Source: an uncultured Lachnospiraceae bacterium (lineage in GTDB: Bacteria; Bacillota; Clostridia; Oscillospirales; CAG-272). From it: a stretch of DNA of 59,377 nt. This document shows, one piece after another, positions 1 to 59,377 of the stretch. The notes under the pieces are model-generated. The model was not told the origin of the DNA. It saw only the letters and a list, made by a program, of their open reading frames with translations, and did no database searches. The stretch lies in assembly GCA_964464905.1 (NCBI GenBank), contig CAYXHC010000002.1, positions 1 through 59,377 on the forward strand, read 5' to 3'. How positions within the stretch are numbered: position 1 is the stretch's first letter; the number at the start of each line of letters is the position of its first letter. The position numbers and the translations under genes were made by a program.

Positions 1-40
1 GAAGATCGCAATCCTGCTGATAGAAAATTCTGTTTGCCAT
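1..40 (-). CDS. ilvC: Ketol-acid reductoisomerase, N-terminal 13 codons only (gene continues off the window)
   Basis: The reverse strand reads ATG GCA AAC AGA ATT TTC TAT CAG CAG GAT TGC GAT CTT (MANRIFYQQDCDL), which resembles IlvC N-termini. An AGAGGT RBS lies upstream. It sits directly downstream of ilvN. Confidence 0.55.
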   Translation of the reverse strand, partial: MANRIFYQQDCDL

Positions 41-62
41 TTTTATTACCTCTTTTATAAGC

Positions 63-569
63 TTATAAATTGATTATTTGACGTATGGTCGTACTGCCTT
101 TTTCAAGGGATACACTACCCGTGCGGCAGATCTCAAGTATAGTAAAATCTCGCATCAGATTGATAAAATCATCGATCCTTCTTGTGGTATCGGCGAGGCG
201 AAACATGATGTGATCCCTGGAATAATCCACCGTGACAGCGCCGAACGCATCGGCTGCGTCGCGAATCTCTTCACGAAATTGGGGTTCGTTTTTCATTTTG
301 ATGAGCAACAATTCACAACTGACCGAATTTTCATCGCTAAATTCCTTGATAGAGCATACGTCCGGAAGTTTATATAGTTGGTTGATAAGCTGTTGCTTTG
401 CGGTTTCTTCGCCGTCGAAAACGACGGTGACGCGCGAAAAATCTTTCGTTTCCGTTTCACTTACGGTCAGAGCGCCGATATTAAACTGACGGCGTCGAAA
501 CATGCTGGTTACACGGTTGAGTACACCGAATTGGTTTTTTACCAACACGGCAACGGTATATCTGCTCAT
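63..569 (-). CDS. ilvN: Acetolactate synthase small (regulatory) subunit
   Basis: 168-aa ORF with an ACT-domain N-terminus (VLVKNQFGVLNRVTSMFRRRQFNI). It overlaps the ilvB stop by 4 nt. Confidence 0.92.
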   Translation of the reverse strand: MSRYTVAVLVKNQFGVLNRVTSMFRRRQFNIGALTVSETETKDFSRVTVVFDGEETAKQQLINQLYKLPDVCSIKEFSDENSVSCELLLIKMKNEPQFREEIRDAADAFGAVTVDYSRDHIMFRLADTTRRIDDFINLMRDFTILEICRTGSVSLEKGSTTIRQIINL

Positions 570-2239
570 ATATTCACCTCCAACTTCGTGATAATATCAT
601 CCATACTGCCACCCGGAGGAAGCATCGGGAGAACGAATTCGTCTTTGTCGATATGACAATCGACTATATAAGGTCCTTCGGCTTTGAACGCTCTTTTAAG
701 TGCCGTATCCAATTCCTCAAGCGTTGATACCGCTTCACCGTTGGCACCAAAAGCGCGAGCCATTGCAGCAAAATCGGTTTTGCGTTCCAATACGGAATTT
801 GAATAGTGCTTGTCGTAGAAAAGAGTTTGCCACTGACGAACCATACCGAGCACACCGTTGTTCATAATGATGACCACAACGGGAACGCTGTATCTTACGG
901 CGGTTGCAAGCTCGTTCAGATTCATTCCAAAGCTGCCGTCACCCGTGATCAGAACGCTGCGCTCACCTGTACCGTATGCCGCACCTATCGCGGCTCCGAG
1001 CCCAAATCCCATTGTACCGAGACCGCCGCTGGATGCAAACCGTCTTGCCGTCTTGAAATGAAGGTTTTGTGCGGCCCACATCTGATGCTGACCGACGTCG
1101 GTGCAAACCGCTGTGTTTTCGCCTAAATGCTTATTTAATGTCAGGATCGCTCCTCGGGGAGTCAATCCTTCGCGATTATCAAGATAACTTTCTTCATCCT
1201 TGCGGAATGCATCGACCTTTGCCATCCAATCGGGTTTCGTTCCTTCATTCAATAAAGGAAGAAGTTTTCGCAGGGTGAGCTTTACGTCACCGCGAAGACC
1301 GCATACGGAATTAACGGTCTTGTTAAGCTCCGAGCCGTCAACATCAATATGAACGATCTTGGCACCTACCGCAAATTTCGTGCGGTTACCTGTAACACGG
1401 TCGTTAAAACGAACTCCGAGAGAAATGATCACATCGGCATTGTGCATCGACATGGAGGAAGCGTAGTGTCCGTGCATTCCTTGCATACCTAAAAATCTCG
1501 GGTGATCGGAAGGTACAGCCGAAAGTCCCATAAGCGAGCAGCCGATCGGTGCGTCTATTTTTTCGGCAAGCGCTAACACCTCATCTTGCGCTTCCGCTGT
1601 GATCACACCGCCTCCAAAGTAGATAAAGGGGCGTTTTGCTGAATTGATGATGCTTGCCGCCTCGCTGATGCGCATGTCCTTTGCGGCGAAGAGCTCATCC
1701 TTTTCTGCGGGGGTACCTATTTCATATTCGAATTTTGCGATCTGAACGTCCTTCGGAACATCGATCAGTACCGGCCCCGGTCTGCCCGATCTGGCAAACT
1801 TGAACGCTTCACGGATGGTGTCAGCCAGATCAGCAACGTTGCTGACGAAGTAATTGTGCTTGGTGATAGGCAGGGTAACGCCCGTGATGTCAATCTCCTG
1901 AAAGCTGTCCGTGCCGATCTGTGTCGTTGGCACGTTGCCGCAGATAGCCACCATTGGTATCGAATCGAGATACGCCGTCGCGATACCCGTTACAAGGTTG
2001 GTGGCACCGGGCCCCGACGTGGAGATCACGACGCCAACCTTTCCGGTCGTTCTCGCATATCCGTCTGCGGCGTGTGCAGCACCTTGCTCGTGGGCTGTCA
2101 GAACGTGATTGATTTCATTTTGATATTTATAAAGGCTGTCGTATACGTTGAGGATCTGTCCGCCCGGATAGCCGAAGACGGTATCACAGCCCTGTTCGAT
2201 CAGGGTCTTAACTAAGATATCTGAGCCTGAAAGAAGCAT
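566..2239 (-). CDS. ilvB: Acetolactate synthase large subunit (ThDP-dependent)
   Basis: 557 aa with typical AHAS motifs (GYPGGQILNVYD, GGLGTMGFGLGAAIGA, ITGDGSFGMN). Confidence 0.95.
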   Translation of the reverse strand: MLLSGSDILVKTLIEQGCDTVFGYPGGQILNVYDSLYKYQNEINHVLTAHEQGAAHAADGYARTTGKVGVVISTSGPGATNLVTGIATAYLDSIPMVAICGNVPTTQIGTDSFQEIDITGVTLPITKHNYFVSNVADLADTIREAFKFARSGRPGPVLIDVPKDVQIAKFEYEIGTPAEKDELFAAKDMRISEAASIINSAKRPFIYFGGGVITAEAQDEVLALAEKIDAPIGCSLMGLSAVPSDHPRFLGMQGMHGHYASSMSMHNADVIISLGVRFNDRVTGNRTKFAVGAKIVHIDVDGSELNKTVNSVCGLRGDVKLTLRKLLPLLNEGTKPDWMAKVDAFRKDEESYLDNREGLTPRGAILTLNKHLGENTAVCTDVGQHQMWAAQNLHFKTARRFASSGGLGTMGFGLGAAIGAAYGTGERSVLITGDGSFGMNLNELATAVRYSVPVVVIIMNNGVLGMVRQWQTLFYDKHYSNSVLERKTDFAAMARAFGANGEAVSTLEELDTALKRAFKAEGPYIVDCHIDKDEFVLPMLPPGGSMDDIITKLEVNI

Positions 2240-2243
2240 TGTA

Positions 2244-3311
2244 TCACTCCTTTACTAAAAGTTTAAGGATCAGGTCGCCGCACTGTTTGCAGCCGACAAG
2301 AGTCATTCCCTCGCTCATAATGTCGGCGGTACGGTAGCCTGCATCGAGGTATGCGGAAACGGCGTTTTCGATGGCGTCTGCTTCCTTTTTCATATCAAAA
2401 CTGAAGCGAAGCATCATTGCCGCAGAGAGTATTGTTCCGATAGGATTTGCTTCGTCCTGCCCTGCGATATCGGGTGCAGAGCCGTGAATAGGCTCGTAAA
2501 GACCGCAGGTAGTTGCGCCAAGGCTGGAGGAAGGGATCATGCCGATAGAACCGGTGATCATAGACGCCTCGTCCGACAAAATATCGCCGAACATATTCTC
2601 GGTCACGATAACGTCAAACTGAGCGGGATTTTTCACGATCTGCATGGCGCAGTTATCGACCAGCATATCAGAAAGCTCCACGTCGGGGTATTCCTCAGCC
2701 AAACGATGCATAACCTTCTTCCACAAACGGCTTGAATCAAGCACGTTGCTTTTTTCAACAGAGCAAAGCTTTTTGTTTCTCTTTTGAGCCGTTTCAAACC
2801 CTATTCTGCCAATGCGCTCTATCTCCGCTTCGCTGTATTTTAGTACGTCGATCGCCGTGTCTCCCTCGGTCTTGTGCTCGCCGAAGTAAATGCCGCCGAT
2901 CAGTTCGCGGACGATGATAAAATCAATGCCTTGTTTAACGATGGACTTCTTTAACGGAGACGCATCGGAAAGCTGCGGCCATATTTTCGCAGGGCGGTTG
3001 TTGGAGTATACGCCCATGCCTTCTCTGAGTCTCAGAAGTCCCTTTTCAGGGCGCATATTGCCCGGAACATCATTCCACTTATTTCCGCCAACCGCACCGA
3101 GAAGTACGCTGTCTGAATCGAGACATTTATTAAGCTCACCTGCCGGAAGAGGATCGCCGTGCTTATCAATAGCGCAGCCTCCCATATCCACGTCGGTATA
3201 GTTGAACGTATGTCCGTAAAGCTCGGCTACGCGGTCAAGCACCTTCAACGCTTCGTTTACGATCTCGGGGCCGATACCGTCGCCACGGATCACAGCTATG
3301 TTTTTAACCAT
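2244..3311 (-). CDS. leuB: 3-isopropylmalate dehydrogenase
   Basis: 355 aa with N-terminal [13 protein letters not shown] and the [17 protein letters not shown] motif. Confidence 0.95.
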
Positions 3312-3801
3312 TGTTTTCGCCTTCTTTCAAGGATTTTAAGAGTCCGCCGCTTTTGATGATATTCTGTATGAACGGCGGGAAGGGCTGTGCCTTATAGTTC
3401 TTGCCGGTGGTAATATCGGTAATGATACCGGTATCAAAATCTACCTTCACTTCGTCGTTTGCATTGATCTCTTCCGCCGCTTCTTCGCACTCGAGAATGG
3501 GCAGACCTATATTGATGGCGTTGCGGTAGAAAATTCTTGCAAAGCTTTTTGCAATCACACAACCCGTTCCGCAGGTCTTAATAACGAGCGGCGCGTGTTC
3601 GCGGGAAGAACCGCAGCCGAAATTCCAGCCGGCAATCATCACGTCGCCCGTCTTTACGGTTTTAACGAACTCCGTATCGATATCTTCCATACAGTGCAGT
3701 GCAAGCTCCTTCGCATCAGGCGTGTTCAGATAACGGGCAGGGATGATAACATCAGTGTCCACGTTGTCGGGGTATTTGAAAGCTTTTCCTTGTGTATTCA
3801 T
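3304..3801 (-). CDS. leuD: 3-isopropylmalate dehydratase small subunit
   Basis: The conserved sequence begins at [25 protein letters not shown]. The ORF-track start at 3885 lies inside leuC, so the ATG at 3801 was chosen. Confidence 0.9.
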
Positions 3802-3805
3802 TTGA

Positions 3806-5065
3806 TTACGTCTCCTTATATTCGGTAATGTAACCGGTAAGCGCACTTGCGGCGGCGGTGTGTGGGGAAGCGAGATACACTTCACTGTCTACGTGTCCCA
3901 TACGTCCGACAAAGTTGCGGTTGGTAGTTGCAATACATTTTTCGCCTGCGGCGAGAATTCCCATATATCCGCCAAGACAAGGTCCGCAGGTTGGCGTAGA
4001 AACCACCGCGCCTGCATCGATAAACGCCGTGTACCATCCGCGCTCTACGCATTCTCTTAAGATCTGCATCGTGCCGGGAATAATGATCACTCGGATCCCT
4101 TCGGCTACTTTTTTACCTTTCAGAATATTGTAGGCGGCTTCCATATCCTCCATCCTTCCGTTAGTGCAGGAACCGATGACGACCTGATCGACTTTTACGT
4201 GATAAAGCTCGCTTGCGGGATGAGTGTTTTCGGGAAGATGGGGGCAAGCAACGGTAGGTACGATAGCTGAAAGATCAATATCAATAACTTTTTCATACTC
4301 TGCGTCGGCATCTGCTTTGTAAATAACGGGCGGTCTTTCGCTTCTGCCGTCGAGATAATCCAGCGTTGCATCGTCAACGGGGAAAATGCCGTTTTTAGCT
4401 CCCGCTTCGATCGCCATATTGCAAATGCAAAGACGGTCGTCCATAGAAAGTCCGTGAGCGCCGTCGCCAACGAATTCCATACTTTTGTAAAGAGCGCCAT
4501 CCACGCCGATCATACCGATGATGGTGAGGATCACGTCCTTGCCGCTGCAGTTTGACGGCAACTTTCCGGTTAAGTTAAATTTAATGGCAGAAGGAACTTT
4601 GAACCAAGCCATACCTGTTGCCATGCCTGCAGCCATATCTGTGGAACCTACACCGGTTGAGAAGGCTCCGAGCGCACCATACGTGCAGGTGTGGCTGTCA
4701 GCACCGATGATGCAGTCTCCCGCAGTCACAACGCCCTGCTCGGGAAGCAAAGCGTGCTCGATGCCCATCTTGCCAACGTCGTAAAAGTGACTTACACAGT
4801 GCGTGCAAGCAAATTCGCGGCAGGTTTTCGACTGCTCGGCAGCTTTAATGTCTTTGTTTGGAACAAAGTGGTCAAGCACGATGGCGACCTTGTCTTTGTC
4901 AAATACGGAATTGAATCCGGCTTTCTTAAATTCATTCACCGCAACCGGTGTCGTAATATCGTTGCCGAGTACGATATCCAGCTTTGCGCTGATAAGTTGA
5001 CCGGCAACCACCTTGTCAAGTCCGGCGTGGGCAGCAAGGATTTTTTGAGTCATAGTCATTCCCAT
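3806..5065 (-). CDS. leuC: 3-isopropylmalate dehydratase large subunit (aconitase family)
   Basis: 419 aa with Fe-S ligand regions ([28 protein letters not shown]). Confidence 0.95.
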
Positions 5066-5075
5066 TTTATTTACC

Positions 5076-6740
5076 TCACTTGGTCATATTACAGAATGCA
5101 CTTAAGAGTGCTTTTGTACTTGCAGTAATCACGTCCGTATCGGTTCCGGCGCCCCAATACATCGTACCGTCCTCGCGTTCCAGACCGATATAGGAGGCGG
5201 CAACGCTATGAGAGCCCTCGCCCTGCATACTGTGCTGAGTGAACACCTGAAGGGTGTATTCTTCGCCGGTAAACGAGCAAAGAGCGTTGTTGACGGCGCT
5301 GAGCGTTCCGTTGCCTTCCGCTTCAAGCTCGGTCTCATCATCGCCGCGCTTGAAAGTAATGTTGATCTTGACCGTATCGTTTTCGCGCATAAAGTCAAAG
5401 TCCGTTACTGAAATGCCGCAGTCGAGATTCAGATAATGCTCGGTAAAGATAGAAAGCACTTCATCGGGCTTGAGCTCCTTGTGCTCGCGATCGGAAATAT
5501 CCTTGCACATATAACTGAAATGCTCGCGCATCTTAGGTGGCAGATTATAGCCAAAGGCTTGTTCGAGCAGATATCCGATACCGCCCTTGCCGGATTGCGA
5601 GTTCACACGGATCACATCGGCGTCGTAGGTTCTGCCGATATCCTTGGGATCGATCGGTATATACGGCACGTTCCATTCGTGCAGCTTGTTTTTTGCCCTG
5701 TATTTCATGCCCTTGGCAATAGCATCCTGATGGGAGCCTGAGAAGGCGGCAAACACAAGTGCGCCGGCATAGGGCGCTCGCTCATATACGTGCATGCGGG
5801 TGCAACGCTCGTAGGTTTCCACAAGCTCGTTCATATGCGAAAGATCCAGCTTCGGATCCACACCGTGGGAGTACATATTCATAGCAAGCGTGATAATATC
5901 TACGTTGCCGGTACGTTCGCCGTTGCCAAATAAGGTACCTTCCACACGGTCAGCACCTGCCAGAAGTGCGAGTTCCGTATCGGCAACGCCCGTTCCTCTG
6001 TCGTTGTGCGGATGAAGGGAGAGGGTTACGAACTCGCGGTATTTAAGATTTTCGCTCATATACTCAACCTGAGATGCGTACACGTGGGGTAAGCTCATTT
6101 CCACCGTTACCGGAAGATTGATGATGACGTTGTTGTGTGCGCTTGGCTCCAGTACGTCAAGCACGGCGTTGCAGACCTCGAGAGCGTATTCAGGCTCGGT
6201 TCCCGTGAAGGATTCGGGCGAATATTCAAAGCGGAAGTTACCTTCATATTCGCTTGCCAGCTTTTTGACGAGCTTTGCACCGTCTATGGCGATCTGCTTG
6301 ATCTCTTCTTTTGATTTCTTAAAAACCTGCTCGCGCTGTGCCACACTTACGGAATTGTAAAAATGAATAATTGCACTCGGTGCGCCTTTGCAGGCGTCAA
6401 AGGTTTTACGGATGATATGCTCACGGCACTGTGTTAGCACCTGCACCGTCACGTCATCCGGAATCATATCGTTGTCGATCAGAGTGCGTAAAAACTCATA
6501 TTCCGTTTCGCTTGCAGCAGGAAAACCAACCTCGATCTCCTTGAAGCCAACTTTCAGAAGTGTTTGATAATACTCTAATTTTTCTTCCAGACTCATAGGT
6601 ATTACAAGGCTTTGATTACCGTCCCGCATATCCACACTGCACCAAACGGGCGGTTTTTCAACGAGGTCTTTTTCTACCCATTTATTATATCTTTTATCGA
6701 CGGGGAAATATCCCACTCGGTATTTACTAGAGTCCATCAT
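5076..6740 (-). CDS. leuA: 2-isopropylmalate synthase (long form)
   Basis: 554 aa with [13 protein letters not shown] and [12 protein letters not shown] motifs and a C-terminal LeuA dimerisation/regulatory region. Confidence 0.93.
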
Positions 6741-6753
6741 ATTTTTATCTCCT

Positions 6754-7944
6754 TTATACTAATTTGAATCCTTCGTCACGGAGCGTCTTCGTGATCAGAT
6801 TAACGTGTTCAAAATCTCTCGTTTCCATTTCAATGCGGAGGAAACAACCGTTTACGCTCTCCGTGTTGCCTTTTTCGTAGTGAACGCCGGTAACGTTGCC
6901 GCCACAGTCGGCTATGATACGGGAAATATCCTTTAACTGTCCGGGCTTGTCGATAAGCTCGATCAGAAGGCTGGTAGAACGACCCGATTTCAAAAGTCCT
7001 CGGTCAATTACACGGGAGAGACTCGTGACATCTATGTTACCTCCGGATACGACGGCAACGACGCGCTTGTTTTTAAGATCGAACTTGTTGAACATTACTG
7101 CCGCCACGGCAGCAGCTCCTGCGCCTTCGGCAATCATTTTTTGTTTTTCGATAAGAGCGAGAATAGCAGAAGAAACCTCATCGTCGTTAACGAGAGCGAT
7201 CTCGTCAACGTACTCGTTGACATAACGGAAAGTGTTTTCACCGGGACGTTTTACCGCAATGCCGTCTGCAATGGTGGAAACGGACGAAAGACATTCGATC
7301 TCGCCATCCTTTACCGAATTATACATACTGGGGGCGCCTGCGACCTGAACACCGTACACTTTGACGGAAGGCCTTATTTGCTTTGCGGTATAAGCGATAC
7401 CCGAAATGAGACCGCCGCCGCCGACGGGAACGACGATGGCGTCGATATTATCAAGATCGCTCAGGATCTCAAGCGCGATCGTGCCTTGACCTGCGATCAC
7501 GTTCTCGTCGTCAAACGGATGTACGAACGTGTAGCCTTTGCTTTCTTTCAACTCCAGTGCTTTTTGGTAAGCGTCATCGTAGCAGCCTTCCACCAAACAC
7601 ACCTCAGCGCCAAATCCTTTTGTGGCTTCAACCTTTGAAATAGGAGCCGTATCGGGAAGGCAGATCAAAGACCTGATTCCATTCTTGGTTGCCGCAAGGG
7701 CAACCCCTTGTGCGTGATTGCCTGCTGAACAAGCAATAACGCCTTTTTTCTTTTCTTCTTCGCTAAGGCACGCGATCTTGTAAGCAGAGCCTCTGACCTT
7801 GAAAGAACCTGTGATCTGCAGGTTTTCGGGTTTTAGATATAGTTCGCAGTCATCCGCTATGCCGTAAGTCTTGACTACGCTCGTTTCGCGAATAATGTTT
7901 TTCAGCACCGCCTGAGCACTGAATACTTTGTCGAGAGTCAACAT
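6754..7944 (-). CDS. ilvA: Threonine ammonia-lyase (threonine dehydratase)
   Basis: 396 aa with the PLP motif LQITGSFKVRGS, GGGGLISG, and a C-terminal ACT-like domain. Confidence 0.9.
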   Translation of the reverse strand: MLTLDKVFSAQAVLKNIIRETSVVKTYGIADDCELYLKPENLQITGSFKVRGSAYKIACLSEEEKKKGVIACSAGNHAQGVALAATKNGIRSLICLPDTAPISKVEATKGFGAEVCLVEGCYDDAYQKALELKESKGYTFVHPFDDENVIAGQGTIALEILSDLDNIDAIVVPVGGGGLISGIAYTAKQIRPSVKVYGVQVAGAPSMYNSVKDGEIECLSSVSTIADGIAVKRPGENTFRYVNEYVDEIALVNDDEVSSAILALIEKQKMIAEGAGAAAVAAVMFNKFDLKNKRVVAVVSGGNIDVTSLSRVIDRGLLKSGRSTSLLIELIDKPGQLKDISRIIADCGGNVTGVHYEKGNTESVNGCFLRIEMETRDFEHVNLITKTLRDEGFKLV

Positions 7945-7989
7945 TTCTTTGCCTTTCTTTTGTGTATGCCTTTCTGATCAAGCTTTAAG

Positions 7990-8425
7990 GAAAATAAAAA
8001 ACCGCCTCAAAGCTTTGTTGCTTTGAGACGGGTGTTAATAACTTTAGCACTCGCGGTACCACTCAAATTGCGGATACATGATCCGCCACCTCTTCGAAGT
8101 CAGATAACTTCTATGCACTCACGTAGCATACACGGGAAACGCCTACTGGGTGATCGTCCTTTGGGGCTTCCGGCTCAGAAGGGATGGGAAGTCTGCAGTT
8201 CTTTGCCGGGATCGCACCATCCCCGGCTCTCTGAGAAATTCGTTGCAGGTTCCGTCTTCATCGACGCCTTTGTTTTGATCGAAGTCAAACAACCTCTATG
8301 CACTGACGCAGCATACGCGGGATTCCCTACACACTTGCGCTTCAGGCACCCGGCTCGGAAGTGAGAGGAAAAGGATAATAAACACGCTGATTCGCACCAG
8401 ACATCAGCTCTCTGTGCTGTTTTTC
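7990..8425 (-). promoter_or_regulatory. T-box riboswitch leader of the ilvA-leu-ilv operon, with duplicated stem-I-like modules
   Basis: The reverse strand carries the T-box core AATTTGAGTGGTACCGCGAG (complement of 8050-8069). It also carries a terminator stem, 8002-8013 paired with 8020-8031, followed by a U-run. AGAGAG...TGGTGCGA motifs occur twice. Confidence 0.8.
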
Positions 8426-8679
8426 TCGATGACCATTCTTCGTCACAGCCTTTGATAATATTAAATTTGTATTATATTTTACTCCATCAATATGAGGATG
8501 TCAAGAGATTTGTGAGGATTGACAGCACGAATCTTATCGAAGCTCACTATCGAAAATTTCGATGGTGGCCGAGGAGTGAAGATCGGGAGCTTACGCACGC
8601 AGCGATTCACATCTTTATCGTCAAGGCAACGATCTGCGGAGGAGGCAACGATATCGGCGGCCTAATCGTGTGAGCCACA

Positions 8680-8718
8680 AATAAAATAGAAGGACGGATA
8701 GCCGAAGCTGTCCGTCCT
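8680..8718 (-). terminator. Intrinsic terminator of the BMP-type ABC operon
   Basis: Hairpin AGGACGGA(12-nt loop)TCCGTCCT, followed on the minus strand by TTCTATTTTATTT. Confidence 0.7.
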
Positions 8719-8782
8719 TCTGTCAAGACGAAGTCTTACGCTGAAGATCCTTGTGGGAAACAGCGTAATAATGGGAGGATCC

Positions 8783-9775
8783 TTAGCGCTCCTCGCGGAA
8801 ATAGGAAAGTCCCAGACTCTGAGGAGGCTGATGCTCACGCTTCTTGCGGGAGCTGGTGACGACCAGTACCACGATAGTAACGATGTAGGGAAGCATCTTG
8901 ATAAGCTCCTTAACGCTGCCCGAAAGACCGGGAATCTTAACGTTCGCGATGTAAAGACCGCCGAAAACGTAGGAGCTGAAGATCGCTGAGCCGGGCTTCC
9001 ACAGCGCGAAGATAACGATGGCGATTGCGAGCCAGCCGCGGTCACCGAAGCCGTTGTTCGTCCAAGCACCGGTGGTGTAGTCCATAACGAAGTAGAGTCC
9101 GCCGAGTCCCGCAACGGCACCGCCGATGCAGGTTGCAAGATACTTATAACGGGTAACATTGATGCCGGCGGCATCGGCAGTTGCGGGATTTTCGCCAACG
9201 GCGCGGAGGTTGAGACCTACGCGCGTGTGCTTGAGGAACCACTGTGCCAGAATGGCAATGATAACTGCAACGTATACCAAGAATCCGAAGGAGAAGAAGG
9301 TCTCGCCGATGATGCCGAGACGGTCGGAGAGGAAGGGGATCTTGGTCTTGTATGCGTTACCCGTTGTGAGAAGGGAAATGGAACCGCTTTCGCCGAAGAA
9401 TTTGAGAAGAGAGCCGCCGTAGAAGTTACCGAGGCCAACTCCTAAGGTGGTGAGCGCAAGACCGACAACGTTCTGATTTGCCTTCAGGGTGATGGTGAGA
9501 AAGCAGTAAATGAGAGCGATGAAGGACGAGCCCAGGATAGAGGCGAGAAGGGAAATGATAACGCAGAGGATCGGCACGGGAGTCACGGTGAAATGCTCGT
9601 AAAGATAGCCGCCAATGATGCCGGAGATACCTCCGATATACATGATGCCGGGAATACCGAGATTGAGGTTTCCGCTTTTTTCGGTGATGATCTCACCGGT
9701 GGAGCCAAAGAGAAGGGGCGTGCCCTGCTCGATCGCGGCGAAGATAAACTCCATTAATGTTTCAAAAATTCCCAT
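8783..9775 (-). CDS. ABC transporter permease (BMP/nucleoside-type, NupQ/RnsD-like)
   Basis: 330-aa polytopic membrane protein, last gene of an operon ordered SBP, double ATPase, two permeases. Confidence 0.85.
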   Translation of the reverse strand: MGIFETLMEFIFAAIEQGTPLLFGSTGEIITEKSGNLNLGIPGIMYIGGISGIIGGYLYEHFTVTPVPILCVIISLLASILGSSFIALIYCFLTITLKANQNVVGLALTTLGVGLGNFYGGSLLKFFGESGSISLLTTGNAYKTKIPFLSDRLGIIGETFFSFGFLVYVAVIIAILAQWFLKHTRVGLNLRAVGENPATADAAGINVTRYKYLATCIGGAVAGLGGLYFVMDYTTGAWTNNGFGDRGWLAIAIVIFALWKPGSAIFSSYVFGGLYIANVKIPGLSGSVKELIKMLPYIVTIVVLVVTSSRKKREHQPPQSLGLSYFREER

Positions 9776-10902
9776 TATTCAGCGACCTCCTTTCTTTCTT
9801 TGTGGCGCATATGGATCTTATAGGTGGCGAAAAACTCGCTTGAGATTATGAAAAGGATCATTATACCGGTGATGACCTCACCCACGCTTGTGTTCAGTCG
9901 GAGATCGGATGCGATCTGACCTGCGCCCTTCTGAAGAAAGCAGACGAGAAGGGAGGAGAAGATCATGGCAACGGGATTGAACTTGGACATCCAGGATACC
10001 ATGATAGCGGTGAATCCGTTGCCGCCGACAGCGTTAGCCGTGATGGAGTGGTTTGCGCCTGCCGCAAGTACCCAACCCATAATGCCGCAAAGGGCACCGG
10101 AAATGATAACGGTACGGACGATGACCTTTTTAACGTTGATGCCGATGTAGCGTGCTGTGTTTTCACTTTCGCCGACGACTGCGATCTCGTAGCCCTGCTT
10201 GCTCTTTTTGAGGTAGATGTGAACGACGACGGTGAGGACCGCAACTATGAGAATGTTGATGAGATACTTCTGACCGAGTACCGTGGGGAACCAGCCGCTC
10301 TGGGTATCGTCGTTTACAACGCCGAGAACCATGGATCCGCTGGGAACCCACAGCATGATGAAAAATGATACTATCTGCATAGCAACGTAGTTCATCATAA
10401 GCGTGAAGAGGGTCTCGTTCGTGTTCCAGATAGCCTTGAAGATGCCGGGGATGCCTGCCCACACGGAGCCTGCGACGATACTGCAAACGAGCATTATGAG
10501 AAGGAGCACGGGAGAGGGGAGCTTGTCTCCGAGATAAAACATACAAGCAACGCTTGCGAGCATTCCGATCAGGACCTGACCTTCAGCGCCCGTGTTCCAG
10601 AAACGCATCTTGAAGGCAGGGGTAACGGCAAGGGAGATGCCGAGAAGGATAGCGGAGGACTGAAGCAGATTCCATACCTTTCTCATCGTGCCGAAGCTTC
10701 CGTCTATCATGGACGCAAATACTTTCAACGGATTTTCGCCTGTGAGAAGGATAGTCACGAGAGCACAGAAGAGAACGCCGACGCCGATAACGGCAGCTTT
10801 GATAAGAAACATCTGCTTCGGGGAGGTCTCCGTGCGCTTCGTTATATAGAAAAGAGGCTCGTGATGGACTTTTTCCGTTTTGTTGATATTAATTTCCTGC
10901 AT
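9775..10902 (-). CDS. ABC transporter permease (BMP/nucleoside-type, NupP/RnsC-like)
   Basis: 375-aa polytopic membrane protein. It overlaps both neighbouring genes. Confidence 0.85.
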   Translation of the reverse strand: MQEININKTEKVHHEPLFYITKRTETSPKQMFLIKAAVIGVGVLFCALVTILLTGENPLKVFASMIDGSFGTMRKVWNLLQSSAILLGISLAVTPAFKMRFWNTGAEGQVLIGMLASVACMFYLGDKLPSPVLLLIMLVCSIVAGSVWAGIPGIFKAIWNTNETLFTLMMNYVAMQIVSFFIMLWVPSGSMVLGVVNDDTQSGWFPTVLGQKYLINILIVAVLTVVVHIYLKKSKQGYEIAVVGESENTARYIGINVKKVIVRTVIISGALCGIMGWVLAAGANHSITANAVGGNGFTAIMVSWMSKFNPVAMIFSSLLVCFLQKGAGQIASDLRLNTSVGEVITGIMILFIISSEFFATYKIHMRHKERKEVAE

Positions 10903-12436
10903 TTTCGGTGTCCTCCTCTCTTTCGGTCTTTGTCATAAGATAGCCTATCTCGTTTTTAGTAGCCGTGCGTGCGTCGAGAATACCCATGATTCGTCCGCTG
11001 CCGATAACGAGGATGCGGTCGCAGAGGTCTAAAAGCACGTCAAGGTCTTCGCCAACGAAAATAACGGCGACGCCCTTCTTTTTCTGATCGTTCAGAAGGT
11101 CGTAAATAAGGTAAGATGAGTTGATGTCAAGTCCGCGGACGGGATACGCCGCCATAAGGAGCGTAGGTGAGGAAGCGATCTCGCGGCCTAAAAGGACCTT
11201 CTGCACGTTACCGCCGGAAAGACGGCGAACGGGCGTCTCTGCGTCGGGGGTGACGACCTCAAGGTCGCGGATGATCTTTTCTGCAAGCTTTTCGGGTTCT
11301 GAGCGCTGAAGGAAAACGGAGTTACCGCTTCTATAACTGCGGAGCATCATATTATCAACGACGCCCATGTTGCCGACGAGACCCATACCGAGTCTGTCCT
11401 CGGGAACGAAGGAAAGACGAACGCCAAGCTCTCTTATTTCAAGGGGAGTCTTGTCGCGGAGGTCTTCGTCCTCGCCCGTTTTGGGGTTGCGGTAAGTGAG
11501 TGAACCGCTGTCCAGCTTCTGAAGACCTGCAATAGCTTCAAGAAGCTCACGCTGACCGCTTCCCGCAATACCTGCGATACCGAGTATCTCACCAGCGCGC
11601 GCGGTGAAGCTAACGTTGTCAAGAAGCTTAACGCCCTCGCGGTTGTGACAGTCGATGTTCTTAACGATCAGTCTGTCCTCGGGATTCACGGGGTCGGGGC
11701 GCTCAATGTTAAGCTCAACCTTTTTGCCAACCATCATTTCAGTGAGAAGCTGTTCGTTTGCTTCCGACGTTTTGACAGTACCGATATATTCACCGTGACG
11801 GAGAACGGCAACCTTATCGGAAAGCTCAAGCACCTCGTGAAGCTTGTGGGTGATGATGATAATGGCCTTTCCGTCGTTACGCATACGGCGGAGAATGTCG
11901 AAGAGCTTTTTGGTCTCCTGCGGAGTAAGCACCGCTGTGGGCTCGTCGAGAATGAGAATGTCGGCGCCCCTGTAAAGAACCTTGATTATTTCAACGGTCT
12001 GCTTTTCGGAAACGGACATTTCGTATATCTTCTTGGCAGGGTCGATGTCAAATCCATATTTTGCGCTTATTTCAGCAACCTTTTTCGTTACCGTGCGAAT
12101 GTCGAATCTGCCTTTTTCCTCAAGACCGAGGACGATATTTTCAGCCGCAGAGAAAATGTCCACAAGCTTGAAATGCTGATGTATCATGCCGATCTTATAG
12201 TCGAAAGCATCGTGGGGGGAATTGATGAAGGCTTCTTCACCGTAAATGAAGATACGGCCCTCATCAGGGTGATAAATACCGGATATCATATTCATAAGAG
12301 TCGTTTTACCGCTGCCGTTTTCGCCGAGAAGAGAAAGTATCTCGCCGCTGTTTACGGTCAGGTTTACGCCGCTGTTGGCGACGACGCTGCCGAATCTTTT
12401 GGTGATACCTCGCAGTTCGATTGCTACGTTGTTCAT
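10889..12436 (-). CDS. ABC transporter ATP-binding protein with two fused ATPase domains
   Basis: 515 aa with Walker A GENGSGKTT, the signature sequence LSGGNVQK in the second half, and a second degenerate nucleotide-binding domain. Confidence 0.9.
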   Translation of the reverse strand: MNNVAIELRGITKRFGSVVANSGVNLTVNSGEILSLLGENGSGKTTLMNMISGIYHPDEGRIFIYGEEAFINSPHDAFDYKIGMIHQHFKLVDIFSAAENIVLGLEEKGRFDIRTVTKKVAEISAKYGFDIDPAKKIYEMSVSEKQTVEIIKVLYRGADILILDEPTAVLTPQETKKLFDILRRMRNDGKAIIIITHKLHEVLELSDKVAVLRHGEYIGTVKTSEANEQLLTEMMVGKKVELNIERPDPVNPEDRLIVKNIDCHNREGVKLLDNVSFTARAGEILGIAGIAGSGQRELLEAIAGLQKLDSGSLTYRNPKTGEDEDLRDKTPLEIRELGVRLSFVPEDRLGMGLVGNMGVVDNMMLRSYRSGNSVFLQRSEPEKLAEKIIRDLEVVTPDAETPVRRLSGGNVQKVLLGREIASSPTLLMAAYPVRGLDINSSYLIYDLLNDQKKKGVAVIFVGEDLDVLLDLCDRILVIGSGRIMGILDARTATKNEIGYLMTKTEREEDTENAGN

Positions 12437-12529
12437 CGTTACTTACCTTTCATAACCGAAATTTCCATCCGGACGCAAAATAAACTTTTGCGCTCGGATG
12501 GAAAATCCGATATTCGTATTTACTTTTAT

Positions 12530-12572
12530 CAAAGAATAAAAGCCTACGGGGACGCCGCCGGGCGGAGTCCCC
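12530..12572 (-). terminator. Hairpin between the SBP and ATPase genes (partial terminator/attenuator)
   Basis: GGGGAC...GTCCCC stem (12548-12572), followed on the minus strand by GTAGGCTTTTATTCTTT. Confidence 0.5.
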
Positions 12573-12595
12573 ATTAGGCTATAGATCAGAACTGA

Positions 12596-13792
12596 TTACT
12601 GCGGAGCGTCGATACCGTCGATGATGATGTCGAAGTAAGGAGCGGAGCGCTGGCCGTCAGCGGATTCATCAAAGTAACCGTCGTGAACGACGTTGGTTTC
12701 ACCAACATAGTCGCCGTCAATGTCTGCGGGATACTCGGAGAGGGTAGCGCCGTTTACGGTGAACTTAGAGGTGTCAAATACCTTGAGAGTGCCTGCCTTG
12801 AACTCAGCGATAGCAGCGTCGATAGCTGCCTGAGTGCCTTCAGCTGCGCAAGCGGAGTTGAGCTCGGTGAGTACAACGGAGCCTTCTTCAATGCCGCCAC
12901 ACCAGTCGTAGGGGATCTCGCTGCCCTTGCCGTCCATCGTCTTTTCGATGATGAGCTTCATATAGGGCTCCCAGTTGATCTTGGAGGAGATGAGAGCGGT
13001 AGTGGGAGCGATGCTGATAGTGCTGATGTTGTATGCAACGTTGGGAACGCCTGCTTCTTCGCAAGCCTTGGGAGCGCCTTCGGAGTCAGCGTGCTGGCTG
13101 ATAAGAACGCAACCGGAGTTGATGAGGTTTTCAGCAGCGGTCTTTTCGAGTGCGATATCGAACCAGGAGTTGGTGTATTCGACCTTCATGGTAGCGGTGG
13201 GGCAAACGGAGCGAGCGCCGAGGAAGAAAGAGGTGTAGCCGGACTTAACTTCTGCATAGGGCCAAGCGCCAACGTAGCCGATAACGGCTTCTTCAGCGGT
13301 GATCTTGCCTTCTGCGATCATTTCGTTGAGCTTCATGCCTGCAGCGATACCTGCGAGGTAACGGCCTTCGTAAATGGAAGCGAATGCGTTGTGGTAGTTA
13401 GCAAGCTTTTCAACGTGAGCCTGAGTACCGGTAGCGTGGAAGAACTGTACTTCGGGGAATTCCTTAGCAGCCTGGATCATATAGGATTCGTGGCCGAAGG
13501 AGTCGGCGAAGATGAGGTCGCAGCCGGCATCAACGAGCTCGGAAGCTGCGTCGTAGCATTCGGGACCTTCAGGGATGTTGATCTTCATGATGACCTGATC
13601 TTCGGAAAGACCGAGAGCGATCGCTGCAGCGTTGGCAGCATCGATGAAGTTCTTGTCGTAGGTGGAGTTTTCATCATGGAGGAAGATGAAGCCTACTTTG
13701 AAATCTGCGTTTGCATCGCCGCAGGAGTTGAAGCATACTACGGAAGAAGCGAGCATAACAACTGCGAGGATGACAGTGATGAGTTTTTTCAT
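12596..13792 (-). CDS. BMP-family ABC substrate-binding lipoprotein (PnrA/Med-like)
   Basis: Starts MKKLITVILAVVMLASSVVCFNSCG (lipobox), preceded by an AGGAGAG RBS. The longer ORF-track start at 13840 lacks an RBS. Confidence 0.85.
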   Translation of the reverse strand: MKKLITVILAVVMLASSVVCFNSCGDANADFKVGFIFLHDENSTYDKNFIDAANAAAIALGLSEDQVIMKINIPEGPECYDAASELVDAGCDLIFADSFGHESYMIQAAKEFPEVQFFHATGTQAHVEKLANYHNAFASIYEGRYLAGIAAGMKLNEMIAEGKITAEEAVIGYVGAWPYAEVKSGYTSFFLGARSVCPTATMKVEYTNSWFDIALEKTAAENLINSGCVLISQHADSEGAPKACEEAGVPNVAYNISTISIAPTTALISSKINWEPYMKLIIEKTMDGKGSEIPYDWCGGIEEGSVVLTELNSACAAEGTQAAIDAAIAEFKAGTLKVFDTSKFTVNGATLSEYPADIDGDYVGETNVVHDGYFDESADGQRSAPYFDIIIDGIDAPQ

Positions 13793-14195
13793 TGTTCTCT
13801 CCTGAAAAAGAATAGATTTATGTAAATGAATTACATACAAGTAAAAAGAACAGACTCACTATGGGTCTGCTCAAACAAAAGTTAAAAAGACCAATAATAA
13901 TAACAACTTGTCGGTGCATATCTGCCGTTAATCAGATCGGGAAAGGTGAATGTTCCGTAGAAAATATCATATATCAAATATAGTTAAAATATTGGTTTTC
14001 ACGATCATATTATCACATAATAATATCGGCTTGTCAACTAAATTTACACTTTCGAAAAAAATTCGACATTTTACACAATAGAAAACGAAAAAACGAGCGT
14101 TTATGGGGAAAAACACACGACTTACAACGAATGCGGTATCATAATTGATCTCCCTCGTACGTATATATCTATCAGGAAATGCGAGGGAGGTGCCT

Positions 14196-14588
14196 ATGGA
14201 ATATTCGTGGAGATTTGGCGAGGTGACCAAGGGGTTTATCTGGGAGGAAAATATACCGCCGGAGCGCTGCCGTGTCAAAGAAAGCGACTCACGTAAACGT
14301 GACGGACGTGGCAGAGCCGCCGTCGCTGCAATGCTTCTTGCCGTAGTTGCATCGTATTTTACCGGCGAGATGCTGAGCCTTGATGAAACGGCGGTTGATG
14401 GCATAGGCTCGTCTTCCGCTTTGAGTGAGGCTGTGCCCGTTATGTCAACGGGAGCGTCGCCGGAAGCGGCGCGCTCGGAACAGTACGGTGAAGTGTGGAG
14501 ATCGGAGCGTGACGCGCGGATCGCGGAGCTGGCAACGGCGTATATCGAGGAGTATATGAGCAAAAACTACGGAGAGTGTCAGCCCTGA
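14196..14588 (+). CDS. Hypothetical single-pass membrane protein
   Basis: ATG at 14196 preceded by GAGGGAGG. One hydrophobic helix (AAVAAMLLAVVASYF). Its 3' end overlaps the M50 gene. Confidence 0.5.
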   Translation: MEYSWRFGEVTKGFIWEENIPPERCRVKESDSRKRDGRGRAAVAAMLLAVVASYFTGEMLSLDETAVDGIGSSSALSEAVPVMSTGASPEAARSEQYGEVWRSERDARIAELATAYIEEYMSKNYGECQP

Positions 14589-15067
14589 ACGCGATATTGA
14601 TCTTTCTGTCCGTGGTGCTTATACATGAGGCAGGGCATATTTTTGCAGCGGCACTGACGGGTGCGCGTGTGTCCGGACTCAGAGCCGTTGGCGGAGGTCT
14701 TAGTATACGCATTGACGGGACGGAGTCCTTGTCCTATGGTCGGGTCATCGCCGTGTGTGCGGGAGGTGCAGCTTTCAATCTTATTTCGTGCCTGATCCCG
14801 GGAATGGGGGAGCGTTTCCGCTTTTACAGTATCGGCGTTGCAGCTTTTAATCTTATACCGCTTCGCGGATCCGACGGCGATTTTATCGTATATACTTTGC
14901 TTTCAGCCGTGTCGGATCCGGTGCTGGCGGAACGAATAAGGCGCAAAATATCGTCCGCGATCCTTTTTCTTTTCTGGTGCGTTGCCGTGCTCGTCAATCT
15001 TACGGGCAACGGAGACCTGCCTCTGCTTCTTGCCGTTACATCAGTTATAATCGCAAAATACGAATAA
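14576..15067 (+). CDS. Minimal M50-family site-2 metalloprotease
   Basis: 163 aa with HEAGH in the first helix and the NLIPLRGSDG (NxxPxxxxDG) motif. GTG start. Confidence 0.7.
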   Translation: MSALNAILIFLSVVLIHEAGHIFAAALTGARVSGLRAVGGGLSIRIDGTESLSYGRVIAVCAGGAAFNLISCLIPGMGERFRFYSIGVAAFNLIPLRGSDGDFIVYTLLSAVSDPVLAERIRRKISSAILFLFWCVAVLVNLTGNGDLPLLLAVTSVIIAKYE

Positions 15068-15111
15068 AATCCGACTGCACAGAAAAATATTCGACAAATT
15101 TACGAAAAGTA

Positions 15112-15140
15112 TTGCATAAACAAATGCTATCTGTTAAAAT
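15112..15140 (+). promoter_or_regulatory. Sigma-A-type promoter for potABCD
   Basis: TTGCAT (15112-15117), 17-nt spacer, TAAAAT (15135-15140). Confidence 0.5.
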
Positions 15141-15309
15141 GATGGGGTAGAAAAATTAATAAAAAACCCGCCCGGGCACGGGCTGCTGTAAGGGAATTGC
15201 GTGCGGCTGTCTGTCATGGGGGGATTTTTCTATATTAGGGATAAAAACGAAAGGGGAGTTCCCGTCTGCCAAAGCGGATGGGAGAAATTGCGGGTAATAT
15301 AGGTAAGAA

Positions 15310-16434
15310 ATGAACGAAAGAAAGATCATTGAGCTGAAAGGTGTTACCAAATCCTTCGACGGGGAAACCGTGCTTGACAGTATTGACCTTAATATATACG
15401 ACAACGAGTTTATAACGCTTCTCGGTCCCTCCGGCTGCGGTAAGACGACGACTCTTCGCATCATCGGCGGTTTTGAGACCCCCGACTCCGGAGAGGTATA
15501 TTTTGATGGCGTGAATATCACCGATACGCCACCCTATAAGAGACGTATTAATACCGTTTTTCAGCGATATGCGCTGTTCCCTCATCTCAATGTATATGAA
15601 AACATTGCCTTCGGTTTGCGCGTAGCCAAGGTCTCCGACGCGGAGATCTCGGAAAGAGTCCGTGAGATGCTTGACCTTGTGAATCTTAAAGGGTTCGAGC
15701 GCCGCCACGTTACGACGCTTTCGGGCGGTCAGCAGCAGAGAGTTGCCATTGCACGCGCGCTTGTCAATAAGCCACGTGTTCTTCTTCTGGACGAGCCTCT
15801 TGCCGCGCTTGACTTAAAGCTCCGTAAGGATATGCAGAATGAACTGAAGAGTATTCAGAAAAAGACGGGTATCACATTTATATTCGTTACGCACGACCAG
15901 GAAGAGGCACTTTCCATGTCCGATACCGTCGTCGTTATGAATGCAGGCTCCATTATCCAGATAGGTACTCCCACCGATATATATAACGAGCCGGTCAACG
16001 CTTATGTTGCCGACTTCATCGGCGAATCCAATATCGTAGACGGCATCATGCTTGCCGATTATAAGGTCCGCCTTGCAGGCCACACCTTCGACTGCGTAGA
16101 CGCGGGATTTGACAAAAACGAACCCGTTGACGTTGTTATCCGTCCTGAGGACGTTGACGTTGTTTCTCTCGAAAAGGGAATGCTCAAAGGAAAGGTGACC
16201 TCCGTTACCTTCAAGGGCGTTCACTATGAGGTTATCGTCGATATCTCCGGCTTCAAATGGATGATACAGACGACGGACTACGTTGCTCCCGAGGCGGAGA
16301 TCGGCATCTACATCGAGCCCGATGCCATTCATATAATGAAGAAATCCGAATATTCCAATATGTTCGGCGACTATTCCTCCTTCAGTGACGAGCTTGAGCT
16401 CCTCTCGGAGAATATCGAGGAGGAAGAGGAATGA
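15310..16434 (+). CDS. potA: Spermidine/putrescine ABC importer ATP-binding protein
   Basis: 374 aa with [24 protein letters not shown] and a C-terminal TOBE-like domain. Confidence 0.9.
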
Positions 16435-17267
16435 AGCGCAGTTTTTTAGAAAGAGCCGCGGCGGCACCGCACATCGTATGGAGCGTTCTTTTTATAATCG
16501 CGCCGCTGCTGTTCTCCGTTTATTACGCCTTCACAGACCTTGACGGGAACTTTACCTTCGAAAACGTACAGCGTCTCTGGAACGGTAATTATCTTCTCAT
16601 ACTTCTTAATTCCCTTTGTCTTGCGCTGATAGCCACACTCGTGTGTCTCGTTATAGCGTATCCCACGGCGTATTTCTTCTCCCGTATGAAGGCAAAGTGG
16701 CAAAAGATCGCGATCCTTCTCATAATGGTGCCCCTTTGGATGAACTTTCTCATCACCACTTATTCATGGATGACGATCCTTGAGGATACCGGTATCATAA
16801 ATTCCGTTTTAGGATATTTCGGTATCGATCCCGTTCACATGATAAACACTCCCGGCGCCGTTATCGTCGGTATGGTGTTCTGCTATCTCCCTTATATGAT
16901 ACTTCCCATTTATTCCGTAATGGCGGGTATCGACACGCGGCTCCTTGAGGCATCTGCAGATCTGGGCTGCAACAATTTCAAGATCCTCACGAAGGTTGTT
17001 ATGCCTATGTCCCTCTCGGGCGTTATCTCCGGCATAACTATGGTGTTCGTTCCCTCTATCTCCACCTTCTATATCTCCCAGAAGCTTGGAGGCGGTACCT
17101 TCCAGCTTATCGGTGACACCATCGAAAGCTATTTCACGGGAACTGCCATCAACTATCATTTCGGCGCGGCGCTTTCCCTTATCCTTATGGTGCTGATACT
17201 CATCTCCATGGCGATAATGAACCGCTATTCCGATTCTGAGGACTCCAAGGGGGTGCCGATGATATGA
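16431..17267 (+). CDS. potB: Spermidine/putrescine ABC permease
   Basis: 278-aa permease with the EAA-type loop ([17 protein letters not shown]). Start overlaps the potA stop. Confidence 0.88.
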
Positions 17268-18127
17268 AAACTTTATCCAAAGTATATCTCACCCTCGTAT
17301 TCATTTTTCTTTATGCTCCCATACTCGTTATGATACTCATCTCCTTCAATTCGGGAGAATCAACGACGGAGTTTATGGGCTTTTCCCTCAAATGGTACCG
17401 CGAACTCTTCCGCGACAGAGCAACCCTCGAGGCGCTGAAAAACACCCTCGTGCTTTCTATCCTTTCCGCGGTCATATCCACCGTTATCGGCACTCTTGCC
17501 GCCGTTGGTATCGTCCGGATGCGCCGTCGCTGGCTCAGAAGCACCGTTATGTCGGTGACGAACGTGCCGATGATGAACCCCGATATCGTCACGGGCATCT
17601 CTCTTATGCTCCTTTTCGTTTTCGTGGGCACTCTTCTCGGTCTTGATTCCTATCTTTCCTTCTGGACCCTGCTCATCGCCCATATCACCTTCAATCTTCC
17701 TTACGTTATCCTTTCCGTTCTGCCTAAAATAAAGCAGATGGACAAGAATATTCCCGAGGCCGCACTTGACCTTGGCTGCACTCCTTTTCAGTCGTTTATG
17801 AAGGTGGAGCTGCCCTTTATGATGCCCGGTATCATCACCGGATTCATAATGGCGTTCACCCTTTCCTTCGACGATTTCGTTATCAGTAATTTCACCTCCG
17901 GTTCGAGCTATCAGACCTTGACGATACACATCTATTCAATGATAAAAAAGAGCGTCAAGCCTGATATATACGCACTTTCAACGCTTATCTTTGCGGCAGT
18001 CCTCTTGCTCCTTATCGTTTATAATTTCACCGAAAATTCCGACGAAAGAGCGCGTCGCAGATCTGCCGCCGCAGAACAGCGCCGCCGCCGTGAGCTTCGA
18101 CGCAAGAGAGGGGAGGTACACCAGTGA
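17264..18127 (+). CDS. potC: Spermidine/putrescine ABC permease with an Arg-rich C-terminal tail
   Basis: 287 aa with the EAALDLGCTPFQSF loop. The tail reads ERARRRSAAAEQRRRRELRRKRGEVHQ. Confidence 0.88.
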   Translation: MKTLSKVYLTLVFIFLYAPILVMILISFNSGESTTEFMGFSLKWYRELFRDRATLEALKNTLVLSILSAVISTVIGTLAAVGIVRMRRRWLRSTVMSVTNVPMMNPDIVTGISLMLLFVFVGTLLGLDSYLSFWTLLIAHITFNLPYVILSVLPKIKQMDKNIPEAALDLGCTPFQSFMKVELPFMMPGIITGFIMAFTLSFDDFVISNFTSGSSYQTLTIHIYSMIKKSVKPDIYALSTLIFAAVLLLLIVYNFTENSDERARRRSAAAEQRRRRELRRKRGEVHQ

Positions 18128-19344
18128 AAAAGGTGCTGATCCTTACCGTTATCCTGTCACTGCTGATCCTTTGCTCCTGCGGTGCAAACGAAGGCGACGA
18201 GCTTTTCGTTTACAACTGGGGCGAGTATATCTCCGACGGCTCCGATGATTCTCTTGACGTTATCGCCGCCTTCGAGGAATATTACGAGGAGCTGACGGGC
18301 AGACCCATGAAGGTCCACTACACGACCTATCCTTCAAACGAGGATATGTATGCGAAGATCTCAGGCGGTACCTCCAATTACGACGTTATCATTCCTTCCG
18401 ACTATATGATCGAGCGAATGATATCCGAGGATCTGCTTCTGCCCGTTAATATCGAGTCCGTTTGTGAGTCCTACGGCGCCGAATGCTACTACGATTACAT
18501 CGGCGAGGACTTCCGCGGTCTTTATTACGACCCCACGGATACCTATTCCGTTCCCTATACCTACGGCCGCGTAGGCATAATCTATAACACCACTATGGTA
18601 GACCCCGAGGACTGCACCGGCTGGGAGCTTATGTGGAACGAAAAGTATAAGGGCAAGATCCTGCAGTTCAACAATTCCCGCGACGGATTTGCAACGGCAC
18701 AGTATATGCTGGAGCAGAACGTGAACACCACTGATCCCGAGGATTGGCGTGCCGCTGTTGAACTTCTTTTAGAGCAGAAGCCTCTCATTCAGTCCTACGT
18801 AATGGACGAGATCTATAATAAAATGGAATCGGGCGAGGCTGCCGTATCTGCATACTACGCAGGCGACTACTTCACAATGCTTGATATCAACGAGGATCTC
18901 GGCTTCTTCTATCCTGAGCATACCAACGTTTTCGTTGATTCAATGTGCATCCCCAAGGGAAGCGGAAATCCCGAGATCGCGGCCCTCTTCATCAATTTTA
19001 TGCTTTCCCCCGAGCCTGCAATAGCAAATGCGGAGTATATATATTACGCATCCCCCAACTCTCTCGTTTTTCAGAATGAGGGTTATATCGAGGATATGGG
19101 CGAGGAGGCAATGGAGATACTCTATCCCGAAGGCTTCGACTTTGCCGCAGCCCTTAACGAATACGGATACCGTAATCTTGACACCGAGACACTTTCCCTC
19201 GTTTCCTCTCTCTGGGAGGAGCTTAAGATCACGGGCGGACTCCCCACCGGCGTGTACGTTACCGCCGCCACCCTTGCCGTCGCCGTTGCCGCTATAATAA
19301 TCTGCGTCAACGTCGTAAAACGCCGCCGCGCAAAGTGGTATTGA
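18124..19344 (+). CDS. potD: Spermidine/putrescine-binding lipoprotein with an extra C-terminal hydrophobic helix
   Basis: The GTG start overlaps the potC stop. Lipobox LLILCSCG, a PotD-type body, and C-terminal VYVTAATLAVAVAAIIICVNVVKRRRAKWY. Confidence 0.85.
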   Translation: MKKVLILTVILSLLILCSCGANEGDELFVYNWGEYISDGSDDSLDVIAAFEEYYEELTGRPMKVHYTTYPSNEDMYAKISGGTSNYDVIIPSDYMIERMISEDLLLPVNIESVCESYGAECYYDYIGEDFRGLYYDPTDTYSVPYTYGRVGIIYNTTMVDPEDCTGWELMWNEKYKGKILQFNNSRDGFATAQYMLEQNVNTTDPEDWRAAVELLLEQKPLIQSYVMDEIYNKMESGEAAVSAYYAGDYFTMLDINEDLGFFYPEHTNVFVDSMCIPKGSGNPEIAALFINFMLSPEPAIANAEYIYYASPNSLVFQNEGYIEDMGEEAMEILYPEGFDFAAALNEYGYRNLDTETLSLVSSLWEELKITGGLPTGVYVTAATLAVAVAAIIICVNVVKRRRAKWY

Positions 19345-19355
19345 TGAAAACAAAT

Positions 19356-19390
19356 AAAAACGCCTGAGTCCTCAGGCGTTTTTTTGTTTT
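19356..19390 (+). terminator. Intrinsic terminator of the pot operon
   Basis: AAAAACGCCTGAG/CTCAGGCGTTTTT hairpin followed by a T-run. Confidence 0.85.
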
Positions 19391-19478
19391 TGCGGAGGGG
19401 CTTGCTCTCTCCAATCACAACTCAAGCAACGTCCGAAAAAATCAAACGGTGTTTGAGTCTTTCGCCAAAACGGCGTTA

Positions 19479-19507
19479 TTGACTCTGCCCGACGCGAAAG
19501 ATATAAT
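19479..19507 (+). promoter_or_regulatory. Sigma-A-type promoter of the XRE regulator gene
   Basis: TTGACT, 17-nt spacer, TATAAT. Confidence 0.6.
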
Positions 19508-19558
19508 ATGATCAGGACGTGCGCATAGTCTTGATTCATTTCATAAGGAGAAATAACG

Positions 19559-20728
19559 ATGGCTGAATTGAGAATACCCGAAGTGATCCTTTCCGAAAGG
19601 AAAAAACGTAATATGACGCAGGAGGAGCTTGCCGCGGCTCTCGGTGTGTCCCCTCAGGCGGTGTCGAATTGGGAGCGCGGCGGCTATCCCGATATAACTA
19701 TGCTTCCGAGTATCGCAAACTATTTTGAATTGACCATAGATGAGCTGCTCGGAAACGATGACGTGAGCAAGGAGTTAGCCTTTAATAAATACTACGAAAC
19801 AGCTACTGAGGCCGACCGAGAAACTAATGGCTATGAGGCGGGATTGAAGGTCGCCTTGGAGTATCATCGAAAATACCCAAATGATTTTTATTACATGTAC
19901 GATATTGTTTGGCGTGTGCCGATGTTATCACGTGATGAACGAGAGCAATATCTTCCTGTAATGCGAGAGTGTTGTGAGAATATTATTGATAAATGCACAT
20001 ATCAAGGCTATCGCGAAGAGGCGATACGTAGTATGTGTATAACTTGTGACGATGAGGAGTTTGATAAGTGGTATCGTCTTGGAGCGCTTGATTATAAATC
20101 ATATTCTGATGAAATGAGGGAGCTTCGCTTGTGGGATCAAGGGAAACACGATGCAAGCCGCCGAATAAACGACCTGAATAACTTAGCGATACTACTGCAT
20201 TTTTTGTTCAGAGATCACCGTAATTGGGCTGCCCCTGAAAAATCTGTCGCATGGCATGAATACAGAATCCGTATGGTCGAGTTTTTGGCAGAGGGCGGGG
20301 AGATTCCGCAGGCATGGTGCGGGGTGTATGCTTATCTTCATTTTGCGGCTGCTTGTTCATCGTTTGGATGCGGGCGGAACGAAGCCGGATATGCATATAT
20401 TGAAAAAACTTTTGAACTTTATCCGAAATGGTTTTCAATTCCCGATCAAACACCGATGGAAGTGGGGAACTTTTGGGTTTTTGGCGGTATGAAGATCATA
20501 AAGAACGGTTTCGAGGTTGTTTTTCCGGACGGTGAAAAGCAAACGATACGGAATTATTGCTATATGTTCCATGATGATATGTGGGGATATAAGTGGATGT
20601 ATCACGGTATGACCGCAGCCTCCGGCTGGGAATGGTTTGACGGTGTACGCGAAGAAGATCGCTTCCGCGAATACGTGGAACGCGCGAGAGTGCTTGCGGA
20701 AGCCGAAACGAACGACCAAACACAATAA
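19559..20728 (+). CDS. XRE-family HTH transcriptional regulator with a long C-terminal domain
   Basis: 389 aa. The N-terminal HTH_3 region reads MTQEELAAALGVSPQAVSNWERGGYPDITMLPSIANYFELTIDELL. Confidence 0.85.
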   Translation: MAELRIPEVILSERKKRNMTQEELAAALGVSPQAVSNWERGGYPDITMLPSIANYFELTIDELLGNDDVSKELAFNKYYETATEADRETNGYEAGLKVALEYHRKYPNDFYYMYDIVWRVPMLSRDEREQYLPVMRECCENIIDKCTYQGYREEAIRSMCITCDDEEFDKWYRLGALDYKSYSDEMRELRLWDQGKHDASRRINDLNNLAILLHFLFRDHRNWAAPEKSVAWHEYRIRMVEFLAEGGEIPQAWCGVYAYLHFAAACSSFGCGRNEAGYAYIEKTFELYPKWFSIPDQTPMEVGNFWVFGGMKIIKNGFEVVFPDGEKQTIRNYCYMFHDDMWGYKWMYHGMTAASGWEWFDGVREEDRFREYVERARVLAEAETNDQTQ

Positions 20729-21335
20729 CCGCCCGATTGCGATGGCGCAATGCCGATCGTAGGAGAGGGGTCTCCCCTCCCGCGTGTGCCCGATTTTGAA
20801 GACAGAACGGGAGGCAAAACGCCTCCCCTACGGATACAACAAAAACGCCTGGGATATCAGGCGTTTTTTGTTTTTTCGATATTTTTCCTAACAGCAGTGA
20901 CACCGTCGCGGCGACGGCGGCGAGGGCAAATGGAATGAACTTGCAGACCGCGAACGCATCAGCGGCGCCTTTTATGCCAAGCGTGCTTTTGATGAACGTG
21001 AACTCGGCTGTTTGCGTGTCCTTTATCAAAAGGGCAATTATTATAACTATCACCGACGCGGCAAGAGTTGCGGCGGCGGATCTTTTCTTTATAAGCAGAA
21101 TGAGCAAAATAACCGATAGTATCACGAGAACGGCAACGGTTATAATGTGCGGCGTGACCTTGCCGATATTGTCCGTTGACGGCGCGAGTTCATAGCCGCC
21201 TTCGGGGAGAGGGGTGATCTTTTGAAGCGCGAGATCAACGTGTGACAGCGGTATGCAGCAGTACATCACGGCACTGGCGACAAATAATACAAACGCCAAA
21301 ATAGAAATAACAAATGCCGAAAATGCCATTTTCAT
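20496..21335 (-). CDS. Hypothetical polytopic membrane protein; the 3' end of the ORF is doubtful
   Basis: The N-terminal ~160 aa form four hydrophobic helices. The ORF then reads through the 20841-20876 terminator and 233 nt of the convergent XRE gene before reaching a stop. Confidence 0.45.
   Translation of the reverse strand: MKMAFSAFVISILAFVLFVASAVMYCCIPLSHVDLALQKITPLPEGGYELAPSTDNIGKVTPHIITVAVLVILSVILLILLIKKRSAAATLAASVIVIIIALLIKDTQTAEFTFIKSTLGIKGAADAFAVCKFIPFALAAVAATVSLLLGKISKKQKTPDIPGVFVVSVGEAFCLPFCLQNRAHAGGETPLLRSALRHRNRAVIVFGRSFRLPQALSRVPRIRGSDLLRVHRQTIPSRRLRSYRDTSTYIPTYHHGTYSNNSVSFAFHRPEKQPRNRSL
20841..20876. terminator. Bidirectional terminator hairpin
   Basis: AAAAACGCCTG(6-nt loop)CAGGCGTTTTTT, flanked by A-runs and T-runs. 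Two further hairpins lie at about 20761-20780 and 20808-20828. Confidence 0.75.
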
Positions 21336-21395
21336 GCCTCCTTCATCAAAATCGGTGCGATTTCAGTATATCATAGTCAGTGTTACTTGCCAAAT

Positions 21396-21410
21396 TGATA
21401 ATAATTATCA
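21396..21410. promoter_or_regulatory. Fur-family 7-1-7 box (perfect)
   Basis: TGATAATAATTATCA, extending to a perfect 17-bp palindrome TTGATAATAATTATCAA at 21395-21411. Confidence 0.75.
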
Positions 21411-21418
21411 AATTCATC

Positions 21419-21447
21419 TTGAAAAATCGAAAGATCGGTGGTATTAT
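21419..21447 (+). promoter_or_regulatory. Sigma-A-type promoter of the fur-family/znu operon
   Basis: TTGAAA, 17-nt spacer, TATTAT. The two Fur-type boxes flank it. Confidence 0.55.
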
Positions 21448-21453
21448 TGAAAA

Positions 21454-21468
21454 TGATAGTGATTATCA
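21454..21468. promoter_or_regulatory. Second Fur-family 7-1-7 box (one mismatch)
   Basis: TGATAGTGATTATCA, immediately downstream of the -10 element. Confidence 0.65.
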
Positions 21469-21487
21469 AAATTAACGTAAGGCAATA

Positions 21488-21901
21488 ATGACAACTATGA
21501 ATAAAATGAAATATTCCACGAAGCCGAGAGCAGCGCTTCTCGGCTTTTTGAAAGCTAACGCAGACAGATGCTTTTCCGTGAAGGACATAATAAACGAAAG
21601 CGGTATTGACGTTGGCGAGGCAACGGTATACCGCACACTCGCCGCTTTCGCGGCGGAGGAGAAGGTGAAAAAATACGTATCCGGCGGACGCGACGGCGCA
21701 CTTTATCAGTACGCAGGGCAGGGTGAATGTGAAAATCACTTTCACCTGCGCTGTATGAAGTGCGGCGAAATATTCCACACGGAATGCCACGTGATCGAAG
21801 ATATGATAGGACACATAGAAAGCGACCACGGCTTTCGCGTTGACGCCGTGCACACCACCATCTACGGCGTGTGCCGTGAATGCGAGGGAACTGAGCTGTG
21901 A
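21488..21901 (+). CDS. Fur-family metalloregulator (Zur-like by context)
   Basis: 137 aa with a winged-helix N-terminus and HFHLRCMKCGEIFH...GVCRECEG Cys pairs. First gene of the znu-like operon. Confidence 0.85.
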   Translation: MTTMNKMKYSTKPRAALLGFLKANADRCFSVKDIINESGIDVGEATVYRTLAAFAAEEKVKKYVSGGRDGALYQYAGQGECENHFHLRCMKCGEIFHTECHVIEDMIGHIESDHGFRVDAVHTTIYGVCRECEGTEL

Positions 21902-22833
21902 AAAAAGCGATATCCATATTGATCCTGACAGCAGTGCTTCTCGCCATCGTTTCCTGCGGTGACGGGGCAGAGGACGACGGAAAGCTCACCGTTGTTGCCA
22001 CGATCTTCCCTCAGTACGATTTCGTCCGCGCCATCGGCGGTGACAAGGTAAACGTCAAAATGCTTTTGTCGCCTGCCGCCGAGAGCCACACCTACGAGCC
22101 GACTCTTGCCGATATGGCGCTTATAAGTGAAGCCGACCTTTTCATCTATACGGGCGGCGGCGTCGACACGTGGGCGGAGGATATCGTCTCGTCCCTCGAT
22201 AAGACGGGTCTTAACAGCTATGCTGTTTCGAGCGCCGTTTCTCCAATATGCGCCGAAGAAGGCGGTCACGACCACGACCATGGCCACGGTCACAATGACG
22301 TGTGTGCCGTTGACGAGCACGTTTGGACGTCGCCCCGAAACGCGATCCTGATATTTGACGGAATACTTGAGCTTATGGTGGAGCTTGATCCCGAAAACGC
22401 CGACACCTATCGCCAACGTGCGGAAGCATACAGAGCCGAGCTTTCTTCCCTTGACGAAGAGCTGACGAAGCTTACGCAGGAAAGCGCGAAAAAGGAGATA
22501 GTCGTTGCCGACAGATTTCCTTTCCTCTATCTGACTGAGCACTACGGACTCAGCTATCACGCCGCCCTTTCGGGCTGCTCCGTGTCGCAGGAGCCAACTG
22601 CAGCAAAGATAGGGGAGCTATGTGATATCGTTATCGAAAAGGGCGTAAAATACGTGTTCATCATAGAAAATTCCGACGGCGCTGCGGCACGGGCCATCTC
22701 GGAGGCAACGGGATGCGGAGTGCTGACCCTGCATTCCTGCCACAACGTGTCGGCGGATGAATTTAGCTCGGGCGTCACCTACGTTTCGCTTATGAGAGTG
22801 AATCTTGAGAATCTGCGCCTTGCATTGGAGTAA
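21898..22833 (+). CDS. znuA: Metal (zinc-type) ABC substrate-binding lipoprotein, cluster A-I
   Basis: The GTG start overlaps the upstream stop. Lipobox LAIVSCG and a His-rich loop EEGGHDHDHGHGHND. Confidence 0.85.
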   Translation: MKKAISILILTAVLLAIVSCGDGAEDDGKLTVVATIFPQYDFVRAIGGDKVNVKMLLSPAAESHTYEPTLADMALISEADLFIYTGGGVDTWAEDIVSSLDKTGLNSYAVSSAVSPICAEEGGHDHDHGHGHNDVCAVDEHVWTSPRNAILIFDGILELMVELDPENADTYRQRAEAYRAELSSLDEELTKLTQESAKKEIVVADRFPFLYLTEHYGLSYHAALSGCSVSQEPTAAKIGELCDIVIEKGVKYVFIIENSDGAAARAISEATGCGVLTLHSCHNVSADEFSSGVTYVSLMRVNLENLRLALE

Positions 22834-22986
22834 ACAGCGTGAAATTGCAGCTTATCTAAATCGAAAGCTCACCGTTTCACGCCCTGATCCCCGCCAAACG
22901 GGCCCCTGACCCGTTAGTCCGCACAAGTGCGGTTCTGAGGATCGCAAAAATATCGATGCCGCCATCGGCGGCGGAACGGAGCTTAA

Positions 22987-23691
22987 ATGGCAGTGATAAC
23001 TTGCAGTAACGCCGCCTTCGGTTACGAAGGCACGGTGGCGGCGGAGAATATCAACATTTCCCTTGAAAAAAGCGATTATCTTTACGTGATCGGTGAAAAC
23101 GGATCCGGTAAATCGACGCTGATAAAGGGACTTTTAGGTCTCATAAAGCCAATTCGCGGAGAAGTCGTCTACGGCGACGGCATCACCGCCGGCAGCATTG
23201 GATATATGCCGCAAAAAACGGAGATACAAAGGGATTTCCCCGCAAGCGTATATGAGATAGTCATTTCGGGATGTCTCGGACGCGGCGGTTTTCGTCCTTT
23301 TTATAGGAAGCGGGACCGCGAACGCACCTGCGAGGCAATGACGGCTCTTCGCATCCACGACATTCAGAATAAAAGCTACCGCGAGCTTTCGGGCGGTCAG
23401 CAGCAGAGAGTGCTTTTGGCACGCGCCCTAGCGGCAACGGGAGACCTGCTCCTTTTGGACGAGCCTGCCGCGGGTCTCGACCCCGTTGTGACGGCAGAGC
23501 TTTATTCCGTTATTGACGAGCTGAACCAAAAGCAAAAGATCACGGTGATAATGGTGTCCCACGATCTTGCCGCCGTTGCAACGGCGGCTACGCACGTTCT
23601 GCATTTGAAAAAACATCCCTTGTTTTACGGCACAAGGGAAGAATATCTTGCCTCTGACACCTGGCGTAATTTTTCCGGCGGCAATGTCTGA
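22987..23691 (+). CDS. znuC: Metal ABC transporter ATP-binding protein
   Basis: 234 aa with [24 protein letters not shown] and LLLDEP. Confidence 0.88.
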   Translation: MAVITCSNAAFGYEGTVAAENINISLEKSDYLYVIGENGSGKSTLIKGLLGLIKPIRGEVVYGDGITAGSIGYMPQKTEIQRDFPASVYEIVISGCLGRGGFRPFYRKRDRERTCEAMTALRIHDIQNKSYRELSGGQQQRVLLARALAATGDLLLLDEPAAGLDPVVTAELYSVIDELNQKQKITVIMVSHDLAAVATAATHVLHLKKHPLFYGTREEYLASDTWRNFSGGNV

Positions 23692-23727
23692 CGCATTTTT
23701 GCATATAAATCTATCGGAGATGATGAT

Positions 23728-24597
23728 ATGACTTTCATTGATATGCTGTTTTCGCCGATCCTTTTCGGCATTATCATCCGTGCTGCAATAGTTGGTGCGC
23801 TGGTATCGCTCTGCGCTTCACTTTTAGGTGTGACGATGGTGCTTCGCCGTATGTCAAATATAGGAGACGGACTTGCCCACGCAGGCTTTGGCGCTCTCGC
23901 CATTGCAACGGTACTCGACGCGACAGGAGAATTTACAATGGAAATATCCATTCCCATTGTAATGCTCACGTCCCTTCTTCTGATGTGGCTGGCAGAACGG
24001 GGGATAATGAGCGGCGACGCCGCCATCGCCGTCGTTTCCACAGGAATGATCACCGTCGGCGTTCTTATATTCAGCTTTACCACCGGCTATACGGCGGATA
24101 TGTGCTCAAGCCTTTTCGGCTCAGCTTCGGTGCTTACGCTCACTGACAAAGACCTTTATCTTTCCATCGGTCTCTCCGTTGCCGTTATCGCGGTGTTTGC
24201 TTTATTTTATAACCGCATCTTTGCCGTTACCTTCGACGAGACCTTCGCCGCAGCAACGGGAATAAAAGCGCGCTTTTACAGTATGATGATCTCGGCGCTC
24301 ACATCAGTGACGGTGGTGGTGGGGCTTAAACTCATCGGCTCCGTTATGATCTCGGCGCTTATCGTTTTTCCCGCATTGACTGCAATGCGTATATGTAAAA
24401 GCTTTCGCGGAGTAATGCTGGCAGCGGTTGTGTTTTCGGTTTCTTGTTTCCTTTTTGGATTTGTTATCTCCTGCTCCTTCGGACTTCCCGCGGGCGCATC
24501 CGTCGTTTTTGTGGACCTTTCGGCGTATATTGCAGTGTCTGCATTCGCCGCTTTGAAGCAATATATGCGGAAGCGTAAGCTTCTGCCGGTGAGCTGA
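23728..24597 (+). CDS. znuB: Metal ABC transporter permease
   Basis: 289-aa polytopic ABC-3 family permease. Confidence 0.85.
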   Translation: MTFIDMLFSPILFGIIIRAAIVGALVSLCASLLGVTMVLRRMSNIGDGLAHAGFGALAIATVLDATGEFTMEISIPIVMLTSLLLMWLAERGIMSGDAAIAVVSTGMITVGVLIFSFTTGYTADMCSSLFGSASVLTLTDKDLYLSIGLSVAVIAVFALFYNRIFAVTFDETFAAATGIKARFYSMMISALTSVTVVVGLKLIGSVMISALIVFPALTAMRICKSFRGVMLAAVVFSVSCFLFGFVISCSFGLPAGASVVFVDLSAYIAVSAFAALKQYMRKRKLLPVS

Positions 24598-24601
24598 CGG
24601 C

Positions 24602-26824
24602 ATGGAGATTTTTAAGAAAAGACCGACGGCTCTTTTGTGCTTCATTTTCATTTTGACGTCGGTGACGCTTGTCACGGCTGACGTATTAACGAAGAAGATC
24701 TTTACCGCTGCGGTGACAGCGGCAGCAGTATTATTCACGGTGCTGTCCTTCTTTTTCGCCGATAAGCTTGCGCGATACCGTATGATGGCAGTTATGTGTG
24801 CTGTGGCTGCCGTATCAGCAGCTTTGATCTCCTGTGCCGCTATAGACGATAAGCGCCGTGTTATCGCATCCGCAGAAGGCTCCGAGACTCATAACGGCAC
24901 CGTTACCGAGGTGTTTTACGAAAAGGTCTACGGCGGTGCGTACGCCGTTCGCGTGAAGGCTCACGGCATCACGTATAAAACATTGCTTGAAACGGAATTT
25001 TCGGCAGGACTCTCCGTTGGCGACGAGATTGAATTTACCGCTGAAACGAAGCTTGTCGAAGATACGCTCGACGGGAAGGACGAGTTATATTATTTAAGCC
25101 GTGGCGTGATTGCATATTCCGGTATTGAGGATAGCGCTGACGTTACCGTTACGGGTGAGAAGAGAGGCGTCGCATCTTTCCTGTCGTCGGTACGGCGGCG
25201 TATAGCGGCGAGGCTGTTCGTTATATCCGAGGCTGTGGGTGGTGACAATGGTATGATGTCCGCGCTGCTGACGGGAGACAGAAGCACGCTTTCTCCCACG
25301 CTTTTGCGGGATTTCAAATATATCGGTGCCGTACATCTGCTTGCGGTCAGCGGTCTTCATCTTTCCGTGCTGATAGGAGGACTCGAAGCTCTGCTGCGCA
25401 AGCTTTTGTTACATAAGAATCTGCGCGTGCTCCTGCTTGTCTTGTCCGTCATCGTTTATATGGGACTGACGGGTTTCTCATCTTCCGTAATGAGAGCGGG
25501 GATTATGCTGATCGTATATTATATGTCGTTTTTCTTTGGCAAGGAACCCGACAGAGTGACCGCCCTTTTCCTTTCGGTCGCCCTTATAATAGCCGCGTCG
25601 CCTTTTGCAGCGGCGGAAACGGGACTGTTACTTTCATTTTCAGCTATGCTTGCCTGCATCTATGCCGATCATGTCGTGACAGGCGCGAGGCCGGAGCGCG
25701 GGAAAACATTTTTAACGTCTCTTTTGACGTCGGTGTATGCACTTATTTTCACTCTTCCCGTAATGTGGATCCGCGTTGGAAACATATCGTGGCTGTCGCC
25801 CCTGGCAACGCTGGTGCTGTCCCTGCCGGTGACCCTGATCCTTTATCTTTCGCCCTTTGCAGTTATCTTTTATAAGATCGCACCCATTTCAGAGCTTTTT
25901 GCCTATCCTGCCGCTTATACTTGCCGTCTCACCGCGCGGTGCGCTGAATTAATGTCAAATGTGGACGGTGCCGTTGTGACTCTGCCTGATGACGGTATTG
26001 TGACTGCTGTTGCTGTTATATTGACGTCGCTGGCTTTGTGCGCTGTCTTAATGTGTAAGCGTAAAACGGCGAAGACGGTGTCGATTTTGCTGTTTACCTT
26101 CGTTATAGCACTTGGCTGTGGAGTCACGGTATATGTGCACAGCACTTCCGAAACGGATATTTCGTATTTCCGTCAAGGCAAAAACGAAGTGATAACGGTA
26201 AGGTCCGGTACCTCCGTGATCGTGTGCGACATTACCGACGGCAGCTACGGTGCAGTTTATGGCGGTGTACGTGAATCGGGAGCTTCATCTATATATCGTA
26301 TCGACGCTTATATGCTGACGCACCTTCATCAAAAGCATATCCGGTCAGTGGGGAAGCTTTGCGGCAGTACGTACGTTGAAAAGCTGCTGATACCGATGCC
26401 TGAAACGAACGATGAATTGCAATACTTCACAGCTATTTCCGCCGTAGCGGAAAGATACGGAGTCCCCGTGGAAACCTATGCTCGCGGCGACGGCATCGCC
26501 TTTGGCAGCGTTTCGATCCGAAGCGACACGGCAACGATAAAGAGGTCAACGCATCCCGTTGTTATACTTTCTGCAGAAAGTCCTCGTGAAGAGTTTCTTT
26601 ACGTTTCGTCTTCGGTTCACGAAAGCGAGCTTCTTTACGAAGCGATGGAGTTTGCCGCCAACGCCAAGAGGATCATTTTCGGCATCCATGGTCCCGTTAT
26701 GAGAAGCAGCGCCGATTACGGTGCGTCTCCGATAGCTTCCGTTACATACGCGAACGGGGAGGTCTACAGCTTCCTCAGTCCCCAAAATCCCACGGAAAAA
26801 TGGGAGATATACGCTGAGAAATAA
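24602..26824 (+). CDS. comEC: ComEC/Rec2-family DNA internalisation channel protein
   Basis: 740 aa with the competence-domain motif LLTGDRSTLSPTLLRDFKYIGAVHLLAVSGLHLSVL and a C-terminal MBL-like region. Confidence 0.85.
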   Translation: MEIFKKRPTALLCFIFILTSVTLVTADVLTKKIFTAAVTAAAVLFTVLSFFFADKLARYRMMAVMCAVAAVSAALISCAAIDDKRRVIASAEGSETHNGTVTEVFYEKVYGGAYAVRVKAHGITYKTLLETEFSAGLSVGDEIEFTAETKLVEDTLDGKDELYYLSRGVIAYSGIEDSADVTVTGEKRGVASFLSSVRRRIAARLFVISEAVGGDNGMMSALLTGDRSTLSPTLLRDFKYIGAVHLLAVSGLHLSVLIGGLEALLRKLLLHKNLRVLLLVLSVIVYMGLTGFSSSVMRAGIMLIVYYMSFFFGKEPDRVTALFLSVALIIAASPFAAAETGLLLSFSAMLACIYADHVVTGARPERGKTFLTSLLTSVYALIFTLPVMWIRVGNISWLSPLATLVLSLPVTLILYLSPFAVIFYKIAPISELFAYPAAYTCRLTARCAELMSNVDGAVVTLPDDGIVTAVAVILTSLALCAVLMCKRKTAKTVSILLFTFVIALGCGVTVYVHSTSETDISYFRQGKNEVITVRSGTSVIVCDITDGSYGAVYGGVRESGASSIYRIDAYMLTHLHQKHIRSVGKLCGSTYVEKLLIPMPETNDELQYFTAISAVAERYGVPVETYARGDGIAFGSVSIRSDTATIKRSTHPVVILSAESPREEFLYVSSSVHESELLYEAMEFAANAKRIIFGIHGPVMRSSADYGASPIASVTYANGEVYSFLSPQNPTEKWEIYAEK

Positions 26825-26851
26825 AAAAGCCTCCTTTATCGGAGGCTTTTT
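26823..26851. terminator. Bidirectional terminator between comEC and the reductase gene
   Basis: AAAAAGCCTCC(6-nt loop)GGAGGCTTTTT. Confidence 0.85.
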
Positions 26852-26861
26852 GCCGCTATTC

Positions 26862-27995
26862 TTATTCGGAAAGTATCTTGCAGACCTTTTCGAGATTTTC
26901 GCGGATAGCGAGACGCTGAGGACACTTATATTCGCAAGCGCCGCAATCGAGACAGTCGTCGAAGGTCTTTCCGCCATGGCGGATATAATCGCGCATCATA
27001 TTCTTTGCGTGATCCTTGAGACCGTATACGTTGTAGTACGTCCACATCTCGAAGATGCGGGGAATGTTTATTTCAGCAGGGCAGGGCTGGCAGTACTTGC
27101 AGCCGGTGCAGTAAAGCTCGGAGAACTTCTTGACCTCTTCCATAGCAACGCCGAGCTGTTCCCATTCTTTCTCTGAGAAAGCGGTGTCGTCGGAGGCGAC
27201 CCTGATATTTTTCTCTACCATATCGAGATTCTGCATACCGGAAAGAGCGCAGTTCAGGTTGGGGTTACCAAGGCAGAACTTGAACGCAAGCTCGTAGGTG
27301 GCGATGGAAGGCTTGCCCGTGAGCTTTGCATAAAGGTCGGTGGGAGCTGCAAGGCGGCCGCCGCCGACAGGACCCATAGCAACGGTGCCGAGACCCTTTT
27401 CGTTAACGTATTTGATCATTTCCTCGTTTGCACGGTCGAGAAGATTGTACTGGCAGAGCATGGATTCCATCTTAACGCCCATGGCTTCCGCGGTGTCAAC
27501 GATGTGTTTGATCGCAGAGGGATGATCGTGGAAGGAGAAGGAGATGTGTCGGATGAGACCCTCTTCCTTTGCCTTCGCGGCTGCTTCAAGAAGTCCTTCA
27601 GGGACGATCTGGGTATCGAAGGTACCGCGGTTGATGCCCCAGAAATGATAGAAATCAACGTGGTCGGTTCCGAGACGTGAGAGGCTGCGCTCAAGGTGCT
27701 TGCGGTATCCGTCGGCACCCATACCCTTGTCCATGGGGCACTTGGTGGATAAAAGGATCTTGTCGCGGAAATTCTTAACTGCATGTCCGAGAGCAGCTTC
27801 GCTGTTGGAATTGCAGTAGTATGGGGCGGTGTCGAAATAGTTTACGCCGTTTTCGTAAGCGTAACCGATCATTTCGTCTACTTTGTCCTGATCAACGAAA
27901 TTCTTTTCGTCCTCTTTGTATTCAGGGAAACGCATACAGCCGAAGCCAAGCGCGGATATCTTTTCTCCGGTCTTTCCAAAATCGCGGTAATTCAT
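26862..27995 (-). CDS. Aldo/keto reductase with a C-terminal 4Fe-4S ferredoxin-type domain
   Basis: 377 aa with N-terminal MNYRDFGKTGEKISALGFGCMRF and C-terminal CTGCKYCQPCP and CLDCGACEYKCP motifs. Confidence 0.85.
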   Translation of the reverse strand: MNYRDFGKTGEKISALGFGCMRFPEYKEDEKNFVDQDKVDEMIGYAYENGVNYFDTAPYYCNSNSEAALGHAVKNFRDKILLSTKCPMDKGMGADGYRKHLERSLSRLGTDHVDFYHFWGINRGTFDTQIVPEGLLEAAAKAKEEGLIRHISFSFHDHPSAIKHIVDTAEAMGVKMESMLCQYNLLDRANEEMIKYVNEKGLGTVAMGPVGGGRLAAPTDLYAKLTGKPSIATYELAFKFCLGNPNLNCALSGMQNLDMVEKNIRVASDDTAFSEKEWEQLGVAMEEVKKFSELYCTGCKYCQPCPAEINIPRIFEMWTYYNVYGLKDHAKNMMRDYIRHGGKTFDDCLDCGACEYKCPQRLAIRENLEKVCKILSE

Positions 27996-28261
27996 AAGGT
28001 TTTCCTCTTTATGCTGTATTTAATTAGCGGCGGTGCCGCGTCGACTATATTATAGCATATAATCGGGTGGATTTGTGACATGGATGAAAACAGTGTTGAC
28101 AAATTGTGAACAATTTATGTTTACAACTGTTTTTTTGCCGCGATCGACGTGCATAGTCACTCACTTTCGGAGGGCAGGACTTTTTTTGCCTTGATCTGTT
28201 GCAAACAGTGGCGAAATATTGTAGAATATAGCGTATCATAAAATTTAAGGAGACTTGTATA

Positions 28262-28531
28262 ATGAAAGCAGTAGTAACTGTTGTAGGTAAGGACAGCGTC
28301 GGCATTATTGCACGCGTTTCCGCTGCTTGTGCCGAGTGTAACGTGAATATAAACGAGATCACTCAGTCAGTGCTTTCCGAGTATTTCGTTATGATCATGA
28401 TCGTGGACGTTGACTCCCTTTCCAAGAGCTTCGACGAATTCAGGATTGAGATCGAAAAGCTCGGTGCTGAAAATTGCCTTGACATCCGCGTGATGCACGA
28501 GGATATCTTCAATTCCATGCACGAGATCTGA
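28262..28531 (+). CDS. ACT-domain protein (UPF0237 family)
   Basis: 89 aa starting MKAVVTVVGKDSVGIIARVS. Forms the classic gene pair with the downstream UPF0210 gene. Confidence 0.85.
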   Translation: MKAVVTVVGKDSVGIIARVSAACAECNVNINEITQSVLSEYFVMIMIVDVDSLSKSFDEFRIEIEKLGAENCLDIRVMHEDIFNSMHEI

Positions 28532-28549
28532 TAAAGGAGCAACACTATT

Positions 28550-29911
28550 ATGCTTAACGTAAAGGCAATAAGGGAAACCGTAAATATGATACGCGAGGAG
28601 AACCTCGACATCAGAACGGTCACTATGGGCATCTCTCTTTACGATTGCCAGAGCGACGATATCGGCCGTCTTTGCAACAAGATCTATGATAAGATCACAA
28701 AAAGTGCAGGCCGTCTTATGTCTGTGACCTCCGAGCTTGAGAGCCGCTACGGTATTCCGATCATAAACAACCGCATATCTGTCACTCCCATCTCGTATAT
28801 GGCAGGTGGTTTTCATTCCACCGATGACCTTATAAAGCTTGCAAAAACACTCGACCGCGCCGCCGAGAGCATCGGTGTGAACCTTATCGGCGGTTACAGT
28901 GCAATGGTGCAGAAGGGCGCAACTAACGGTGCTGACCTTCTGATAGAAAGCATCCCGGAGGCTCTCGCTGAGACCGACCGCGTTTGCTCATCTGTGAACG
29001 TCGCCTCCACCAAGGCGGGTATCAATATGGATGCCGTTGCCAAGATGGGGACCATCGTGAAGCGTGCCGCAATGCTCACGAAGGACCGCGATTCCATCGG
29101 CGCAACAAAGCTTGTCGTTTTCGCAAACGTTCCCGAGGATAACCCCTTTATGGCGGGCGCATTCCATGGCACGGGCGAGCCCGAGCGCGTTATCAACGTG
29201 GGCGTATCAGGTCCCGGTGTCGTTGCCGCCGCCATCAAGCGTGCGGGCGACTGCGACCTTACCGCTATCGCAGAAACTATCAAGCGTACCGCTTTCAAGA
29301 TAACACGTGTGGGTCAGCTAATCGCAACGGAAGCGTCCAAAATGCTTGACGTTCCCTTCGGTATCGTAGACCTTTCTCTCGCACCCACTCCTGCTATCGG
29401 CGACTCCGTTGCATATATCCTTGAGGAGATAGGACTTGAGCGCTGCGGCGCTTGCGGCACCACCGCAGCTCTCGCAATGCTGAACGACGCCGTGAAGAAG
29501 GGCGGCGTTATGGCAAGCTCCCATGTGGGCGGTCTTTCCGGCGCTTTCATTCCCGTTTCCGAGGATGCAGGTATGATTGAAGCCGCGTCCATAGGCGCAC
29601 TTACTCTTGAAAAGCTCGAGGCTATGACGGCAGTATGCTCCGTCGGTCTTGATATGATCGCCATCCCCGGCGATACCCCCGACGAGGTGATCTCCGGCAT
29701 CATCGCCGACGAGATCGCCATCGGCGTCGTGAACAATAAAACGACGGCTGTTCGCCTCATTCCCGCCATCGGCAAGACTATCGGCGACGAGGTGAACTAC
29801 GGCGGACTTTTCGGCAGAGCACCCGTTATGCCCGTGAATACCTATTCCCCTGCGCGTTTCATCGGCCGCGGCGGTCGTATTCCCGCACCTATCCATAGTC
29901 TCAGAAACTGA
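28550..29911 (+). CDS. UPF0210/DUF711-family protein
   Basis: 453 aa with N-terminal [24 protein letters not shown], typical of this family. Confidence 0.85.
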
Positions 29912-29960
29912 CAAAATACAAGAATACCGCTGCTTCGTCCTCGGCATCCCCAATTAAACG

Positions 29961-29996
29961 AAAACACCGCATTTTGAATTTGCGGTGTTTTTTGTT
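29961..29996. terminator. Terminator hairpin shared by convergent genes
   Basis: AAAACACCGCA(9-nt loop)TGCGGTGTTTTTTG. Confidence 0.8.
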
Positions 29997-31067
29997 TTAT
30001 GCGTGTTTTTCAAGGTCCTCAGCGACCTTTCTGAAGCTTTCGTTGTCTCGTATGAAGTCAAATCTACCGTCAGCGAGAGACTGCAATCTGTTAGCACAGA
30101 CACTGCCCTTGTAATTTTTCACAACGCTGTCCGTTTTGTGCTTCATGCGGTTCATCATCGGCGCCGTGTAATCCATATCTTTCAGCTCAGCGGCGATAAC
30201 ACTGTACCATGCGCATTCTTCGAGTGCTTTTAACGTGTTTTCACTGTCGTTCATTTCCGCATACCTGAATGCGATCCCACAGTAGTAACGCGATAGATCG
30301 TAAGCGCCGAAGCCTACGTTGCCGTCTGAAAACAAACGCTTGAGTATGTCGATTGCAAATGTGTATGCTTCAATGGCTTCTTCGGGTGAAAATGGCGCTT
30401 TATAGATCATACCCGTTGCCGTCATCGCTGCCGTGCGGATAAGGGACATTATATAGCTCTGACAAGCTTCAACGCCCTCTTCTCCGTCAAGGATCGCACA
30501 TCTGAGATCATCCTTCGTCGTGTGAAAGGAGCCGCCCATATCGGCATAATACAGCGCCTTTTCCATGTCAATATTTTCATAGGTATAACATAGCAGCTGT
30601 ATGGCACTTTTTCTTTGTTCCGTGTCGTTTGATCTTTGCAAAAGCTCCTCTCCGAGAGCAATTATACGTTCCGCCTCTGCTTTTGGGCAGGGATACACCG
30701 CATCTCTGTTTATAGCTTGCATAAGTCCTTCGATAACACGGCAATCATTTGGAAATTCGGAATACGCCTTTTCCCATATTTCAAGGTTTTTCTGATTTTC
30801 ACCGTTTTGACGGCAGATCTTGCTTTGCCGCTGATATTCGGAGATCGTTTCCTCGATTCTTATTTGATCCACAGAAAGCAGTTCATCGATGGTTACGTCA
30901 AAGAAAAATGCTATTTTGGGCAGTAAGGTTATATCGGGAAAGCCTTCGCCTCGCTCCCACTTACCAACGGATTGAGGGGTGATTCCAAGATGGTTGGCAA
31001 GAGCTTCCTGTGTGATGCCTTTTCCGACTCTAAGTGAACGCAATTTGTCTTTTAAGTTGATGTCCAT
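29997..31067 (-). CDS. XRE-family HTH regulator, paralogue of 19559-20728
   Basis: 356 aa. The HTH reads ITQEALANHLGITPQSVGKWERGEGFPDITLLPKIAFFFDVTIDELL. Confidence 0.85.
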   Translation of the reverse strand: MDINLKDKLRSLRVGKGITQEALANHLGITPQSVGKWERGEGFPDITLLPKIAFFFDVTIDELLSVDQIRIEETISEYQRQSKICRQNGENQKNLEIWEKAYSEFPNDCRVIEGLMQAINRDAVYPCPKAEAERIIALGEELLQRSNDTEQRKSAIQLLCYTYENIDMEKALYYADMGGSFHTTKDDLRCAILDGEEGVEACQSYIMSLIRTAAMTATGMIYKAPFSPEEAIEAYTFAIDILKRLFSDGNVGFGAYDLSRYYCGIAFRYAEMNDSENTLKALEECAWYSVIAAELKDMDYTAPMMNRMKHKTDSVVKNYKGSVCANRLQSLADGRFDFIRDNESFRKVAEDLEKHA

Positions 31068-31195
31068 AGTATCACCTTCGTTTCGTAAAGTGTGATAAGC
31101 GCTTATCTTGATCCTATTATAGCAAACCTCCTACGTGCTTTCAAGAACCGCAAAGTTTACCGCAAGCGTGTTTTTACAACGGATAGTTGTGCGGC

Positions 31196-31232
31196 AAAAA
31201 GCCTCTGCGGAATATCTCCGCAGAGGCTTTTG
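31196..31232 (-). terminator. Terminator closing the phage-like cluster
   Basis: AAAAGCCTCTGCGGA(5-nt loop)TCCGCAGAGGCTTTT, directly after the stop at 31239. Confidence 0.85.
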
Positions 31233-31238
31233 CCGGGG

Positions 31239-31697
31239 TTACTTATTTTCGATCGTAAGCGTCAGATTTGCGGGAGTGATACGCCTGAGCATATCATAGA
31301 GAAGCCCTGCCTTTTCCTCCGACGCAAGCGAAACGCTCACGGAAAGGGAACACGCTCCCGCGTCCGCAACAACCGAATAGCCGTTCTTGCCGCATAAAAC
31401 GTCAAGCTTTCGCTTGAGATTTCGCATAGTGAAGGGAAGCTCGCCTGCCGTCATCGTCATAAGCCGGAATCTGCGTTCGTCCTCGGTCTCGGAGCTTTTC
31501 GGCATCACTCCGTATTGCTTTTCGTGCCGCTTCAGCCAATCTCCTTTGGCAGTGTTCACGAAGAAGCCGTCGAGCATTCCGCCCACGTCCTCGTATGCTG
31601 CGGCAATAAATGTATCCACCACGTCTCCGATGGCGCAAAACTCACGTATCTCCGAAAATATGGGCGGTAAATAGGAAAGGTAGCTTTTTTGCATCAA
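31239..31697 (-). CDS. Baseplate-associated protein, DUF2313/XkdU(YmfQ)-like
   Basis: 152 aa with YLPPIFSEIREF...FFVNTAKGDWLKRHEKQYGV...ERRFRL, which matches the family pattern. Follows the baseplate J gene. Confidence 0.6.
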   Translation of the reverse strand: MMQKSYLSYLPPIFSEIREFCAIGDVVDTFIAAAYEDVGGMLDGFFVNTAKGDWLKRHEKQYGVMPKSSETEDERRFRLMTMTAGELPFTMRNLKRKLDVLCGKNGYSVVADAGACSLSVSVSLASEEKAGLLYDMLRRITPANLTLTIENK

Positions 31698-32785
31698 AGC
31701 ACCGTCACCTCCTTGAAAACGGGAACGTGATCCTCACCAAGCGTGATGTTACCGGTAACGTATGTGCCGTCGGAAACGGAATAAAACCTGGTGTTCGTAA
31801 CGTCGTCAACGCAACCGGAAGCGAGGATGTAGCTTTCAAGCTGTGAGATGCGAAGAACGGGAACCTCCGTCACTTCCCATTTTGACGCAACGGAATCGAT
31901 GTAAGTCTTAACCGCATCCGTAATGTAAGGCGCCGCCGTGTCAGCGTCCCATCCGTTGGCAAAGGTAAGCTTCGTTTCAACGGAAACGGGATATTCGGTC
32001 GCCCCCGTAACCGTTACCTTGTGACCGACGGGGGCAACTCCTGCGCCCTCACCGGAGTACATATCGGGATCGAGAAGTGATTTTACAGCAGAGATAACGT
32101 AAGCCGAAGGCGCACCTCCGTGAACTGCCTGAAGCACTATTTTGACAGTTCCGCCTCCGTTCCAGGCTGGATGCACCTTCACACCGCCAACTCCATCAAC
32201 AGCCTTTACGGAGTTGATGTAATCTGCCTTGTTGCCCCCGTAAGAAACGTTTGTCAACGCCGTGGAAACACGCTCTCGAAGTGAGTCGGTGTCTTCTTCG
32301 TCCGCGCCTCTGTAAATGACGGAGATGGCTTTTGATACGGACAGTCCCTCAATATAAGAAAGCGGGATCAGGTCGCCGGAAGTTCTGAGCGCAGGCTTTG
32401 ATCCTGCAGTGTCACACGTCAGCTCGTAAATGTAATAACCTGCTGACGAGTAAACAGCGTCGCCGCGGCTGTATGTGTATTCGTTGAGCGAGAATTTCGC
32501 CCCATCGGGGATCGCAACGTTGAATTGACCGTTTATACGGGTGTACGTTGCAGGCTCACGCTTGATCCCGAGGATCGAAGCGTGATGCAAAAGCGCGGTC
32601 TCGGATGCAGAATCTGGGAAGACGTCGTTGGCTATGCCGTCACAGAGTGAGTATAGCTTGGCGAGCTCCGCTGCCACCGGAGCAACCGCATCGTAAAAGA
32701 TAGAGCCGCATGCCGTGTCAATGTCATCGGGCGCGGCGGCAAGCATATCGCAGAGAATGTTCTCAAAGCTTTTGTTTTCAAACAT
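31694..32785 (-). CDS. Baseplate J-like protein (XkdT-like)
   Basis: 363 aa with an N-terminal GSIFYDAVAPVAAELAKLY...ALLHHASILGIKREPAT pattern. Confidence 0.8.
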   Translation of the reverse strand: MFENKSFENILCDMLAAAPDDIDTACGSIFYDAVAPVAAELAKLYSLCDGIANDVFPDSASETALLHHASILGIKREPATYTRINGQFNVAIPDGAKFSLNEYTYSRGDAVYSSAGYYIYELTCDTAGSKPALRTSGDLIPLSYIEGLSVSKAISVIYRGADEEDTDSLRERVSTALTNVSYGGNKADYINSVKAVDGVGGVKVHPAWNGGGTVKIVLQAVHGGAPSAYVISAVKSLLDPDMYSGEGAGVAPVGHKVTVTGATEYPVSVETKLTFANGWDADTAAPYITDAVKTYIDSVASKWEVTEVPVLRISQLESYILASGCVDDVTNTRFYSVSDGTYVTGNITLGEDHVPVFKEVTVL

Positions 32786-33131
32786 TAAAGACCTCCGTTA
32801 ATGTTTTTTGATTTTCGTGTGTATTCAGATGTACCGTCAGCTTTAGGATACCTTCGTCGAAGACGGCAGATATATCCGATACCTTAAAGTCATCTCCGCA
32901 GCGTTTCTCCACCTCCTCGGTGATCTGCCGTTTGAGCATCGAAACCGCGTAAGGTATGCGCGCGGAATAAAGAATTCTGCGTGATATGCCATAGGATCTG
33001 TCATAAATAGGGTGTTCGCCGCGTTCTGTTTCGAGCATTAAAAATATGTTGAGAAGTCCTGCGTCAATACCTGAGACGGTCCCCGCAAGACGGAATCCGT
33101 CGCCGTCTTTGATCAGTGAATATGTCTTCAT
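32778..33131 (-). CDS. Baseplate wedge protein, XkdS/DUF2634 (gp25-like)
   Basis: 117 aa. Assigned from size and its position between the XkdR-like and baseplate J genes. Confidence 0.5.
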   Translation of the reverse strand: MKTYSLIKDGDGFRLAGTVSGIDAGLLNIFLMLETERGEHPIYDRSYGISRRILYSARIPYAVSMLKRQITEEVEKRCGDDFKVSDISAVFDEGILKLTVHLNTHENQKTLTEVFNV

Positions 33132-33150
33132 TTATATGTGTTCCTTTCAT

Positions 33151-33444
33151 TCAATCACCGATAACACCAACGATAAGATATTTTTCGCCGCCAACGGCAC
33201 GGAACATAACGACCTTCGCTCCTGCTGTAAGCTTGTCGCGGAAGGATACCGTTCCTTCAACACCGTCTACGAGCGCGGCTTCATCACTGCCGGTGACGTG
33301 CTTCGGAACGATGATACGCGGCTCAGTTACGATAAGAGTCGGATCGATGCGAACCGATAAAGGTGAAGTGCTGCTGACGGTTCCGCAGATAATATCGGCT
33401 GAGATTTCGTTTTTATCGATTACGTCTGTTCGTTTGCTTTGCAT
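33151..33444 (-). CDS. XkdR/DUF2577-like baseplate protein
   Basis: 97 aa ending FRAVGGEKYLIVGVIGD, typical of this family. Syntenic position. Confidence 0.5.
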   Translation of the reverse strand: MQSKRTDVIDKNEISADIICGTVSSTSPLSVRIDPTLIVTEPRIIVPKHVTGSDEAALVDGVEGTVSFRDKLTAGAKVVMFRAVGGEKYLIVGVIGD

Positions 33445-33456
33445 AATCAGTCTCCT

Positions 33457-34362
33457 TTACACGGATGAGAGCGTAAGCTTCGCTGATGAACCGTAAAGGC
33501 CGTATATCAACTCCGACTCTTCACATATCATACGCTTTTTTTCGTCACCTATCAGAACATCAACGGCAGCACCGCTGCGGATCGGCATAACGAGATCGAT
33601 AGTCTCACACTTGACAGTCGTAAGCGGAAGAGCAGACGAAGAGAGTATTCCGGTGCCGGTAGCCGTCGCGTTTTCAACGAATGATAAAGTTCCGAGATAT
33701 GACAGATGTCCGTATCTTGCAATTGAGCCGTCATCCCTGAACTGATGATAAACACGCCCGTTTTCAGTAGCTTCTATAAGAGAAACGTCATTGTAAACGT
33801 TTTCGTCAATGCTTTCGGTCACGGTAAATTCACGGCATATATGAGGATATATGGCGATCCCCTGATTAAGCGAATCAGCGTCGGACAGACATATCTTGCC
33901 GAAGTCGTCGTATAAAACGTAGTCGCCATAGCCTGCCAAAGACGTAAGCGACAGCGCATTTCCGATTATGGAAAATAGCTCGCGTCCGTCGTCGATCTGC
34001 GCGCTTATCTTCATTCTTGTGTCAGCTATCACGCCCGTTGGGATCCCGTAGCCGTTACAAAGTATAGTCAGAAGCTCGCCTGCGGTCTTGTCACTGTACA
34101 GTATCGTCGTCTTGTTTTTGAAATATCGCAAAAGATCATAGGCGAGACATTCGTATCCGCTGTTCGTTTTAGAAACCGTGAATACCGTTCCCTTGAAAAT
34201 GCTTTTGCCTTCTCCATAGAATATTACGCTGTCTCCGACAGCCACCTTGTCAAGAGACTTGAAAGTGAATCTGCCCGGATTCAGTCCGCGTCGGGTATTG
34301 TAGCAGGCATCTCCGGACTGAATAACAGGGCTTCCGTTTATATATAGCGCCGATCTTTTCAA
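33457..34362 (-). CDS. XkdQ/YqbQ-like baseplate hub protein (gpD-like)
   Basis: The conserved body carries ECLAYDLLRYFKN...AGELLTILCNGYGI. A TTG start was chosen, overlapping the upstream TGA (TTGA) and following a GAGGTG RBS. The ORF-track ATG at 34473 lies inside the upstream gene. Confidence 0.6.
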   Translation of the reverse strand: MKRSALYINGSPVIQSGDACYNTRRGLNPGRFTFKSLDKVAVGDSVIFYGEGKSIFKGTVFTVSKTNSGYECLAYDLLRYFKNKTTILYSDKTAGELLTILCNGYGIPTGVIADTRMKISAQIDDGRELFSIIGNALSLTSLAGYGDYVLYDDFGKICLSDADSLNQGIAIYPHICREFTVTESIDENVYNDVSLIEATENGRVYHQFRDDGSIARYGHLSYLGTLSFVENATATGTGILSSSALPLTTVKCETIDLVMPIRSGAAVDVLIGDEKKRMICEESELIYGLYGSSAKLTLSSV

Positions 34363-34775
34363 CCTGACACCTCTGCCGTTTTGTAACGACGGGCTTTGAT
34401 AGTTACTGTTACGCCGCCCTCGTGATAAACGCTCATCATCTCTTCCGAAATGACCGTCATGTTTATGTCGCATATAACTCGGTCCTCATCGTCAACTCCC
34501 AAAAGCACGAGCTCAAAGGGAACTGCCAAGCGTGACATAAAGTGATCACTTACAAGATCGGGAGTGACAAGTACGCTGTCACCGTATACGTGTTCGGACG
34601 GAGCATCGGATACCGTAAGCTCAAGAGAAATTTTTACGGGTGCAGCAGGTGTGGCAAAAACGTGATAGCTCCCGTCCGAGATCGTTATGTAGTCAGAACC
34701 TCCTTCGGAAATGACGGATACAGATGACGGTGGCATAGGCATAAGAGTGCCGTCAATGTAAAGATAAAGCTTCAT
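34359..34775 (-). CDS. XkdP-position tail/baseplate protein without a recognisable LysM domain
   Basis: 138 aa. The pattern LPMPPSSVSV...ISLELT...PFELVLLG...MTVISEE...VTVTIKARRYK resembles, from memory, proteins found just upstream of XkdQ in clostridial myophage tails. Confidence 0.4.
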   Translation of the reverse strand: MKLYLYIDGTLMPMPPSSVSVISEGGSDYITISDGSYHVFATPAAPVKISLELTVSDAPSEHVYGDSVLVTPDLVSDHFMSRLAVPFELVLLGVDDEDRVICDINMTVISEEMMSVYHEGGVTVTIKARRYKTAEVSG

Positions 34776-34842
34776 CGTGTCCTCCTTTTACACGCATCGT
34801 GCGTAGAAATAGATATTTAATGATCTTCATAAAGCCTCCGTT

Positions 34843-36036
34843 TTATAGAGATGCAGATATCATAATTCCGTTAGGACGCGAGATGTGTGCATCTGTGACC
34901 GATACAGATACAGCACCGCCTTCATCGGCGGAAACCGAAACCGTAGGCGCAGTTGAAGATATACCGTATCTGCAATAAAGCTCCGAAAGTGAATCAGCAA
35001 TATCCTTTTGCAGATAAGAAACTCCTGCACCATTGGCTCGAACCACGCCAAGATAGCGATCATTGAAAATGCCGTTTATCCTGCGCAGCATTTCATCTTT
35101 CAGTCTCACCTTAAAATTGTCGGCAAGCTTGGTATCCTCGGAGCTGTTATTATCCCTGATAACGTAAGCGTCGCCGTTTGTGTAGGCAAGAACGAGCCTG
35201 TTGTAAGGCACCGTGGCTGCAGCATGCTCGTTGTCAAAGGCGGCGGGATCAAAGGAGCCTTCGTATCTTTCTCCTACAGCGCTTCGGTAAAATGGAAGAC
35301 TCGCCAGAAGACCGGCAATATAATATATCGCTCCTCTGTCACCGCCGCAGCAGGCAACCGACGTGATCGCAGCGGAGCCGGGTGCTGAGATCTCAGCCGC
35401 AGTGACTCCCTTTATAGTTCCGCCGTTACCGCGAATATCTTCGATGAAATCCGAAAATACGGCAACGATCGGCGCACTCGTTTCACCGGATACGATAATA
35501 TCAGACGTTACCGTAGACAATGTGTCAAGACACTCTTTGTAGTTGAATTCATTTATGATCATATCCTGCCCGCCCGTGAAAGGAATGCCAGACGTAATAA
35601 ATATCTCTGAATCGTAAAATATAACGTAATCGTTATCGGCAGGACGGCAGCCGCTCGGTACGCTCTGATCGTCAACGATAGCACCGTCAACGTAAGTCGT
35701 GATCAAAAAAACGCCGTCGGTTTCCTTGACACTGACGGTTATTCTGTTGCCGGAGGTGCCCTTGTATTTTGCGCGCCCGATAACTGATATGGCGTATTCG
35801 CCTCCGTGAGGGCGGCAACAGTAAACGCGCGAGGCTCTTTTCAGTATATCGGAAAGAGCGTCTCTCGCAGTATCGCTGAATAAACGCTGACTTTTAAGCG
35901 CGAAAGGATCGGTGAATTCTATGATCTCACCCGAAGGACCCCATCCGGTGTCAAGAACGACCGAAACGGTTCCGTTTCGTGCGTTATGTCCAATAATAAG
36001 ATCCGATACTTTTGTTTTCGATCCGTAAATATCCAT
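34843..36036 (-). CDS. Contractile tail sheath protein
   Basis: Sheath-like blocks: AKYKGTSGNRITVSV, YYIAGLLASLPFYRS, GDAYVIRDNNS and FKVRLKDEMLRRI...DRYLG. ATG at 36036 follows GAGGTG; the ORF-track TTG is at 36051. Confidence 0.7.
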   Translation of the reverse strand: MDIYGSKTKVSDLIIGHNARNGTVSVVLDTGWGPSGEIIEFTDPFALKSQRLFSDTARDALSDILKRASRVYCCRPHGGEYAISVIGRAKYKGTSGNRITVSVKETDGVFLITTYVDGAIVDDQSVPSGCRPADNDYVIFYDSEIFITSGIPFTGGQDMIINEFNYKECLDTLSTVTSDIIVSGETSAPIVAVFSDFIEDIRGNGGTIKGVTAAEISAPGSAAITSVACCGGDRGAIYYIAGLLASLPFYRSAVGERYEGSFDPAAFDNEHAAATVPYNRLVLAYTNGDAYVIRDNNSSEDTKLADNFKVRLKDEMLRRINGIFNDRYLGVVRANGAGVSYLQKDIADSLSELYCRYGISSTAPTVSVSADEGGAVSVSVTDAHISRPNGIMISASL

Positions 36037-36043
36037 TTTCACC

Positions 36044-36460
36044 TCAGCCAAGCGTTATTTTTACGTCAACGGACGCCATCGTGATGGGACTTTCGCCGTT
36101 GCTGCCGTATTCGAAAAAGAGCGACGGAAACGAATAAGCGGCTGTTACATCAAAATACCGTCCGCAATGACGGCACTCGTACTTCTGTACGGTCAGTTCC
36201 CGACCGCCAAGCGTGATCCGTCCGATAGCATTGAGTATACCTCCATCGTCACCGAGCATCATATCCGGTGAAAAATATCGGATCCTGAAAGACACCGTGC
36301 ATTCACCGCTGCCATCGGAGTATATTTTATCCGTCGAAAGAAAAAGCGTCCCCTCTGGAGCATCGGCAGGTATTGCACCTGCCGATGTGATAACGCTTGA
36401 TAACGTTGAAAGAGAATTTTTTAAAGCACTGAAAAAGCCGTAATCAGCGTCTCTTTTCAC
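36044..36460 (-). CDS. Hypothetical neck / tail-terminator candidate
   Basis: 138 aa. GTG start overlaps the upstream stop (GTGA) and follows AGGAGG. Assigned by position only, between the adaptor and the sheath. Confidence 0.35.
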   Translation of the reverse strand: MKRDADYGFFSALKNSLSTLSSVITSAGAIPADAPEGTLFLSTDKIYSDGSGECTVSFRIRYFSPDMMLGDDGGILNAIGRITLGGRELTVQKYECRHCGRYFDVTAAYSFPSLFFEYGSNGESPITMASVDVKITLG

Positions 36461-36837
36461 CAGCGTATCCTCCTGTATTTTTTCGCTCTGTCAAGACCGC
36501 GGCAGCGCATTTTGCCACACGCTGAAAGCTTGCGTTCAAGCTCCGTCGTGCCGGATGCGTATTTGAGCGAAAGATCACCGTCGCTTTTCGAGGTGACGGC
36601 TCCCTTTGCACCACCGTCGCCAAGAAGGGACGCTTCTGCATAATCGGCAGCCGAAATATCGGCAACAGACTCCAGAAGCTCGTCGGGCAATGTCTCTATC
36701 GCGCAAATAAGCAGTATCTCATCCGTAACGGAATCAATGATGGTATCAAGTATGCCCAGATCACATTCGCGGGGAGAGATGTGAAGGGAGATAAGCCGTT
36801 TTTCTATCCCCGCTTTTATCTTTCCGCGATAGTTCAT
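36457..36837 (-). CDS. Head-tail adaptor (gp6-like connector) candidate
   Basis: 126 aa, immediately after the capsid gene (TGATG overlap). Has the acidic helical N-terminus typical of adaptors. Confidence 0.45.
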   Translation of the reverse strand: MNYRGKIKAGIEKRLISLHISPRECDLGILDTIIDSVTDEILLICAIETLPDELLESVADISAADYAEASLLGDGGAKGAVTSKSDGDLSLKYASGTTELERKLSACGKMRCRGLDRAKKYRRIRW

Positions 36838-37874
36838 CAGCCGAGAGATATGATACGCGCAACGGGAATGAGCTTTTCGTCGATAACATCGCCGTTTTCG
36901 CTGGTGGCAAGCTCCCAGTTGGCGCCGTCGGAAAGTTCATCGTTGGTGGGGGAAAGCGTCGCCTGAGAGGACTTCACGTAGTCGAAGCCGAAGGGGTGAA
37001 GTACCTTGCGCTGACGGGAATAGAGAATGTCACAGCCGCCTTCCTCAGCGGGAGAACGATGCATCTCGTAGGGCACCTTTGCGCCGATGTTTTCGTAGAA
37101 GAAAGCACCCTCGCCAAGCGCGTAGGTGGTGTATACCGTGTTGCCGTCGCCGTCCTTTGATACGGGGAGACTGTCCGTAATAATGACGGACTTGCCGTTC
37201 CATGTGCCGATCGAAAGATCACGGGTGATACCGTCTTTGTCAGTGTAGGTGAGATAATTCATGAGCTGAAGATTCTCAAGGTTGGTTGCAACGGCGGAGT
37301 GCATAAGTACGGCACGGAACTTGCCCTTTGCAGAGCCGCAAGCGCGCTGGATCGCCGCGTTGAGAGAGGTGGCGCTGATCTGGGGGATCTCCTCGCCGGT
37401 AATATCGTAGGTGTGGGCGTCAACGAAATCAGCCTTCGCTTCATCGCCGCCATCGGCAAACATACCGCTGAGAATGGAGAGAAGAGTTGCTTCGTCAACC
37501 TCCTCCCAGTATTCCGCAACCTGCTCGGCAACGGTGTCCATATAGTCAACGCCCGCAATGTCACAAGCAAAATCGCGCTCGCTCCATGCGTTTGCGCGGC
37601 CGATCACCACGGCGCCGAACTCGTAACACGGAGTTTTCTGAGGAGTGATGTCACCAACACCGTCATAGTTCTGAGCAACGCCTGAAATCGCGCCGTAAAG
37701 AGGTACCTTGGCGTAAGCAGCATTGCCTGCACCGCGGAAAAGGGAACGGATCTCGCTGTTGCCGACGAAAACTCGGCGAGCAAGCAGCTCTCTCGTCTTC
37801 AAGGTAGGTACACGGCCAACGTAATCGCCGAATACTGCCGAATCAAAAATTTTAGAATCAAACTGTCCCTGCAT
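36837..37874 (-). CDS. Major capsid protein
   Basis: About 345 aa, following the scaffold gene. The start at 37874 (MQGQFD...) follows a GGAGA RBS; the ORF-track start at 37898 lacks one. Confidence 0.7.
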   Translation of the reverse strand: MQGQFDSKIFDSAVFGDYVGRVPTLKTRELLARRVFVGNSEIRSLFRGAGNAAYAKVPLYGAISGVAQNYDGVGDITPQKTPCYEFGAVVIGRANAWSERDFACDIAGVDYMDTVAEQVAEYWEEVDEATLLSILSGMFADGGDEAKADFVDAHTYDITGEEIPQISATSLNAAIQRACGSAKGKFRAVLMHSAVATNLENLQLMNYLTYTDKDGITRDLSIGTWNGKSVIITDSLPVSKDGDGNTVYTTYALGEGAFFYENIGAKVPYEMHRSPAEEGGCDILYSRQRKVLHPFGFDYVKSSQATLSPTNDELSDGANWELATSENGDVIDEKLIPVARIISLG

Positions 37875-37962
37875 ATATTTCTCCATTCTGCCGTTCATAA
37901 CGGCATAAAATTTATTTAGTATGTAATTAATTTCGCGGTCGCATTATCAAGCGTTCCGCAGA

Positions 37963-38382
37963 TCATTTGTACAGTCTCATATATTCGCTGTATGAAAGCT
38001 CTCCCGTATCGGAGATATCATCAGAAGCCTCAACGGGAGAGATCCCCACGAAGGTGTATACCGTCGTCTCGTTCTTCGTCTCGTCGCTCCCGAAAAGAAA
38101 GGGCATACTATCTTTAAGAGATGACACCGCCTCGGAAAGACCTGACGGTGTCCCGTCAAAGTCCTCACCGTCCCATTCGTAGCCAAGCACAGCAGAGGCA
38201 GCGCGGGTGTTTCGTGCACCGGCGCGCTCCAGCGCGCTTTCAACGGCAAAGCGGTATTTATCCTCAAGACGTCGTCTTTCGTAATCAGAGGTCACGGTGT
38301 CTAACTCCTCGGATAAGGCTGCAAGTATAATTTCTGCGTTGGCAGGCTCAATGCCAAGATCAATCAAAAAATCAATATTCAT
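37963..38382 (-). CDS. Capsid scaffolding protein
   Basis: About 139 aa, acidic and helical, lying between the portal and capsid genes. ATG at 38382 follows AAAGGAG. Confidence 0.5.
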   Translation of the reverse strand: MNIDFLIDLGIEPANAEIILAALSEELDTVTSDYERRRLEDKYRFAVESALERAGARNTRAASAVLGYEWDGEDFDGTPSGLSEAVSSLKDSMPFLFGSDETKNETTVYTFVGISPVEASDDISDTGELSYSEYMRLYK

Positions 38383-38428
38383 TAATAGGCTCCTTTTAGT
38401 GAAAATCAACTTGTATCACGGTGTAATT

Positions 38429-39769
38429 TTATGTAAGTCCGAGTCGTTCCAGCTCGTCGTCAACGTCGTGAACGAGAGGGTGAGACGCAACGAGGGTGCG
38501 TTTTGATAAAATATCAGCGGATGAATTGAGCGCTCCGACAGCCGCAGCCTCATTCACTAAAAGATCGCGGTTGAAGCGTATCTCGGCTTCGGAACAGCGA
38601 AAATCTCCTTTACCCGTGTAGAAAAGATAAGAGCGGATGTAGCCTATCCATTCGTCGATCGCGCATCCAAGCTCTGCTTCAAAGCCGTTTGCGTCAAGAT
38701 CAATGTCGGAATATATCGCCAGAATGTTCATCCGGTTAGGATTGCTTCCGAGACGCGAATCGTTGGAATCAAAGCCACGGCAGCATTCCACCAAAGCCTC
38801 GGAAAGCTGATTCTTCAGCGTTTCGTAGTTCGTTGCATCCACCTTTATCGAAAGAGTATCAACGCCGCCCTCGCCGCCTCCATCGGAGCGCACCTTCACA
38901 GCTCCGTAAGCGGCAAGATTGCGTCTGAATTCACCCAGATCCTCACCGTCAAAATTCTTCAGTACCAGAACGGTGTTTCTGCTGTTTTCCGACATATTGT
39001 CGCAAAAATCGGATTGAAGCTCGTTGAGTGCATCCTGAATACATTTTGCCCGTCTTATCATCGGGATCGCTCCGGCGTTATACTTTACCGGAATAACGGG
39101 AACACGGTCCCATCTGTAACACTCACCATCGTTATCCCTGAAATGATATGGCGTGTCAGCAACGAAACGAAGCTCGCCACCGCGGTATTCATATTCTTCG
39201 GTTCCGTTGCAGGTGTAAACGAAAACGCGCTTTTTTACGCATCGCTTTTTACCCTCGTAGTATTCTTCGGGGGAAACGCGCAAAAGCATATCGAGCTTCG
39301 TGTGTGCTGCGTCGTGCCAGAATGGCAAGCAGTTGGCCGAGTCGAATAAATAAAGCTTCAGTTCGCCCTTCTCATCGATGTAAGGGTGAAGCCAGGCAAT
39401 ACCGCATCCCATAGACTCGGTGGCGGCAAGACGCCAGAGCAGCTGCCCCTCCTTGCCGAAATATTTTTTTATTTCAGCGGAAAAAGCCTTGTCGGGCACG
39501 TTGCGTGTGAACGGCTTTCCCAATGAGTAATTTACCTTCTGGTCTATTATCCTCCCGTATTGATTGTTTACAATACGGGTGCAGGGAAGCTTGTCAAGAT
39601 TTATAACGTCGCCGTCAGCTCCGATAGCGGTACGATGACGTCGCAGAATGTCGTGTTCGCCGCGATAATATCGCTTTGCGTCACGAGCTTCCTTTCTTGC
39701 GTGGGATGCAAGAAAGGAAGCAGTTTCCGCCGAAAGCATACTTAAATAAGAATTTGTTATGTGTTTCAT
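38429..39769 (-). CDS. Portal protein (SPP1 gp6-like)
   Basis: 446 aa. An N-terminal YYRGEHDILRR...NNQYGRIIDQKVNYSLGKPF pattern is typical of this portal family. Confidence 0.8.
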   Translation of the reverse strand: MKHITNSYLSMLSAETASFLASHARKEARDAKRYYRGEHDILRRHRTAIGADGDVINLDKLPCTRIVNNQYGRIIDQKVNYSLGKPFTRNVPDKAFSAEIKKYFGKEGQLLWRLAATESMGCGIAWLHPYIDEKGELKLYLFDSANCLPFWHDAAHTKLDMLLRVSPEEYYEGKKRCVKKRVFVYTCNGTEEYEYRGGELRFVADTPYHFRDNDGECYRWDRVPVIPVKYNAGAIPMIRRAKCIQDALNELQSDFCDNMSENSRNTVLVLKNFDGEDLGEFRRNLAAYGAVKVRSDGGGEGGVDTLSIKVDATNYETLKNQLSEALVECCRGFDSNDSRLGSNPNRMNILAIYSDIDLDANGFEAELGCAIDEWIGYIRSYLFYTGKGDFRCSEAEIRFNRDLLVNEAAAVGALNSSADILSKRTLVASHPLVHDVDDELERLGLT

Positions 39770-39841
39770 TAAACCGCAGTTCCTCCTGTCGCGGTAAGAT
39801 TGCGTATTTCTGATGCTCGGAAAAGAGATAACGTAAAACGG

Positions 39842-41077
39842 TCAAAAACTGAAGTTCATACCGCTCGTCGCATCGGAAACGGCGTAACGCATCGCATCCA
39901 TCAAATGATCGTTTTTTCCGACCGGACGGTTGACGGCGTTGCCGCTGCTGTCCGTGTCCCAAACGTAACCGCGTATCTCTCCGATAAAATTTTTACAAAC
40001 AGGCGATATTACGATGTGGTTGCGTGCCACGGTGTCTATTCCGGAAAGAATGCTGCCATGCCTCTTCGACGAGGGCACGATGCGCCTTATCCCCATGGAT
40101 CGAAGCTCGTCAACAGATTTCGGCTCTGCTGAATCGGCAACGATGCGGCATCTCCCGTAGCCGCGCCCCTTGATAAGCGCCGCAAGACGATCGTTGGTCA
40201 GTCCCCGTTCGTATATTTCGTCGTAAACGAAAAGCTCCCGCCTTTCCGTAGACAAAAGACCGCAAAAAAGAGCGGTAGGGTCGTTGGTGTAGCCGAAATC
40301 AAGACCAAGCACCGGCAAAAAGCCATGCTTTACAAGAATATCGCGGTCGAATTCCCGTATTTCGTACGAAGGATAAACGAGACCGCTGACAGCACCCCAT
40401 TTGCCGAGTCCCGCCGTTCGGTAACGTTCGGGACGTTCACGCTTCATGGTCTCGAAAAGCGTAATGTCAGCCTCGTCAAGAAATTCGTTGGTCTTGTAGG
40501 TCGTCGTCATCCGTAAAACGTCGGGCGACTCGGGCGCATCAAAGAAGCGCCGCTTAAGCCAGTGCCCTTCGTTCCAAGGGTTGAAAGTTACCGTCAATTG
40601 CTTGAAATATCCGGTAGGTACGTACCCTCTTATAAGCTCGTCTATCATATCAAAGTCAGCCTCGTCTGAGATCTCAAAAGCCTCCTCGCACCAAAGCCAG
40701 CATAAAACTCCCCTTGAGACCGAAATGGACGTAAGCTTCATCGGATCGTCGAGTCCTTTGAAAAAGATTTTCTGCCCCGTGATTTTTCTCGTTATTTCGA
40801 GAGGGGATGTTTTGAATTCGAATTCTTTCAGCACACCGAGCCGCTCAGCCGCCCATTTAAGCTCCGTGTAGCACGAACGCTCAAGAGACGCGTAAGTGCG
40901 TCGTACCACCAAAAGATTTGCAAGCGGATATTTCAGTAAATGATAAATATACCAAAGCGCCGTCGTTTTCGACTTCTTCGAAGCACGAGAGCCCTTGATA
41001 ACGCGGTATCTTCCGCGAAAATTCCAGAATCTTTCGTAGCCTCTCCCAACGGTGCGGTATAGGTCAATCTTCTTCAT
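39842..41077 (-). CDS. Terminase large subunit (PBSX-type)
   Basis: Walker A-like KGSRASKKSKTTA and a C-terminal nuclease region. ATG at 41077 follows GAGGAAA; the ORF-track TTG is at 41125. Confidence 0.85.
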   Translation of the reverse strand: MKKIDLYRTVGRGYERFWNFRGRYRVIKGSRASKKSKTTALWYIYHLLKYPLANLLVVRRTYASLERSCYTELKWAAERLGVLKEFEFKTSPLEITRKITGQKIFFKGLDDPMKLTSISVSRGVLCWLWCEEAFEISDEADFDMIDELIRGYVPTGYFKQLTVTFNPWNEGHWLKRRFFDAPESPDVLRMTTTYKTNEFLDEADITLFETMKRERPERYRTAGLGKWGAVSGLVYPSYEIREFDRDILVKHGFLPVLGLDFGYTNDPTALFCGLLSTERRELFVYDEIYERGLTNDRLAALIKGRGYGRCRIVADSAEPKSVDELRSMGIRRIVPSSKRHGSILSGIDTVARNHIVISPVCKNFIGEIRGYVWDTDSSGNAVNRPVGKNDHLMDAMRYAVSDATSGMNFSF

Positions 41078-41552
41078 CAGAGTCTGTTTCCTCAGTAATG
41101 TCGGCAAGGAACTTCTCCTCGCCAACGAAAATTACACTATCGTGATCGTCACCCTCGCCGTTGAAAATGCCGTATCGACGCGCCAGCATTTCCGCTGCAC
41201 TCATCCGTTCTTTGACAGACGCGGATTTGTTTATAACGCGCGCGCACCGCTCTGTCTTACCTTCCTTGCCGGTCCTTTGCTCAACGACTACCACGGGGTC
41301 GTGAACGTCTCCGCGCATAACGGACGTCAGCATTTGCAGAATCTCTGTAGGATCTGCAACTGCACTCGGCCGATCAGCCTTAAGTTCAACGCCTTGTCCG
41401 CAGAGCTTCCCAAGCAGAGCGGAAGCGGCGCCGAGCCGTTTGTAACCGGCGTCTTTTGCTGCCTCTTCGGGGTCCATCCCCGATCTGTATAATTCCAAAA
41501 AACGTCGTTGTCTTTCGTTCAAATCGTTAATGATTCCTCCGTTCTCACCCAT
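41064..41552 (-). CDS. Terminase small subunit
   Basis: 162 aa with N-terminal LNERQRRFLELYRSGMDPEEAAKDAGY. Immediately upstream of the large subunit. Confidence 0.6.
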   Translation of the reverse strand: MGENGGIINDLNERQRRFLELYRSGMDPEEAAKDAGYKRLGAASALLGKLCGQGVELKADRPSAVADPTEILQMLTSVMRGDVHDPVVVVEQRTGKEGKTERCARVINKSASVKERMSAAEMLARRYGIFNGEGDDHDSVIFVGEEKFLADITEETDSDEED

Positions 41553-41636
41553 AGGGCGTGAATAAACAAAATGAACACAAACACAAAGTTCGTGTGTGAG
41601 CCTTATTCCAAATACAGCCTCAAATAAGGAAAAAGC

Positions 41637-41933
41637 TCAAACGATCATTGTTCGGGCGGTGTACTTTTCACAGCGCCGCCGTGCATACTGTTCATCATAT
41701 TCTCCAAGGGCGAAAGCAACCTGCTGCCAGGTCATACCGTAAAGATAACGGAGCGTTAAAGCAGAACGGTCGAAATGATCGGTAACGCTCGAAATGCGAT
41801 CGTGAAAATCCTCATATCGTCGGGATAACTCGTCTGTACGCTTTTTCATATCGTTACGTAAGCGAAGTATACGCGCGTCATCCTCTCCGTCCGAGGTAAG
41901 CGACGCCTTTCTCAAAAGCTCGAGCTCGCACAT
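41637..41933 (-). CDS. Sigma-70 region-4-like HTH protein (candidate late-gene activator)
   Basis: 98 aa with LTLRYLYGMTWQQVAFALG, which resembles a sigma region 4 / RinA-ArpU-type HTH. Positioned upstream of terS. Confidence 0.45.
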   Translation of the reverse strand: MCELELLRKASLTSDGEDDARILRLRNDMKKRTDELSRRYEDFHDRISSVTDHFDRSALTLRYLYGMTWQQVAFALGEYDEQYARRRCEKYTARTMIV

Positions 41934-41985
41934 CTCTCTTTCGAGAAGACGAAGCTCGCTGCGGATGCCTTTTACGGTACGTAGG

Positions 41986-42270
41986 TTAATAGCGATCGCC
42001 CGATCTCATGACTTTTCCGGAAAACTCGGAAATTGCTTCCGTAACGGACGAAAATCCGCATATATCGAGGATCTCGGAAATGGAAAAGTTTTCGATGCAT
42101 TCGTCGCAAACGATTCCGTCGCCGTCTCCGTCGGGATTATATATGTAGCTTTGACCGTGAGAAATGATCTCACCGCAAAGCGAACAGCGAAGTGAGCCTA
42201 CGCTCCCTTCGTCAATGTCGAGCGGGCACCCGTCTATGTGCCCGAAATCGTAATCGCAAATGTCACACAT
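41986..42270 (-). CDS. Cys-rich (CxxC x3) small protein, first gene of the block
   Basis: 94 aa with CDIC, CSLC and CDEC pairs. A GGTGGTGA RBS lies 6 nt upstream. Confidence 0.5.
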   Translation of the reverse strand: MCDICDYDFGHIDGCPLDIDEGSVGSLRCSLCGEIISHGQSYIYNPDGDGDGIVCDECIENFSISEILDICGFSSVTEAISEFSGKVMRSGDRY

Positions 42271-42288
42271 CAGATTTCACCACCAATC

Positions 42289-42302
42289 AGAACAAATGTT
42301 CG
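42289..42302. promoter_or_regulatory. LexA-type SOS box 1
   Basis: AGAACAAATGTTCG (GAAC-N4-GTTC), 19 nt upstream of the ATG at 42270. Confidence 0.7.
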
Positions 42303-42317
42303 TATTTTGAGCGATGT

Positions 42318-42342
42318 AAAAACGCGCCGGGAGCGCGCGTTT
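42318..42342 (-). terminator. Terminator-like hairpin within the leader of the phage-like operon
   Basis: The minus strand reads AAACGCGC(7-nt loop)GCGCGTTT followed by TTTAC, about 10-35 nt downstream of the predicted transcription start. Confidence 0.5.
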
Positions 42343-42357
42343 CCACATCGTGCCTAT

Positions 42358-42386
42358 ATTATACCATAAATCGCCAAATAATTCAA
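42358..42386 (-). promoter_or_regulatory. Extended -10 sigma-A promoter of the phage-like operon
   Basis: The minus strand reads TTGAAT, 17-nt spacer, TATAAT, with the last three spacer bases TGG giving TGgTATAAT. Confidence 0.7.
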
Positions 42387-42395
42387 TAGTCAAAA

Positions 42396-42409
42396 AGAAC
42401 AAATGTTCG
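42396..42409. promoter_or_regulatory. LexA-type SOS box 2
   Basis: AGAACAAATGTTCG, identical to box 1 and 10 nt upstream of the -35. Its right half is part of the perfect 18-bp palindrome GTTCGTAAATTTACGAAC (42406-42423). Confidence 0.7.
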
Positions 42410-42418
42410 TAAATTTAC

Positions 42419-42430
42419 GAACATACGTAT
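42419..42430. promoter_or_regulatory. Degenerate third SOS-box-like element
   Basis: GAACATACGTAT: the left half-site is intact and the right half is degenerate. Confidence 0.3.
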
Positions 42431-42462
42431 ATTACATGTGTGAAAACTGAATAAAACCTTTG

Positions 42463-42491
42463 TTGACAAGGAAAAACACATATTTTATAAT
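42463..42491 (+). promoter_or_regulatory. Sigma-A promoter of nfo
   Basis: TTGACA, 17-nt spacer, TATAAT. Confidence 0.65.
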
Positions 42492-42573
42492 AGACTGAGA
42501 CGAGAGGCTAAAAGCCTGTCGCAATTTATTAATTTTATGAAAATCGCACAAAAATGATAGTATCGGAGAAATT

Positions 42574-43437
42574 ATGAGCAAAAAATTAAGGCTTGGCGCA
42601 AATCTGTCCGTGTCTGGCGGATATGCAAAAATGATAGAAACATCACATAGTATAGACGGAAACGTAATTCAGTGCTTCATAAGAAATCCGCGCGGCGGAG
42701 ATATGCGTACGATAAACGAGGAAGACGAAGAAAAGGCGCTCCGTCTCCTTGATGAATACGAAATAGAGCATAGCTCTCTTATCGCCCACGCCCCATATAC
42801 AATGAATCCGTGCTCAGCAAGGCAAGAGGTCAGGGAGTTCACTATACGCACTATGAAAGAGGACTTTTTGTACCTCGAACGTATACCGGGTATCCTTTAT
42901 AATTTCCACCCAGGATCACACACGGGTCAGGGCGTAGACACAGGCATCGAACATACGGCAAAATGCCTTGCTAAAACCATGTGGAGAGAAATGAGAACGA
43001 AGGTGCTCATAGAAACCATGGCGGGAAAGGGAAGTGAGATAGGAAAGACCTTTGAAGAAATACGAGCGATCATCGACGGAGCCGAAGAGGCGAATCCCGA
43101 AATAGAGGGATTGCTTGGCGTATGCCTCGATACCTGCCACGTAAACGACGGAGGTTACGATATCGTCGGTGACCTTGACAGGGTCGTTGACGAGTTCGAC
43201 CGCATTATCGGACTCGATAGACTTCACGCTATACACTTAAACGACAGTAAGAATCCAAAAGGATCCCATAAGGACCGTCACGAGGTGATCGGCAGCGGCA
43301 TGATAGGACTCGAAGCGCTCGTACGCGTTATGAATCACCCAAAGCTTTCCCACCTCCCCTTCTGCCTTGAAACTCCCAACGAGGTAGATGGGTATAAAGC
43401 AGAGATAGCGCTTCTTCGTTCCCGCTTTGAAGGATGA
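42574..43437 (+). CDS. nfo: Endonuclease IV (AP endonuclease family 2)
   Basis: 287 aa with HAPYTMN, NFHPGSH, ETMAGKGSE, LDTCH and HLNDSKNPKGSHKDRH metal-ligand motifs. Confidence 0.9.
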   Translation: MSKKLRLGANLSVSGGYAKMIETSHSIDGNVIQCFIRNPRGGDMRTINEEDEEKALRLLDEYEIEHSSLIAHAPYTMNPCSARQEVREFTIRTMKEDFLYLERIPGILYNFHPGSHTGQGVDTGIEHTAKCLAKTMWREMRTKVLIETMAGKGSEIGKTFEEIRAIIDGAEEANPEIEGLLGVCLDTCHVNDGGYDIVGDLDRVVDEFDRIIGLDRLHAIHLNDSKNPKGSHKDRHEVIGSGMIGLEALVRVMNHPKLSHLPFCLETPNEVDGYKAEIALLRSRFEG

Positions 43438-43444
43438 ATAAATT

Positions 43445-44128
43445 ATGAAAGTTACATATATTAATCACAGCGGATTTTCCGTTGAAACAGATTCCTCCAT
43501 CCTCGTGTTCGATTATTACAAAGGTAAGCTGCCCGAAATACCCGTTGATAAGAAGCTTTTTTTCTTCGTCAGTCATTATCACGAAGACCATTTCGGGAAA
43601 GCAATATTCGACGTTGCAGATAGCCGACCTGATGCCGAGTATATCCTTGATAAGAGCATCGCGACTGCACCACGCAATATAAACGCCACCTTCGTCAACT
43701 ATCACCGTGAATATAAAGTAAACGGAGCGTATATAAAAACGCTGAGATCCACCGACTGCGGCGTTGCATATCTCGTAAAAATAGACGGCGTCACCGTATA
43801 TCACGCAGGAGACCTTCATCTCTGGCTTTGGGATGGCTCACCTGCAGTATCAAGGCGCGCCGTTGAAATATCCTTCAAAATGGAACTGAATCTGCTGAAA
43901 AACGAGAATATCGACCTGGCTTTCCTGCCAGTGGATCCGCGGCAGGAGAAAAACGGCACCCTCGGCTTTGATTTTGCCATGAGGAACCTTAATATCAAAA
44001 AAGCGTTCCCCATGCATTTCTGGAACACACCCGATTACGTTCGGGATTTTATAGCATCAGACGGTGCGAGAGCATATCGCGATAAGATCGTTCCGCTTCT
44101 TCACGATGGTGATACGATAGAAATATAA
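43445..44128 (+). CDS. MBL-fold metallo-hydrolase
   Basis: 227 aa with the VSHYHEDH motif. Confidence 0.75.
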   Translation: MKVTYINHSGFSVETDSSILVFDYYKGKLPEIPVDKKLFFFVSHYHEDHFGKAIFDVADSRPDAEYILDKSIATAPRNINATFVNYHREYKVNGAYIKTLRSTDCGVAYLVKIDGVTVYHAGDLHLWLWDGSPAVSRRAVEISFKMELNLLKNENIDLAFLPVDPRQEKNGTLGFDFAMRNLNIKKAFPMHFWNTPDYVRDFIASDGARAYRDKIVPLLHDGDTIEI

Positions 44129-44172
44129 GTTATCCGTCACCGTTGACATCCGCACCAAACCATTTATTTGAT

Positions 44173-44204
44173 ATTATATAATATCCGAATTATATAATAT
44201 CCGA
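44173..44204. repeat. Perfect tandem direct repeat, 2 x 16 bp
   Basis: ATTATATAATATCCGA occurs twice. Each unit contains the 10-bp palindrome ATTATATAAT. Confidence 0.9.
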
Positions 44205-44244
44205 TAGTTATTTCAAGGAGCAGCGCCCTGATACAAAGTAAACA

Positions 44245-44273
44245 CAGCGCTGCCCTTCGGGAGCGCTGTTTAT
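44245..44273 (+). terminator. Terminator hairpin downstream of the MBL gene
   Basis: CAGCGCT(GCCCTTCGGG)AGCGCTG followed by TTTAT. Confidence 0.6.
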
Positions 44274-44311
44274 ACCATTTACATATTTATAAGCAAATCC
44301 ATCGAAATACC

Positions 44312-44341
44312 TTGATTTAGGAAAACTCAAAGGAGTATAAT
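44312..44341 (+). promoter_or_regulatory. Sigma-A promoter of metF-metH
   Basis: TTGATT, 18-nt spacer, TATAAT. Confidence 0.55.
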
Positions 44342-44381
44342 ATAAGGTATTAAATCAAAACGAAGCTGTGAGGACGATCTT

Positions 44382-45257
44382 ATGAAGATCATAGATATAC
44401 TGAACGATAGCACGCTTTCTCTTTCCTTCGAGGTCTTTCCTCCGAAAACGGAAACGAGCTTTGAAAGCGTTAAAACCGCAACGGAGGAGATAGCGAAGCT
44501 TTGCCCCTCGTTCATGAGTGTCACGTACGGCGCAGGCGGAGGCACGAGCAAATATACCCTCGATATCGCTAAAAATATAAAAGAGCTTTACGGCGTTCCC
44601 ACGTTGGCACATCTCACCTGCGTTTCTTCAACGAAAGAAACCGTAAAACGGAAGATCGGGGAGATCAGAGCCGCAGGCATTGAAAACGTAATGGCACTCA
44701 GAGGCGATATCCCCGAGGCAATGCAGGACGCGGACAGAAGCCGCTGGGATTACCGCCACGCCATAGACCTGGTCTGCGAGCTTAAAGACGCGGGAGATTT
44801 CTGTATAGGCGGCGCCTGCTATCCCGAGATCCACCCGGAAAGCAGAGATCAGAAGGAAGATATCAAGCATCTGAAGGAAAAAACGGACGCAGGCTGCGAT
44901 TTTCTCACCACACAGATGATTTTTGATAACAATCTTTTATATAATTTCCTTTATAAAATACGCGAAGCTGGCATCACCGTTCCCGTTATCCCCGGTATCA
45001 TGCCTATCACAAATGCAAATCAGGTGGTAAGGGCAATAAAACTTTCAGGCTCGTTTATGCCTCAGCGTTTCAAGAGCATCGTTGATAAATTCGGCTCCGA
45101 CCCCGCCGCGATGAAGCAGGCTGGCATAGCATACGCAACGGACCAGATCATCGACCTCTATGCAAACGGTATCACAAACGTTCACGTTTACTCCATGAAT
45201 AAACCTGACGTAGCAGCTAAGATTCAGAGTAATCTCTCCGACATAATCGGTAAATGA
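44382..45257 (+). CDS. metF: 5,10-methylenetetrahydrofolate reductase
   Basis: 291 aa with N-terminal SFEVFPPKT and HLTC motifs. Confidence 0.9.
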   Translation: MKIIDILNDSTLSLSFEVFPPKTETSFESVKTATEEIAKLCPSFMSVTYGAGGGTSKYTLDIAKNIKELYGVPTLAHLTCVSSTKETVKRKIGEIRAAGIENVMALRGDIPEAMQDADRSRWDYRHAIDLVCELKDAGDFCIGGACYPEIHPESRDQKEDIKHLKEKTDAGCDFLTTQMIFDNNLLYNFLYKIREAGITVPVIPGIMPITNANQVVRAIKLSGSFMPQRFKSIVDKFGSDPAAMKQAGIAYATDQIIDLYANGITNVHVYSMNKPDVAAKIQSNLSDIIGK

Positions 45258-45856
45258 TAAGCACGGTCACGTTAAATCCTAAAAGCATCCCTCATATCTC
45301 AAAAAAAGAGGTGCTTCGTTACGCAGGCTGTAAAAGCGGCGAGCTCGTCACAAGCGAAACGAATGCACTCTTCGACGGATGCGAAAAAGAAACGGAAGGC
45401 ATCTTTACGTATAAGGTATCATATACCATAGTGCCCGTGACAACGAACTGCGATACAGTCTGCCTTGGTGACCTTGCAGCAGACTCAAAGGACCTTCTAA
45501 AGAACCTTGAAGGCTGCGGCGAAGCTGTAATATTCGCGGCAACTGTAGGCGTTGGCATAGACAGACTCATAGCGCGATACGCTCATCTGTCCCCGTCGAA
45601 AGCACTTATGCTTGAAAGCATCGGCACCGAACGCGTGGAAGCACTTGCGGACGCTTTCGTTTTAAGCGTCGAAAAAGAAAATAACGTACAAACAAAGCCG
45701 CGCTACAGTCCCGGCTACGGAGACCTCCCGCTTTCCTTTCAAAGAAGCATCTTTTCGCTGCTTGAATGTGAAAAGCGAATGGGACTTTATCTGAACGATA
45801 CCCTGCTTATGACACCGCGGAAATCCGTCACGGCAATAGTGGGAATTATGAATTGA
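45254..45856 (+). CDS. Methionine synthase activation (SAM-binding) domain protein
   Basis: 200 aa with a C-terminal PRYSPGYGDLPL...MTPRKSVTAIVGI pattern. Encoded separately from the metH body. Confidence 0.8.
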   Translation: MISTVTLNPKSIPHISKKEVLRYAGCKSGELVTSETNALFDGCEKETEGIFTYKVSYTIVPVTTNCDTVCLGDLAADSKDLLKNLEGCGEAVIFAATVGVGIDRLIARYAHLSPSKALMLESIGTERVEALADAFVLSVEKENNVQTKPRYSPGYGDLPLSFQRSIFSLLECEKRMGLYLNDTLLMTPRKSVTAIVGIMN

Positions 45857-48276
45857 TCGGACAAACAAAAATGAATTTCAAAGAGTTTTTAATGAATAAC
45901 GTCGTCGTGCTCGACGGCGGAATGGGAACACAGCTTCAAGCTATGGGGCTTCTGCCCGGAGAGCACCCCGAAACGTGGAATATCACCCACCCCGATGCTA
46001 TTCGGGCAATACATAAAGCCTATTTCGACGCAGGCAGTAACGTGGTCGCCACCAATACCTTTGGCGCAAATAAGTTGAAATTTGCACCCGACGAGCTTGA
46101 AAATATCGTATCTGCCGCCGTTATTAACGCAAAGAATGCAAAATCGGACTCCGCCTCCCCGAAAGAAAAATTCATCGCCCTTGATATAGGACCGTCGGGT
46201 AAGCTTTTGAAGCCGCTCGGCGACCTTGATTTTGAGGACGCCGTCAGTGTTTTTGCTGAAACGGTGAAGCTTGGTGTGAAATACGGCGTTGACCTTATCC
46301 TGATCGAAACGATGAACGACAGCTACGAAACCAAAGCGGCACTTCTCGCCGCCAAGGAGAACAGCACGCTTCCCGTTATCGTTTCAAACGCATACGGCGA
46401 GGACGGCAAGCTGATGACGGGCGCCTCGCCGGCAGCGATGGCAGCAATGCTTGAGGGGATGGGCGCCGATGCAATTGGTGCAAATTGCTCCCTCGGCCCT
46501 GAGGGACTCCGCTCCGTTATCGGAGAGCTTCTCGAAAGCGCGTCCGTTCCGGTTATACTTAAACCTAATGCGGGGATCCCCAGAGCGGAAAACGATAAGA
46601 CCGTTTTCGATGTGACGGCGGACGATTTTGCCCGTGAAGTCTCCGACCTCGTTAAAAAAGGCGTTCGTGCGGCAGGCGGTTGCTGCGGAACAACTCCCGA
46701 ATATATCAAGGCACTCAGCGGTAAGATCGGCGGTATGATGCCTACCCCCATCACCGAAAAAAACGTAACGACGGTGTCCTCCTATACACACGCCGTCAGC
46801 TTCGGCGATTCACCCCTTCTTATCGGTGAACGGATCAATCCCACGGGTAAAAAGCTCGTAAAGGAAGCTCTCCGTAGTAACAATATGGATTATATCCTCG
46901 GAGAGGGCGTAAAGCAGCAGGAGCGCGGCGTTCACATCCTCGATGTAAACGTGGGACTTCCCGAAATAAACGAAGCCGAGATGCTGAAAGAAGCCGTTTG
47001 TGAACTGCAATCGGTAACTGACCTGCCCCTGCAGATCGATTCCTCCGACACTGCCGCTATGGAGACGGCGCTTCGCCGATATAACGGAAAGGCGATGATC
47101 AACTCCGTCAACGGTAAGCAGGAAAGTATGAATGCCGTTTTCCCACTCGTAAAAAAATACGGCGGTGTCGTCGTCGCACTCACACTCGACGAAAACGGTA
47201 TCCCCGAAACGGCTGAGGGCAGAGTTGCCGTTGCCGAAAAGATACTCGCAGAGGCCGAAAAATACGGCATAAAAAAGAAGGATATCGTCTTCGATACCCT
47301 CGCAATGACGGTCAGCGCCGACGGTAGAGCCGCAAAAGTCACCCTGCAAGCGCTTAATATCATCAAAAGCAAACTCGGATGCCATACCGTTCTCGGTGTG
47401 TCAAACGTCTCCTTCGGACTTCCCAACCGCGACGCTGTAAACGGTGTCTTCTTCGCAATGGCGCTTGAGAACGGACTCTCAGCCGCCATAATGAATCCCT
47501 TTTCTGCCGATATGATGAAGACCTACTACGCATACCGCGCCCTTTCCGGAATTGATGAAAACTGCGCCGGTTATATCGAAGCCGCAGATACCTTCACGCA
47601 AACTACGGTGACAGACTCGCGACCGTCCGCGGCAACCGCCGACACCGCTTCTGACCTGAAACACGCCATTATAAAGGGATTGAAGGATAAGGCGGCAGAA
47701 GTCACGGAAGTCCTACTGCAAACAACTCCCCCTCTCACCGTCGTAAACGAAGAGATAATCCCCGCCCTTGACCGTGTCGGTGCGGGTTTTGAGAATAAGA
47801 CTGTGTACCTTCCGCAGCTCCTGATGAGCGCGGAAGCAGCTAAAAGTGCCTTTGAGATCATCAAATCGCACATAACCGAAAGCGGAAAGGGAACGGTCAC
47901 GGGCACCGTTATACTTGCCACAGTCCAAGGAGACATCCACGACATCGGTAAAAATATCGTGAAGCTCCTTCTTGAAAATTACGGCTTCAACGTCGTGGAT
48001 CTGGGTAAAGACGTGCCCCCCGGGACGGTGCTCCGAAAGACCATTGAGCTTCACGCTCCTTTGGTCGGACTCAGCGCGCTTATGACGACCACCGTACCTG
48101 CTATGGAAGCCACCGTCCACCTCTTGAAGGAGAATGCTCCCTTTTGTAAGACCGTAGTAGGCGGTGCCGTGCTGACGCCCGAATACGCGAAAGCTATCGG
48201 CGCCGATAAATATGCCAAGGACGCGATGGAGACCGTAAGATACGCCGAATCCGTTATAAAAGGCAAAACCGAATGA
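45853..48276 (+). CDS. metH: Cobalamin-dependent methionine synthase (Hcy-methyltransferase, pterin-binding and B12-binding domains)
   Basis: 807 aa with the GGCCGTTP zinc site and the B12 motif GDIHDIGKN. The likely start is MNFKEF at 45871. Confidence 0.92.
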   Translation: MIGQTKMNFKEFLMNNVVVLDGGMGTQLQAMGLLPGEHPETWNITHPDAIRAIHKAYFDAGSNVVATNTFGANKLKFAPDELENIVSAAVINAKNAKSDSASPKEKFIALDIGPSGKLLKPLGDLDFEDAVSVFAETVKLGVKYGVDLILIETMNDSYETKAALLAAKENSTLPVIVSNAYGEDGKLMTGASPAAMAAMLEGMGADAIGANCSLGPEGLRSVIGELLESASVPVILKPNAGIPRAENDKTVFDVTADDFAREVSDLVKKGVRAAGGCCGTTPEYIKALSGKIGGMMPTPITEKNVTTVSSYTHAVSFGDSPLLIGERINPTGKKLVKEALRSNNMDYILGEGVKQQERGVHILDVNVGLPEINEAEMLKEAVCELQSVTDLPLQIDSSDTAAMETALRRYNGKAMINSVNGKQESMNAVFPLVKKYGGVVVALTLDENGIPETAEGRVAVAEKILAEAEKYGIKKKDIVFDTLAMTVSADGRAAKVTLQALNIIKSKLGCHTVLGVSNVSFGLPNRDAVNGVFFAMALENGLSAAIMNPFSADMMKTYYAYRALSGIDENCAGYIEAADTFTQTTVTDSRPSAATADTASDLKHAIIKGLKDKAAEVTEVLLQTTPPLTVVNEEIIPALDRVGAGFENKTVYLPQLLMSAEAAKSAFEIIKSHITESGKGTVTGTVILATVQGDIHDIGKNIVKLLLENYGFNVVDLGKDVPPGTVLRKTIELHAPLVGLSALMTTTVPAMEATVHLLKENAPFCKTVVGGAVLTPEYAKAIGADKYAKDAMETVRYAESVIKGKTE

Positions 48277-48312
48277 AAAAAGGCGTATGATCGGATAGAT
48301 CATACGCCTTTG
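48276..48312. terminator. Bidirectional terminator between metH and the ACP gene
   Basis: AAAAAGGCGTATGATC(5-nt loop)GATCATACGCCTTT. Confidence 0.85.
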
Positions 48313-48332
48313 ACTTCTTTTTTTAGCTTTAG

Positions 48333-48560
48333 TCACTCTACAACTTCTTCAAGATAGTTTGCAACATCGCCTACAGTGACGAATTTAACAAGCTGCTCCT
48401 CGGGAATCTCGATCTCGTACATTTCCTCGAACTTCATAACAAGGTCAGCCAGATCAATAGAGTTGATCTCAAGGTCGCCAACCAATTCAGAATCGGGGGT
48501 GATGCGCTTTTCGTCAATGTTAAGGTCGTCGACGAGTATCTGTTTGAGCTGTTCGTACAT
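48333..48560 (-). CDS. acpP: Acyl carrier protein (stand-alone)
   Basis: 75-aa acidic four-helix pattern, with the candidate phosphopantetheine Ser in DLEINSIDLADL. Confidence 0.75.
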   Translation of the reverse strand: MYEQLKQILVDDLNIDEKRITPDSELVGDLEINSIDLADLVMKFEEMYEIEIPEEQLVKFVTVGDVANYLEEVVE

Positions 48561-48793
48561 AAACTGTATGTCCTCCGAAAGGTGAATTAAAAAAGTTTGT
48601 ATCGACGTTTATCGACGATAGTTGATAATATTATATTGCAGTATATATCGAAAGTCAATAACAAGATTTTATAATATTACGAAGATGCGTATTTGATATT
48701 TGATCAAAATTAATATCTTTGCCTTGTATTCGTATGCGCTAATGTTGTATAATGATCTGTACCGTACATTCAAGAACGAAACCGGAGAAAATA

Positions 48794-49477
48794 ATGAAAA
48801 AGAATAAGAATAGCTTGCACGATGAAAATATCACCGCGAATGCCAGCGCAAAGAAAAAACAGAAAAAGGGCATAATCATTGCCTTTGCCCTGATGCTGAC
48901 GATAATACTTCTCACCTATGTTATCATCCCGGGGATTTCTTATATTGCCGAAAAGATCAGGGACGCAAACGACGACGGCTACAAAAGCGACTATATGGAC
49001 GATATAAAGAGCCTCTCCTTTTATCCTGCTGACTATAACGAGAATATATTCGAGGATGAAGAATATATGAGCCGAAACCGTTATATCGCATACACGAAGG
49101 GGAGCGATACCTTCATAATCACAAATGACGATTACTCCATCTACGATCCCACAGTCGGATTTTTTGCCGAGTATTTTGATACAGTAATTAACGGCAGATA
49201 TGAAGAATACGACAGCTATTTCACCGAGGAATATTTCGAGAATCAGAAGAATAAGGAGCGATTCACTCCTCAAAAGCTATACGATATCGAGATAAAGCTG
49301 AAAAGCACAAGCGAGATAGAGGGCGCTACGTCATATATATACTACGTCAATTATAAAATATGCAAGAATAACGGCACCTTCCGAAACGATATGGAAAGCG
49401 ACGCCTGCCGTACCCTTGTGTATGAGCTTCACCTTTACTACGACGAAACGATCCTTATAAACTATATCGGCAGATAA
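48794..49477 (+). CDS. Hypothetical single-pass membrane protein
   Basis: MKKNKN... follows a GGAGAAAATA RBS. One TM helix (IIIAFALMLTIILLTYVII) and a Tyr/Asp-rich external domain. Confidence 0.6.
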   Translation: MKKNKNSLHDENITANASAKKKQKKGIIIAFALMLTIILLTYVIIPGISYIAEKIRDANDDGYKSDYMDDIKSLSFYPADYNENIFEDEEYMSRNRYIAYTKGSDTFIITNDDYSIYDPTVGFFAEYFDTVINGRYEEYDSYFTEEYFENQKNKERFTPQKLYDIEIKLKSTSEIEGATSYIYYVNYKICKNNGTFRNDMESDACRTLVYELHLYYDETILINYIGR

Positions 49478-49509
49478 AAAGATCCCCGAGTCTCTCGGGG
49501 ATCTTTTTT
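49476..49509. terminator. Bidirectional terminator overlapping both convergent stop codons
   Basis: AAAAAGATCCCCGAG(4-nt loop)CTCGGGGATCTTTTT. Confidence 0.85.
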
Positions 49510-49777
49510 ACATCGTCGCTATGTAATCCTCAACGGCGTCATAAAAATGGATGGGAGATAAGGAAAGCCTGTTGCAAAGCTTAACGAAACGGGAAAGTCC
49601 CTTGCTTGACGAGGATATGTTCGGTACCACCTTGAGTATCATCGTTATGTCTCCTTCGTTCACGCAAAGGGCGATCCCATAGGTCTTTTCGCTTACGTCG
49701 GACCATATCAGCTCGCTTTCAAAAACGTTATATATATAACCCATTTTGTTTGAGGTGTTGTCTTTAGTGTTCTTCAT
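49508..49777 (-). CDS. Small hypothetical protein (89 aa)
   Basis: Intact ORF bounded by a terminator on one side and a promoter-like motif on the other. No function recognised with confidence. Confidence 0.55.
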   Translation of the reverse strand: MKNTKDNTSNKMGYIYNVFESELIWSDVSEKTYGIALCVNEGDITMILKVVPNISSSSKGLSRFVKLCNRLSLSPIHFYDAVEDYIATM

Positions 49778-49863
49778 GCTTAAAAAGCTCCTTTCGACCG
49801 GAATGATTGTGTCGGAAATGAGCGCGGTCGTTCATTCCCCATATATATATCAGTAAAAACGAG

Positions 49864-49875
49864 CGAAAATTATCG
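49864..49875. promoter_or_regulatory. Near-palindromic 12-mer, copy A
   Basis: CGAAAATTATCG, 12 nt upstream (minus-strand sense) of TGATATATA (complement of 49844-49852). Confidence 0.5.
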
Positions 49876-49958
49876 GTTTTTCGATAAAAAGTTTTGAAAA
49901 ATTGAAAATACACAAATAAAGTCTGGTATATAGGACGTTATTTGGTGTGCGTCCGCGC

Positions 49959-49999
49959 AAAAAAAGCGCCGTCCGAAAAAACTCGGGCGGCGCTTTTTG
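49959..49999. terminator. Terminator downstream of the secreted-protein gene
   Basis: AGCGCCGTCCG(8-nt loop)CGGGCGGCGCT, flanked by A-runs and T-runs. Confidence 0.75.
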
Positions 50000-50019
50000 T
50001 TATTTTTGCGTGTGCCTTA

Positions 50020-50409
50020 TCAGTGACAGCTCACTCTGATGTTCTGGACTACCTCAGCCGTAGCGTGGTCGCATCTTGTGCAGGTGTGCATAAGATACGT
50101 GAGCTGCATGCAGTGAGGCGCTTCATCGTATACATTATGGTATACGGAAACGGATTTGGAGTCCTCGATCTTGTGACCGAAAACGTCACAGATAAGATTA
50201 TAGGTTGAGATGCCCTCGTCCGTGGGATCCTCGGAGGTGAGGCAGAGGATGATATTTTCGATCTGATGCTCCTCAAGTCCTTCGGTGTAAACGGTGATAT
50301 CATAGCCGTTTTCGGTGTAAACGTAAACGCCTTCTTCAGCCGACGTGGGGATCACCAGCATTGAGAAAGCAAAAAGCACAGATAAAAGTACGGAAATGGA
50401 TTTACGCAT
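50020..50409 (-). CDS. Small secreted Cys/His-rich protein
   Basis: 129 aa with signal peptide MRKSISVLLSVLFAFSMLVIPTSA and C-terminal CDVFGH...HCMQ...HTCTRCDH...SCH. Confidence 0.6.
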   Translation of the reverse strand: MRKSISVLLSVLFAFSMLVIPTSAEEGVYVYTENGYDITVYTEGLEEHQIENIILCLTSEDPTDEGISTYNLICDVFGHKIEDSKSVSVYHNVYDEAPHCMQLTYLMHTCTRCDHATAEVVQNIRVSCH

Positions 50410-50421
50410 AGTAATAGCTCC

Positions 50422-51309
50422 TTAATTCAAATATTCAAGCTGCTCCGCCACCTTCTTGATAGTGGAAGAACAAGGTGCGGATATCGCGTAAACAACGTCG
50501 TCTGCAAAAATATATCCGCAATAAGAATTTGCCACGGGGATAATGTAAAGCGTGCGTCCGTCGATGACGAAAACGGAAGCTTCCTTGCTGCTTTTCAAGG
50601 TGTCTTCATTGTAGAGATAAGAGTATTCTTCTTTTTCGAATATCGCAGAGAACGCAGTTTTTACACCGTTTTCAGTGAAATAGGTCGAGATCGTGTGGTA
50701 CATGCTGTATTCTTCAAAATAAATGCTACTTTTCGATTTATCCGAACAGTCTGTTGGCCAGAGCAGATCGTATCCCTCCGCTGAAAGCTCATCGACAGAA
50801 TCGTATTTTTCGGTGAATATCGGTACCTCCACCGTCGCGTAACCGAAATCGAGCACCGTTCCCGGAGGAAGCTTGGAAATGTCCTCGGGAGTAAGACCGA
50901 ATGCGGAGAATGGATTGAAATAAGCCACAGCTCCCACGCACAGCGCGGAAAGGATCAGCACCGCAGCCAATAGGGCAACTACCCGGCGTCTCGGCATGTA
51001 GTGTTCTTTGCGTTTTTTACGTTCCTCCTTTTTGTCGTCTGCGCAATGAGCCGTTTCGGCAATACCGTCAATAATATCGCAAAGGGACCGCTCCCGGAAG
51101 AATGGCGCGATATCATCACCGTGTAATATAGAAAGGGCATCGGCACAGGAAATCAGCAGCGTAGTGTCATGCTCGGGATCGCGGGTGAGCGCTTCCGACT
51201 CGTGTTCAAAGATAGCGGTAAGCTCGTCCTTTGAATATTCCGAAAGATCAAGCTCTCCCGTATCAAATAGTTTTTTGATTTCACTGCCGTTAAATTTTTT
51301 AAGATTCAT
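50422..51309 (-). CDS. Single-pass membrane protein, anti-sigma-factor candidate
   Basis: ATG at 51309 follows GGAGG. About 130 aa are cytoplasmic, then a TM helix (VVALLAAVLILSALCVGAVAYF), then an external domain. It lies directly downstream of the sigma gene. Confidence 0.5.
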   Translation of the reverse strand: MNLKKFNGSEIKKLFDTGELDLSEYSKDELTAIFEHESEALTRDPEHDTTLLISCADALSILHGDDIAPFFRERSLCDIIDGIAETAHCADDKKEERKKRKEHYMPRRRVVALLAAVLILSALCVGAVAYFNPFSAFGLTPEDISKLPPGTVLDFGYATVEVPIFTEKYDSVDELSAEGYDLLWPTDCSDKSKSSIYFEEYSMYHTISTYFTENGVKTAFSAIFEKEEYSYLYNEDTLKSSKEASVFVIDGRTLYIIPVANSYCGYIFADDVVYAISAPCSSTIKKVAEQLEYLN

Positions 51310-51352
51310 TATGTACGCCTCCTCTCTATAATATATATCACTTTTTTTTGAG

Positions 51353-51364
51353 CGAAAATTGTCG
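51353..51364. promoter_or_regulatory. Near-palindromic 12-mer, copy B
   Basis: CGAAAATTGTCG, 13 nt upstream (minus-strand sense) of TGATATATA (complement of 51332-51340), in the gap between the sigma and anti-sigma genes. Confidence 0.5.
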
Positions 51365-51391
51365 GTTTTTTTGAAAGTTTTCAAAAAAATC

Positions 51392-51982
51392 TTATAAAAA
51401 ATGCAATTTGTCTTTGATCTCGTCCGGTAAAGACGCTATCTCGTCAAGCAAACGGCGCCATTTGCCCCGCACGGCCGCTTCGGTGATGCCAAGCTCCTGC
51501 GCCAGCTCCTTGAAGGATACGTTAAGCGTAAGGACTTTTTCAAAAAATTCGCCGTTTTTCGGAGAAAGATGCTTTCGTATCAACCGTATAAGCCGTAGTC
51601 TGCCTGCCGGATCGGAAATGCAGCTTTCGAAATTTTGCCGCACTGCCAATTCAATGTTCGCAAAGGACTTTTCGTTTTCGTGATAGTGTTGCTCGTCGGT
51701 GCAGTATCTTAAAACTGCAATGGTGCTTGCTTTGTATAGCCACCCGTCTTTGTTGGAGGATGCTTTGAATTTGTCAAAATTGTTGATGGTGATAAGGATC
51801 GTATTTTGCAGACAGTCGTCGCAGGCATCCTTGGAGTTTTCGGGAAGCAGACGATATATATTGAGCCGCAGAGCGTTCACGCATCTGTTGTATATGACAC
51901 TTAACAAAAGTTTTTCTTCTGCAGATAGCTTGCGCATCTTTTTTTGCATCATATCGCCTTCTTCCGTTAAGTAATTCGCCAT
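51392..51982 (-). CDS. Sigma-70-family (ECF-like, regions 2 and 4) RNA polymerase sigma factor
   Basis: Region 2-like DACDDCLQNTILITINNFDKF...GWLYKASTIAVLRY and region 4 SFKELAQELGITEAAVRGKWRRL. An alternative start is MMQKK at 51952. Confidence 0.75.
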   Translation of the reverse strand: MANYLTEEGDMMQKKMRKLSAEEKLLLSVIYNRCVNALRLNIYRLLPENSKDACDDCLQNTILITINNFDKFKASSNKDGWLYKASTIAVLRYCTDEQHYHENEKSFANIELAVRQNFESCISDPAGRLRLIRLIRKHLSPKNGEFFEKVLTLNVSFKELAQELGITEAAVRGKWRRLLDEIASLPDEIKDKLHFL

Positions 51983-52028
51983 GTGTAATTATATATTACA
52001 CCCAAATCCGGGAAAATACAAGTAGCGC

Positions 52029-52040
52029 CGACATTTTTCG
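52029..52040. promoter_or_regulatory. Near-palindromic 12-mer, copy C (opposite orientation)
   Basis: CGACATTTTTCG, which is the complement of CGAAAAATGTCG. It lies upstream of the sigma gene. Confidence 0.4.
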
Positions 52041-52059
52041 ATATCGTAGGTTTTTATAC

Positions 52060-52088
52060 TTGACAAGGATATCGTAAGGTGATATAAT
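52060..52088 (+). promoter_or_regulatory. Sigma-A promoter of the Mn riboswitch-mntP unit
   Basis: TTGACA, 17-nt spacer, TATAAT. Confidence 0.75.
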
Positions 52089-52094
52089 ATTCGG

Positions 52095-52256
52095 CAATGT
52101 GAGGGAGTAGCAAGCGCCCCGGGCGCAGTAAGTCAACATACTGACCGAAGGTCTGGCTTACTTTAATATGCGAGACTCATGTGAGCGTAATAGTCTTGCA
52201 TGAAGTCTTTCTTTTTGAGTTATACCGAGTGCAATTCTGCGCTCGGTTTATTTTTT
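52095..52256 (+). promoter_or_regulatory. yybP-ykoY (Mn2+) riboswitch with intrinsic terminator
   Basis: Conserved blocks GGGAGTAGC, GTCAACATAC and GCGAGACTC. Terminator ACCGAG...CTCGGT followed by TTATTTTTT (52224-52256). The downstream gene is mntP. Confidence 0.85.
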
Positions 52257-52278
52257 ATCAAAACAGAGGAATATCAAA

Positions 52279-52866
52279 ATGACAATTGACTTTATGTTTG
52301 TGTTCAACAGCATACTTATGGGAGTAGGACTCGCGATGGATGCATTTTCCGTGTCTCTTGCAAACGGACTTAATGAGCCGAAGATGAAAACGGGCAGGAT
52401 GAGCGTGATAGCTGCAGTGTTCGCCGGCTTTCAGTTTGCTATGCCTATGCTTGGCTGGGTCTGCGTTTCAACCATAGCAAACTGTTTCGAATCGTTTCAG
52501 ACCTACATACCGTGGATAGCACTTATATTGCTTTCCTTCATAGGAGGTAAAATGCTTTGCGAAGGTATCAAAGCAAAGGACGAAACTCCCGAGTGTACCG
52601 AGGTCGGCTTGGTTGCGCTTCTGGTGCAGGGAATTGCCACCTCCATCGATGCCTTGTCCGTGGGATTTACCATATCGGAGCATACGCTTTACGAAGCACT
52701 CGTCTGTTGCGCACTTATTGCCGTCACCACCTTCATCATTTGTATGTGCGGTCTTGCCATTGGCAAAAAAGCAGGAACGAAGCTTGCGGGAAAAGCAGGC
52801 ATTTTAGGCGGCGTGATACTCATTTTCATCGGAATAGAGATATTCGTAACGAGTATCTGTTCTTGA
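52279..52866 (+). CDS. mntP: Manganese efflux pump MntP
   Basis: 195 aa with GLAMDAFSVSLANGL and SIDALSVGF repeat motifs. Confidence 0.9.
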   Translation: MTIDFMFVFNSILMGVGLAMDAFSVSLANGLNEPKMKTGRMSVIAAVFAGFQFAMPMLGWVCVSTIANCFESFQTYIPWIALILLSFIGGKMLCEGIKAKDETPECTEVGLVALLVQGIATSIDALSVGFTISEHTLYEALVCCALIAVTTFIICMCGLAIGKKAGTKLAGKAGILGGVILIFIGIEIFVTSICS

Positions 52867-52875
52867 AATTAAGCG

Positions 52876-52920
52876 AGCAGGAGTGTCTTTTTCGGGCGAA
52901 AAAGACACTCCTGCTGTATT
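52876..52920 (+). terminator. Strong terminator after mntP
   Basis: 17-bp stem AGCAGGAGTGTCTTTTT / AAAAAGACACTCCTGCT. Confidence 0.85.
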
Positions 52921-53080
52921 ATGCCAAAGGAGAAAACTCTCTTTTTGTATTTATGCCTTGATTTTTATGTTTTCTTCAGTTATAATAAATCTGTGTATGT
53001 AAATTTGTCGGCAAAATTGTTGCCGATCAGCTTTGAATAGTCGGAAGAGTTCCGGTATATCATTTGCTTGGAGAATTGTA

Positions 53081-55057
53081 ATGGAGAATAGATCGATAAG
53101 AACGCGCAGCTATAATATCCGCTGGTTGCTTGTGTGGTATGATTGCATCGTTTTTGCGTTCGTAAGCTTTTTAATATTATTTTTTTACAAAGGTCTCGAC
53201 AGACCCGATACGGAGATTGCATTAAACCACGCGCTTCTTGCGTTCGTGTGCGTTTTCTCTTTCCGCTTAATAACGAATATATACCGTCAGATCTGGAGAT
53301 ACGGCGGTATTCAGTCTTATCTTAAGTTAATCCTGTCGGATACGTGTGCGTTTGCCGTATATCTCATAATCTCTCTTTCGGAAGTCTTCCCCATAGACAA
53401 GATCACGACTATTCGCGCAACCGCGCTTTTCTGTGTGAATCTTCTCTTTGCTCTTGCAATGAGAATGCTTTACCGTTACGTTTATAAATTCAGCAATACG
53501 GAAACCTTTTACGGTAGAGTACTTTGCTGGTTAATGCTCATATTCGGCCGTCTTGATATCAGAAGAGGTGCGATGGCAAGCAGCCAGAAGATAAAGATAG
53601 CAGTCGTTGGCGCAGGGCGCGTAGGCGTTGGTCTTGCAGAAGAGCTTATGAATAATCCGGCGGCATCTTACTATCCTCGCTGCTTTATCGACATAAACCG
53701 GGAAAAGATCGGTAAACGTATCTATGGTATACCGGTACTCTCCGAAAGTGAGGCAAATATTGAATCCCTGAAGGAATTCGAGGTTCAGGAGGTCGTTTTT
53801 GCTATACCTCAGATGGATATGAACGTGAAGCAGAAGCTTTACGAGTATTATCGCACTGCAGGATATAAGATCAAATCTTACGACTTTCCGCTGATGCAGA
53901 CGGCAACAAACGGGAAACGATCCATCCGTGAATTTGATATTGAGGAACTTTTGTTCCGTAAGCCCATAGTTATCTCCGACGAGGAAACGAATTCATATTA
54001 TAAGGGGAAACGTATTCTAATCACCGGAGGCGGAGGATCCATCGGATCCGAGCTTTGCCGTCAGATCGCAAAAATGGAGCCGGAAAGGCTCATTGTGCTC
54101 GATGTGTACGAAAACGGCGCCTACGACGTTCAACAGGAGCTGAGAACGGCATACGGTTCAAAGTTGGATATGTATGTTGAGATCGTGTCCGTTTGCAATA
54201 AGCAGGGACTTGAAAGAGTCTTTGCCGAGCATAGACCTCAGGTGGTGCTTAATGCTGCCGCGCATAAGCATGTTCCGCTTATGGAAAAGAACTGCATCGA
54301 AGCCGTTGAAAATAATATTTTCGGCACACTCAACACGGTCGAGCTTTCCGAAAAGTACGGAGTCGAACGTTTGATGATGGTCAGCACCGATAAGGCAGTG
54401 AATCCCACGAACGTTATGGGTGCAACGAAACGAATGTGTGAACTGATCGTTCAGGCACACAGTCAAAGCGGTACGTCCACCACCTTCAGCGCCACGAGAT
54501 TCGGAAATGTGCTCGGTTCCGCCGGTTCGGTGATACCGCTCTTCAAGCGCCAGATTGCAGGCGGAGGCCCGATCACTCTTACCGATAAGCGCATAATCCG
54601 TTACTTTATGACTATTCCCGAGGCATCTCAACTTGTGCTTCAGTCAGGCGCAATGGCGGAAAACGGAGAACTTTTCGTTCTCGATATGGGTAAGCCGGTT
54701 AAGATACTTGAGCTTGCGGAAAATATGATCCGCCTCAGTGGTCTTGAACCTTATCGCGATATCAATATTATCGAAACTGGTCTTCGCCCCGGCGAAAAGC
54801 TTTACGAGGAGCTGCTCGTAAAGACTGAGGAGCTTGACAAGACGGCAAACAAGATGATATTCGTCGAACGCGACGCACCGTTAACGATGGACGAACTCGA
54901 AGAGAAGCTGGATATGCTCAGATCTGCTGTTTCCACCGGAAGTGACGATATCGTTCGGGATACGCTCCGCCGCGTCGTTCCTACGTTCAAAGCTCCCGAA
55001 GAAATAAATGCAAAAGCGAATGAAGCCAGCGAAATGAGAGAAGCAAGCGCAGGTTGA
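53081..55057 (+). CDS. Membrane-anchored polysaccharide biosynthesis NDP-sugar 4,6-dehydratase (CapD/PglF/WbpM family)
   Basis: MENRS... follows a GGAGA RBS. N-terminal TM helices, then two Rossmann regions (AVVGAGRVG and ITGGGGSIGSEL). Confidence 0.85.
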   Translation: MENRSIRTRSYNIRWLLVWYDCIVFAFVSFLILFFYKGLDRPDTEIALNHALLAFVCVFSFRLITNIYRQIWRYGGIQSYLKLILSDTCAFAVYLIISLSEVFPIDKITTIRATALFCVNLLFALAMRMLYRYVYKFSNTETFYGRVLCWLMLIFGRLDIRRGAMASSQKIKIAVVGAGRVGVGLAEELMNNPAASYYPRCFIDINREKIGKRIYGIPVLSESEANIESLKEFEVQEVVFAIPQMDMNVKQKLYEYYRTAGYKIKSYDFPLMQTATNGKRSIREFDIEELLFRKPIVISDEETNSYYKGKRILITGGGGSIGSELCRQIAKMEPERLIVLDVYENGAYDVQQELRTAYGSKLDMYVEIVSVCNKQGLERVFAEHRPQVVLNAAAHKHVPLMEKNCIEAVENNIFGTLNTVELSEKYGVERLMMVSTDKAVNPTNVMGATKRMCELIVQAHSQSGTSTTFSATRFGNVLGSAGSVIPLFKRQIAGGGPITLTDKRIIRYFMTIPEASQLVLQSGAMAENGELFVLDMGKPVKILELAENMIRLSGLEPYRDINIIETGLRPGEKLYEELLVKTEELDKTANKMIFVERDAPLTMDELEEKLDMLRSAVSTGSDDIVRDTLRRVVPTFKAPEEINAKANEASEMREASAG

Positions 55058-55070
55058 TAACCGCGATCCA

Positions 55071-55119
55071 CCCCAATGCCCGATGCGATATTATGATCGG
55101 GCATCGGGGTTTTTGTTTT
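55071..55119 (+). terminator. Terminator after the CapD-like gene
   Basis: CCCCAATGCCCGAT...ATCGGGCATCGGGG followed by TTTTTGTTTT. Confidence 0.85.
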
Positions 55120-55322
55120 AACCTGCTTGACTTTGATAAAGCTACGATGTAAACTAAATCTGACGGTTTAACGTAACTTATGATGAAAAATATAAGCGTG
55201 AAAGCTTTGTCACGCTATATGTAAGCGTATTTGTTTCAAGCCTGAGATCCTCCTGCGGAGACTTCGCGCTGAGGATTTCGATATGTGAATAGTGCCGCCA
55301 CGGCGGCGGTAAGGAGATCATT

Positions 55323-57314
55323 ATGAACGCAAAACGAGTTTTCACACCCACGGAGCTTCATTATCTCGAGCTTTTGGCAAAGCAATATCCAACGGTCGAA
55401 GCGGCAAGCACGGAGGTCATTAATCTTCAGGCTATCCTTAACCTGCCAAAGGGAACGGAACACTTTATTTCTGATATACACGGGGAATACGAGGCATTCT
55501 TTCATATACTTAATTCCTGCTCCGGAGAGGTGAAGGAAAAACTCGATGAGCTTTTCGGAAATACACTCACGCGCCGGGAACGCGACGAGCTTGCAGCACT
55601 GATCTATTATCCTGCGGAAAAGATGGCGCTTATAACGGATACCGATGAGGACGTTGAGGAGTGGTATCGCATAACGCTGCACAGACTCGTGGCGTTGTGC
55701 CGCTTCGTGTCGGTGAAATATACGAGAAATAAGGTCAGATCCGTGATGCCGGATGGATATGAGTATATCATAGATGAACTTTTGCATGTACGCGAGGGAG
55801 AACTGGATCAGCGCGACTATTACGAAAACATTATCGATACGATAATAAATATCGGTCTCGCAGGAGGTGTCATAGAAGCGATCTGCACCTCTGTCAAGAA
55901 GCTTACCGTTGATCATATGCACATTGTCGGTGATATTTTTGACCGCGGTCCCCGCGCTGATATCGTTATGGATTCACTTATCACGGTTGATAACGTTGAT
56001 GTTCAGTGGGGTAATCACGACGTGCTGTGGATGGGCGCAGCATCTGGCTCACGCACGTTGGTCGCTACCGTTCTCTCAAACTCTATCCATTATAATAATC
56101 TTGACGTTATTGAGACGGGATACGGTATATCTCTCCGCCCGCTGTCCATCTTTGCCAATGAGGTGTACGGCGATTGCGACGTGAGCTGCTTCAATGTAAA
56201 GCTGACGGGATCGGATGATAAACAGTACACCGAGAAGGATAAGCTTTTGTCTGCCCGTATGTATAAAGCAATAACAGTGATCCTTTTCAAGCTTGAAGGG
56301 CAAAAGATCATTCGCCGTCCGGAATTCGGGATGAATGACAGGCTGCTTTTGGATAAGATCGACTATGAGAGAAAGACCGTCACCGTTGACGGTACGGTAT
56401 ATCCTATGAAGGATTGCGATTTTCCCACGGTGGACCCAAATGATCCCTATAAGCTCACAGACGAGGAACTGAACGTGATAACTCAGCTCACTGAATCCTT
56501 CCGCCACAGCGAAAAGCTCCAGCGCCACGTCCGTTTCCTCTATTCCAAAGGCGGACTTTATAAAATACATAACGGAAATCTTCTTTTCCATGGTTGTATC
56601 CCCATGACGGAGGATAAGGAATTCCTCCGGTTCAGCATCGGCGGCGTAATGCGCGAGGGCAGGGAATTTCTTGATTATGCTGAAAAAACGGCGCGTAAAG
56701 CTTATTACGATAAGCGCGGTACGCCGGAACGTCAGTTTGGACTTGATTTTCTTTGGTGGCTTTGGGCGGGGCGAAACAGTCCCATCTTTGGCAGAGATAA
56801 AATGACCACCTTTGAGCGCCGCTTTATTGCGGATGAATCCAGCTGGACGGAGAAGAAAAACGCATATTATACCCATTATAACGACGTTTCTGTCTGCGAA
56901 AAGATACTTGCTGAATTTGGACTGGTGGGAGACCATTGCCATATAATTAACGGACACGTTCCGGTGAAAACGAAAAAAGGTGAAAATCCCGTAAAGGCAG
57001 ACGGTAAACTCATCGTTATCGACGGAGGCTTCTGCAAAGCATATCAACCCACCTCAGGGATCGCCGGATATACCCTCATTTATAACTCCCATAATTATCG
57101 TATAGTTTCACATCAGCCATTCGAAGGGCGCAGAAAAGCAATACTTGAAAATTATGATATAGCAAACGAGTCCGTTATCTTTGAACGGATGGAGTCACAG
57201 GTGAAATTAGCGGAGACAGATCTGGGCAATAAGCTTAAAACAAGGGTTGCAGATCTGCGTATGCTTCTTGATGCATACCGTAGCGGCGCTGTCACCGAGA
57301 ATCATAAATCCTAA
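55323..57314 (+). CDS. fbp: Fructose-1,6-bisphosphatase class 3
   Basis: 663 aa with YLELLAKQYPT...LNLPKGTEHFISDIHGEYEAF, diagnostic of class 3 FBPase. Confidence 0.93.
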   Translation: MNAKRVFTPTELHYLELLAKQYPTVEAASTEVINLQAILNLPKGTEHFISDIHGEYEAFFHILNSCSGEVKEKLDELFGNTLTRRERDELAALIYYPAEKMALITDTDEDVEEWYRITLHRLVALCRFVSVKYTRNKVRSVMPDGYEYIIDELLHVREGELDQRDYYENIIDTIINIGLAGGVIEAICTSVKKLTVDHMHIVGDIFDRGPRADIVMDSLITVDNVDVQWGNHDVLWMGAASGSRTLVATVLSNSIHYNNLDVIETGYGISLRPLSIFANEVYGDCDVSCFNVKLTGSDDKQYTEKDKLLSARMYKAITVILFKLEGQKIIRRPEFGMNDRLLLDKIDYERKTVTVDGTVYPMKDCDFPTVDPNDPYKLTDEELNVITQLTESFRHSEKLQRHVRFLYSKGGLYKIHNGNLLFHGCIPMTEDKEFLRFSIGGVMREGREFLDYAEKTARKAYYDKRGTPERQFGLDFLWWLWAGRNSPIFGRDKMTTFERRFIADESSWTEKKNAYYTHYNDVSVCEKILAEFGLVGDHCHIINGHVPVKTKKGENPVKADGKLIVIDGGFCKAYQPTSGIAGYTLIYNSHNYRIVSHQPFEGRRKAILENYDIANESVIFERMESQVKLAETDLGNKLKTRVADLRMLLDAYRSGAVTENHKS

Positions 57315-57349
57315 AAAAACACACGCCCCTGCGTGTGTTTTTTTGTTTT
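57314..57349 (+). terminator. Terminator after fbp
   Basis: AAAAAAACACACGC(4-nt loop)GCGTGTGTTTTTTT. Confidence 0.85.
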
Positions 57350-57461
57350 ATCGATAATTAACTGTTGAAATTTTTGAATTATTGTTATATCATATGTTTG
57401 ATGGAGGTTGCAAAAGCAACGGCCGTAAAACGTGTTTTGCAAACGAAAGGAGAGTGAGACC

Positions 57462-58862
57462 TTGCCAGAATTTTTATCGAAGGATTTTCTTTTAACGAAC
57501 GAGACCGCAAAAAAACTATATCACGAATATGCTGCTTCTATGCCGATTATCGACTATCATTGTCATATCGACCCGCAGGAGATATACGAGAACCGTTGTT
57601 TTGAAAACATAACGGAGCTCTGGCTTGGCGGCGACCACTATAAATGGCGTATGATGCGCTCAAACGGCGTGCCCGAGGAGTATATCACGGGCACCGCTCC
57701 CGCCCGCGAAAAATTTCAAAAGTTCGCCGAAGCGCTCCCGCGTGCCATTGGTAACCCGATGTACCATTGGTGCCATCTCGAGCTGAAGAATTATTTCGGC
57801 TACGAGGGCGTACTCAACGGCGACACCGCCGAGGCGGTGTGGCAGCTTACAGGAGAAAAACTTAAAAACGATAAAAATCTTACGGCACGCGGACTCGTCC
57901 TTGGCAGTAATGTGATGATGATCGGTACAACCGACGACCCCTGCTCCGATCTGCGTTGGCATAAAGCTCTACGTGATGAAGGCTTTGGCGTGAAGGTGTG
58001 TCCCAGCTTCCGCCCCGACCCTGCGGTGAATATTCACAAAAAAGGCTTCTCCGAATATATCGCCAAGCTTTCCGATACCGTGGGCAAAAAGATCACAACG
58101 GTAAAAGATGTAAGGGCTGCACTCAGCGCCCGTATCGCATATTTCGACGAAAACGGATGCCGTGCCTCCGATCACGGACTCGATTACGTTATGTACCGCA
58201 CTGCCTCAGACGACGAGATAAACGCGATCCTCGGAAAGGCTCTCACCGGAGAAAGCATATCGGCGGAGGATGCTGAAAAGTACCAGACGGCAATACTGCT
58301 TCACTGTGGCAGAGAATATGCAAGACTCGGATGGGCAATGCAGATTCATTTCTCCGCGATGCGCAATCCAAACAGCCGCCGCCTTGAAATTCTGGGGCCC
58401 GACACGGGCTTTGACTGTATAGCCGTCACCGATAGTTGTTCGGCTCTTTACAGTCTCGTTGACGCCCTTGAACGGGAAGGGAACCTTCCGAAAACTATCC
58501 TTTACAGCCTGAATCCTGCCGATAACCAGTGGCTCGATACCTTGATCGGTGCATTTCAGTCTGACGAGCTTCCCGGAAAAATGCAGCACGGAAGTGCCTG
58601 GTGGTTCAACGACACCAAAACCGGTATGATCGAACAGCTCACGAGTCTTGCAAATCTCGGCATACTCGGCAACTTTATCGGTATGCTCACCGATAGCCGC
58701 AGCTTATTAAGCTACGCACGTCACGAGTATTTCAGACGCATCATCTCGAACCTTTTCGGTACTTGGATCGAAAACGGCGAATATCCGAATGACATAGAAT
58801 TCGTTGGTAGTCTCGTTCGCGATATTTCCGCCAATAACGCAAAAAGATACTTCAGACTTTAA
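57462..58862 (+). CDS. uxaC: Glucuronate isomerase
   Basis: The conserved N-terminus FLSKDFLLTNETAKKLYHEYA...IDYHCH begins at the TTG at 57462, which follows AAAGGAGAG. The ORF-track GTG is at 57432. Confidence 0.9.
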   Translation: MPEFLSKDFLLTNETAKKLYHEYAASMPIIDYHCHIDPQEIYENRCFENITELWLGGDHYKWRMMRSNGVPEEYITGTAPAREKFQKFAEALPRAIGNPMYHWCHLELKNYFGYEGVLNGDTAEAVWQLTGEKLKNDKNLTARGLVLGSNVMMIGTTDDPCSDLRWHKALRDEGFGVKVCPSFRPDPAVNIHKKGFSEYIAKLSDTVGKKITTVKDVRAALSARIAYFDENGCRASDHGLDYVMYRTASDDEINAILGKALTGESISAEDAEKYQTAILLHCGREYARLGWAMQIHFSAMRNPNSRRLEILGPDTGFDCIAVTDSCSALYSLVDALEREGNLPKTILYSLNPADNQWLDTLIGAFQSDELPGKMQHGSAWWFNDTKTGMIEQLTSLANLGILGNFIGMLTDSRSLLSYARHEYFRRIISNLFGTWIENGEYPNDIEFVGSLVRDISANNAKRYFRL

Positions 58863-58886
58863 TAAAATGAAAAGGATAATCACAAA

Positions 58887-59377
58887 ATGAAAATGACGTT
58901 TCGGTGGTACGGAGAGGGAAACGATAATATCAAGCTCTCCGATATCAAGCAGATCCCCGGTGTCGAAGGAATCGTGTGGGCGCTTCATCATAAAATGCCC
59001 GGAGAAATATGGGAGATCGATGAGATCGCAGAGGTCAAGCGTCAGCTCGACGAATACGGCTTCAATATGGATGTCGTCGAATCGGTAAATGTTCACGACG
59101 ATATCAAGATCGGACTTCCCACAAGAGACCTCTATATCGAGAATTATAAGCAGTGCATCCGCAACCTTTCAAAGTTTGGCGTAAAGGTTATCTGCTATAA
59201 CTTTATGCCCATCTTCGACTGGACGCGAAGCGACCTTTTCCATCCCGTCGGCGACGGATCAACGGCTCTCTTCTATCAGAAGGATATGATCCAGGACGAC
59301 TATAACGCGATGGCGAAGTACATTCTCGATTTCACCGAGAAGTATAATATGTCGTTCCCCGGCTGGGAGCCTGAGCG
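58887..59377 (+). CDS. uxuA: Mannonate dehydratase, N-terminal part (runs off the window)
   Basis: The ATG at 58887 gives MKMTFRWYGEGNDNIKLSDIKQIPGVEGIVWALH..., a typical UxuA N-terminus. The frame stays open to the end of the window. Confidence 0.85.
   Translation, partial: MKMTFRWYGEGNDNIKLSDIKQIPGVEGIVWALHHKMPGEIWEIDEIAEVKRQLDEYGFNMDVVESVNVHDDIKIGLPTRDLYIENYKQCIRNLSKFGVKVICYNFMPIFDWTRSDLFHPVGDGSTALFYQKDMIQDDYNAMAKYILDFTEKYNMSFPGWEPE

Follow-up and report, generated by a model that had tools for sequence, protein, structure and literature searches.

Among the closest described systems, FpGTA of Faecalibacterium prausnitzii is a gene-transfer-agent (GTA)-like element of gut Clostridia that is split between loci and has no visible tails (Nat Commun 2026, PMC12946183). 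Diffocin, an R-type bacteriocin of C. difficile (CD1362-CD1374; PDB 8V3T, 8V3W), is a headless contractile system. PBSX of Bacillus subtilis (the xkd genes) is chromosomal, non-infectious and DNA-damage inducible and is regarded as GTA-like; its tail genes include those for a tube (XkdM), XkdN, a tape measure (XkdO) and fibres, and it also carries a lysis cassette, an Xre repressor of its own and a late sigma factor. The gene cluster described here is a strong candidate for a new GTA-like particle. It is probably a phage-derived, no longer mobile element that the host keeps at one site directly under LexA, that is, a viriform or GTA-like element (probability about 0.6).

The DNA examined was a 59-kb stretch (59,377 nt, hereafter the window) of an uncultured Lachnospiraceae bacterium (GCA_964464905.1 CAYXHC010000002.1). 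ORF calls combined with Pfam, PHROGs and structure place 16 co-directional genes at 42270 to 31239 on the minus strand, in agreement with the initial annotation of this DNA, and support its assignments from the Cys-rich and sigma-r4-like proteins through TerS and the adaptor to the sheath and XkdP-U. All 16 frames are intact, as it had stated, also across relatives, and the overlaps at gene junctions (14, 1, 4, 4, 8 and 4 nt) were reproduced with ortholog-supported start codons. Ortholog comparison favoured starts at 41077 for TerL, ~37874 for the capsid (where an SD motif is also present), 36036 for the sheath and 34362 (TTG) for XkdQ. The GC content of the block, 0.47-0.52, is the same as that of its flanks, so that the absence of a base-composition shift, earlier judged by eye, holds. 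The regulatory and head genes are:

41986..42270, minus strand: g1, 94-aa Cys-rich (Zn-ribbon-like) protein, first gene of the operon (weak Zn_ribbon match only)
41637..41933, minus strand: g2, 98-aa DUF1492/RinA-like, sigma-70 region-4-like regulator of phage late-activator type (weak DUF1492/sigma-r4 matches; phrog_36, E 5e-8)
41064..41552, minus strand: g3, TerS small terminase (Terminase_2, PF03592; Pfam and PHROGs)
39842..41077, minus strand: g4, TerL large terminase (Terminase_3 and RNaseH-like nuclease domain; PF04466, PF17288)
38429..39769, minus strand: g5, SPP1-type portal (PF05133, E 1e-61; PHROGs)
37963..38382, minus strand: g6, scaffolding protein (PF06810; PHROGs)
36837..37898, minus strand: g7, major capsid protein (phrog_247, E 5e-80)
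36457..36837, minus strand: g8, head-tail adaptor (phrog_132; weak gp6-like Pfam match)

The capsid protein is 54% identical to that of Clostridium phage phiCT453A, and TerS retains its N-terminal HTH region. The remainder of the 59-kb window holds no phage-type features. No integrase, repressor, replication or lysis genes (holin and endolysin included) and no tube, tape-measure or fibre genes occur anywhere in the window, as previously noted, and neither tRNAs nor flanking direct or att-like repeats were found in it, nor integrase remnants at the borders of the block. An inducible temperate prophage was rejected because lysogeny, replication and lysis modules, complete morphogenesis, a composition shift and att borders are all lacking.

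The block occupies one locus, between an nfo/MBL-fold gene and DUF711, in at least nine lineages including that of the window; the others (at least eight) are uncultured Eubacteriales/Lachnospiraceae. Two genes lie beyond the end of the operon:

28550-29911: DUF711 gene, conserved boundary gene of the locus
29997-31067: XRE gene, adjacent to the operon end, not a conserved neighbour

Of the two host flanks first proposed, nfo therefore stands, and the XRE gene, missing from L003 and every head-only locus, gives way to DUF711 as the conserved boundary. The architecture and locus of the window recur in L001/L002 (a Eubacteriales MAG, with a sheath identity of only 53%), L003 and L095, and head-only versions are found in L004, L005, L007, L089, L091-94 and L097. 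The loci form two clades, one with the 16-gene form and a sister clade with only head genes and g9. g1 is present in all loci at 59-85% identity (dN/dS 0.13-0.31); g2 is missing in L004 and L005. Among related genomes none carries a full-length prophage at the nfo-DUF711 locus, which holds the compact or the smaller head-only module instead, nor does any gene of the cluster show relaxed selection, dN/dS being well below 1 throughout. The family is rare, at about a dozen contigs: the JGI metagenome contigs scanned gave no match to it, and the closest portal in IMG/VR is only 45% identical.

ORFs are intact and their lengths conserved across lineages at a dS of ~1 or more. dN/dS between the window and L001 is 0.06-0.27 over all 16 genes (dS about 0.7-2) and 0.02-0.43 in other pairs, head-only loci included, these values being approximate because dS is near saturation. 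They indicate that every gene of the cluster is under purifying selection. Head genes are 84-89% identical (TerL 89% to its L001 ortholog, dN/dS 0.07) and tail genes ~54-66%, the tail evolving ~3x faster; since the tail genes are also lost in the sister clade, the tail may matter less than the head. The divergence of the cluster equals that of the flanking host genes, and the identity matrices of the host gene nfo and of TerL, portal and capsid have the same topology, which indicates vertical inheritance. Recent transfer of one sequence is excluded as an origin of the orthologous loci because identities are 53-89%. Synteny and dN/dS across relatives, together with vertical inheritance, thus bear out the earlier view of a domesticated rather than decaying module. 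Two features by which GTAs and viriforms are recognised are found here: chromosomal structural and packaging genes without integration, lysogeny and replication modules, and vertical inheritance at a fixed locus under purifying selection.

The control region was compared in eight loci, all of which keep the promoter, both LexA boxes and the leader hairpin at fixed spacing. These elements and the terminator are:

42397..42408, minus strand: predicted LexA box 1 (Cheo-type), CGAACATTTGTTC, directly upstream of the -35 element
42358..42386, minus strand: predicted sigma-70-type promoter, TTGAAT, 17-nt spacer, TGgTATAAT (extended -10)
42313..42349, minus strand: leader stem-loop of ~16 bp with U-tract, beginning a few nt past the predicted transcription start
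42290..42301, minus strand: predicted LexA box 2, ACGAACATTTGTTC, just upstream of the first gene's RBS, GGTGGTGA
31196-31230, minus strand: intrinsic terminator AAAGCCTCTGCGG-N-CCGCAGAGGCTTTTT, read from sequence, closing the operon after g16

Two identical ACGAACATTTGTTCT boxes (42397-42408 and 42290-42301) thus flank the extended -10 promoter on both sides. Box 1 is kept as CGAAC(A/T)TTTGTTCG at fixed spacing in the eight loci, and both box 2 and the TGGTATAAT of the promoter are invariant (8/8). The host-type SOS-boxed promoter and the terminator of the initial annotation are accordingly confirmed as sequence elements. The leader hairpin, which matches no Rfam family, shows two compensatory AU<->GC pairs and could serve as a 5' stabiliser or as a terminator/attenuator. 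These data bear on whether the cluster is the functionless leftover of a deleted myovirus prophage in slow decay. As expected of such a leftover, the cluster lacks essential tail genes and every lysis and lysogeny gene, its tail diverges faster than its head, and the sister clade has deleted the tail genes; however, ORFs have stayed intact and constant in length over a dS of ~1 or more with dN/dS of 0.02-0.43, non-coding regulatory elements are conserved with compensatory hairpin changes, and what has been kept makes up a coherent structural set. The reading is very improbable, being largely refuted by the dN/dS values and the conserved regulatory region.

The tail genes occupy the second half of the operon:

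36044..36460, minus strand: g9, tail terminator/collar protein (lambda gpU, diffocin CD1362 fold; AF2 and Foldseek)
34843..36036, minus strand: g10, contractile tail sheath, 397 aa (phrog_279, E 3e-23)
34359..34775, minus strand: g11, tube-fold "tube tail"/tube-initiator ring protein (N-domain of XkdP, diffocin CD1367), without LysM
33457..34362, minus strand: g12, baseplate hub (YqbQ/XkdQ, P2 gpD-like; PF24032, E 8e-49), TTG start at 34362 set by orthology
33151..33444, minus strand: g13, spike/XkdR (DUF2577; Pfam and PHROGs)
32778..33131, minus strand: g14, sheath initiator (gp25-like, XkdS; PF10934)
31694..32785, minus strand: g15, baseplate wedge/triplex protein (Baseplate_J, XkdT; Pfam)
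31239..31697, minus strand: g16, wedge/triplex partner (Mu gp48, XkdU; Pfam and PHROGs)

The two 138-aa ORFs, g9 and g11, were assigned by structure because sequence families (Pfam, PHROGs) gave no match. The top Foldseek matches of the g9 model (pLDDT 69.5) are monocin cap, diffocin collar, lambda gpU and pyocin R2 collar, so that the former "neck candidate" is a tail terminator/collar protein. According to the alignment and genomic contexts, its C-terminal arm occurs only in sheath-bearing loci and is missing in head-only ones; in diffocin, a collar arm of similar kind clasps the last sheath layer. For g11, AF2 and Foldseek give the XkdP/CD1367 tube-tail domain, CD1367 is the best PDB sequence match, and hhalign aligns it to the N-domains of XkdP-like LysM proteins (E 1e-3 and 4e-5); its identification as the tube protein itself was rejected, as hhalign gave no tube-protein match. 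The sheath is ~25% identical to phage sheaths and matches the prophage sheath structures 3HXL and 3LML (E ~1e-14). PDB sequence matches of g15 are phiCD508 gp65 and diffocin CD1371, and g16 is an N-terminal core only, covering ~150 of ~530 phrog_521 positions.

g9-g16 match diffocin CD1362, CD1363 and CD1367-CD1372 one-to-one and in order, skipping only CD1364-CD1366 and the fibres, and the gap between the sheath gene and g11 is just 67 bp. The tail set comprises every part of both contractile-tail ends, minus tube, chaperone, tape measure and fibres. As read from gene content, gene loss from the tail module is non-random. This order, shared with XkdK and XkdP-U as well as with diffocin CD1362-CD1372, would suit a PBSX-like or diffocin-like tailocin that serves mainly to kill competitors through contraction of its sheath, and bacteriocins are typically under SOS control. 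Such a role is nevertheless highly improbable: without a tube a particle would have nothing to push through an envelope, tape measure, fibres and lysis cassette are missing as well, the head genes are the best-conserved part, and head-only sister loci could not kill by contraction.

For the favoured viriform or GTA-like element, DNA damage would lead to LexA cleavage and transcription of the operon from its single promoter, with g1 and the late-activator type regulator g2 tuning expression. Scaffold, capsid and portal would build procapsids, into which TerS and TerL would load DNA by a headful mechanism; because the TerS HTH region is kept, a pac site on the chromosome may be where packaging begins. 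The portal vertex would be closed by the adaptor and the terminator/collar g9, which in the window's clade also bears a C-terminal arm of the diffocin, sheath-clasping kind, and the remaining tail parts supplied by the cluster are the sheath, the tube-tail ring, the hub and spike, the sheath initiator and the wedge core. As only both ends of a tail are encoded, the particle may have a tail reduced to a stub, its baseplate docked all but directly on the collar, or a second locus may complete it, as in FpGTA. Points against the GTA-like reading are that lysis genes for particle release were not found in the 59-kb window and that the DNA-binding-type TerS N-terminus fits site-initiated better than random packaging. 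The tail's faster evolution, its loss in the sister clade and the rarity of the family were also counted against it.

Completion from elsewhere would make the cluster the main operon of a split-locus GTA with a normal contractile tail, whose tube, tape measure, chaperone, fibres/receptor-binding protein and holin-endolysin lie at one or more distant loci. RcGTA is likewise spread over several loci, the visible part of this genome is 59 kb only, and selection on sheath and baseplate would be more readily understood if the particle has a functional tail. FpGTA is laid out in exactly this way, its operon II lying 125 kb away from operon I (PMC12946183). However, none of the missing tail and lysis genes is in the 59-kb window, and the head-only sister clade indicates that the lineage tolerates a locus without tail genes; moreover, relocation of exactly the tube-region genes is less parsimonious than deletion, because such genes normally follow the sheath gene and precede the tube tail gene within the block. 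A split locus is thus possible but doubtful. Should the tail instead be complete as encoded, the 16-gene form would be a particle type not seen before, with a DNA-filled capsid and a contractile tail cut to its two ends, the collar resting on the tube-tail ring, itself part of a complete inner baseplate, in direct contact and with only 1-2 sheath layers as a bridge and no tube or tape measure, and the sister clade would make naked capped heads. This is unlikely; to our knowledge, no contractile tail assembles without tape measure and tube, and a functional "stub tail" is without precedent. If true, the two clades would form a stepwise tail-reduction series in a host-owned, LexA-triggered DNA-packaging organelle.

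The head-only clade, which retains the packaging and capsid set, adaptor and terminator under strong purifying selection, also raises the quite unlikely scenario of an immobilised satellite whose own DNA-filled, adaptor/terminator-capped heads join the tails of co-induced resident prophages, synchronised by SOS control. LexA control would coincide with prophage induction, yet integrase, replication and att features are absent from the window, inheritance is vertical, and the window's clade keeps its own sheath and baseplate under selection, needless with borrowed tails; we know of no helper phage. Capsids that use foreign tails have a precedent in cf-PICIs (bioRxiv 10.1101/2025.02.11.637232).

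cf-PICIs resemble the cluster in their compact packaging, capsid and connector genes and incomplete tail, and the head-only sister loci resemble the morphogenetic half of a cf-PICI. Unlike the cluster, they are mobile, with integrase, regulators, replication module, att sites and helper-phage induction. Assignment as a capsid-forming PICI or phage satellite was rejected because integrase, alpA-type regulatory and replication modules and att sites are absent and the cluster is vertically inherited, co-diverging with host genes. Diffocin corresponds one-to-one and in the same order (collar, sheath, tube tail, hub, spike, sheath initiator, two triplex proteins) but lacks head genes and has a tube (CD1364), tape measure (CD1366), fibres and a hub hydrolase domain; the full head module and the absence of tube, tape measure and fibres set the cluster apart from R-type tailocins of the diffocin/pyocin type.

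PBSX shares head and contractile-tail genes in the order sheath ... XkdP-Q-R-S-T-U. None of the PBSX tube, XkdN, tape measure, fibres, lysis cassette, Xre repressor or late sigma factor has a counterpart in the cluster. A PBSX-like defective myovirus with a complete contractile tail was rejected, as sheath and XkdP(N-domain)-Q-R-S-T-U are present and tube, XkdN, tape measure and fibres absent, and so was a PBSX-like lysis cassette and Xre-type repressor module, there being no holin or endolysin and the adjacent XRE gene not being conserved. Control of the cluster, unlike that of PBSX, appears to be exerted directly by LexA.

FpGTA, near-ubiquitous in its host clade, is like the cluster a chromosomal, non-mobile, ~10-kb operon of gut Clostridia with TerS, TerL, portal, scaffold, capsid and small structural proteins, and its further structural and lysis genes lie outside the main operon, lysis genes being likewise absent from the cluster (PMC12946183). 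The novelty claimed earlier for Clostridia is therefore narrower than stated. FpGTA has been described as podovirus-like, a second locus carrying its baseplate, fibre and lysis genes, and no sheath is mentioned for it (PMC12946183); the cluster has a myovirus-type set made up of collar, sheath, tube tail, hub, spike and wedge. The cluster also differs in its two conserved predicted LexA boxes, LexA not being mentioned in PMC12946183; this comparison draws on the published description of FpGTA. RcGTA-type elements of Alphaproteobacteria, which belong to unrelated lineages, form a siphovirus-type particle, have a TerS without DNA-binding domain and are regulated by CtrA and quorum sensing, in place of which the cluster has predicted LexA boxes. 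They share with it vertical inheritance, purifying selection, lack of self-mobility, a size of ~10-15 kb and, going by its predicted LexA boxes, probably host regulation.

The best-supported explanation of the 16-gene block is a LexA-triggered phage-like particle system that has been domesticated and is inherited vertically (a GTA-like element or viriform). Its gene content, absence of mobility functions, fixed locus, co-divergence with the host, purifying selection and conserved regulatory DNA are all observed, and comparative genomics provides the decisive evidence. ORF calls recover the 16 co-directional minus-strand ORFs of the initial annotation (42270-31239; g1 to g16 along the operon), and these include the following genes.

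In the block, minus strand: TerS, clear Pfam/PHROGs match
In the block, minus strand: TerL, ATPase plus RNaseH-like nuclease, clear Pfam/PHROGs match
In the block, minus strand: SPP1-type portal, clear Pfam/PHROGs match
In the block, minus strand: scaffold, clear Pfam/PHROGs match
In the block, minus strand: major capsid protein, phrog_247, E 5e-80
In the block, minus strand: head-tail adaptor, clear Pfam/PHROGs match
In the block, minus strand: tail sheath, phrog_279, E 3e-23
In the block, minus strand: YqbQ/XkdQ hub, clear Pfam/PHROGs match
In the block, minus strand: DUF2577/XkdR, clear Pfam/PHROGs match
In the block, minus strand: gp25-like sheath initiator/XkdS, clear Pfam/PHROGs match
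In the block, minus strand: Baseplate_J/XkdT, clear Pfam/PHROGs match
In the block, minus strand: Mu-gp48/XkdU (g16), clear Pfam/PHROGs match

The first gene, g1, encodes a 94-aa Cys-rich protein without a Pfam or PHROGs family, and g2 has a weak DUF1492/sigma-70-r4 match and a match to phrog_36 ("transcriptional regulator") at E 5e-8. Late activators of the g2 type often lie upstream of terS in Firmicutes phages. At the other end of the operon, g16 spans only the first ~150 positions of the 534-position phrog_521 profile and is the wedge core, lacking the fibre-docking part. The junction overlaps reported initially (14, 1, 4, 4, 8 and 4 nt) are reproduced with ortholog-supported start codons, and SD motifs are present at most of the 16 genes. 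Two further early impressions hold: GC is flat through the block and its flanks, and a strong intrinsic terminator (31196-31230) follows the last gene. Genes for an integrase, repressor, replication, tube, tape measure, fibre or lysis function are absent from the 59-kb window, the part of the host genome covered, both within the block, as first reported, and outside it. It contains no tRNA, and no att-like flanking repeats were found around the block. The other 48 kb carry host functions only: ilv/leu biosynthesis, ABC transporters, ComEC, DUF711, nfo, metF/metH, FBPase and UxaC.

The two 138-aa ORFs, g9 and g11, have no Pfam or PHROGs match and were resolved only by AF2 plus Foldseek, with modest confidence (pLDDT 69.5 and 67, respectively). 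The g9 model (36044-36460), built from a 13-sequence alignment, matches the monocin cap, the diffocin collar, Listeria antigen B, lambda gpU and the pyocin R2 collar, so that g9 is probably a tail-terminator/collar protein, at the moderate confidence of its model. The g11 model (34359-34775) has a tube-type fold; its best Foldseek matches are diffocin and phiCD508 baseplate chains, and tube and tube-initiator proteins from contractile injection systems rank next. Tube and tube initiator are indistinguishable by fold alone, but sequence profiles separate them. Among PDB sequences, the g11 family profile matches the diffocin "tube tail" CD1367 best, and its whole length can be aligned with the N-domains of XkdP-type LysM proteins, both in phiCT9441A (E 1e-3) and in phiMMP01 (E 4e-5, probability 69%). 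It gives no alignment with the phiMMP01 tube protein, and g11 is therefore ruled out as a tube. Because the profile sides with the XkdP N-domains and CD1367, g11 is predicted to be the XkdP/CD1367 ring between hub and tube, lacking the LysM domain, in agreement with the XkdP call made initially. The true tube gene is absent from the block. The XkdM gene of phiCT9441A is split or frameshifted in its record.

Cryo-EM of diffocin, the R-type bacteriocin of C. difficile, identified collar CD1362, sheath CD1363, tube CD1364, tape measure CD1366, tube tail CD1367, hub CD1368, spike CD1369, sheath initiator CD1370 and triplex CD1371 + CD1372 (PMC10996793). Genes g9 to g16 match CD1362, CD1363 and CD1367-CD1372 one-to-one and in the same order. 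In contrast to diffocin, the element skips only the tube, chaperone and tape measure, which fill or set the tail length, and the fibres, which in diffocin are encoded downstream. In ordinary relatives the skipped tail genes sit exactly between the sheath and XkdP genes, an interval of 67 bp in the window; the loss is therefore a clean excision, older than the divergence of the lineages to which the window, L001 and L003 belong (the latter two being related contigs), and selection has acted on the remaining tail parts ever since. The g9 protein carries a C-terminal extra segment of ~20 residues (...VDVKITLG; window 36044-36110) in sheath-bearing loci only (138-140 aa), whereas its homologues in head-only loci have 131 aa and lack it (compare L004:11447-11842 and L007:11453-11848). 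In diffocin, the collar CD1362 clasps the last sheath layer with its C-terminal strand, which takes part in the handshake of that layer (PMC10996793). The AF2 confidence of the g9 segment is low, as expected of an extended arm, and an arm that tracks the sheath supports a continued collar-sheath interaction. The conservation profile along the sheath shows no domain-specific pattern. What a sheath and complete baseplate do without tube or tape measure, and why they are selected, is a sharp structural question. One candidate answer for the window's clade is a stub tail consisting of the baseplate, the ring formed by the tube tail and one to two layers of sheath. Another candidate, by analogy with FpGTA, the gene-transfer-agent-like element of Faecalibacterium prausnitzii, is a normal tail that would be completed from a second locus; FpGTA operon II lies 125 kb from operon I (PMC12946183).

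A collection of 5.8 billion proteins contains no more than three clusters of the sheath. One of them, 53% identical, is encoded on L001, an NCBI MAG contig (GCA_045586225.1) that has exactly the same gene series with near-identical gene lengths, flanked as in the window by the nfo/MBL-fold genes and the XRE gene. A genome-contig scan and look-ups of g9 homologues gave further loci (L003, L095, L096, L004-L007, L089-L094 and L097); all related loci are MAGs or metagenome contigs. In every contig that reaches a flank, nfo/MBL-fold genes lie on one side and a DUF711 (UPF0210) gene on the other. The tail-bearing form occurs in the window, L001/2, L003 and L095/96, the last two being short contigs whose sequence stops shortly behind the sheath gene. 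The head-only form occurs in L004, L005, L007, L089, L091-94 and L097, and comprises g1, g2 (where present), TerS, TerL, portal, scaffold, capsid, adaptor and the 131-aa g9 homologue, followed by host genes. It lacks sheath and baseplate genes, and all of its ORFs are intact (dN/dS 0.02-0.31).

L004:5993-11842, L005:1096-6889 and L007:5738-11848: head-only element, first three loci
L089:39-1895, L091:4211-10396 and L097:3709-9838: head-only element, other loci

The head-only clade suggests that heads might use the tails of co-induced prophages, as cf-PICIs do; this is a possibility by analogy, against which stands the lack of any PICI mobility feature in the element. The two clades offer a natural comparison for separating head function from tail-remnant function. 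In L004 (6271-6476) and L005 (1377-1518), g2 is missing although g1 and the whole promoter/LexA region are kept, so that g2 is not indispensable. The XRE-HTH gene next to the block (29997-31067) was a candidate AimR- or Xre-like regulator but is ruled out as part of the element, as it is absent in L003, where XkdU directly abuts DUF711, and in all head-only loci. It is an insertion common only to the window and L001, where sugar-metabolism genes come after it, and has its own near-consensus promoter (31116-31144). The window encodes two long XRE-HTH proteins (29997-31067 and 19559-20728; 356 and 389 aa), whose large C-terminal domains have no Pfam match. Portal and capsid alignment scans of JGI metagenome contigs gave no match in either case, and the nearest portals in IMG/VR belong to distant phages (<=45% identity), with no family member catalogued there as a virus. 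Across the public data searched, members of the element family are rare.

When the window is compared with L001, all 16 genes have a Nei-Gojobori dN/dS of 0.06-0.27 (dS about 0.7-2), and in all other pairs, including those within the head-only clade, it is 0.02-0.43; dS is near saturation, making these values approximate, but qualitatively the conclusion is robust. The head proteins of the window and L001 share 84-89% identity, comparable figures for the flanking nfo and MBL-fold genes being 85% and 81%, and identity is 54-66% for the collar, sheath, tube tail, hub, spike and sheath initiator. That the element makes a killing particle is unlikely, because it has no tube and its head genes are its most constrained part. 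The identity matrices of nfo, TerL, portal and capsid share the topology {window, L002}, {L003, L095} / {L004, L005}, {L007, L091, L097}. Such a shared topology of host and element is predicted by vertical inheritance, and not by repeated insertion or decay.

Along the operon strand, the 300 bp that separate nfo from g1 contain the following features.

42397-42408, minus strand: LexA box 1, CGAACATTTGTTC, immediately upstream of the -35
After box 1 and the -35, minus strand: extended -10, TGGTATAAT, invariant in 8 loci
42313-42349, minus strand: stem-loop of ~16 bp with U-tract, between promoter and LexA box 2
42290-42301, minus strand: LexA box 2, invariant in 8 loci
After LexA box 2, minus strand: RBS GGTGGTGA and ATG, start of g1

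The promoter-region motif is CGAACWTTTGTTCG-N(about 26)-TGGTATAAT plus the leader hairpin. The window contains three copies of the GAAC-N4-GTTC core, where chance would give 1.1, and two of these copies lie in the nfo-g1 region. A stronger argument than this count is the conservation of the whole layout in 8 loci (151-153 nt from box 1 through the first g1 codons). Since the boxes are conserved and fit the Firmicutes LexA/DinR consensus, CGAACRNRYGTTYC, direct LexA control of the operon is well supported at the sequence level. Pairing of the leader hairpin, which has no Rfam match (nor has any other part of the window), is kept across the 8 loci by two compensatory AU<->GC changes; the hairpin may either stabilise the 5' end of the mRNA or act as a terminator/attenuator. 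The divergent nfo promoter (42463-42491, plus strand) has a perfect sigma-70 consensus (TTGACA, 17-nt spacer, TATAAT), and its -35 and -10 are conserved in related loci. Because LexA box 1 lies ~55 bp upstream of the nfo -35, nfo is probably not repressed by LexA. Simple decay of a prophage-like block is effectively excluded by the purifying selection (dN/dS 0.02-0.43), the conserved regulatory layout and the compensatory hairpin changes. In the GTA-like system favoured here, the SOS response would induce the element, its head proteins would assemble a capsid, packaging would be headful, and the portal would be closed by adaptor plus collar.

Elsewhere in the window, a ComEC-type competence channel gene (24602-26824) lies ~4.4 kb from the element; the proximity of a DNA-uptake gene to a candidate DNA-packaging element may be coincidence. 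A segment of lower GC (48752-51982; 0.41-0.43) contains four ORFs without a convincing Pfam family, one of which (51392-51982) has weak sigma-factor-like PHROG matches; the segment could represent a small island or an ECF sigma/anti-sigma unit. Upstream of metF (MTHFR), an intergenic 16-nt unit is exactly duplicated in tandem (44173-44204; ATTATATAATATCCGA x2), and Rfam detects no riboswitch at this repeat.

Outside Alphaproteobacteria, the gene cluster is known for very few GTA-like elements. In virus-like particles from the gut, nanopore sequencing revealed abundant GTA-type packaging in Ruminococcaceae and Oscillospiraceae, for most taxa of which the responsible locus was not found (PMC12946183). 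The element is a concrete candidate GTA locus in uncultured gut-type Clostridia, and its two LexA boxes offer a regulatory handle. GTA-like elements of gut Clostridia are already known from FpGTA (published 2026, preprint 2024; PMC12946183). Compared with FpGTA-type elements, this family has as its own a myovirus-type collar, sheath and baseplate without tube or tape measure, a head-only sister form and conserved dual LexA boxes. It is a further variant of the gut-Clostridia GTA-like kind.

What the first reader, a model, noticed from the sequence alone, without database searches (positions are those of the whole stretch)
34776..34842. Sheath gene abuts the XkdP-position gene: tube, chaperone and tape-measure genes are missing
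In PBSX, P2 and Mu-type tails the sheath gene is followed by the tube gene, the chaperone (frameshift) pair and the tape measure. Here only 67 nt separate the sheath stop (34843) from the start (34775) of a 138-aa protein whose sequence pattern fits the protein normally found just upstream of XkdQ, after the tape measure. The gap holds only a 25-codon ORF (ATG at 34830, MKIIKYLFLRTMRV...) with its own GGAGG-like RBS. A sheath without a tube or a length ruler is not a known functional architecture. Three readings are possible: a clean internal deletion, tube/ruler functions supplied in trans, or one of the uncharacterised 138-aa proteins doing something unexpected.
Basis: partly seen in the sequence, partly recalled or inferred. 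Interest (0 to 1): 0.7.

Follow-up and report, generated by a model that had tools for sequence, protein, structure and literature searches.

The report
Tubeless, rulerless domesticated phage head–tail cluster
A bacterial chromosome carries a phage-derived gene set for a DNA-packaging head plus a contractile-tail sheath and baseplate. It has no tail tube and no length ruler, yet this odd layout has been kept intact by selection across many related bacteria, so it is a working domesticated element and not a broken prophage.

Summary
On the minus strand, the sheath gene (34843-36039) lies 67 nt upstream of a 138-aa gene (34359-34775).

- **The 138-aa protein is a tube initiator, not the tube.** It is a LysM-less homologue of the XkdP / phiCD508 gp61 / diffocin CD1367 "tube tail" protein (hhalign 93.8% against XkdP, 0.4% against the XkdM tube).
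- **Three genes are absent.** Tube (XkdM), chaperone (XkdN) and tape measure are missing here and from every related locus examined. The closest complete phage, phiCT453A, has 4.3 kb holding them at this junction.
- **This is not a recent deletion.** Seven independent loci of the same family (head proteins 62-87% identical) show the same junction, mostly at the same chromosomal site.
  - Synonymous divergence matches the flanking host genes.
  - dN/dS is 0.06-0.28 for every gene.
  - There is no integrase, replication, fibre or lysis gene.
  - Two conserved LexA boxes sit at the promoter.
- **Two nested lineages have lost the whole tail module** but keep the head genes under selection.

Best reading: an SOS-controlled, gene-transfer-agent-like element. 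Its tail is probably a stub, with the initiator ring capped directly by the terminator-like second 138-aa protein. Tube and ruler supplied from elsewhere in the genome cannot be excluded.

The parts
42290..42408 (-). Control region. Two LexA (Cheo) boxes CGAAC-N4-GTTC at 42290-42301 and 42397-42408 flank a promoter-like site (TTGAAT-17-TGnTATAAT, 42358-42386). A leader hairpin followed by a T-run lies at 42322-42338.
   Evidence: Both boxes sit at the same relative positions in L010, L011, L026, L030 and L032. L029 has two boxes and L027 has one. Of 16 GAACN4GTTC sites in 200 kb searched, 15 lie in these upstream regions.
41986..42270 (-). 94-aa Cys-rich small protein, the first gene of the operon. 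Function unknown.
   Evidence: No Pfam hit. Conserved in L010 (85%) and L011 (69%). dN/dS 0.13.
41637..41933 (-). 98-aa protein with weak DUF1492 / sigma-70 region-4 similarity. It sits where PBSX-type elements carry the Xpf-like late activator, just upstream of the small terminase gene.
   Evidence: E 0.005, below the Pfam cutoff. Positional analogy with PBP180 ORF6, annotated 'positive control sigma-like factor'. Conserved at 75-80%.
41064..41552 (-). Small terminase subunit.
   Evidence: Pfam Terminase_2, 1.7e-9.
39842..41125 (-). Large terminase subunit. The true start is probably about 12-15 codons inside the listed ORF.
   Evidence: Pfam Terminase_3 1e-52 plus Terminase_3C. dN/dS 0.07.
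38429..39769 (-). Portal protein, SPP1 type.
   Evidence: Pfam SPP1_portal 1e-61. dN/dS 0.06.
37963..38409 (-). Scaffolding protein. The likely start is at 38382.
   Evidence: Pfam Phage_scaffold 2e-12.
36837..37898 (-). Major capsid protein. The likely start is at 37874, giving 345 aa.
   Evidence: phrog_247 at 5e-80. 53.6% identical to the phiCT453A capsid protein. 85-88% identical across the family, with dN/dS 0.09.
36457..36837 (-). Head-tail adaptor.
   Evidence: phrog_132 at 2.7e-9.
36044..36460 (-). 138-aa protein 'B', probably a tail terminator / collar (gpU-like). Together with the adaptor it is one of only two neck genes, where related phages have four or more.
   Evidence: The structure model is low-confidence (pLDDT 52).
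- Every named Foldseek hit is a tail terminator, tail completion or cap protein: lambda gpU, monocin cap, PVC cap, diffocin collar. PDB E 3e-3; BFVD E 2.5e-4.
- No similarity to the XkdM tube.
- Its C-terminal strand is missing in the two head-only lineages.
34843..36039 (-). Contractile-tail sheath protein (398 aa), XkdK type. It lacks the N-terminal arm motif that is invariant in related phage sheaths.
   Evidence: hhalign 100%, columns 23-378 against 33-408. One search shows the GG(T/S)F..QNK.LPGAYINF motif is absent in all six family members. dN/dS 0.22-0.27.
34753..34842 (-). The 67-nt sheath-initiator spacer (34776-34842). It contains a 25-codon upstream ORF (34753-34830) that runs 23 nt into the initiator gene.
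- The RBS, ATG and MKIIKYLFL core are conserved in the window, L002 and L001 (23 of 24 nt) although nearby dS is above 1.
- The spacer is only -4 to 37 nt in L005, L011, L027, L029 and L030, which have no such ORF.
34359..34775 (-). 138-aa protein 'A', a tail tube initiator ('tube tail'). It corresponds to the N-terminal domain of XkdP / gp61 and has no LysM domain, like diffocin CD1367. It is not the main tube protein.
   Evidence: dN/dS 0.17-0.28 in three independent pairs.
33457..34362 (-). Baseplate hub (XkdQ/YqbQ, gp27-like), 301 aa. Its TTG start overlaps the stop codon of A.
   Evidence: Pfam YQBQ 8e-49. Gene calls in L001 and L002 show the same 4-nt overlap.
33151..33444 (-). Spike / needle tip (XkdR, DUF2577).
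   Evidence: Pfam DUF2577 5e-14.
32778..33131 (-). Sheath initiator (gp25-like, XkdS).
   Evidence: Pfam Sheath_initiator 2e-9.
31694..32785 (-). Baseplate J / triplex protein (XkdT).
   Evidence: Pfam Baseplate_J 4e-44.
31239..31697 (-). Mu gp48-like triplex protein (XkdU), the last gene of the cluster. No fibre or receptor-binding gene follows it.
   Evidence: Pfam Phage_Mu_Gp48 8e-20. The next ORF is the HTH regulator.
29997..31067 (-). 356-aa XRE-type HTH protein with a long C-terminal domain. It neighbours the cluster in the window and L010 only, and may be a lineage-specific regulator.
   Evidence: Pfam HTH_3 1.5e-11. 88% identical in L010 and absent from L011.

Best explanation
**Shown**
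- The window holds an 11-kb minus-strand operon (about 31239-42408). It descends from the morphogenesis module of a PBSX / phiCT453A-like myovirus and has been domesticated by an uncultured Eubacteriales lineage.
- An ancient internal deletion removed the contiguous block tube (XkdM), chaperone (XkdN), tape measure (XkdO), and the LysM domain of XkdP. The sheath gene now abuts the tube-initiator gene.
- The element has no integrase, replication, lysogeny, fibre or lysis genes.
- It sits at the same chromosomal site (between nfo/EndoIV and DUF711/ComEC) in most relatives, and it has diverged in step with the host.
- Every gene is under purifying selection.
- The promoter carries two conserved LexA boxes.

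**Inferred mechanism**
1. On SOS induction the cell makes capsids that package DNA by a headful terminase, as a gene transfer agent (GTA) does.
2. The tail is a stub, not a syringe.
   - The hub trimer (XkdQ) with its tip (XkdR) carries one hexameric ring of the initiator (A).
   - That ring is capped directly by the terminator/collar-like protein B, which docks to the adaptor and portal.
   - The gp25-like initiator, the J/gp48 triplexes and one or very few sheath rings form an outer collar.
3. A tube of zero length needs no ruler and no ruler chaperones. That is exactly the set of genes lost.
For: **The junction and the identity of A**
-.
- The complete relative phiCT453A has the same gene order, with 4.3 kb (XkdM to tape measure) between sheath and XkdP.

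**Ancient and conserved**
- Seven independent loci show the same sheath|initiator|hub order: the window, L001/L010, L011, L005, L030/L031, L029 and L027. Concatenated TerL+portal+MCP identity to the window is 62-87%. An eighth locus, L033, is cut off inside the sheath gene.
- Flanking host genes are the same.

**Co-divergence and selection**
- Window vs L010: dS is 0.68-1.93 for cluster genes and 0.84-1.58 for flanking host genes.
- dN/dS is 0.06-0.12 for head genes and 0.11-0.27 for tail genes.
- Unsaturated pairs give the same picture: window vs L002 0.11-0.28, and L011 vs L005 gives sheath 0.22 and A 0.17.
- GC content matches the host. No tRNA and no att-like repeats were found.

**Host control**
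- 15 of the 16 GAACN4GTTC sites in 200 kb lie in these promoter regions. This includes L027, which sits at a different chromosomal locus.

**Support for the stub-tail reading**
- Both end-pieces of a tube are kept (initiator A and terminator-like B), while the tube, the ruler and the chaperone are gone.
- The neck is reduced from four or more genes to two (compared).
- The sheath has lost the N-terminal arm motif that is invariant in phage relatives. [quoted passage not shown]
- Inner-tail proteins evolve 3-5 times faster than head proteins but remain constrained.
- In diffocin the tube-tail ring sits directly on the hub, and the collar ties the tube to the last sheath ring (PMC10996793). A collar-on-initiator stack is therefore geometrically plausible.
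- Two nested lineages (L026, L032) have dropped the whole tail module. There the B gene is followed directly by a terminator, B lacks its C-terminal strand, and the head genes stay at dN/dS 0.07-0.16.

**Precedent**
- GTA-like packaging is common in gut Ruminococcaceae, Oscillospiraceae and Christensenellaceae.
- Faecalibacterium FpGTA makes roughly 40-nm capsids with no visible tail (PMC12946183).
Against: - No particle, transcript or packaged DNA has been observed. Function is inferred from conservation alone.
- No contractile-tail system is known to assemble a hub-initiator complex without a tape measure. A one-ring sheath has no precedent, and it is unclear why a 400-aa sheath would be kept for it.
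- Fibre, receptor-binding and lysis functions are also missing in cis. If the particle is released and adsorbs, some components must come from elsewhere. FpGTA has a second operon of this kind. That weakens the argument that the tube and ruler are truly absent from the genome.
- The rest of each genome could not be searched.
- The identity of B rests on a low-confidence model (pLDDT 52). Profile comparison with the pre-sheath proteins of phages was not significant.
- The model of A is only moderate (pLDDT 67).
Confidence: 0.42

Rival explanations
1. Trans-complementation. The particle has a normal long contractile tail. The tube, chaperone, tape measure, fibres and lysis proteins are encoded at a second locus of the same genome, or by a resident prophage, as in multi-locus GTAs.
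For: - Fibre, receptor-binding and lysis genes are certainly not in cis, so some trans supply is likely anyway.
- FpGTA has a second operon 125 kb away holding baseplate, fibre, RBP, holin and endolysin genes (PMC12946183).
- The sheath remains under purifying selection.
- Head-only lineages could take whole tails from elsewhere.
Against: - In the one split GTA read here (FpGTA), the second operon holds baseplate, fibre and lysis genes, not the tube-ruler core. From my own knowledge, the same is true of RcGTA.
- Moving an internal block out of an operon is less parsimonious than deleting it.
- The sheath's conserved N-terminal arm is lost and inner-tail proteins evolve fast. That is unexpected if a full contractile lattice must still assemble on a foreign tube.
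- No XkdM hit was found in 222 kb of held family sequence. This covers only a small part of each genome.
Confidence: 0.3
2. The initiator doubles as the tube. Protein A has been repurposed to polymerise into a tube of several rings without a ruler. Length would then be set kinetically or by capping with B, as in T6SS, which has no tape measure.
For: - A has the tube fold, and Foldseek also matches genuine tube proteins such as phage 812, PVC and lambda gpV.
- It is the only tube-fold protein left apart from B.
- The sheath is retained and remains constrained.
Against: - The profile of A groups with initiators, not tubes.
- The sheath's inter-ring arm motif is lost.
- A is translationally coupled to the hub gene, with a weak or attenuated context in this lineage (an upstream ORF overlaps its start). 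That fits a low-copy baseplate protein better than a high-copy tube protein.
Confidence: 0.1
3. A phage-satellite-like element (similar to a capsid-forming PICI). It makes its own capsids and baseplate and hijacks a helper phage for the remaining tail parts and for lysis.
For: - The head-only variants (TerS, TerL, portal, scaffold, MCP, adaptor, connector-like B) resemble the packaging module of capsid-forming islands.
- Fast evolution of the tail-interface proteins could reflect adaptation to changing helper phages.
Against: - No integrase, excisionase, replication or att features were found.
- The element sits at a fixed chromosomal locus, and its dS matches that of host genes.
- It is controlled by host LexA, not by a satellite repressor.
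Confidence: 0.07
4. A plain decaying prophage remnant. A deletion removed the tube-to-ruler block, and the remaining genes are non-functional leftovers.
For: - Many essential virion genes are missing.
- One relative (L033) has a split TerL gene.
- Two lineages have lost the whole tail module.
Against: - The same junction occurs in seven lineages down to 62% head-protein identity, with all ORFs intact.
- dN/dS is 0.06-0.28 at dS up to and beyond saturation.
- The promoter and its LexA boxes are conserved.
- Composition is fully ameliorated to the host.
Confidence: 0.03

Closest known systems
PBSX-type defective prophages and their complete relatives (Bacillus PBSX/PBP180, Clostridium phage phiCT453A, phiCT9441A, Streptococcus EJ-1)
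   Same: - Gene order is the same: (sigma-like factor)-TerS-TerL-portal-scaffold-MCP-neck-sheath(XkdK)-...-XkdP-XkdQ-XkdR-XkdS-XkdT-XkdU.
- MCP is 53.6% identical to that of phiCT453A, and the sheath is about 25% identical.
- As I recall, PBSX is a chromosomally fixed, SOS-inducible element that packages host DNA. This was not checked here beyond, which reports 13.4-kb chromosomal fragments.
   Different: - This element lacks the XkdM tube, the XkdN chaperone, the tape measure, the LysM domain of XkdP, two or more neck genes, the SPP1-gp7-like minor head protein, the fibres and the lysis cassette.
- It is 11 kb, against 28 kb for the PBP180 record.
Minimal Gram-positive contractile baseplates: diffocin (CD1367-CD1372) and phiCD508 (gp61-gp66)
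   Same: - The six-protein baseplate set is identical: tube tail/initiator, hub, spike tip, sheath initiator and two triplex proteins (PMC10996793; PMC11948020).
- A resembles CD1367 in length (138 vs 140 aa) and in lacking LysM. CD1367 is also its best PDB sequence hit.
   Different: - Both reference systems have a tube (CD1364 in diffocin) and a full-length tape measure (CD1366; gp59 in phiCD508).
- Diffocin has 32 sheath-tube layers.
- Diffocin has no head. This element has a head but no tube and no ruler.
Gene transfer agents (RcGTA, CcGTA, and especially Faecalibacterium FpGTA)
   Same: - A phage-derived structural operon without replication or integration genes.
- Vertically inherited, host-regulated, compact (about 10-11 kb), and missing functions in cis.
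- FpGTA particles show no visible tail (PMC12946183).
   Different: - FpGTA is described as podovirus-like, and no sheath is mentioned.
- From my own knowledge, RcGTA keeps its tube and tape measure in the main cluster.
- No packaging or transfer data exist for this element.
Type VI secretion systems
   Same: A sheath and baseplate that work without a tape measure (my own knowledge).
   Different: - T6SS has a dedicated tube protein (Hcp), is membrane-anchored, and has no capsid.
- There is no sequence relationship beyond the shared contractile-injection folds.

Membership tests
XkdP / gp61 / CD1367 tail tube initiator ('tube tail') | Sequence-profile homology to the N-terminal tube-like domain of XkdP-type proteins | tested here: met
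   - hhalign of A3 against A6: 93.8%, E 1.7e-7, columns 1-135 against 1-136.
- The A3 HMM hits XkdP-position proteins in six IMG/VR myovirus contigs at 1e-9 to 1e-15.
- The top PDB sequence hit is CD1367, E 0.095, full length.
XkdP / gp61 / CD1367 tail tube initiator ('tube tail') | Tube-like beta-sandwich fold | tested here: met
   AF2 model with pLDDT 67 and pTM 0.61. The top Foldseek hits are diffocin 8v3w chains T and G and phiCD508 9gb2_S (gp61), E about 1e-4, probability 1.0.
XkdP / gp61 / CD1367 tail tube initiator ('tube tail') | Gene lies immediately upstream of the XkdQ-type hub gene | tested here: met
   A 4-nt overlap with the YqbQ gene in the window, L001, L002 and L007. The two genes are adjacent in all family loci.
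XkdP / gp61 / CD1367 tail tube initiator ('tube tail') | C-terminal LysM peptidoglycan-binding domain (present in XkdP and gp61, absent in CD1367) | tested here: not met
   A is 138 aa with no Pfam LysM hit. The domain is optional in this family, because diffocin CD1367 (140 aa) also lacks it.
XkdP / gp61 / CD1367 tail tube initiator ('tube tail') | Forms one hexameric ring between the hub trimer and the first tube ring | not testable with these tools
   This needs a multimer prediction or cryo-EM.
XkdM / DUF2001 major tail tube protein | Sequence-profile homology to XkdM-type tubes | tested here: not met
   - hhalign of A3 against A5: 0.4%.
- hhalign of B (A7) against A5: 0.3%.
- The XkdM HMM finds nothing at E<=1 in 222 kb of family loci, but finds the tube in every control phage contig at 1e-45 to 1e-69.
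Contractile tail sheath (XkdK type) | Profile homology across the sheath core domains | tested here: met
   hhalign 100%, E 1e-45, 355 aligned columns. phrog_279 at 3e-23.
Contractile tail sheath (XkdK type) | Conserved N-terminal extension (GG[TS]F..QNK.LPGAYINF) that takes part in the inter-subunit handshake | tested here: not met
   The motif is invariant in seven phage sheaths. In all six family sheaths it is replaced by a shorter, variable N-terminus.
Contractile tail sheath (XkdK type) | C-terminal beta-hairpin / extension | tested here: inconclusive
   The last 20 or so residues fall outside the hhalign match, but they keep a similar hydrophobic pattern (RPxxIxVSAxL against PxxAMEKLYMTVxV).
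Tail terminator / collar (lambda gpU-like) | gpU-like fold | tested here: inconclusive
   - The model of B has pLDDT 52.
- Foldseek's named hits are all terminators, caps or tail-completion proteins, at E 2.5e-4 to 3e-3 and TM about 0.5.
- Profile comparison with phage pre-sheath proteins aligns over the full length but is not significant.
Gene transfer agent / viriform (domesticated phage-derived element) | Structural and packaging genes only, with no integrase, replication or lysogeny module | tested here: met
   The flanks are housekeeping genes. No tRNA or att repeats.
Gene transfer agent / viriform (domesticated phage-derived element) | Vertical inheritance with the host and purifying selection | tested here: met
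   Same locus and same flanks in six lineages. Cluster dS is close to flank dS. dN/dS is 0.06-0.28.
Gene transfer agent / viriform (domesticated phage-derived element) | Control by host regulators | tested here: met
   Two conserved LexA boxes at the promoter. This is sequence evidence only.
Gene transfer agent / viriform (domesticated phage-derived element) | Particles package random host DNA and transfer it | not testable with these tools
   This needs induction, sequencing of DNA from purified particles, and transfer assays.
Phage satellite (capsid-forming PICI type) | Integrase, att sites, its own replication module and helper-dependent excision | tested here: not met
   None of these genes or sites is present. 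The chromosomal site is fixed and the element has co-diverged with the host.

The most novel reading that the evidence does not exclude
A contractile-tail lineage has been reduced by domestication to a tube-less, ruler-less stub. A baseplate with its initiator ring is capped directly by the terminator and wrapped by a vestigial sheath collar, and this stub is attached to a DNA-packaging capsid. The element is an SOS-controlled GTA-like particle in uncultured gut or anaerobe Eubacteriales. It can lose even this stub and still be maintained as a head-only element. That would be a new virion architecture, a 'podovirus made from a myovirus'. It would also be a natural experiment on which parts of a contractile tail are dispensable.
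Probability: 0.35. Interest if true: 0.85.

Novelty: new variant of a known kind. Interest (0 to 1): 0.68.

Why it matters
- **It challenges an assembly rule.** Tail assembly models hold that the tape measure and tube are obligatory for any sheath-bearing tail outside T6SS. Here is a sheath+baseplate+capsid gene set that selection has kept for a long time without either. Either a new minimal tail architecture exists, or a core tail block can be outsourced to another locus. Both outcomes would be new.
- **It gives a candidate locus for an open observation.** GTA-like DNA packaging has recently been seen in gut Clostridia whose GTA genes are still unknown (PMC12946183). This family is a concrete, LexA-controlled candidate.
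- **It offers a natural series of reduction.** The steps run from a complete phage (phiCT453A-like), to the tubeless cluster, to the head-only cluster. This series can be used to study stepwise domestication.

Tried and rejected
**Hypotheses rejected**
- **A is the missing tube.** This was my first guess, from its position after the sheath and its tube-fold Foldseek hits. Profile comparisons rejected it.
- **B is the tube.** Rejected: no similarity to XkdM, and its fold hits are terminators.
- **The 25-codon ORF is a general feature or a deletion scar.** Rejected. The spacer ranges from -4 to 77 nt across lineages, and the ORF exists only in the window / L002 / L001 sub-lineage. It looks like a duplicated RBS plus 5' end of the initiator gene.
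- **Recent strain-specific deletion.** Rejected.

**Searches that found nothing**
- Direct Pfam, PHROG and PDB sequence searches with A or B alone.
- The search for related loci with the A family alignment, and later with the six-sheath alignment, failed for lack of a conserved stretch.
- Scans of metagenome contigs and viral contigs with the MCP alignment.
- The viral-contig scan with the sheath alignment gave only ordinary complete myoviruses at 24-27% identity.
- Cluster look-ups gave no organism names, so taxonomy stays at 'Eubacteriales MAG'.
- Literature searches found no description of this family.
- No tRNA and no att-like flanking repeats.
Full report
**1. The observation**

The region lies in a minus-strand operon. 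Pfam and PHROG scans identify the genes below.

| Gene | Coordinates |
|---|---|
| TerS | 41064-41552 |
| TerL | 39842-41125 |
| SPP1-type portal | 38429-39769 |
| Scaffold | 37963-38409 |
| Major capsid protein | 36837-37898 |
| Head-tail adaptor | 36457-36837 |
| Unassigned 138-aa protein 'B' | 36044-36460 |
| Tail sheath | 34843-36039 |
| Unassigned 138-aa protein 'A' | 34359-34775 |
| XkdQ/YqbQ hub | 33457-34362 |
| DUF2577 | 33151-33444 |
| gp25-like sheath initiator | 32778-33131 |
| Baseplate J | 31694-32785 |
| Mu gp48-like | 31239-31697 |

- The sheath stop and the start of A are separated by exactly 67 nt.
- The rest of the window is ordinary chromosome: the leu operon, ABC transporters, ComEC, DUF711, nfo, MTHFR/MetH and FBPase.

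**2. What the two 138-aa proteins are**

*Protein A*
- A has only three close homologues among 5.8 billion clustered proteins. A full HMM scan of 1.84 billion representatives found six further relatives of similar length. The family is rare.
- An AlphaFold model (pLDDT 67) has a tube-type beta-sandwich. Foldseek returns only tube-fold proteins, headed by diffocin 8v3w chains and phiCD508 9gb2_S.
- I first read this, together with the position after the sheath, as 'A is the tube'. That reading was wrong.
  - The PDB chain 9gb2/9g8s is gp61, 'tail tube initiator'.
  - The best PDB sequence hit of the A profile is diffocin CD1367, 'tube tail'.
  - Against small alignments built from phiC2, PBP180, EJ-1 and phiCT9441A, the A profile matches the N-terminal domain of XkdP-type proteins at 93.8% (E 1.7e-7, full length). 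It matches XkdM tubes at 0.4%.
  - As an independent check, the A HMM hit the gene between tape measure and XkdQ in six IMG/VR myovirus contigs (1e-9 to 1e-15). It never hit their XkdM gene.
- In diffocin this protein forms one hexameric ring on the hub, just below the first tube ring (PMC10996793).

*Protein B*
- B gave a poor model (pLDDT 52).
- Every named Foldseek hit, in both PDB and BFVD, is a tail terminator, tail-completion, cap or collar protein.
- It shows no similarity to XkdM.

**3. What is missing**

Reference phages share one gene order:
- four or more neck genes, sheath, XkdM, XkdN, (extras), tape measure, XkdP, XkdQ, XkdR, XkdS, XkdT, XkdU, fibres.

The closest complete phage by capsid protein is phiCT453A (53.6% identity). 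It has 4.3 kb between the sheath stop and the XkdP start.

Compared with that layout, this element lacks:
- the whole sheath-to-XkdP block (XkdM, XkdN and the tape measure);
- the LysM domain of XkdP;
- at least two neck genes;
- fibres and lysis genes;
- integrase and replication genes.

An XkdM HMM finds nothing at E<=1, and no cluster holds an ORF of 500 aa or more, in 222 kb of held family sequence.

**4. The layout is conserved, not a recent accident**

Family loci were found through A, the sheath and the capsid protein.

| Locus | Concatenated TerL+portal+MCP identity to window | Layout |
|---|---|---|
| L001/L010 | 87% | sheath, initiator, hub |
| L011 and L005 | 77% | sheath, initiator, hub |
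| L030/L031 | 67% | sheath, initiator, hub |
| L027 | 63% | sheath, initiator, hub (different chromosomal locus) |
| L029 | 62% | sheath, initiator, hub |
| L033 | not included in the concatenated set (MCP alone 66%) | cut off by the contig end inside the sheath |

- Sources.
- Most of these loci sit between nfo/MBL on one side and DUF711/ComEC on the other, as in the window.
- Window vs L010: dS of cluster genes (0.68-1.93) matches that of flanking host genes (0.84-1.58).
- dN/dS is 0.06-0.12 for head genes, the same as host genes, and 0.11-0.27 for tail genes.
- Two unsaturated pairs agree:
  - window vs L002: A 0.28, hub 0.26, J 0.11;
  - L011 vs L005: sheath 0.22, A 0.17, B 0.14.
- GC content equals the host's. 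There are no tRNAs and no att-like repeats.
- A relic would not keep 14-16 ORFs intact over this distance.

**5. Regulation**

- The 300-nt region upstream of the first gene holds two LexA/Cheo boxes (CGAACATTTGTTC) flanking a good promoter-like site. A hairpin plus T-run lies in the leader.
- The two boxes occupy the same relative positions in six lineages.
- One box is present in L027, which sits at a different chromosomal locus. The boxes therefore belong to the element and not to nfo.
- 15 of the 16 such motifs in 200 kb are these.
- The operon is predicted to be SOS-induced through the host repressor.

**6. Head-only derivatives**

- In L026 and L032 the operon ends after B with a strong terminator, and host genes follow. 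The entire tail module is absent.
- A tree of TerL+portal+MCP nests these two inside the tail-bearing lineages, so the tail was lost secondarily.
- The two lineages are 79% identical to each other in head proteins, with dN/dS 0.07-0.16. The head module therefore stayed under selection after the tail was lost.
- Their B proteins lack the C-terminal strand that is conserved where a sheath is present.
- In diffocin the collar's C-terminal strand makes the handshake with the last sheath ring (PMC10996793). This fits B being the collar/terminator.

**7. The sheath**

- The family sheath aligns to phage sheaths over the core, columns 23-378 against 33-408.
- It lacks the N-terminal motif GG(T/S)F..QNK.LPGAYINF, which is invariant in seven phage relatives.
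- The sheath, A, B, the hub, the tip and gp25 are 31-46% identical between the window and L011. MCP is 85% and TerL 79%.
- The inner-tail proteins are constrained, but much less than the head.

**8. Interpretation**

*Firmly supported*
- This is an ancient, fixed deletion in a vertically inherited, LexA-controlled, phage-derived element of the GTA / PBSX kind.

*Inferred mechanism*
- The genes that remain are the two end-pieces of a tube (initiator and terminator), the six-protein minimal Gram-positive baseplate, and a sheath without its inter-ring arm.
- The genes that were lost are exactly those needed to build and measure a tube.
- The simplest coherent model is a stub: hub, then the A ring, then the B ring, then adaptor and portal, with a short sheath collar outside.
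- FpGTA of Faecalibacterium makes 40-nm DNA-filled capsids without visible tails and has a second structural/lysis operon (PMC12946183). It is a precedent both for very short-tailed GTA-like particles in this bacterial group and for components encoded in trans.
- Because fibres and lysis genes are missing in cis here as well, a second locus probably exists. Whether it also carries a tube and a ruler is the key unknown. I could not test it, because only +/-10 kb of each relative was accessible.

*Probabilities*

| Explanation | Probability |
|---|---|
| Stub tail | about 0.4 |
| Trans-supplied tube and ruler | about 0.3 |
| A polymerising as a ruler-free tube | about 0.1 |
| Satellite-like hijacker | about 0.07 |
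| Relic | about 0.03 |

**9. Novelty**

- No paper in the held library describes this family.
- It belongs to a known kind, the domesticated phage-derived particle. Its tail gene set, a sheath and baseplate with no tube or tape measure, is maintained by selection and has no described counterpart.
- The head-only derivatives add a second unusual state.

Noticed in passing
window 42290-42301 and 42397-42408 (cluster on the - strand): Two LexA/Cheo boxes (CGAACATTTGTTC) flank the operon promoter. They are conserved in position in L010, L011, L026, L030 and L032, and are also present in L029 and L027. Of 16 GAACN4GTTC motifs in 200 kb, 15 are these.
   Followed up: yes
window 42322-42338 (- strand): A GC-rich hairpin followed by a T-run (GCGCGCTCCCGGCGCGT TTTT) sits in the 5' leader, between the promoter and the first gene. 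It could be an attenuator or antitermination point.
   Followed up: no
window 34753-34830 (- strand); L002 7-66; L001 9934-10023: An upstream ORF, MKIIKYLFL..., lies in the sheath-initiator spacer.
- Its RBS, ATG and first 8-9 codons are 23/24 nt identical between lineages whose neighbouring genes have dS above 1.
- It ends at or just inside the initiator start codon.
- It is absent from more distant family members.
- It resembles a duplicated 5' end of the initiator gene and may throttle translation of the baseplate genes.
   Followed up: partly
L026 5761-11840 and L032 5412-11270: Head-only versions of the element at the same chromosomal site. The operon stops after the B gene with a strong terminator, and no tail genes are present. 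The head genes are still under purifying selection (dN/dS 0.07-0.16).
   Followed up: yes
L026 11448-11840, L032 10875-11270, compared with window 36044-36460: In the head-only lineages protein B lacks the conserved C-terminal strand (M..V...IT) and carries a 10-aa internal insertion. This co-varies with the absence of the sheath.
   Followed up: partly
window 34843-36039 and family sheaths (A11): The sheath lacks the N-terminal GG(T/S)F..QNK.LPGAYINF motif that is invariant in related phage sheaths. The N-terminus is shorter and variable.
   Followed up: partly
L033 6063-7298: In one relative (GCA_965296565.1) the large terminase gene is split into 88-aa and 299-aa ORFs. This is either a frameshift pseudogene or an assembly error.
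   Followed up: no
L027 5509-16640: One family member sits at a different chromosomal locus, near rplJ/rplL and next to a PemK-type toxin gene.
- It has an extra 168-aa ORF after the gp48-like gene.
- No separate gp25-like gene was called.
- It has a 4-nt overlap between sheath and initiator.
   Followed up: no
window 29997-31067 (- strand): A 356-aa XRE-type HTH protein with a long helical C-terminal part is adjacent to the cluster. It is 88% conserved in L010 but absent from L011, L026 and L032. It might be a lineage-specific (RNPP-like?) regulator.
   Followed up: no
window 48752-49477 (+), 50422-51384 (-), 51392-51982 (-): Three ORFs of 241, 320 and 196 aa have no Pfam family, about 7-10 kb from the cluster. 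They were not examined for phage-related functions such as fibres or lysis.
   Followed up: no
window 36837-37898; phage hits H23-H31: After phiCT453A, the next closest capsid relatives are C. difficile phages phiCD38-2, phiCD111 and phiCD146 at about 47% identity. From my own knowledge these are siphoviruses, which was not checked here; if so, this head type travels with different tail types.
   Followed up: no

Follow-up and report, generated by a model that had tools for sequence, protein, structure and literature searches.

The stretch of DNA that was analysed (the window; 59,377 nt from an uncultured Lachnospiraceae bacterium) carries on its minus strand a phage-derived structural operon (31239..41552) which runs from terS through a Gp48-like gene in an order shared with relatives. 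The operon opens with terS, terL, portal, scaffold, major capsid and adaptor genes, continues with a gene of 138 amino acids, and ends with sheath, tube, YqbQ-like, XkdR-like, sheath initiator, baseplate J and Gp48-like genes. Family searches of the window showed that tape-measure, tail-fibre and lysis genes are absent from the cluster, as are integrase and replication genes, and gene and family searches identified no SOS genes anywhere in the window. Some relatives are without the entire tail module (head-only elements), and no repressor or HTH gene was found within these head-only elements; in one relative (L169) TerL is split. An XRE-family gene with its own promoter (29997-31067) is located at the distal end of the cluster, in the present window only, and is a possible extra regulator.

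The first gene of the operon (41986..42270, minus strand) encodes a Cys-rich protein of 94 amino acids (MCDICDYDF...) which is probably a two-zinc finger, its Cys and His residues being invariant or near-invariant. No match was obtained for this protein in Pfam, PHROG or NCBIfam, and its AF2 model (pLDDT 71) gave no significant match in the PDB. As a single query the protein retrieved itself alone; homologues were recovered using a profile of nine locus-derived sequences, and were found to be confined to the element family, with dN/dS of about 0.09-0.14. The second gene (41637..41933, minus strand), just upstream of terS, encodes a regulator of 98 amino acids with a match to PHROG 36 'transcriptional regulator' (4.8e-8) and weak, below-cutoff Pfam matches to DUF1492 and Sigma70_r4_2. 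The top PDB matches to its AF2 model (pLDDT 83) were sigma region-4 (-35-binding) domains (probability 1.0, rmsd 1.7 A, E about 0.2), and the protein is a putative RinA/ArpU/DUF1492-like late activator with a sigma-70 region-4-like fold. A blastn search of both small regulator genes against phages returned no match.

A conserved stem-loop is located between the regulator gene and terS (41596..41638, minus strand). Its loop core, GAGGCUG, is invariant and sits in UUGAGGCUGU in most loci, and its stems are fully different between loci (GCGGT/ACCGC, GGGAT/ATCCC, CGGAC/GUCCG, CGGAAA/UUUCCG and CCUUAUU/AAUAAGG). Folding was performed sequence by sequence, since the stem register shifts between loci and fixed-column covariation is therefore unsuitable; no Rfam match was found for this stem-loop. 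A late sigma-A promoter upstream of terS was also considered and was rejected, as none is conserved and several loci have the stem-loop too near the RBS.

Chromosomal site and inheritance of the element

The element was found to be flanked by nfo/MBL on one side wherever the upstream flank was available, and its opposite flank is DUF711 in the window as well as in L163, L164, L168, L172 and L173. The divergent neighbour, nfo, encodes deoxyribonuclease IV (TIGR00587, scoring 260 bits where the cutoff is 130). Values of dN/dS for the element genes were 0.06-0.2, while dS was 0.7-1.3 for the element and 1.3-1.6 for the host neighbours, which was read as about equal; synonymous sites in the flanking genes were mostly saturated (pS about 0.7-0.8, and lower for the capsid gene, the DUF711 gene and L082). 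As dN/dS and dS match those of its host neighbours, the element is vertically inherited and under selection.

It had been proposed in the initial annotation that the function was host-domesticated, and this proposal held up: the element occupies the same chromosomal site across loci, is under purifying selection with a dS like that of the flanking host genes, and has no integrase, replication or lysogeny module. Judged from sequence, the cluster is a vertically inherited phage-derived capsid or capsid-tail element of uncultured gut Clostridia.

Putative LexA operators around the promoter

Upstream of the first gene, two identical LexA-type boxes bracketing a near-ideal extended -10 promoter had been described, and both the boxes and the promoter were confirmed on the minus strand. 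The promoter is of sigma-A type (42358..42386), with a -35 element of TTGAAT (42386..42381), a 17-nt spacer and the extended -10 element TGGTATAAT (42366..42358), and scored 10/12 with the TG in a consensus scan; at the usual distance of 7 nt from the -10, transcription would start near A42351. The putative upstream operator (box U; 42396..42409, minus strand) has the sequence CGAACATTTGTTCT and ends 9 nt from the -35, at about -58..-45. The putative downstream operator (box D; 42289..42302, minus strand) is the same 14-mer and is located at about +50..+63 counted from the predicted start, where it begins 15 nt past a T-run, 18 nt then separating its end from the ATG at 42270. This ATG and the RBS of the first gene (GGTGGTG, 42284..42278) together occupy 42268..42284 on the minus strand, and are conserved in alignments A2 and A3.

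Both boxes match CGAAC-N4-GTTCG at 13 of 14 positions and have an AT-rich centre, this consensus being that of the Firmicutes/Clostridia LexA operator; in most relatives box U is CGAACTTTTGTTCG, which matches at 14 of 14 positions. The sequence CGAAC-N4-GTTCG is the B. subtilis / Gram-positive LexA consensus (PMC4551915; PMC8270828). Read on the plus strand the boxes are AGAACAAATGTTCG, one base off the C. difficile recA operator AGAACAAATGTTTG which served in LexA binding work (PMC4234289). Two occurrences of CGAAC-N4-GTTC were observed in the window compared to 0.56 expected, and at least two were obtained in 15 of 100 shuffles, so the count alone is not significant; the boxes are taken as significant because the two 14-mers are identical and flank a near-consensus promoter, and chiefly because they are conserved in 12 other distinct loci. 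A scan of 198 kb of family loci indicated that exact GAAC-N4-GTTC is almost confined to the positions of boxes U and D, the exceptions being a perfect match at 53945 within a polysaccharide-synthesis gene of the window and one extra upstream box in L169. No boxes were found upstream of terL in 80 TerL relatives from IMG/VR, which are ordinary phages (about 56% identical) and uninformative on the element. When E. coli RecA and LexA were searched by tblastn against all retrieved loci, the sole match was a spirochaete LexA.

LexA usually represses by means of operators that overlap the core -35, -10 or +1; neither box overlaps these, both flank the core promoter, and any repression would have to be exerted from about -52 and +56. 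A pattern scan (box, 10 nt, TTGAA, 15 nt, TGGTATAAT) identified only three unrelated SOS-type promoters in JGI metagenomes (L165/L167 and L166), whose box likewise stops about 10 nt short of the -35, and gave no match in IMG/VR. Precedents for both positions are documented for LexA: the yolC/yolD boxes of SPbeta precede the -35 or closely follow the start (PMC8270828), and P1 of GIL01 has its sites past the start (PMC4551915). An inverted repeat around the -35 (TTTTGCC-N13-GGCAAAA) was considered as a second operator and rejected, as only some loci have the repeat.

Conservation is the decisive evidence for the predicted control module. Both boxes, the promoter, the hairpin described below and the RBS were found in the same order in 12 further distinct loci from related uncultured Clostridia. 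Box U occurs at the same offset in 11 of these 12 (7 nt in L178), the sequence of L171 ending before the site, and box D is present in all 12. The distance from the T-run to box D is 13-16 nt in all 13 loci and that from box D to the ATG is 17-18 nt in every locus. Among the 11 other loci whose sequence spans the extended -10, 10 have exactly TGGTATAAT and L178 has TGATATAAT, and the 17-nt spacer fits every locus that includes the promoter. Across eight species, mean column conservation was 94.6% for box U, the highest of any segment, and 92% for box D; identity was 86-100% in the blocks that begin with box U and end with the RBS, compared to 48% in the inter-promoter spacer.

These figures bear on the possibility that the cluster is a decaying prophage remnant, in which the boxes would have no present function and would be either relics or sites recognised by some regulator that is not LexA. 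The missing tape-measure, tail-fibre, lysis, integrase and replication genes, the loss of the tail module in some relatives and the split TerL of L169 are all in keeping with decay. Decay is nevertheless very unlikely in view of the intact ORFs, the low dN/dS and host-like dS, the retention of the same locus across species and the contrast between the regulatory blocks and the spacer; in addition, we know of no other Firmicutes regulator that uses CGAAC-N4-GTTCG sites.

The initial annotation had further described an 18-bp palindrome, GTTCGTAAATTTACGAAC (42405..42422), and a degenerate third box, TATACGTATGTTCG (42418..42431, right half only). Both are present in the window sequence but are not conserved, being limited to the window and, in part, its closest relative L082. 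The GTTCG half-site is retained in L082 only, the other loci being without it; the additional CGAAC of L172 is a different one. Palindrome and third box alike are lineage-specific, and are probably dispensable, representing either an accessory weak half-site or an incidental feature.

As the divergent gene is a DNA-repair deoxyribonuclease IV and box U lies between two divergent promoters, it was also considered whether the boxes serve SOS control of nfo (endonuclease IV), with the phage-like operon a bystander. Box U, however, is centred some 95 nt before the point where nfo transcription is predicted to start, outside the perfect TTGACA-17-TATAAT promoter of that gene, and box D is within the leader of the element. 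Among 79 other nfo-like loci, none of which has the element, no upstream box was found, while in L178 and L169 both boxes still accompany the element. It is thus exceedingly unlikely that nfo is the gene which the boxes serve.

Since the operators flank the promoter without overlap, two LexA dimers could also cooperate, looping about 107 bp and trapping the promoter as in the gal repressosome, which has operators at about -60 and +54. Measured from start to start, the boxes of 11 loci are 105-108 bp apart in spite of small indels between them, equivalent to about 10.0-10.3 helical turns. In L178, however, the spacing is 142 bp, or about 13.5 turns and out of phase, and cooperative looping is therefore no conserved requirement. 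To our knowledge, no case of LexA tetramerisation or looping has been described. The GIL01 study detected no cooperativity of neighbouring LexA sites (PMC4551915), and trapping of the promoter in a loop is considered improbable.

From the boxes and their conservation we infer that LexA binds both box U and box D. The claim of direct LexA control, with no element-encoded repressor in between, stands as a prediction: the boxes match the Firmicutes operator, they are the best-conserved regulatory segments, and head-only elements have no repressor gene.

The leader hairpin and a proposed switch

A terminator-like GC hairpin followed by TTTTT had been noted in the leader, and this hairpin proved to be real; its RNA structure is conserved and its U-run invariant. 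In both the single fold and the consensus fold it consists of an A-run, a GC stem, a 7-nt loop and a T-run (42322..42318), and extends over 42312..42350 on the minus strand, the full leader stem having 16 pairs (42350..42310). The 85-nt leader gave a folding energy of -30.5 kcal/mol (z =-3.8), with none of 200 shuffles as stable. The hairpin was also called by a terminator scan, and an Rfam scan of 41500-43000 (E<=1) gave no match. The consensus hairpin has 15 pairs, with 95% of cells paired compared to 33-61% when the partners were slid. Covariation is modest, with compensatory G-C/A-U changes at two pairs, a count matched by 89 of 500 shuffles. The 3' U-run (T5-6) is invariant across the 13 loci while its 5' partners drift between A and G, and the G-U pairs are possible on the minus strand only. 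In L178 the GC stem and T5 are kept, 15 nt from box D; there the hairpin is internal and has no A-run, and an additional, separate 5'-terminal hairpin is present.

The leader hairpin has the features of an intrinsic terminator (a GC-rich stem, a short loop and a U-run of at least 5 directly after), and its A-run/GC-stem/T-run form is that of the gene-end terminators of the same genome. Transcription would be expected to terminate at the leader U-run. The upper stem has only 5-7 GC-rich pairs, with a loop of 7-8 nt and 5 U, and the efficiency of intrinsic termination is therefore uncertain.

Stem-loops at the 5' end in Firmicutes protect mRNA against 5'-dependent RNases such as RNase J1, and the hairpin could mainly be a 5'-terminal stabiliser of the mRNA and not a terminator, in which case LexA alone would set the transcription rate. 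Consistent with this, the hairpin begins 1-4 nt from the predicted 5' end in 12 of the 13 loci, a position that suits a pure stabiliser just as well, the full stem of 15-16 pairs consumes the U-run by pairing with the upstream A-run, and L178 has its separate 5'-terminal hairpin. A pure stabiliser would have no need of U5-6, however, and no other kind of pair ever takes the place of the U-run, even though the bases opposite it change between A and G. The internal GC stem and T5 of L178, without an A-run, likewise argue for termination, as do the form shared with the genome's real terminators and the conserved distance from T-run to box D. Stabilisation as the main role is considered possible though doubtful; the two roles are themselves compatible.

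It is unlikely, in our estimate, that the leader terminator is efficient alone and that read-through needs antitermination or activation, the loss of LexA being necessary but not sufficient. Antitermination cascades are commonly used by phage late operons (lambda Q and N, HK022 put). Candidate factors are encoded downstream in the zinc-finger protein and the sigma-region-4-like regulator, both of whose genes are under purifying selection, and the invariant-loop stem-loop upstream of terS could be a protein or RNAP-modifying site. Against this, the hairpin starts at about +2 and there is therefore no space for an alternative antiterminator structure, no resemblance of the zinc-finger protein to Q, Ogr, Com or a solved structure was detected, and both factors are encoded downstream of the very terminator that would have to be overcome.

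It is considered likely that direct LexA repression and the leader terminator together control the capsid or capsid-tail operon, and DNA damage probably switches on the phage-derived particles directly. LexA at box U would abut the -35 and, because the box covers the upstream alpha-CTD/UP contact zone, would lower initiation. The first 35 nt or so of the transcript would fold into the hairpin which, with its U5-6, would constitute an intrinsic terminator. A bound protein brings RNA polymerase to a halt about 13-15 bp in front of it, and a roadblock at box D is proposed because only 13-16 nt separate the end of the U-run from box D, whichever locus is taken: LexA at box D would stall an escaped polymerase with its active site on the U-tract, and leaky transcripts would be terminated and released. 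Such an arrangement would amount to a double lock on a potentially lethal operon.

Following DNA damage, RecA-stimulated cleavage of LexA would free both operators and initiation would rise. The unobstructed polymerase would then read through the moderate terminator into the zinc-finger and sigma-region-4-like genes, and the sigma-region-4-like regulator would presumably raise expression from terS to the capsid gene; the hairpin, at the extreme 5' end of the mRNA, may stabilise the message too. Within this scheme we infer both the roadblock coupling and the regulator cascade. A wider reading is put forward tentatively, and is itself rather doubtful, in which the region would be the master switch of an unrecognised family of vertically inherited, GTA-like capsid elements in uncultured gut Clostridia, with LexA used twice, first at the promoter and again as a positioned roadblock that would hold RNA polymerase on the U-tract of the leader (a roadblock-coupled terminator).

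Relation to known systems and biological meaning

In the Bacillus thuringiensis tectivirus GIL01, host LexA is the lysogeny repressor and acts, with gp7, at P1 dinBox1/dinBox1b (PMC4551915). GIL01 resembles the present element in being a Gram-positive mobile element without its own CI-type repressor, in its LexA-type CGAAC-N4-GTTCG boxes, in having sites downstream of the start and in having an accessory half-site beside a full box (PMC4551915). It differs in being an autonomous replicating phage which needs the co-factor gp7 and the LexA-like activator gp6 (PMC6182141); no homologue of gp7 or gp6 was recognised in the element, the 94-aa protein being judged by family and structure searches. 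The GIL01 boxes are adjacent, at about +10..+43, whereas those of the element are split around the promoter, and no leader terminator has been described for GIL01, whereas the element has its leader hairpin.

PBSX, the SOS-inducible, GTA-like defective myovirus of B. subtilis, is similar to the element in its sheath, YqbQ/XkdQ-, XkdR- (DUF2577), XkdS-like (sheath initiator) and baseplate J genes, in its sigma-like late regulator before the terminase genes, and in its induction by damage, which is predicted for the element. PBSX is controlled by its own Xre repressor, and its induction has been proposed to occur via RecA (PMC8270828). In contrast, no xre-type gene adjoins the promoter of the element, where the divergent neighbour is nfo, and regulation of the PBSX type (Xre repressor and Xpf) was not found, there being no xre-type repressor or operators beside the late-regulator promoter. 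The element differs further from PBSX in having no tape-measure, fibre or lysis genes and in being fixed between nfo and DUF711.

GTAs (RcGTA, FpGTA) are similar in having a small head-centred cluster of terS, terL, portal, scaffold and capsid with few ORFs, in being vertically inherited and in having no replication or integration functions, while tail or lysis functions are maybe encoded elsewhere. GTA particles package random host DNA and are unable to pass on the complete gene set of the GTA, the comparison with the element being one of genes. In Rhodobacter the reported effect of LexA on the GTA is indirect, whereas the putative operators of the element are on the promoter of the structural operon itself. 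In alphaproteobacteria, LexA is reported to affect GTA production. FpGTA of gut Ruminococcaceae/Oscillospiraceae, compared here by its description, also has gut Clostridia as hosts, and no regulatory region has been described for it (PMC12946183).

Leader attenuators and roadblocks (CodY/CcpA, B. subtilis) share with the element a GC stem and U-run in the leader and a repressor site past the start, but in the element, where the hairpin starts at about +2, neither an alternative antiterminator fold nor a leader peptide or ligand-binding domain is present. We know of no natural system in which a terminator U-run is coupled to a LexA operator at a fixed 13-16 nt.

Direct LexA control of phage-derived elements is already known (GIL01, and the SOS-inducible PBSX and GTAs), so the principle is not new. 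New here are a compact, deeply conserved operator-promoter-terminator-operator module with fixed spacings, which suggest that the repressor both blocks initiation and enforces termination, and the direct link of this module to a domesticated element, as the capsid or capsid-tail operon on which it sits has diverged together with its hosts, a clade of uncultured gut Clostridia. GTA-like DNA packaging was recently found to be common in related gut families, its regulation not being described (PMC12946183). The 150-bp control region of the element is a ready-made reporter, and it is predicted that SOS-inducing antibiotics should turn on particle production in these bacteria. If the roadblock-coupled terminator is true, basal expression would be near zero and release sharp and SOS-dependent; if the region is indeed the master switch of a GTA-like family, drugs that damage DNA would be direct triggers of capsid-mediated gene transfer among these commensals.

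LexA-type boxes and promoter of the capsid operon

A minus-strand reading of 42100-42700 confirmed the promoter, the two LexA-type boxes and the hairpin with TTTTT that the initial annotation had placed ahead of the phage-derived capsid operon. The -35 hexamer TTGAAT (42386..42381) is followed, after a 17-nt spacer, by the extended -10 TGGTATAAT (42366..42358), and a consensus scan scored this promoter at 10/12 with the TG. The upstream predicted operator, box U (CGAACATTTGTTCT; 42409..42396), has its 3' end 9 nt upstream of the -35, and the downstream one, box D (42302..42289), is an identical 14-mer. Both match the Gram-positive LexA operator (PMC4551915; PMC8270828) and differ at a single position from the C. 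difficile recA operator (PMC4234289). CGAAC-N4-GTTC was found twice in the 59 kb against 0.56 expected, and at least twice in 15 of 100 shuffles. This bare count is not significant, and it is context and conservation that argue for the boxes. GAAC-N4-GTTC also has a third perfect occurrence (GGAACTTTTGTTCC; 53945-53956), inside a polysaccharide-biosynthesis gene (53033-55057), which is probably a matter of chance.

Transcription is predicted to start near A42351, from the usual 7-nt distance to the -10. Relative to this position the hairpin begins at about +2, the U-run (42322..42318) occupies +30..+34 and box D +50..+63. The leader RNA folds into a 16-pair stem (42350..42310; -30.5 kcal/mol, z = -3.8), and none of 200 shuffles folded as well.

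Conservation of the control region and leader hairpin

The closest genome (L082, a Eubacteriales MAG with an 85% identical Nfo) carries the element at the same site with both boxes, promoter and hairpin. Further loci (L162-L164, L168-L172, L176-L178) were reached via homologues of the operon's 98-aa and 94-aa proteins, giving 13 distinct element sequences in total. The order box U, promoter, GC stem with T5-6, box D, RBS and ATG was the same in all 13. Box U is mostly a perfect CGAACTTTTGTTCG and lies 9 nt from the -35 (7 nt in L178); the core promoter comprises the -35, a 17-nt spacer and TGnTATAAT; and the stem with T5-6 is followed, after 13-16 nt in 13/13 loci, by box D (mostly CGAACATTTGTTCA). 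The ATG lies a further 17-18 nt downstream, including GGTGGTG, and opens a first gene beginning MCD(I/V)C(D/E).

Across eight species, mean column majority was highest in the two boxes (94.6% and 92%), compared with 67% in the linker. Aligned with L082, the window's blocks from box U up to and including the RBS show 78-100% identity, against 48% for the spacer between the divergent promoters. Good boxes in 198 kb of family loci occur almost only at the box U and box D positions, and no box was found upstream of terL in 80 viral TerL relatives. The initial annotation had also described an 18-bp palindrome (GTTCGTAAATTTACGAAC; 42422..42405) and a degenerate third box (42431..42418, right half only); both are present, but occur only in the window and in part in L082, and are treated here as accessory or incidental.

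The boxes could instead serve nfo (deoxyribonuclease IV; 42574-43437, plus strand; TIGR00587, 260 bits), the divergent neighbour, for which a promoter scan found a perfect TTGACA-17-TATAAT (42463-42491, plus strand). They are, however, badly placed for nfo, and 79 other nfo-like loci have neither an upstream box nor the element. In L169 (169-321), two extra LexA-like boxes (TGAACGGCTGTTTT, TGAACAAGTGTTCT) lie upstream, the second within the leader of the divergent transcript, and SOS control may in that lineage have been extended to the divergent gene. It could also be that two LexA dimers loop the DNA, which would suit the 105-108 bp between boxes in 11 loci but not the 142 bp in L178.

RNAalifold returned the same 15-pair helix from 9 and from 11 sequences. 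In this structure 95% of cells are paired, against 33-61% with slid partners, and its covariation score exceeded all 500 shuffles; as double changes occur at two pairs only, the covariation is modest. An asymmetry is more informative: the 3' U-run does not vary between sequences, whereas the bases it pairs with on the 5' side are A in some and G in others, and the resulting G-U pairing is possible only for the minus-strand RNA. Such a pattern is predicted for a terminator U-tract, not for a generic stem or DNA palindrome. The hairpin could chiefly be a 5' stabiliser, as its position would allow, but this fits neither the invariant U-run nor L178, the most divergent locus, where an extra 5' hairpin is present and the GC stem and T5 are retained exactly 15 nt before box D. 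Gene-end terminators of the window genome share the A-run/GC-stem/T-run layout (e.g. AAAAAAACACACGC..GCGTGTGTTTTTTT at 57312-57345). Fold, conserved pairing, U-run and this likeness all support the terminator-like element that had been proposed; the hairpin matched no Rfam family.

A second conserved stem-loop (41596-41638, minus strand) separates the gene for the 98-aa regulator from terS. Its loop core GAGGCUG, mostly within UUGAGGCUGU, is invariant in 12/13 loci (absent in L178), and it covaries, since the stem sequences differ wholly between loci while the core stays. No Rfam family matches it, and in several loci no U-run comes after it; it may serve in RNA processing, as a standby site for ribosomes or as the target of a regulator on the RNA.

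Gene content and inheritance of the element

The minus-strand operon opens with a 94-aa Cys-rich orphan and the 98-aa regulator (PHROG 36; weak DUF1492 and Sigma70_r4_2 matches; sigma region-4-like model). The regulator frame is open upstream of its ATG (41934-41987; …VKGIRSELRLLERE-MCELELL), and this extension corresponds to the N-terminus of a 92%-identical homologue (MKGIRCELRLL…); as the homologue's start position reads GTA here, the window protein probably lacks 14 residues or has an unusual start. Head genes (terS, terL, SPP1-type portal, scaffold, major capsid, adaptor) and tail genes (sheath, tube, YqbQ-like, DUF2577, sheath initiator, baseplate J, Gp48-like) are on the same strand, and no tape-measure, tail-fibre, lysis, integrase or replication gene was found in the window's element. 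Elsewhere the window carries housekeeping genes and no SOS gene.

Between the tail module and the host gene DUF711 (28550-29911), the far boundary, lies a minus-strand XRE-family gene (29997-31067) with its own near-consensus promoter TTGAAA-17-TGnTATAAT (within 29997-31144), absent from head-only relatives. Its 356-aa product has an XRE-type HTH, with a weak RstR-family match, and a long helical C-terminal domain in an RNPP/AimR-like layout; a comparable 389-aa HTH_3 protein is encoded at 19559-20728.

The element adjoins nfo-MBL in every locus with an upstream flank available, and its opposite end is flanked by DUF711 in the window, L163, L164, L168, L172 and L173. Conservation across the family extends to the nfo promoter and to some of its 5' leader (TTTTTGTGCGATTT; 42463-42573, plus strand), and this DNA-repair gene thus has the predicted SOS-controlled element as a permanent partner. 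Between the window and L082, where dS is not saturated, element genes gave dS 0.68-1.30 and dN/dS 0.06-0.21, and nfo and MBL dS 1.28-1.58 and dN/dS 0.06-0.08; in deeper comparisons amino-acid divergence was alike for element and host genes. Fixed flanks and host-like divergence therefore indicate that the element has co-diverged with its hosts under purifying selection, in agreement with the host domestication originally suggested. The cluster could be an inert remnant, but selection and the conserved regulatory blocks argue against this.

Some lineages (L163, L164, L168, L172/L173) carry a head-only element of intact ORFs (terS, terL, portal, scaffold, capsid, two small genes) bounded by the same host genes; any tail or lysis functions must be encoded elsewhere or borrowed. 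A contractile-tail module (sheath, tube, YqbQ-like) without tape-measure, chaperone or tail fibre occurs in four separate lineages (window 31239-36051; L169 6740-10250; L176 16242-20288; L177 16218-20300). Tail proteins of the window share 25-42% identity with those of L169 (59% for baseplate J, which is matched only in part), compared with 63-76% for terL, portal and capsid, which suggests module exchange or relaxed constraint. The L169 large terminase is called as two ORFs (1760-2989; 201 + 203 aa), which points to a frameshift, and hence a pseudogene, or to faulty assembly.

Predicted control by LexA

Direct LexA control with a leader attenuator, as first predicted, is supported by the operator match, the conserved modules and the fixed spacings, the palindrome and third box excepted. 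From these features we infer LexA binding, initiation, termination, induction and a regulator step as follows. LexA would repress at two levels. Box U (about -58..-45) would cover the zone of upstream RNA polymerase contacts, abutting the -35. A LexA-type box at the same offset was found in unrelated metagenomic SOS-type promoters (L165/L167, near 949-999 and 2217-2267; L166, 6633-6683), which suggests a common Firmicutes SOS design; in one of these the start is covered by a second box and the gene driven encodes a small CxxC zinc-ribbon protein, and the other precedes an integrase-like gene.

The 13-16 nt separating the U-run from box D correspond roughly to how far short of a DNA-bound protein RNA polymerase comes to a halt. 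With LexA on box D, escaped polymerase would thus be held on the U-tract just as the hairpin forms, favouring termination. On LexA cleavage, initiation would rise and the moderate terminator would be read through, although read-through could need a dedicated antiterminator. Read-through would yield the 94-aa putative Zn-finger protein and the sigma-region-4-like regulator, which would then probably activate the terS-to-capsid genes.

LexA-controlled phage-derived elements are already known; in the Bacillus thuringiensis tectivirus GIL01 the LexA sites lie downstream of the start, as does box D here (PMC4551915). By description, the element resembles the GTA-like elements of gut Ruminococcaceae/Oscillospiraceae, in which head genes form one operon and tail/lysis genes another, and for which no regulation is described (PMC12946183). 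Specific to the present case are the proposed, testable coupling of terminator and operator, and its carrier, a capsid element that gut Clostridia inherit vertically.
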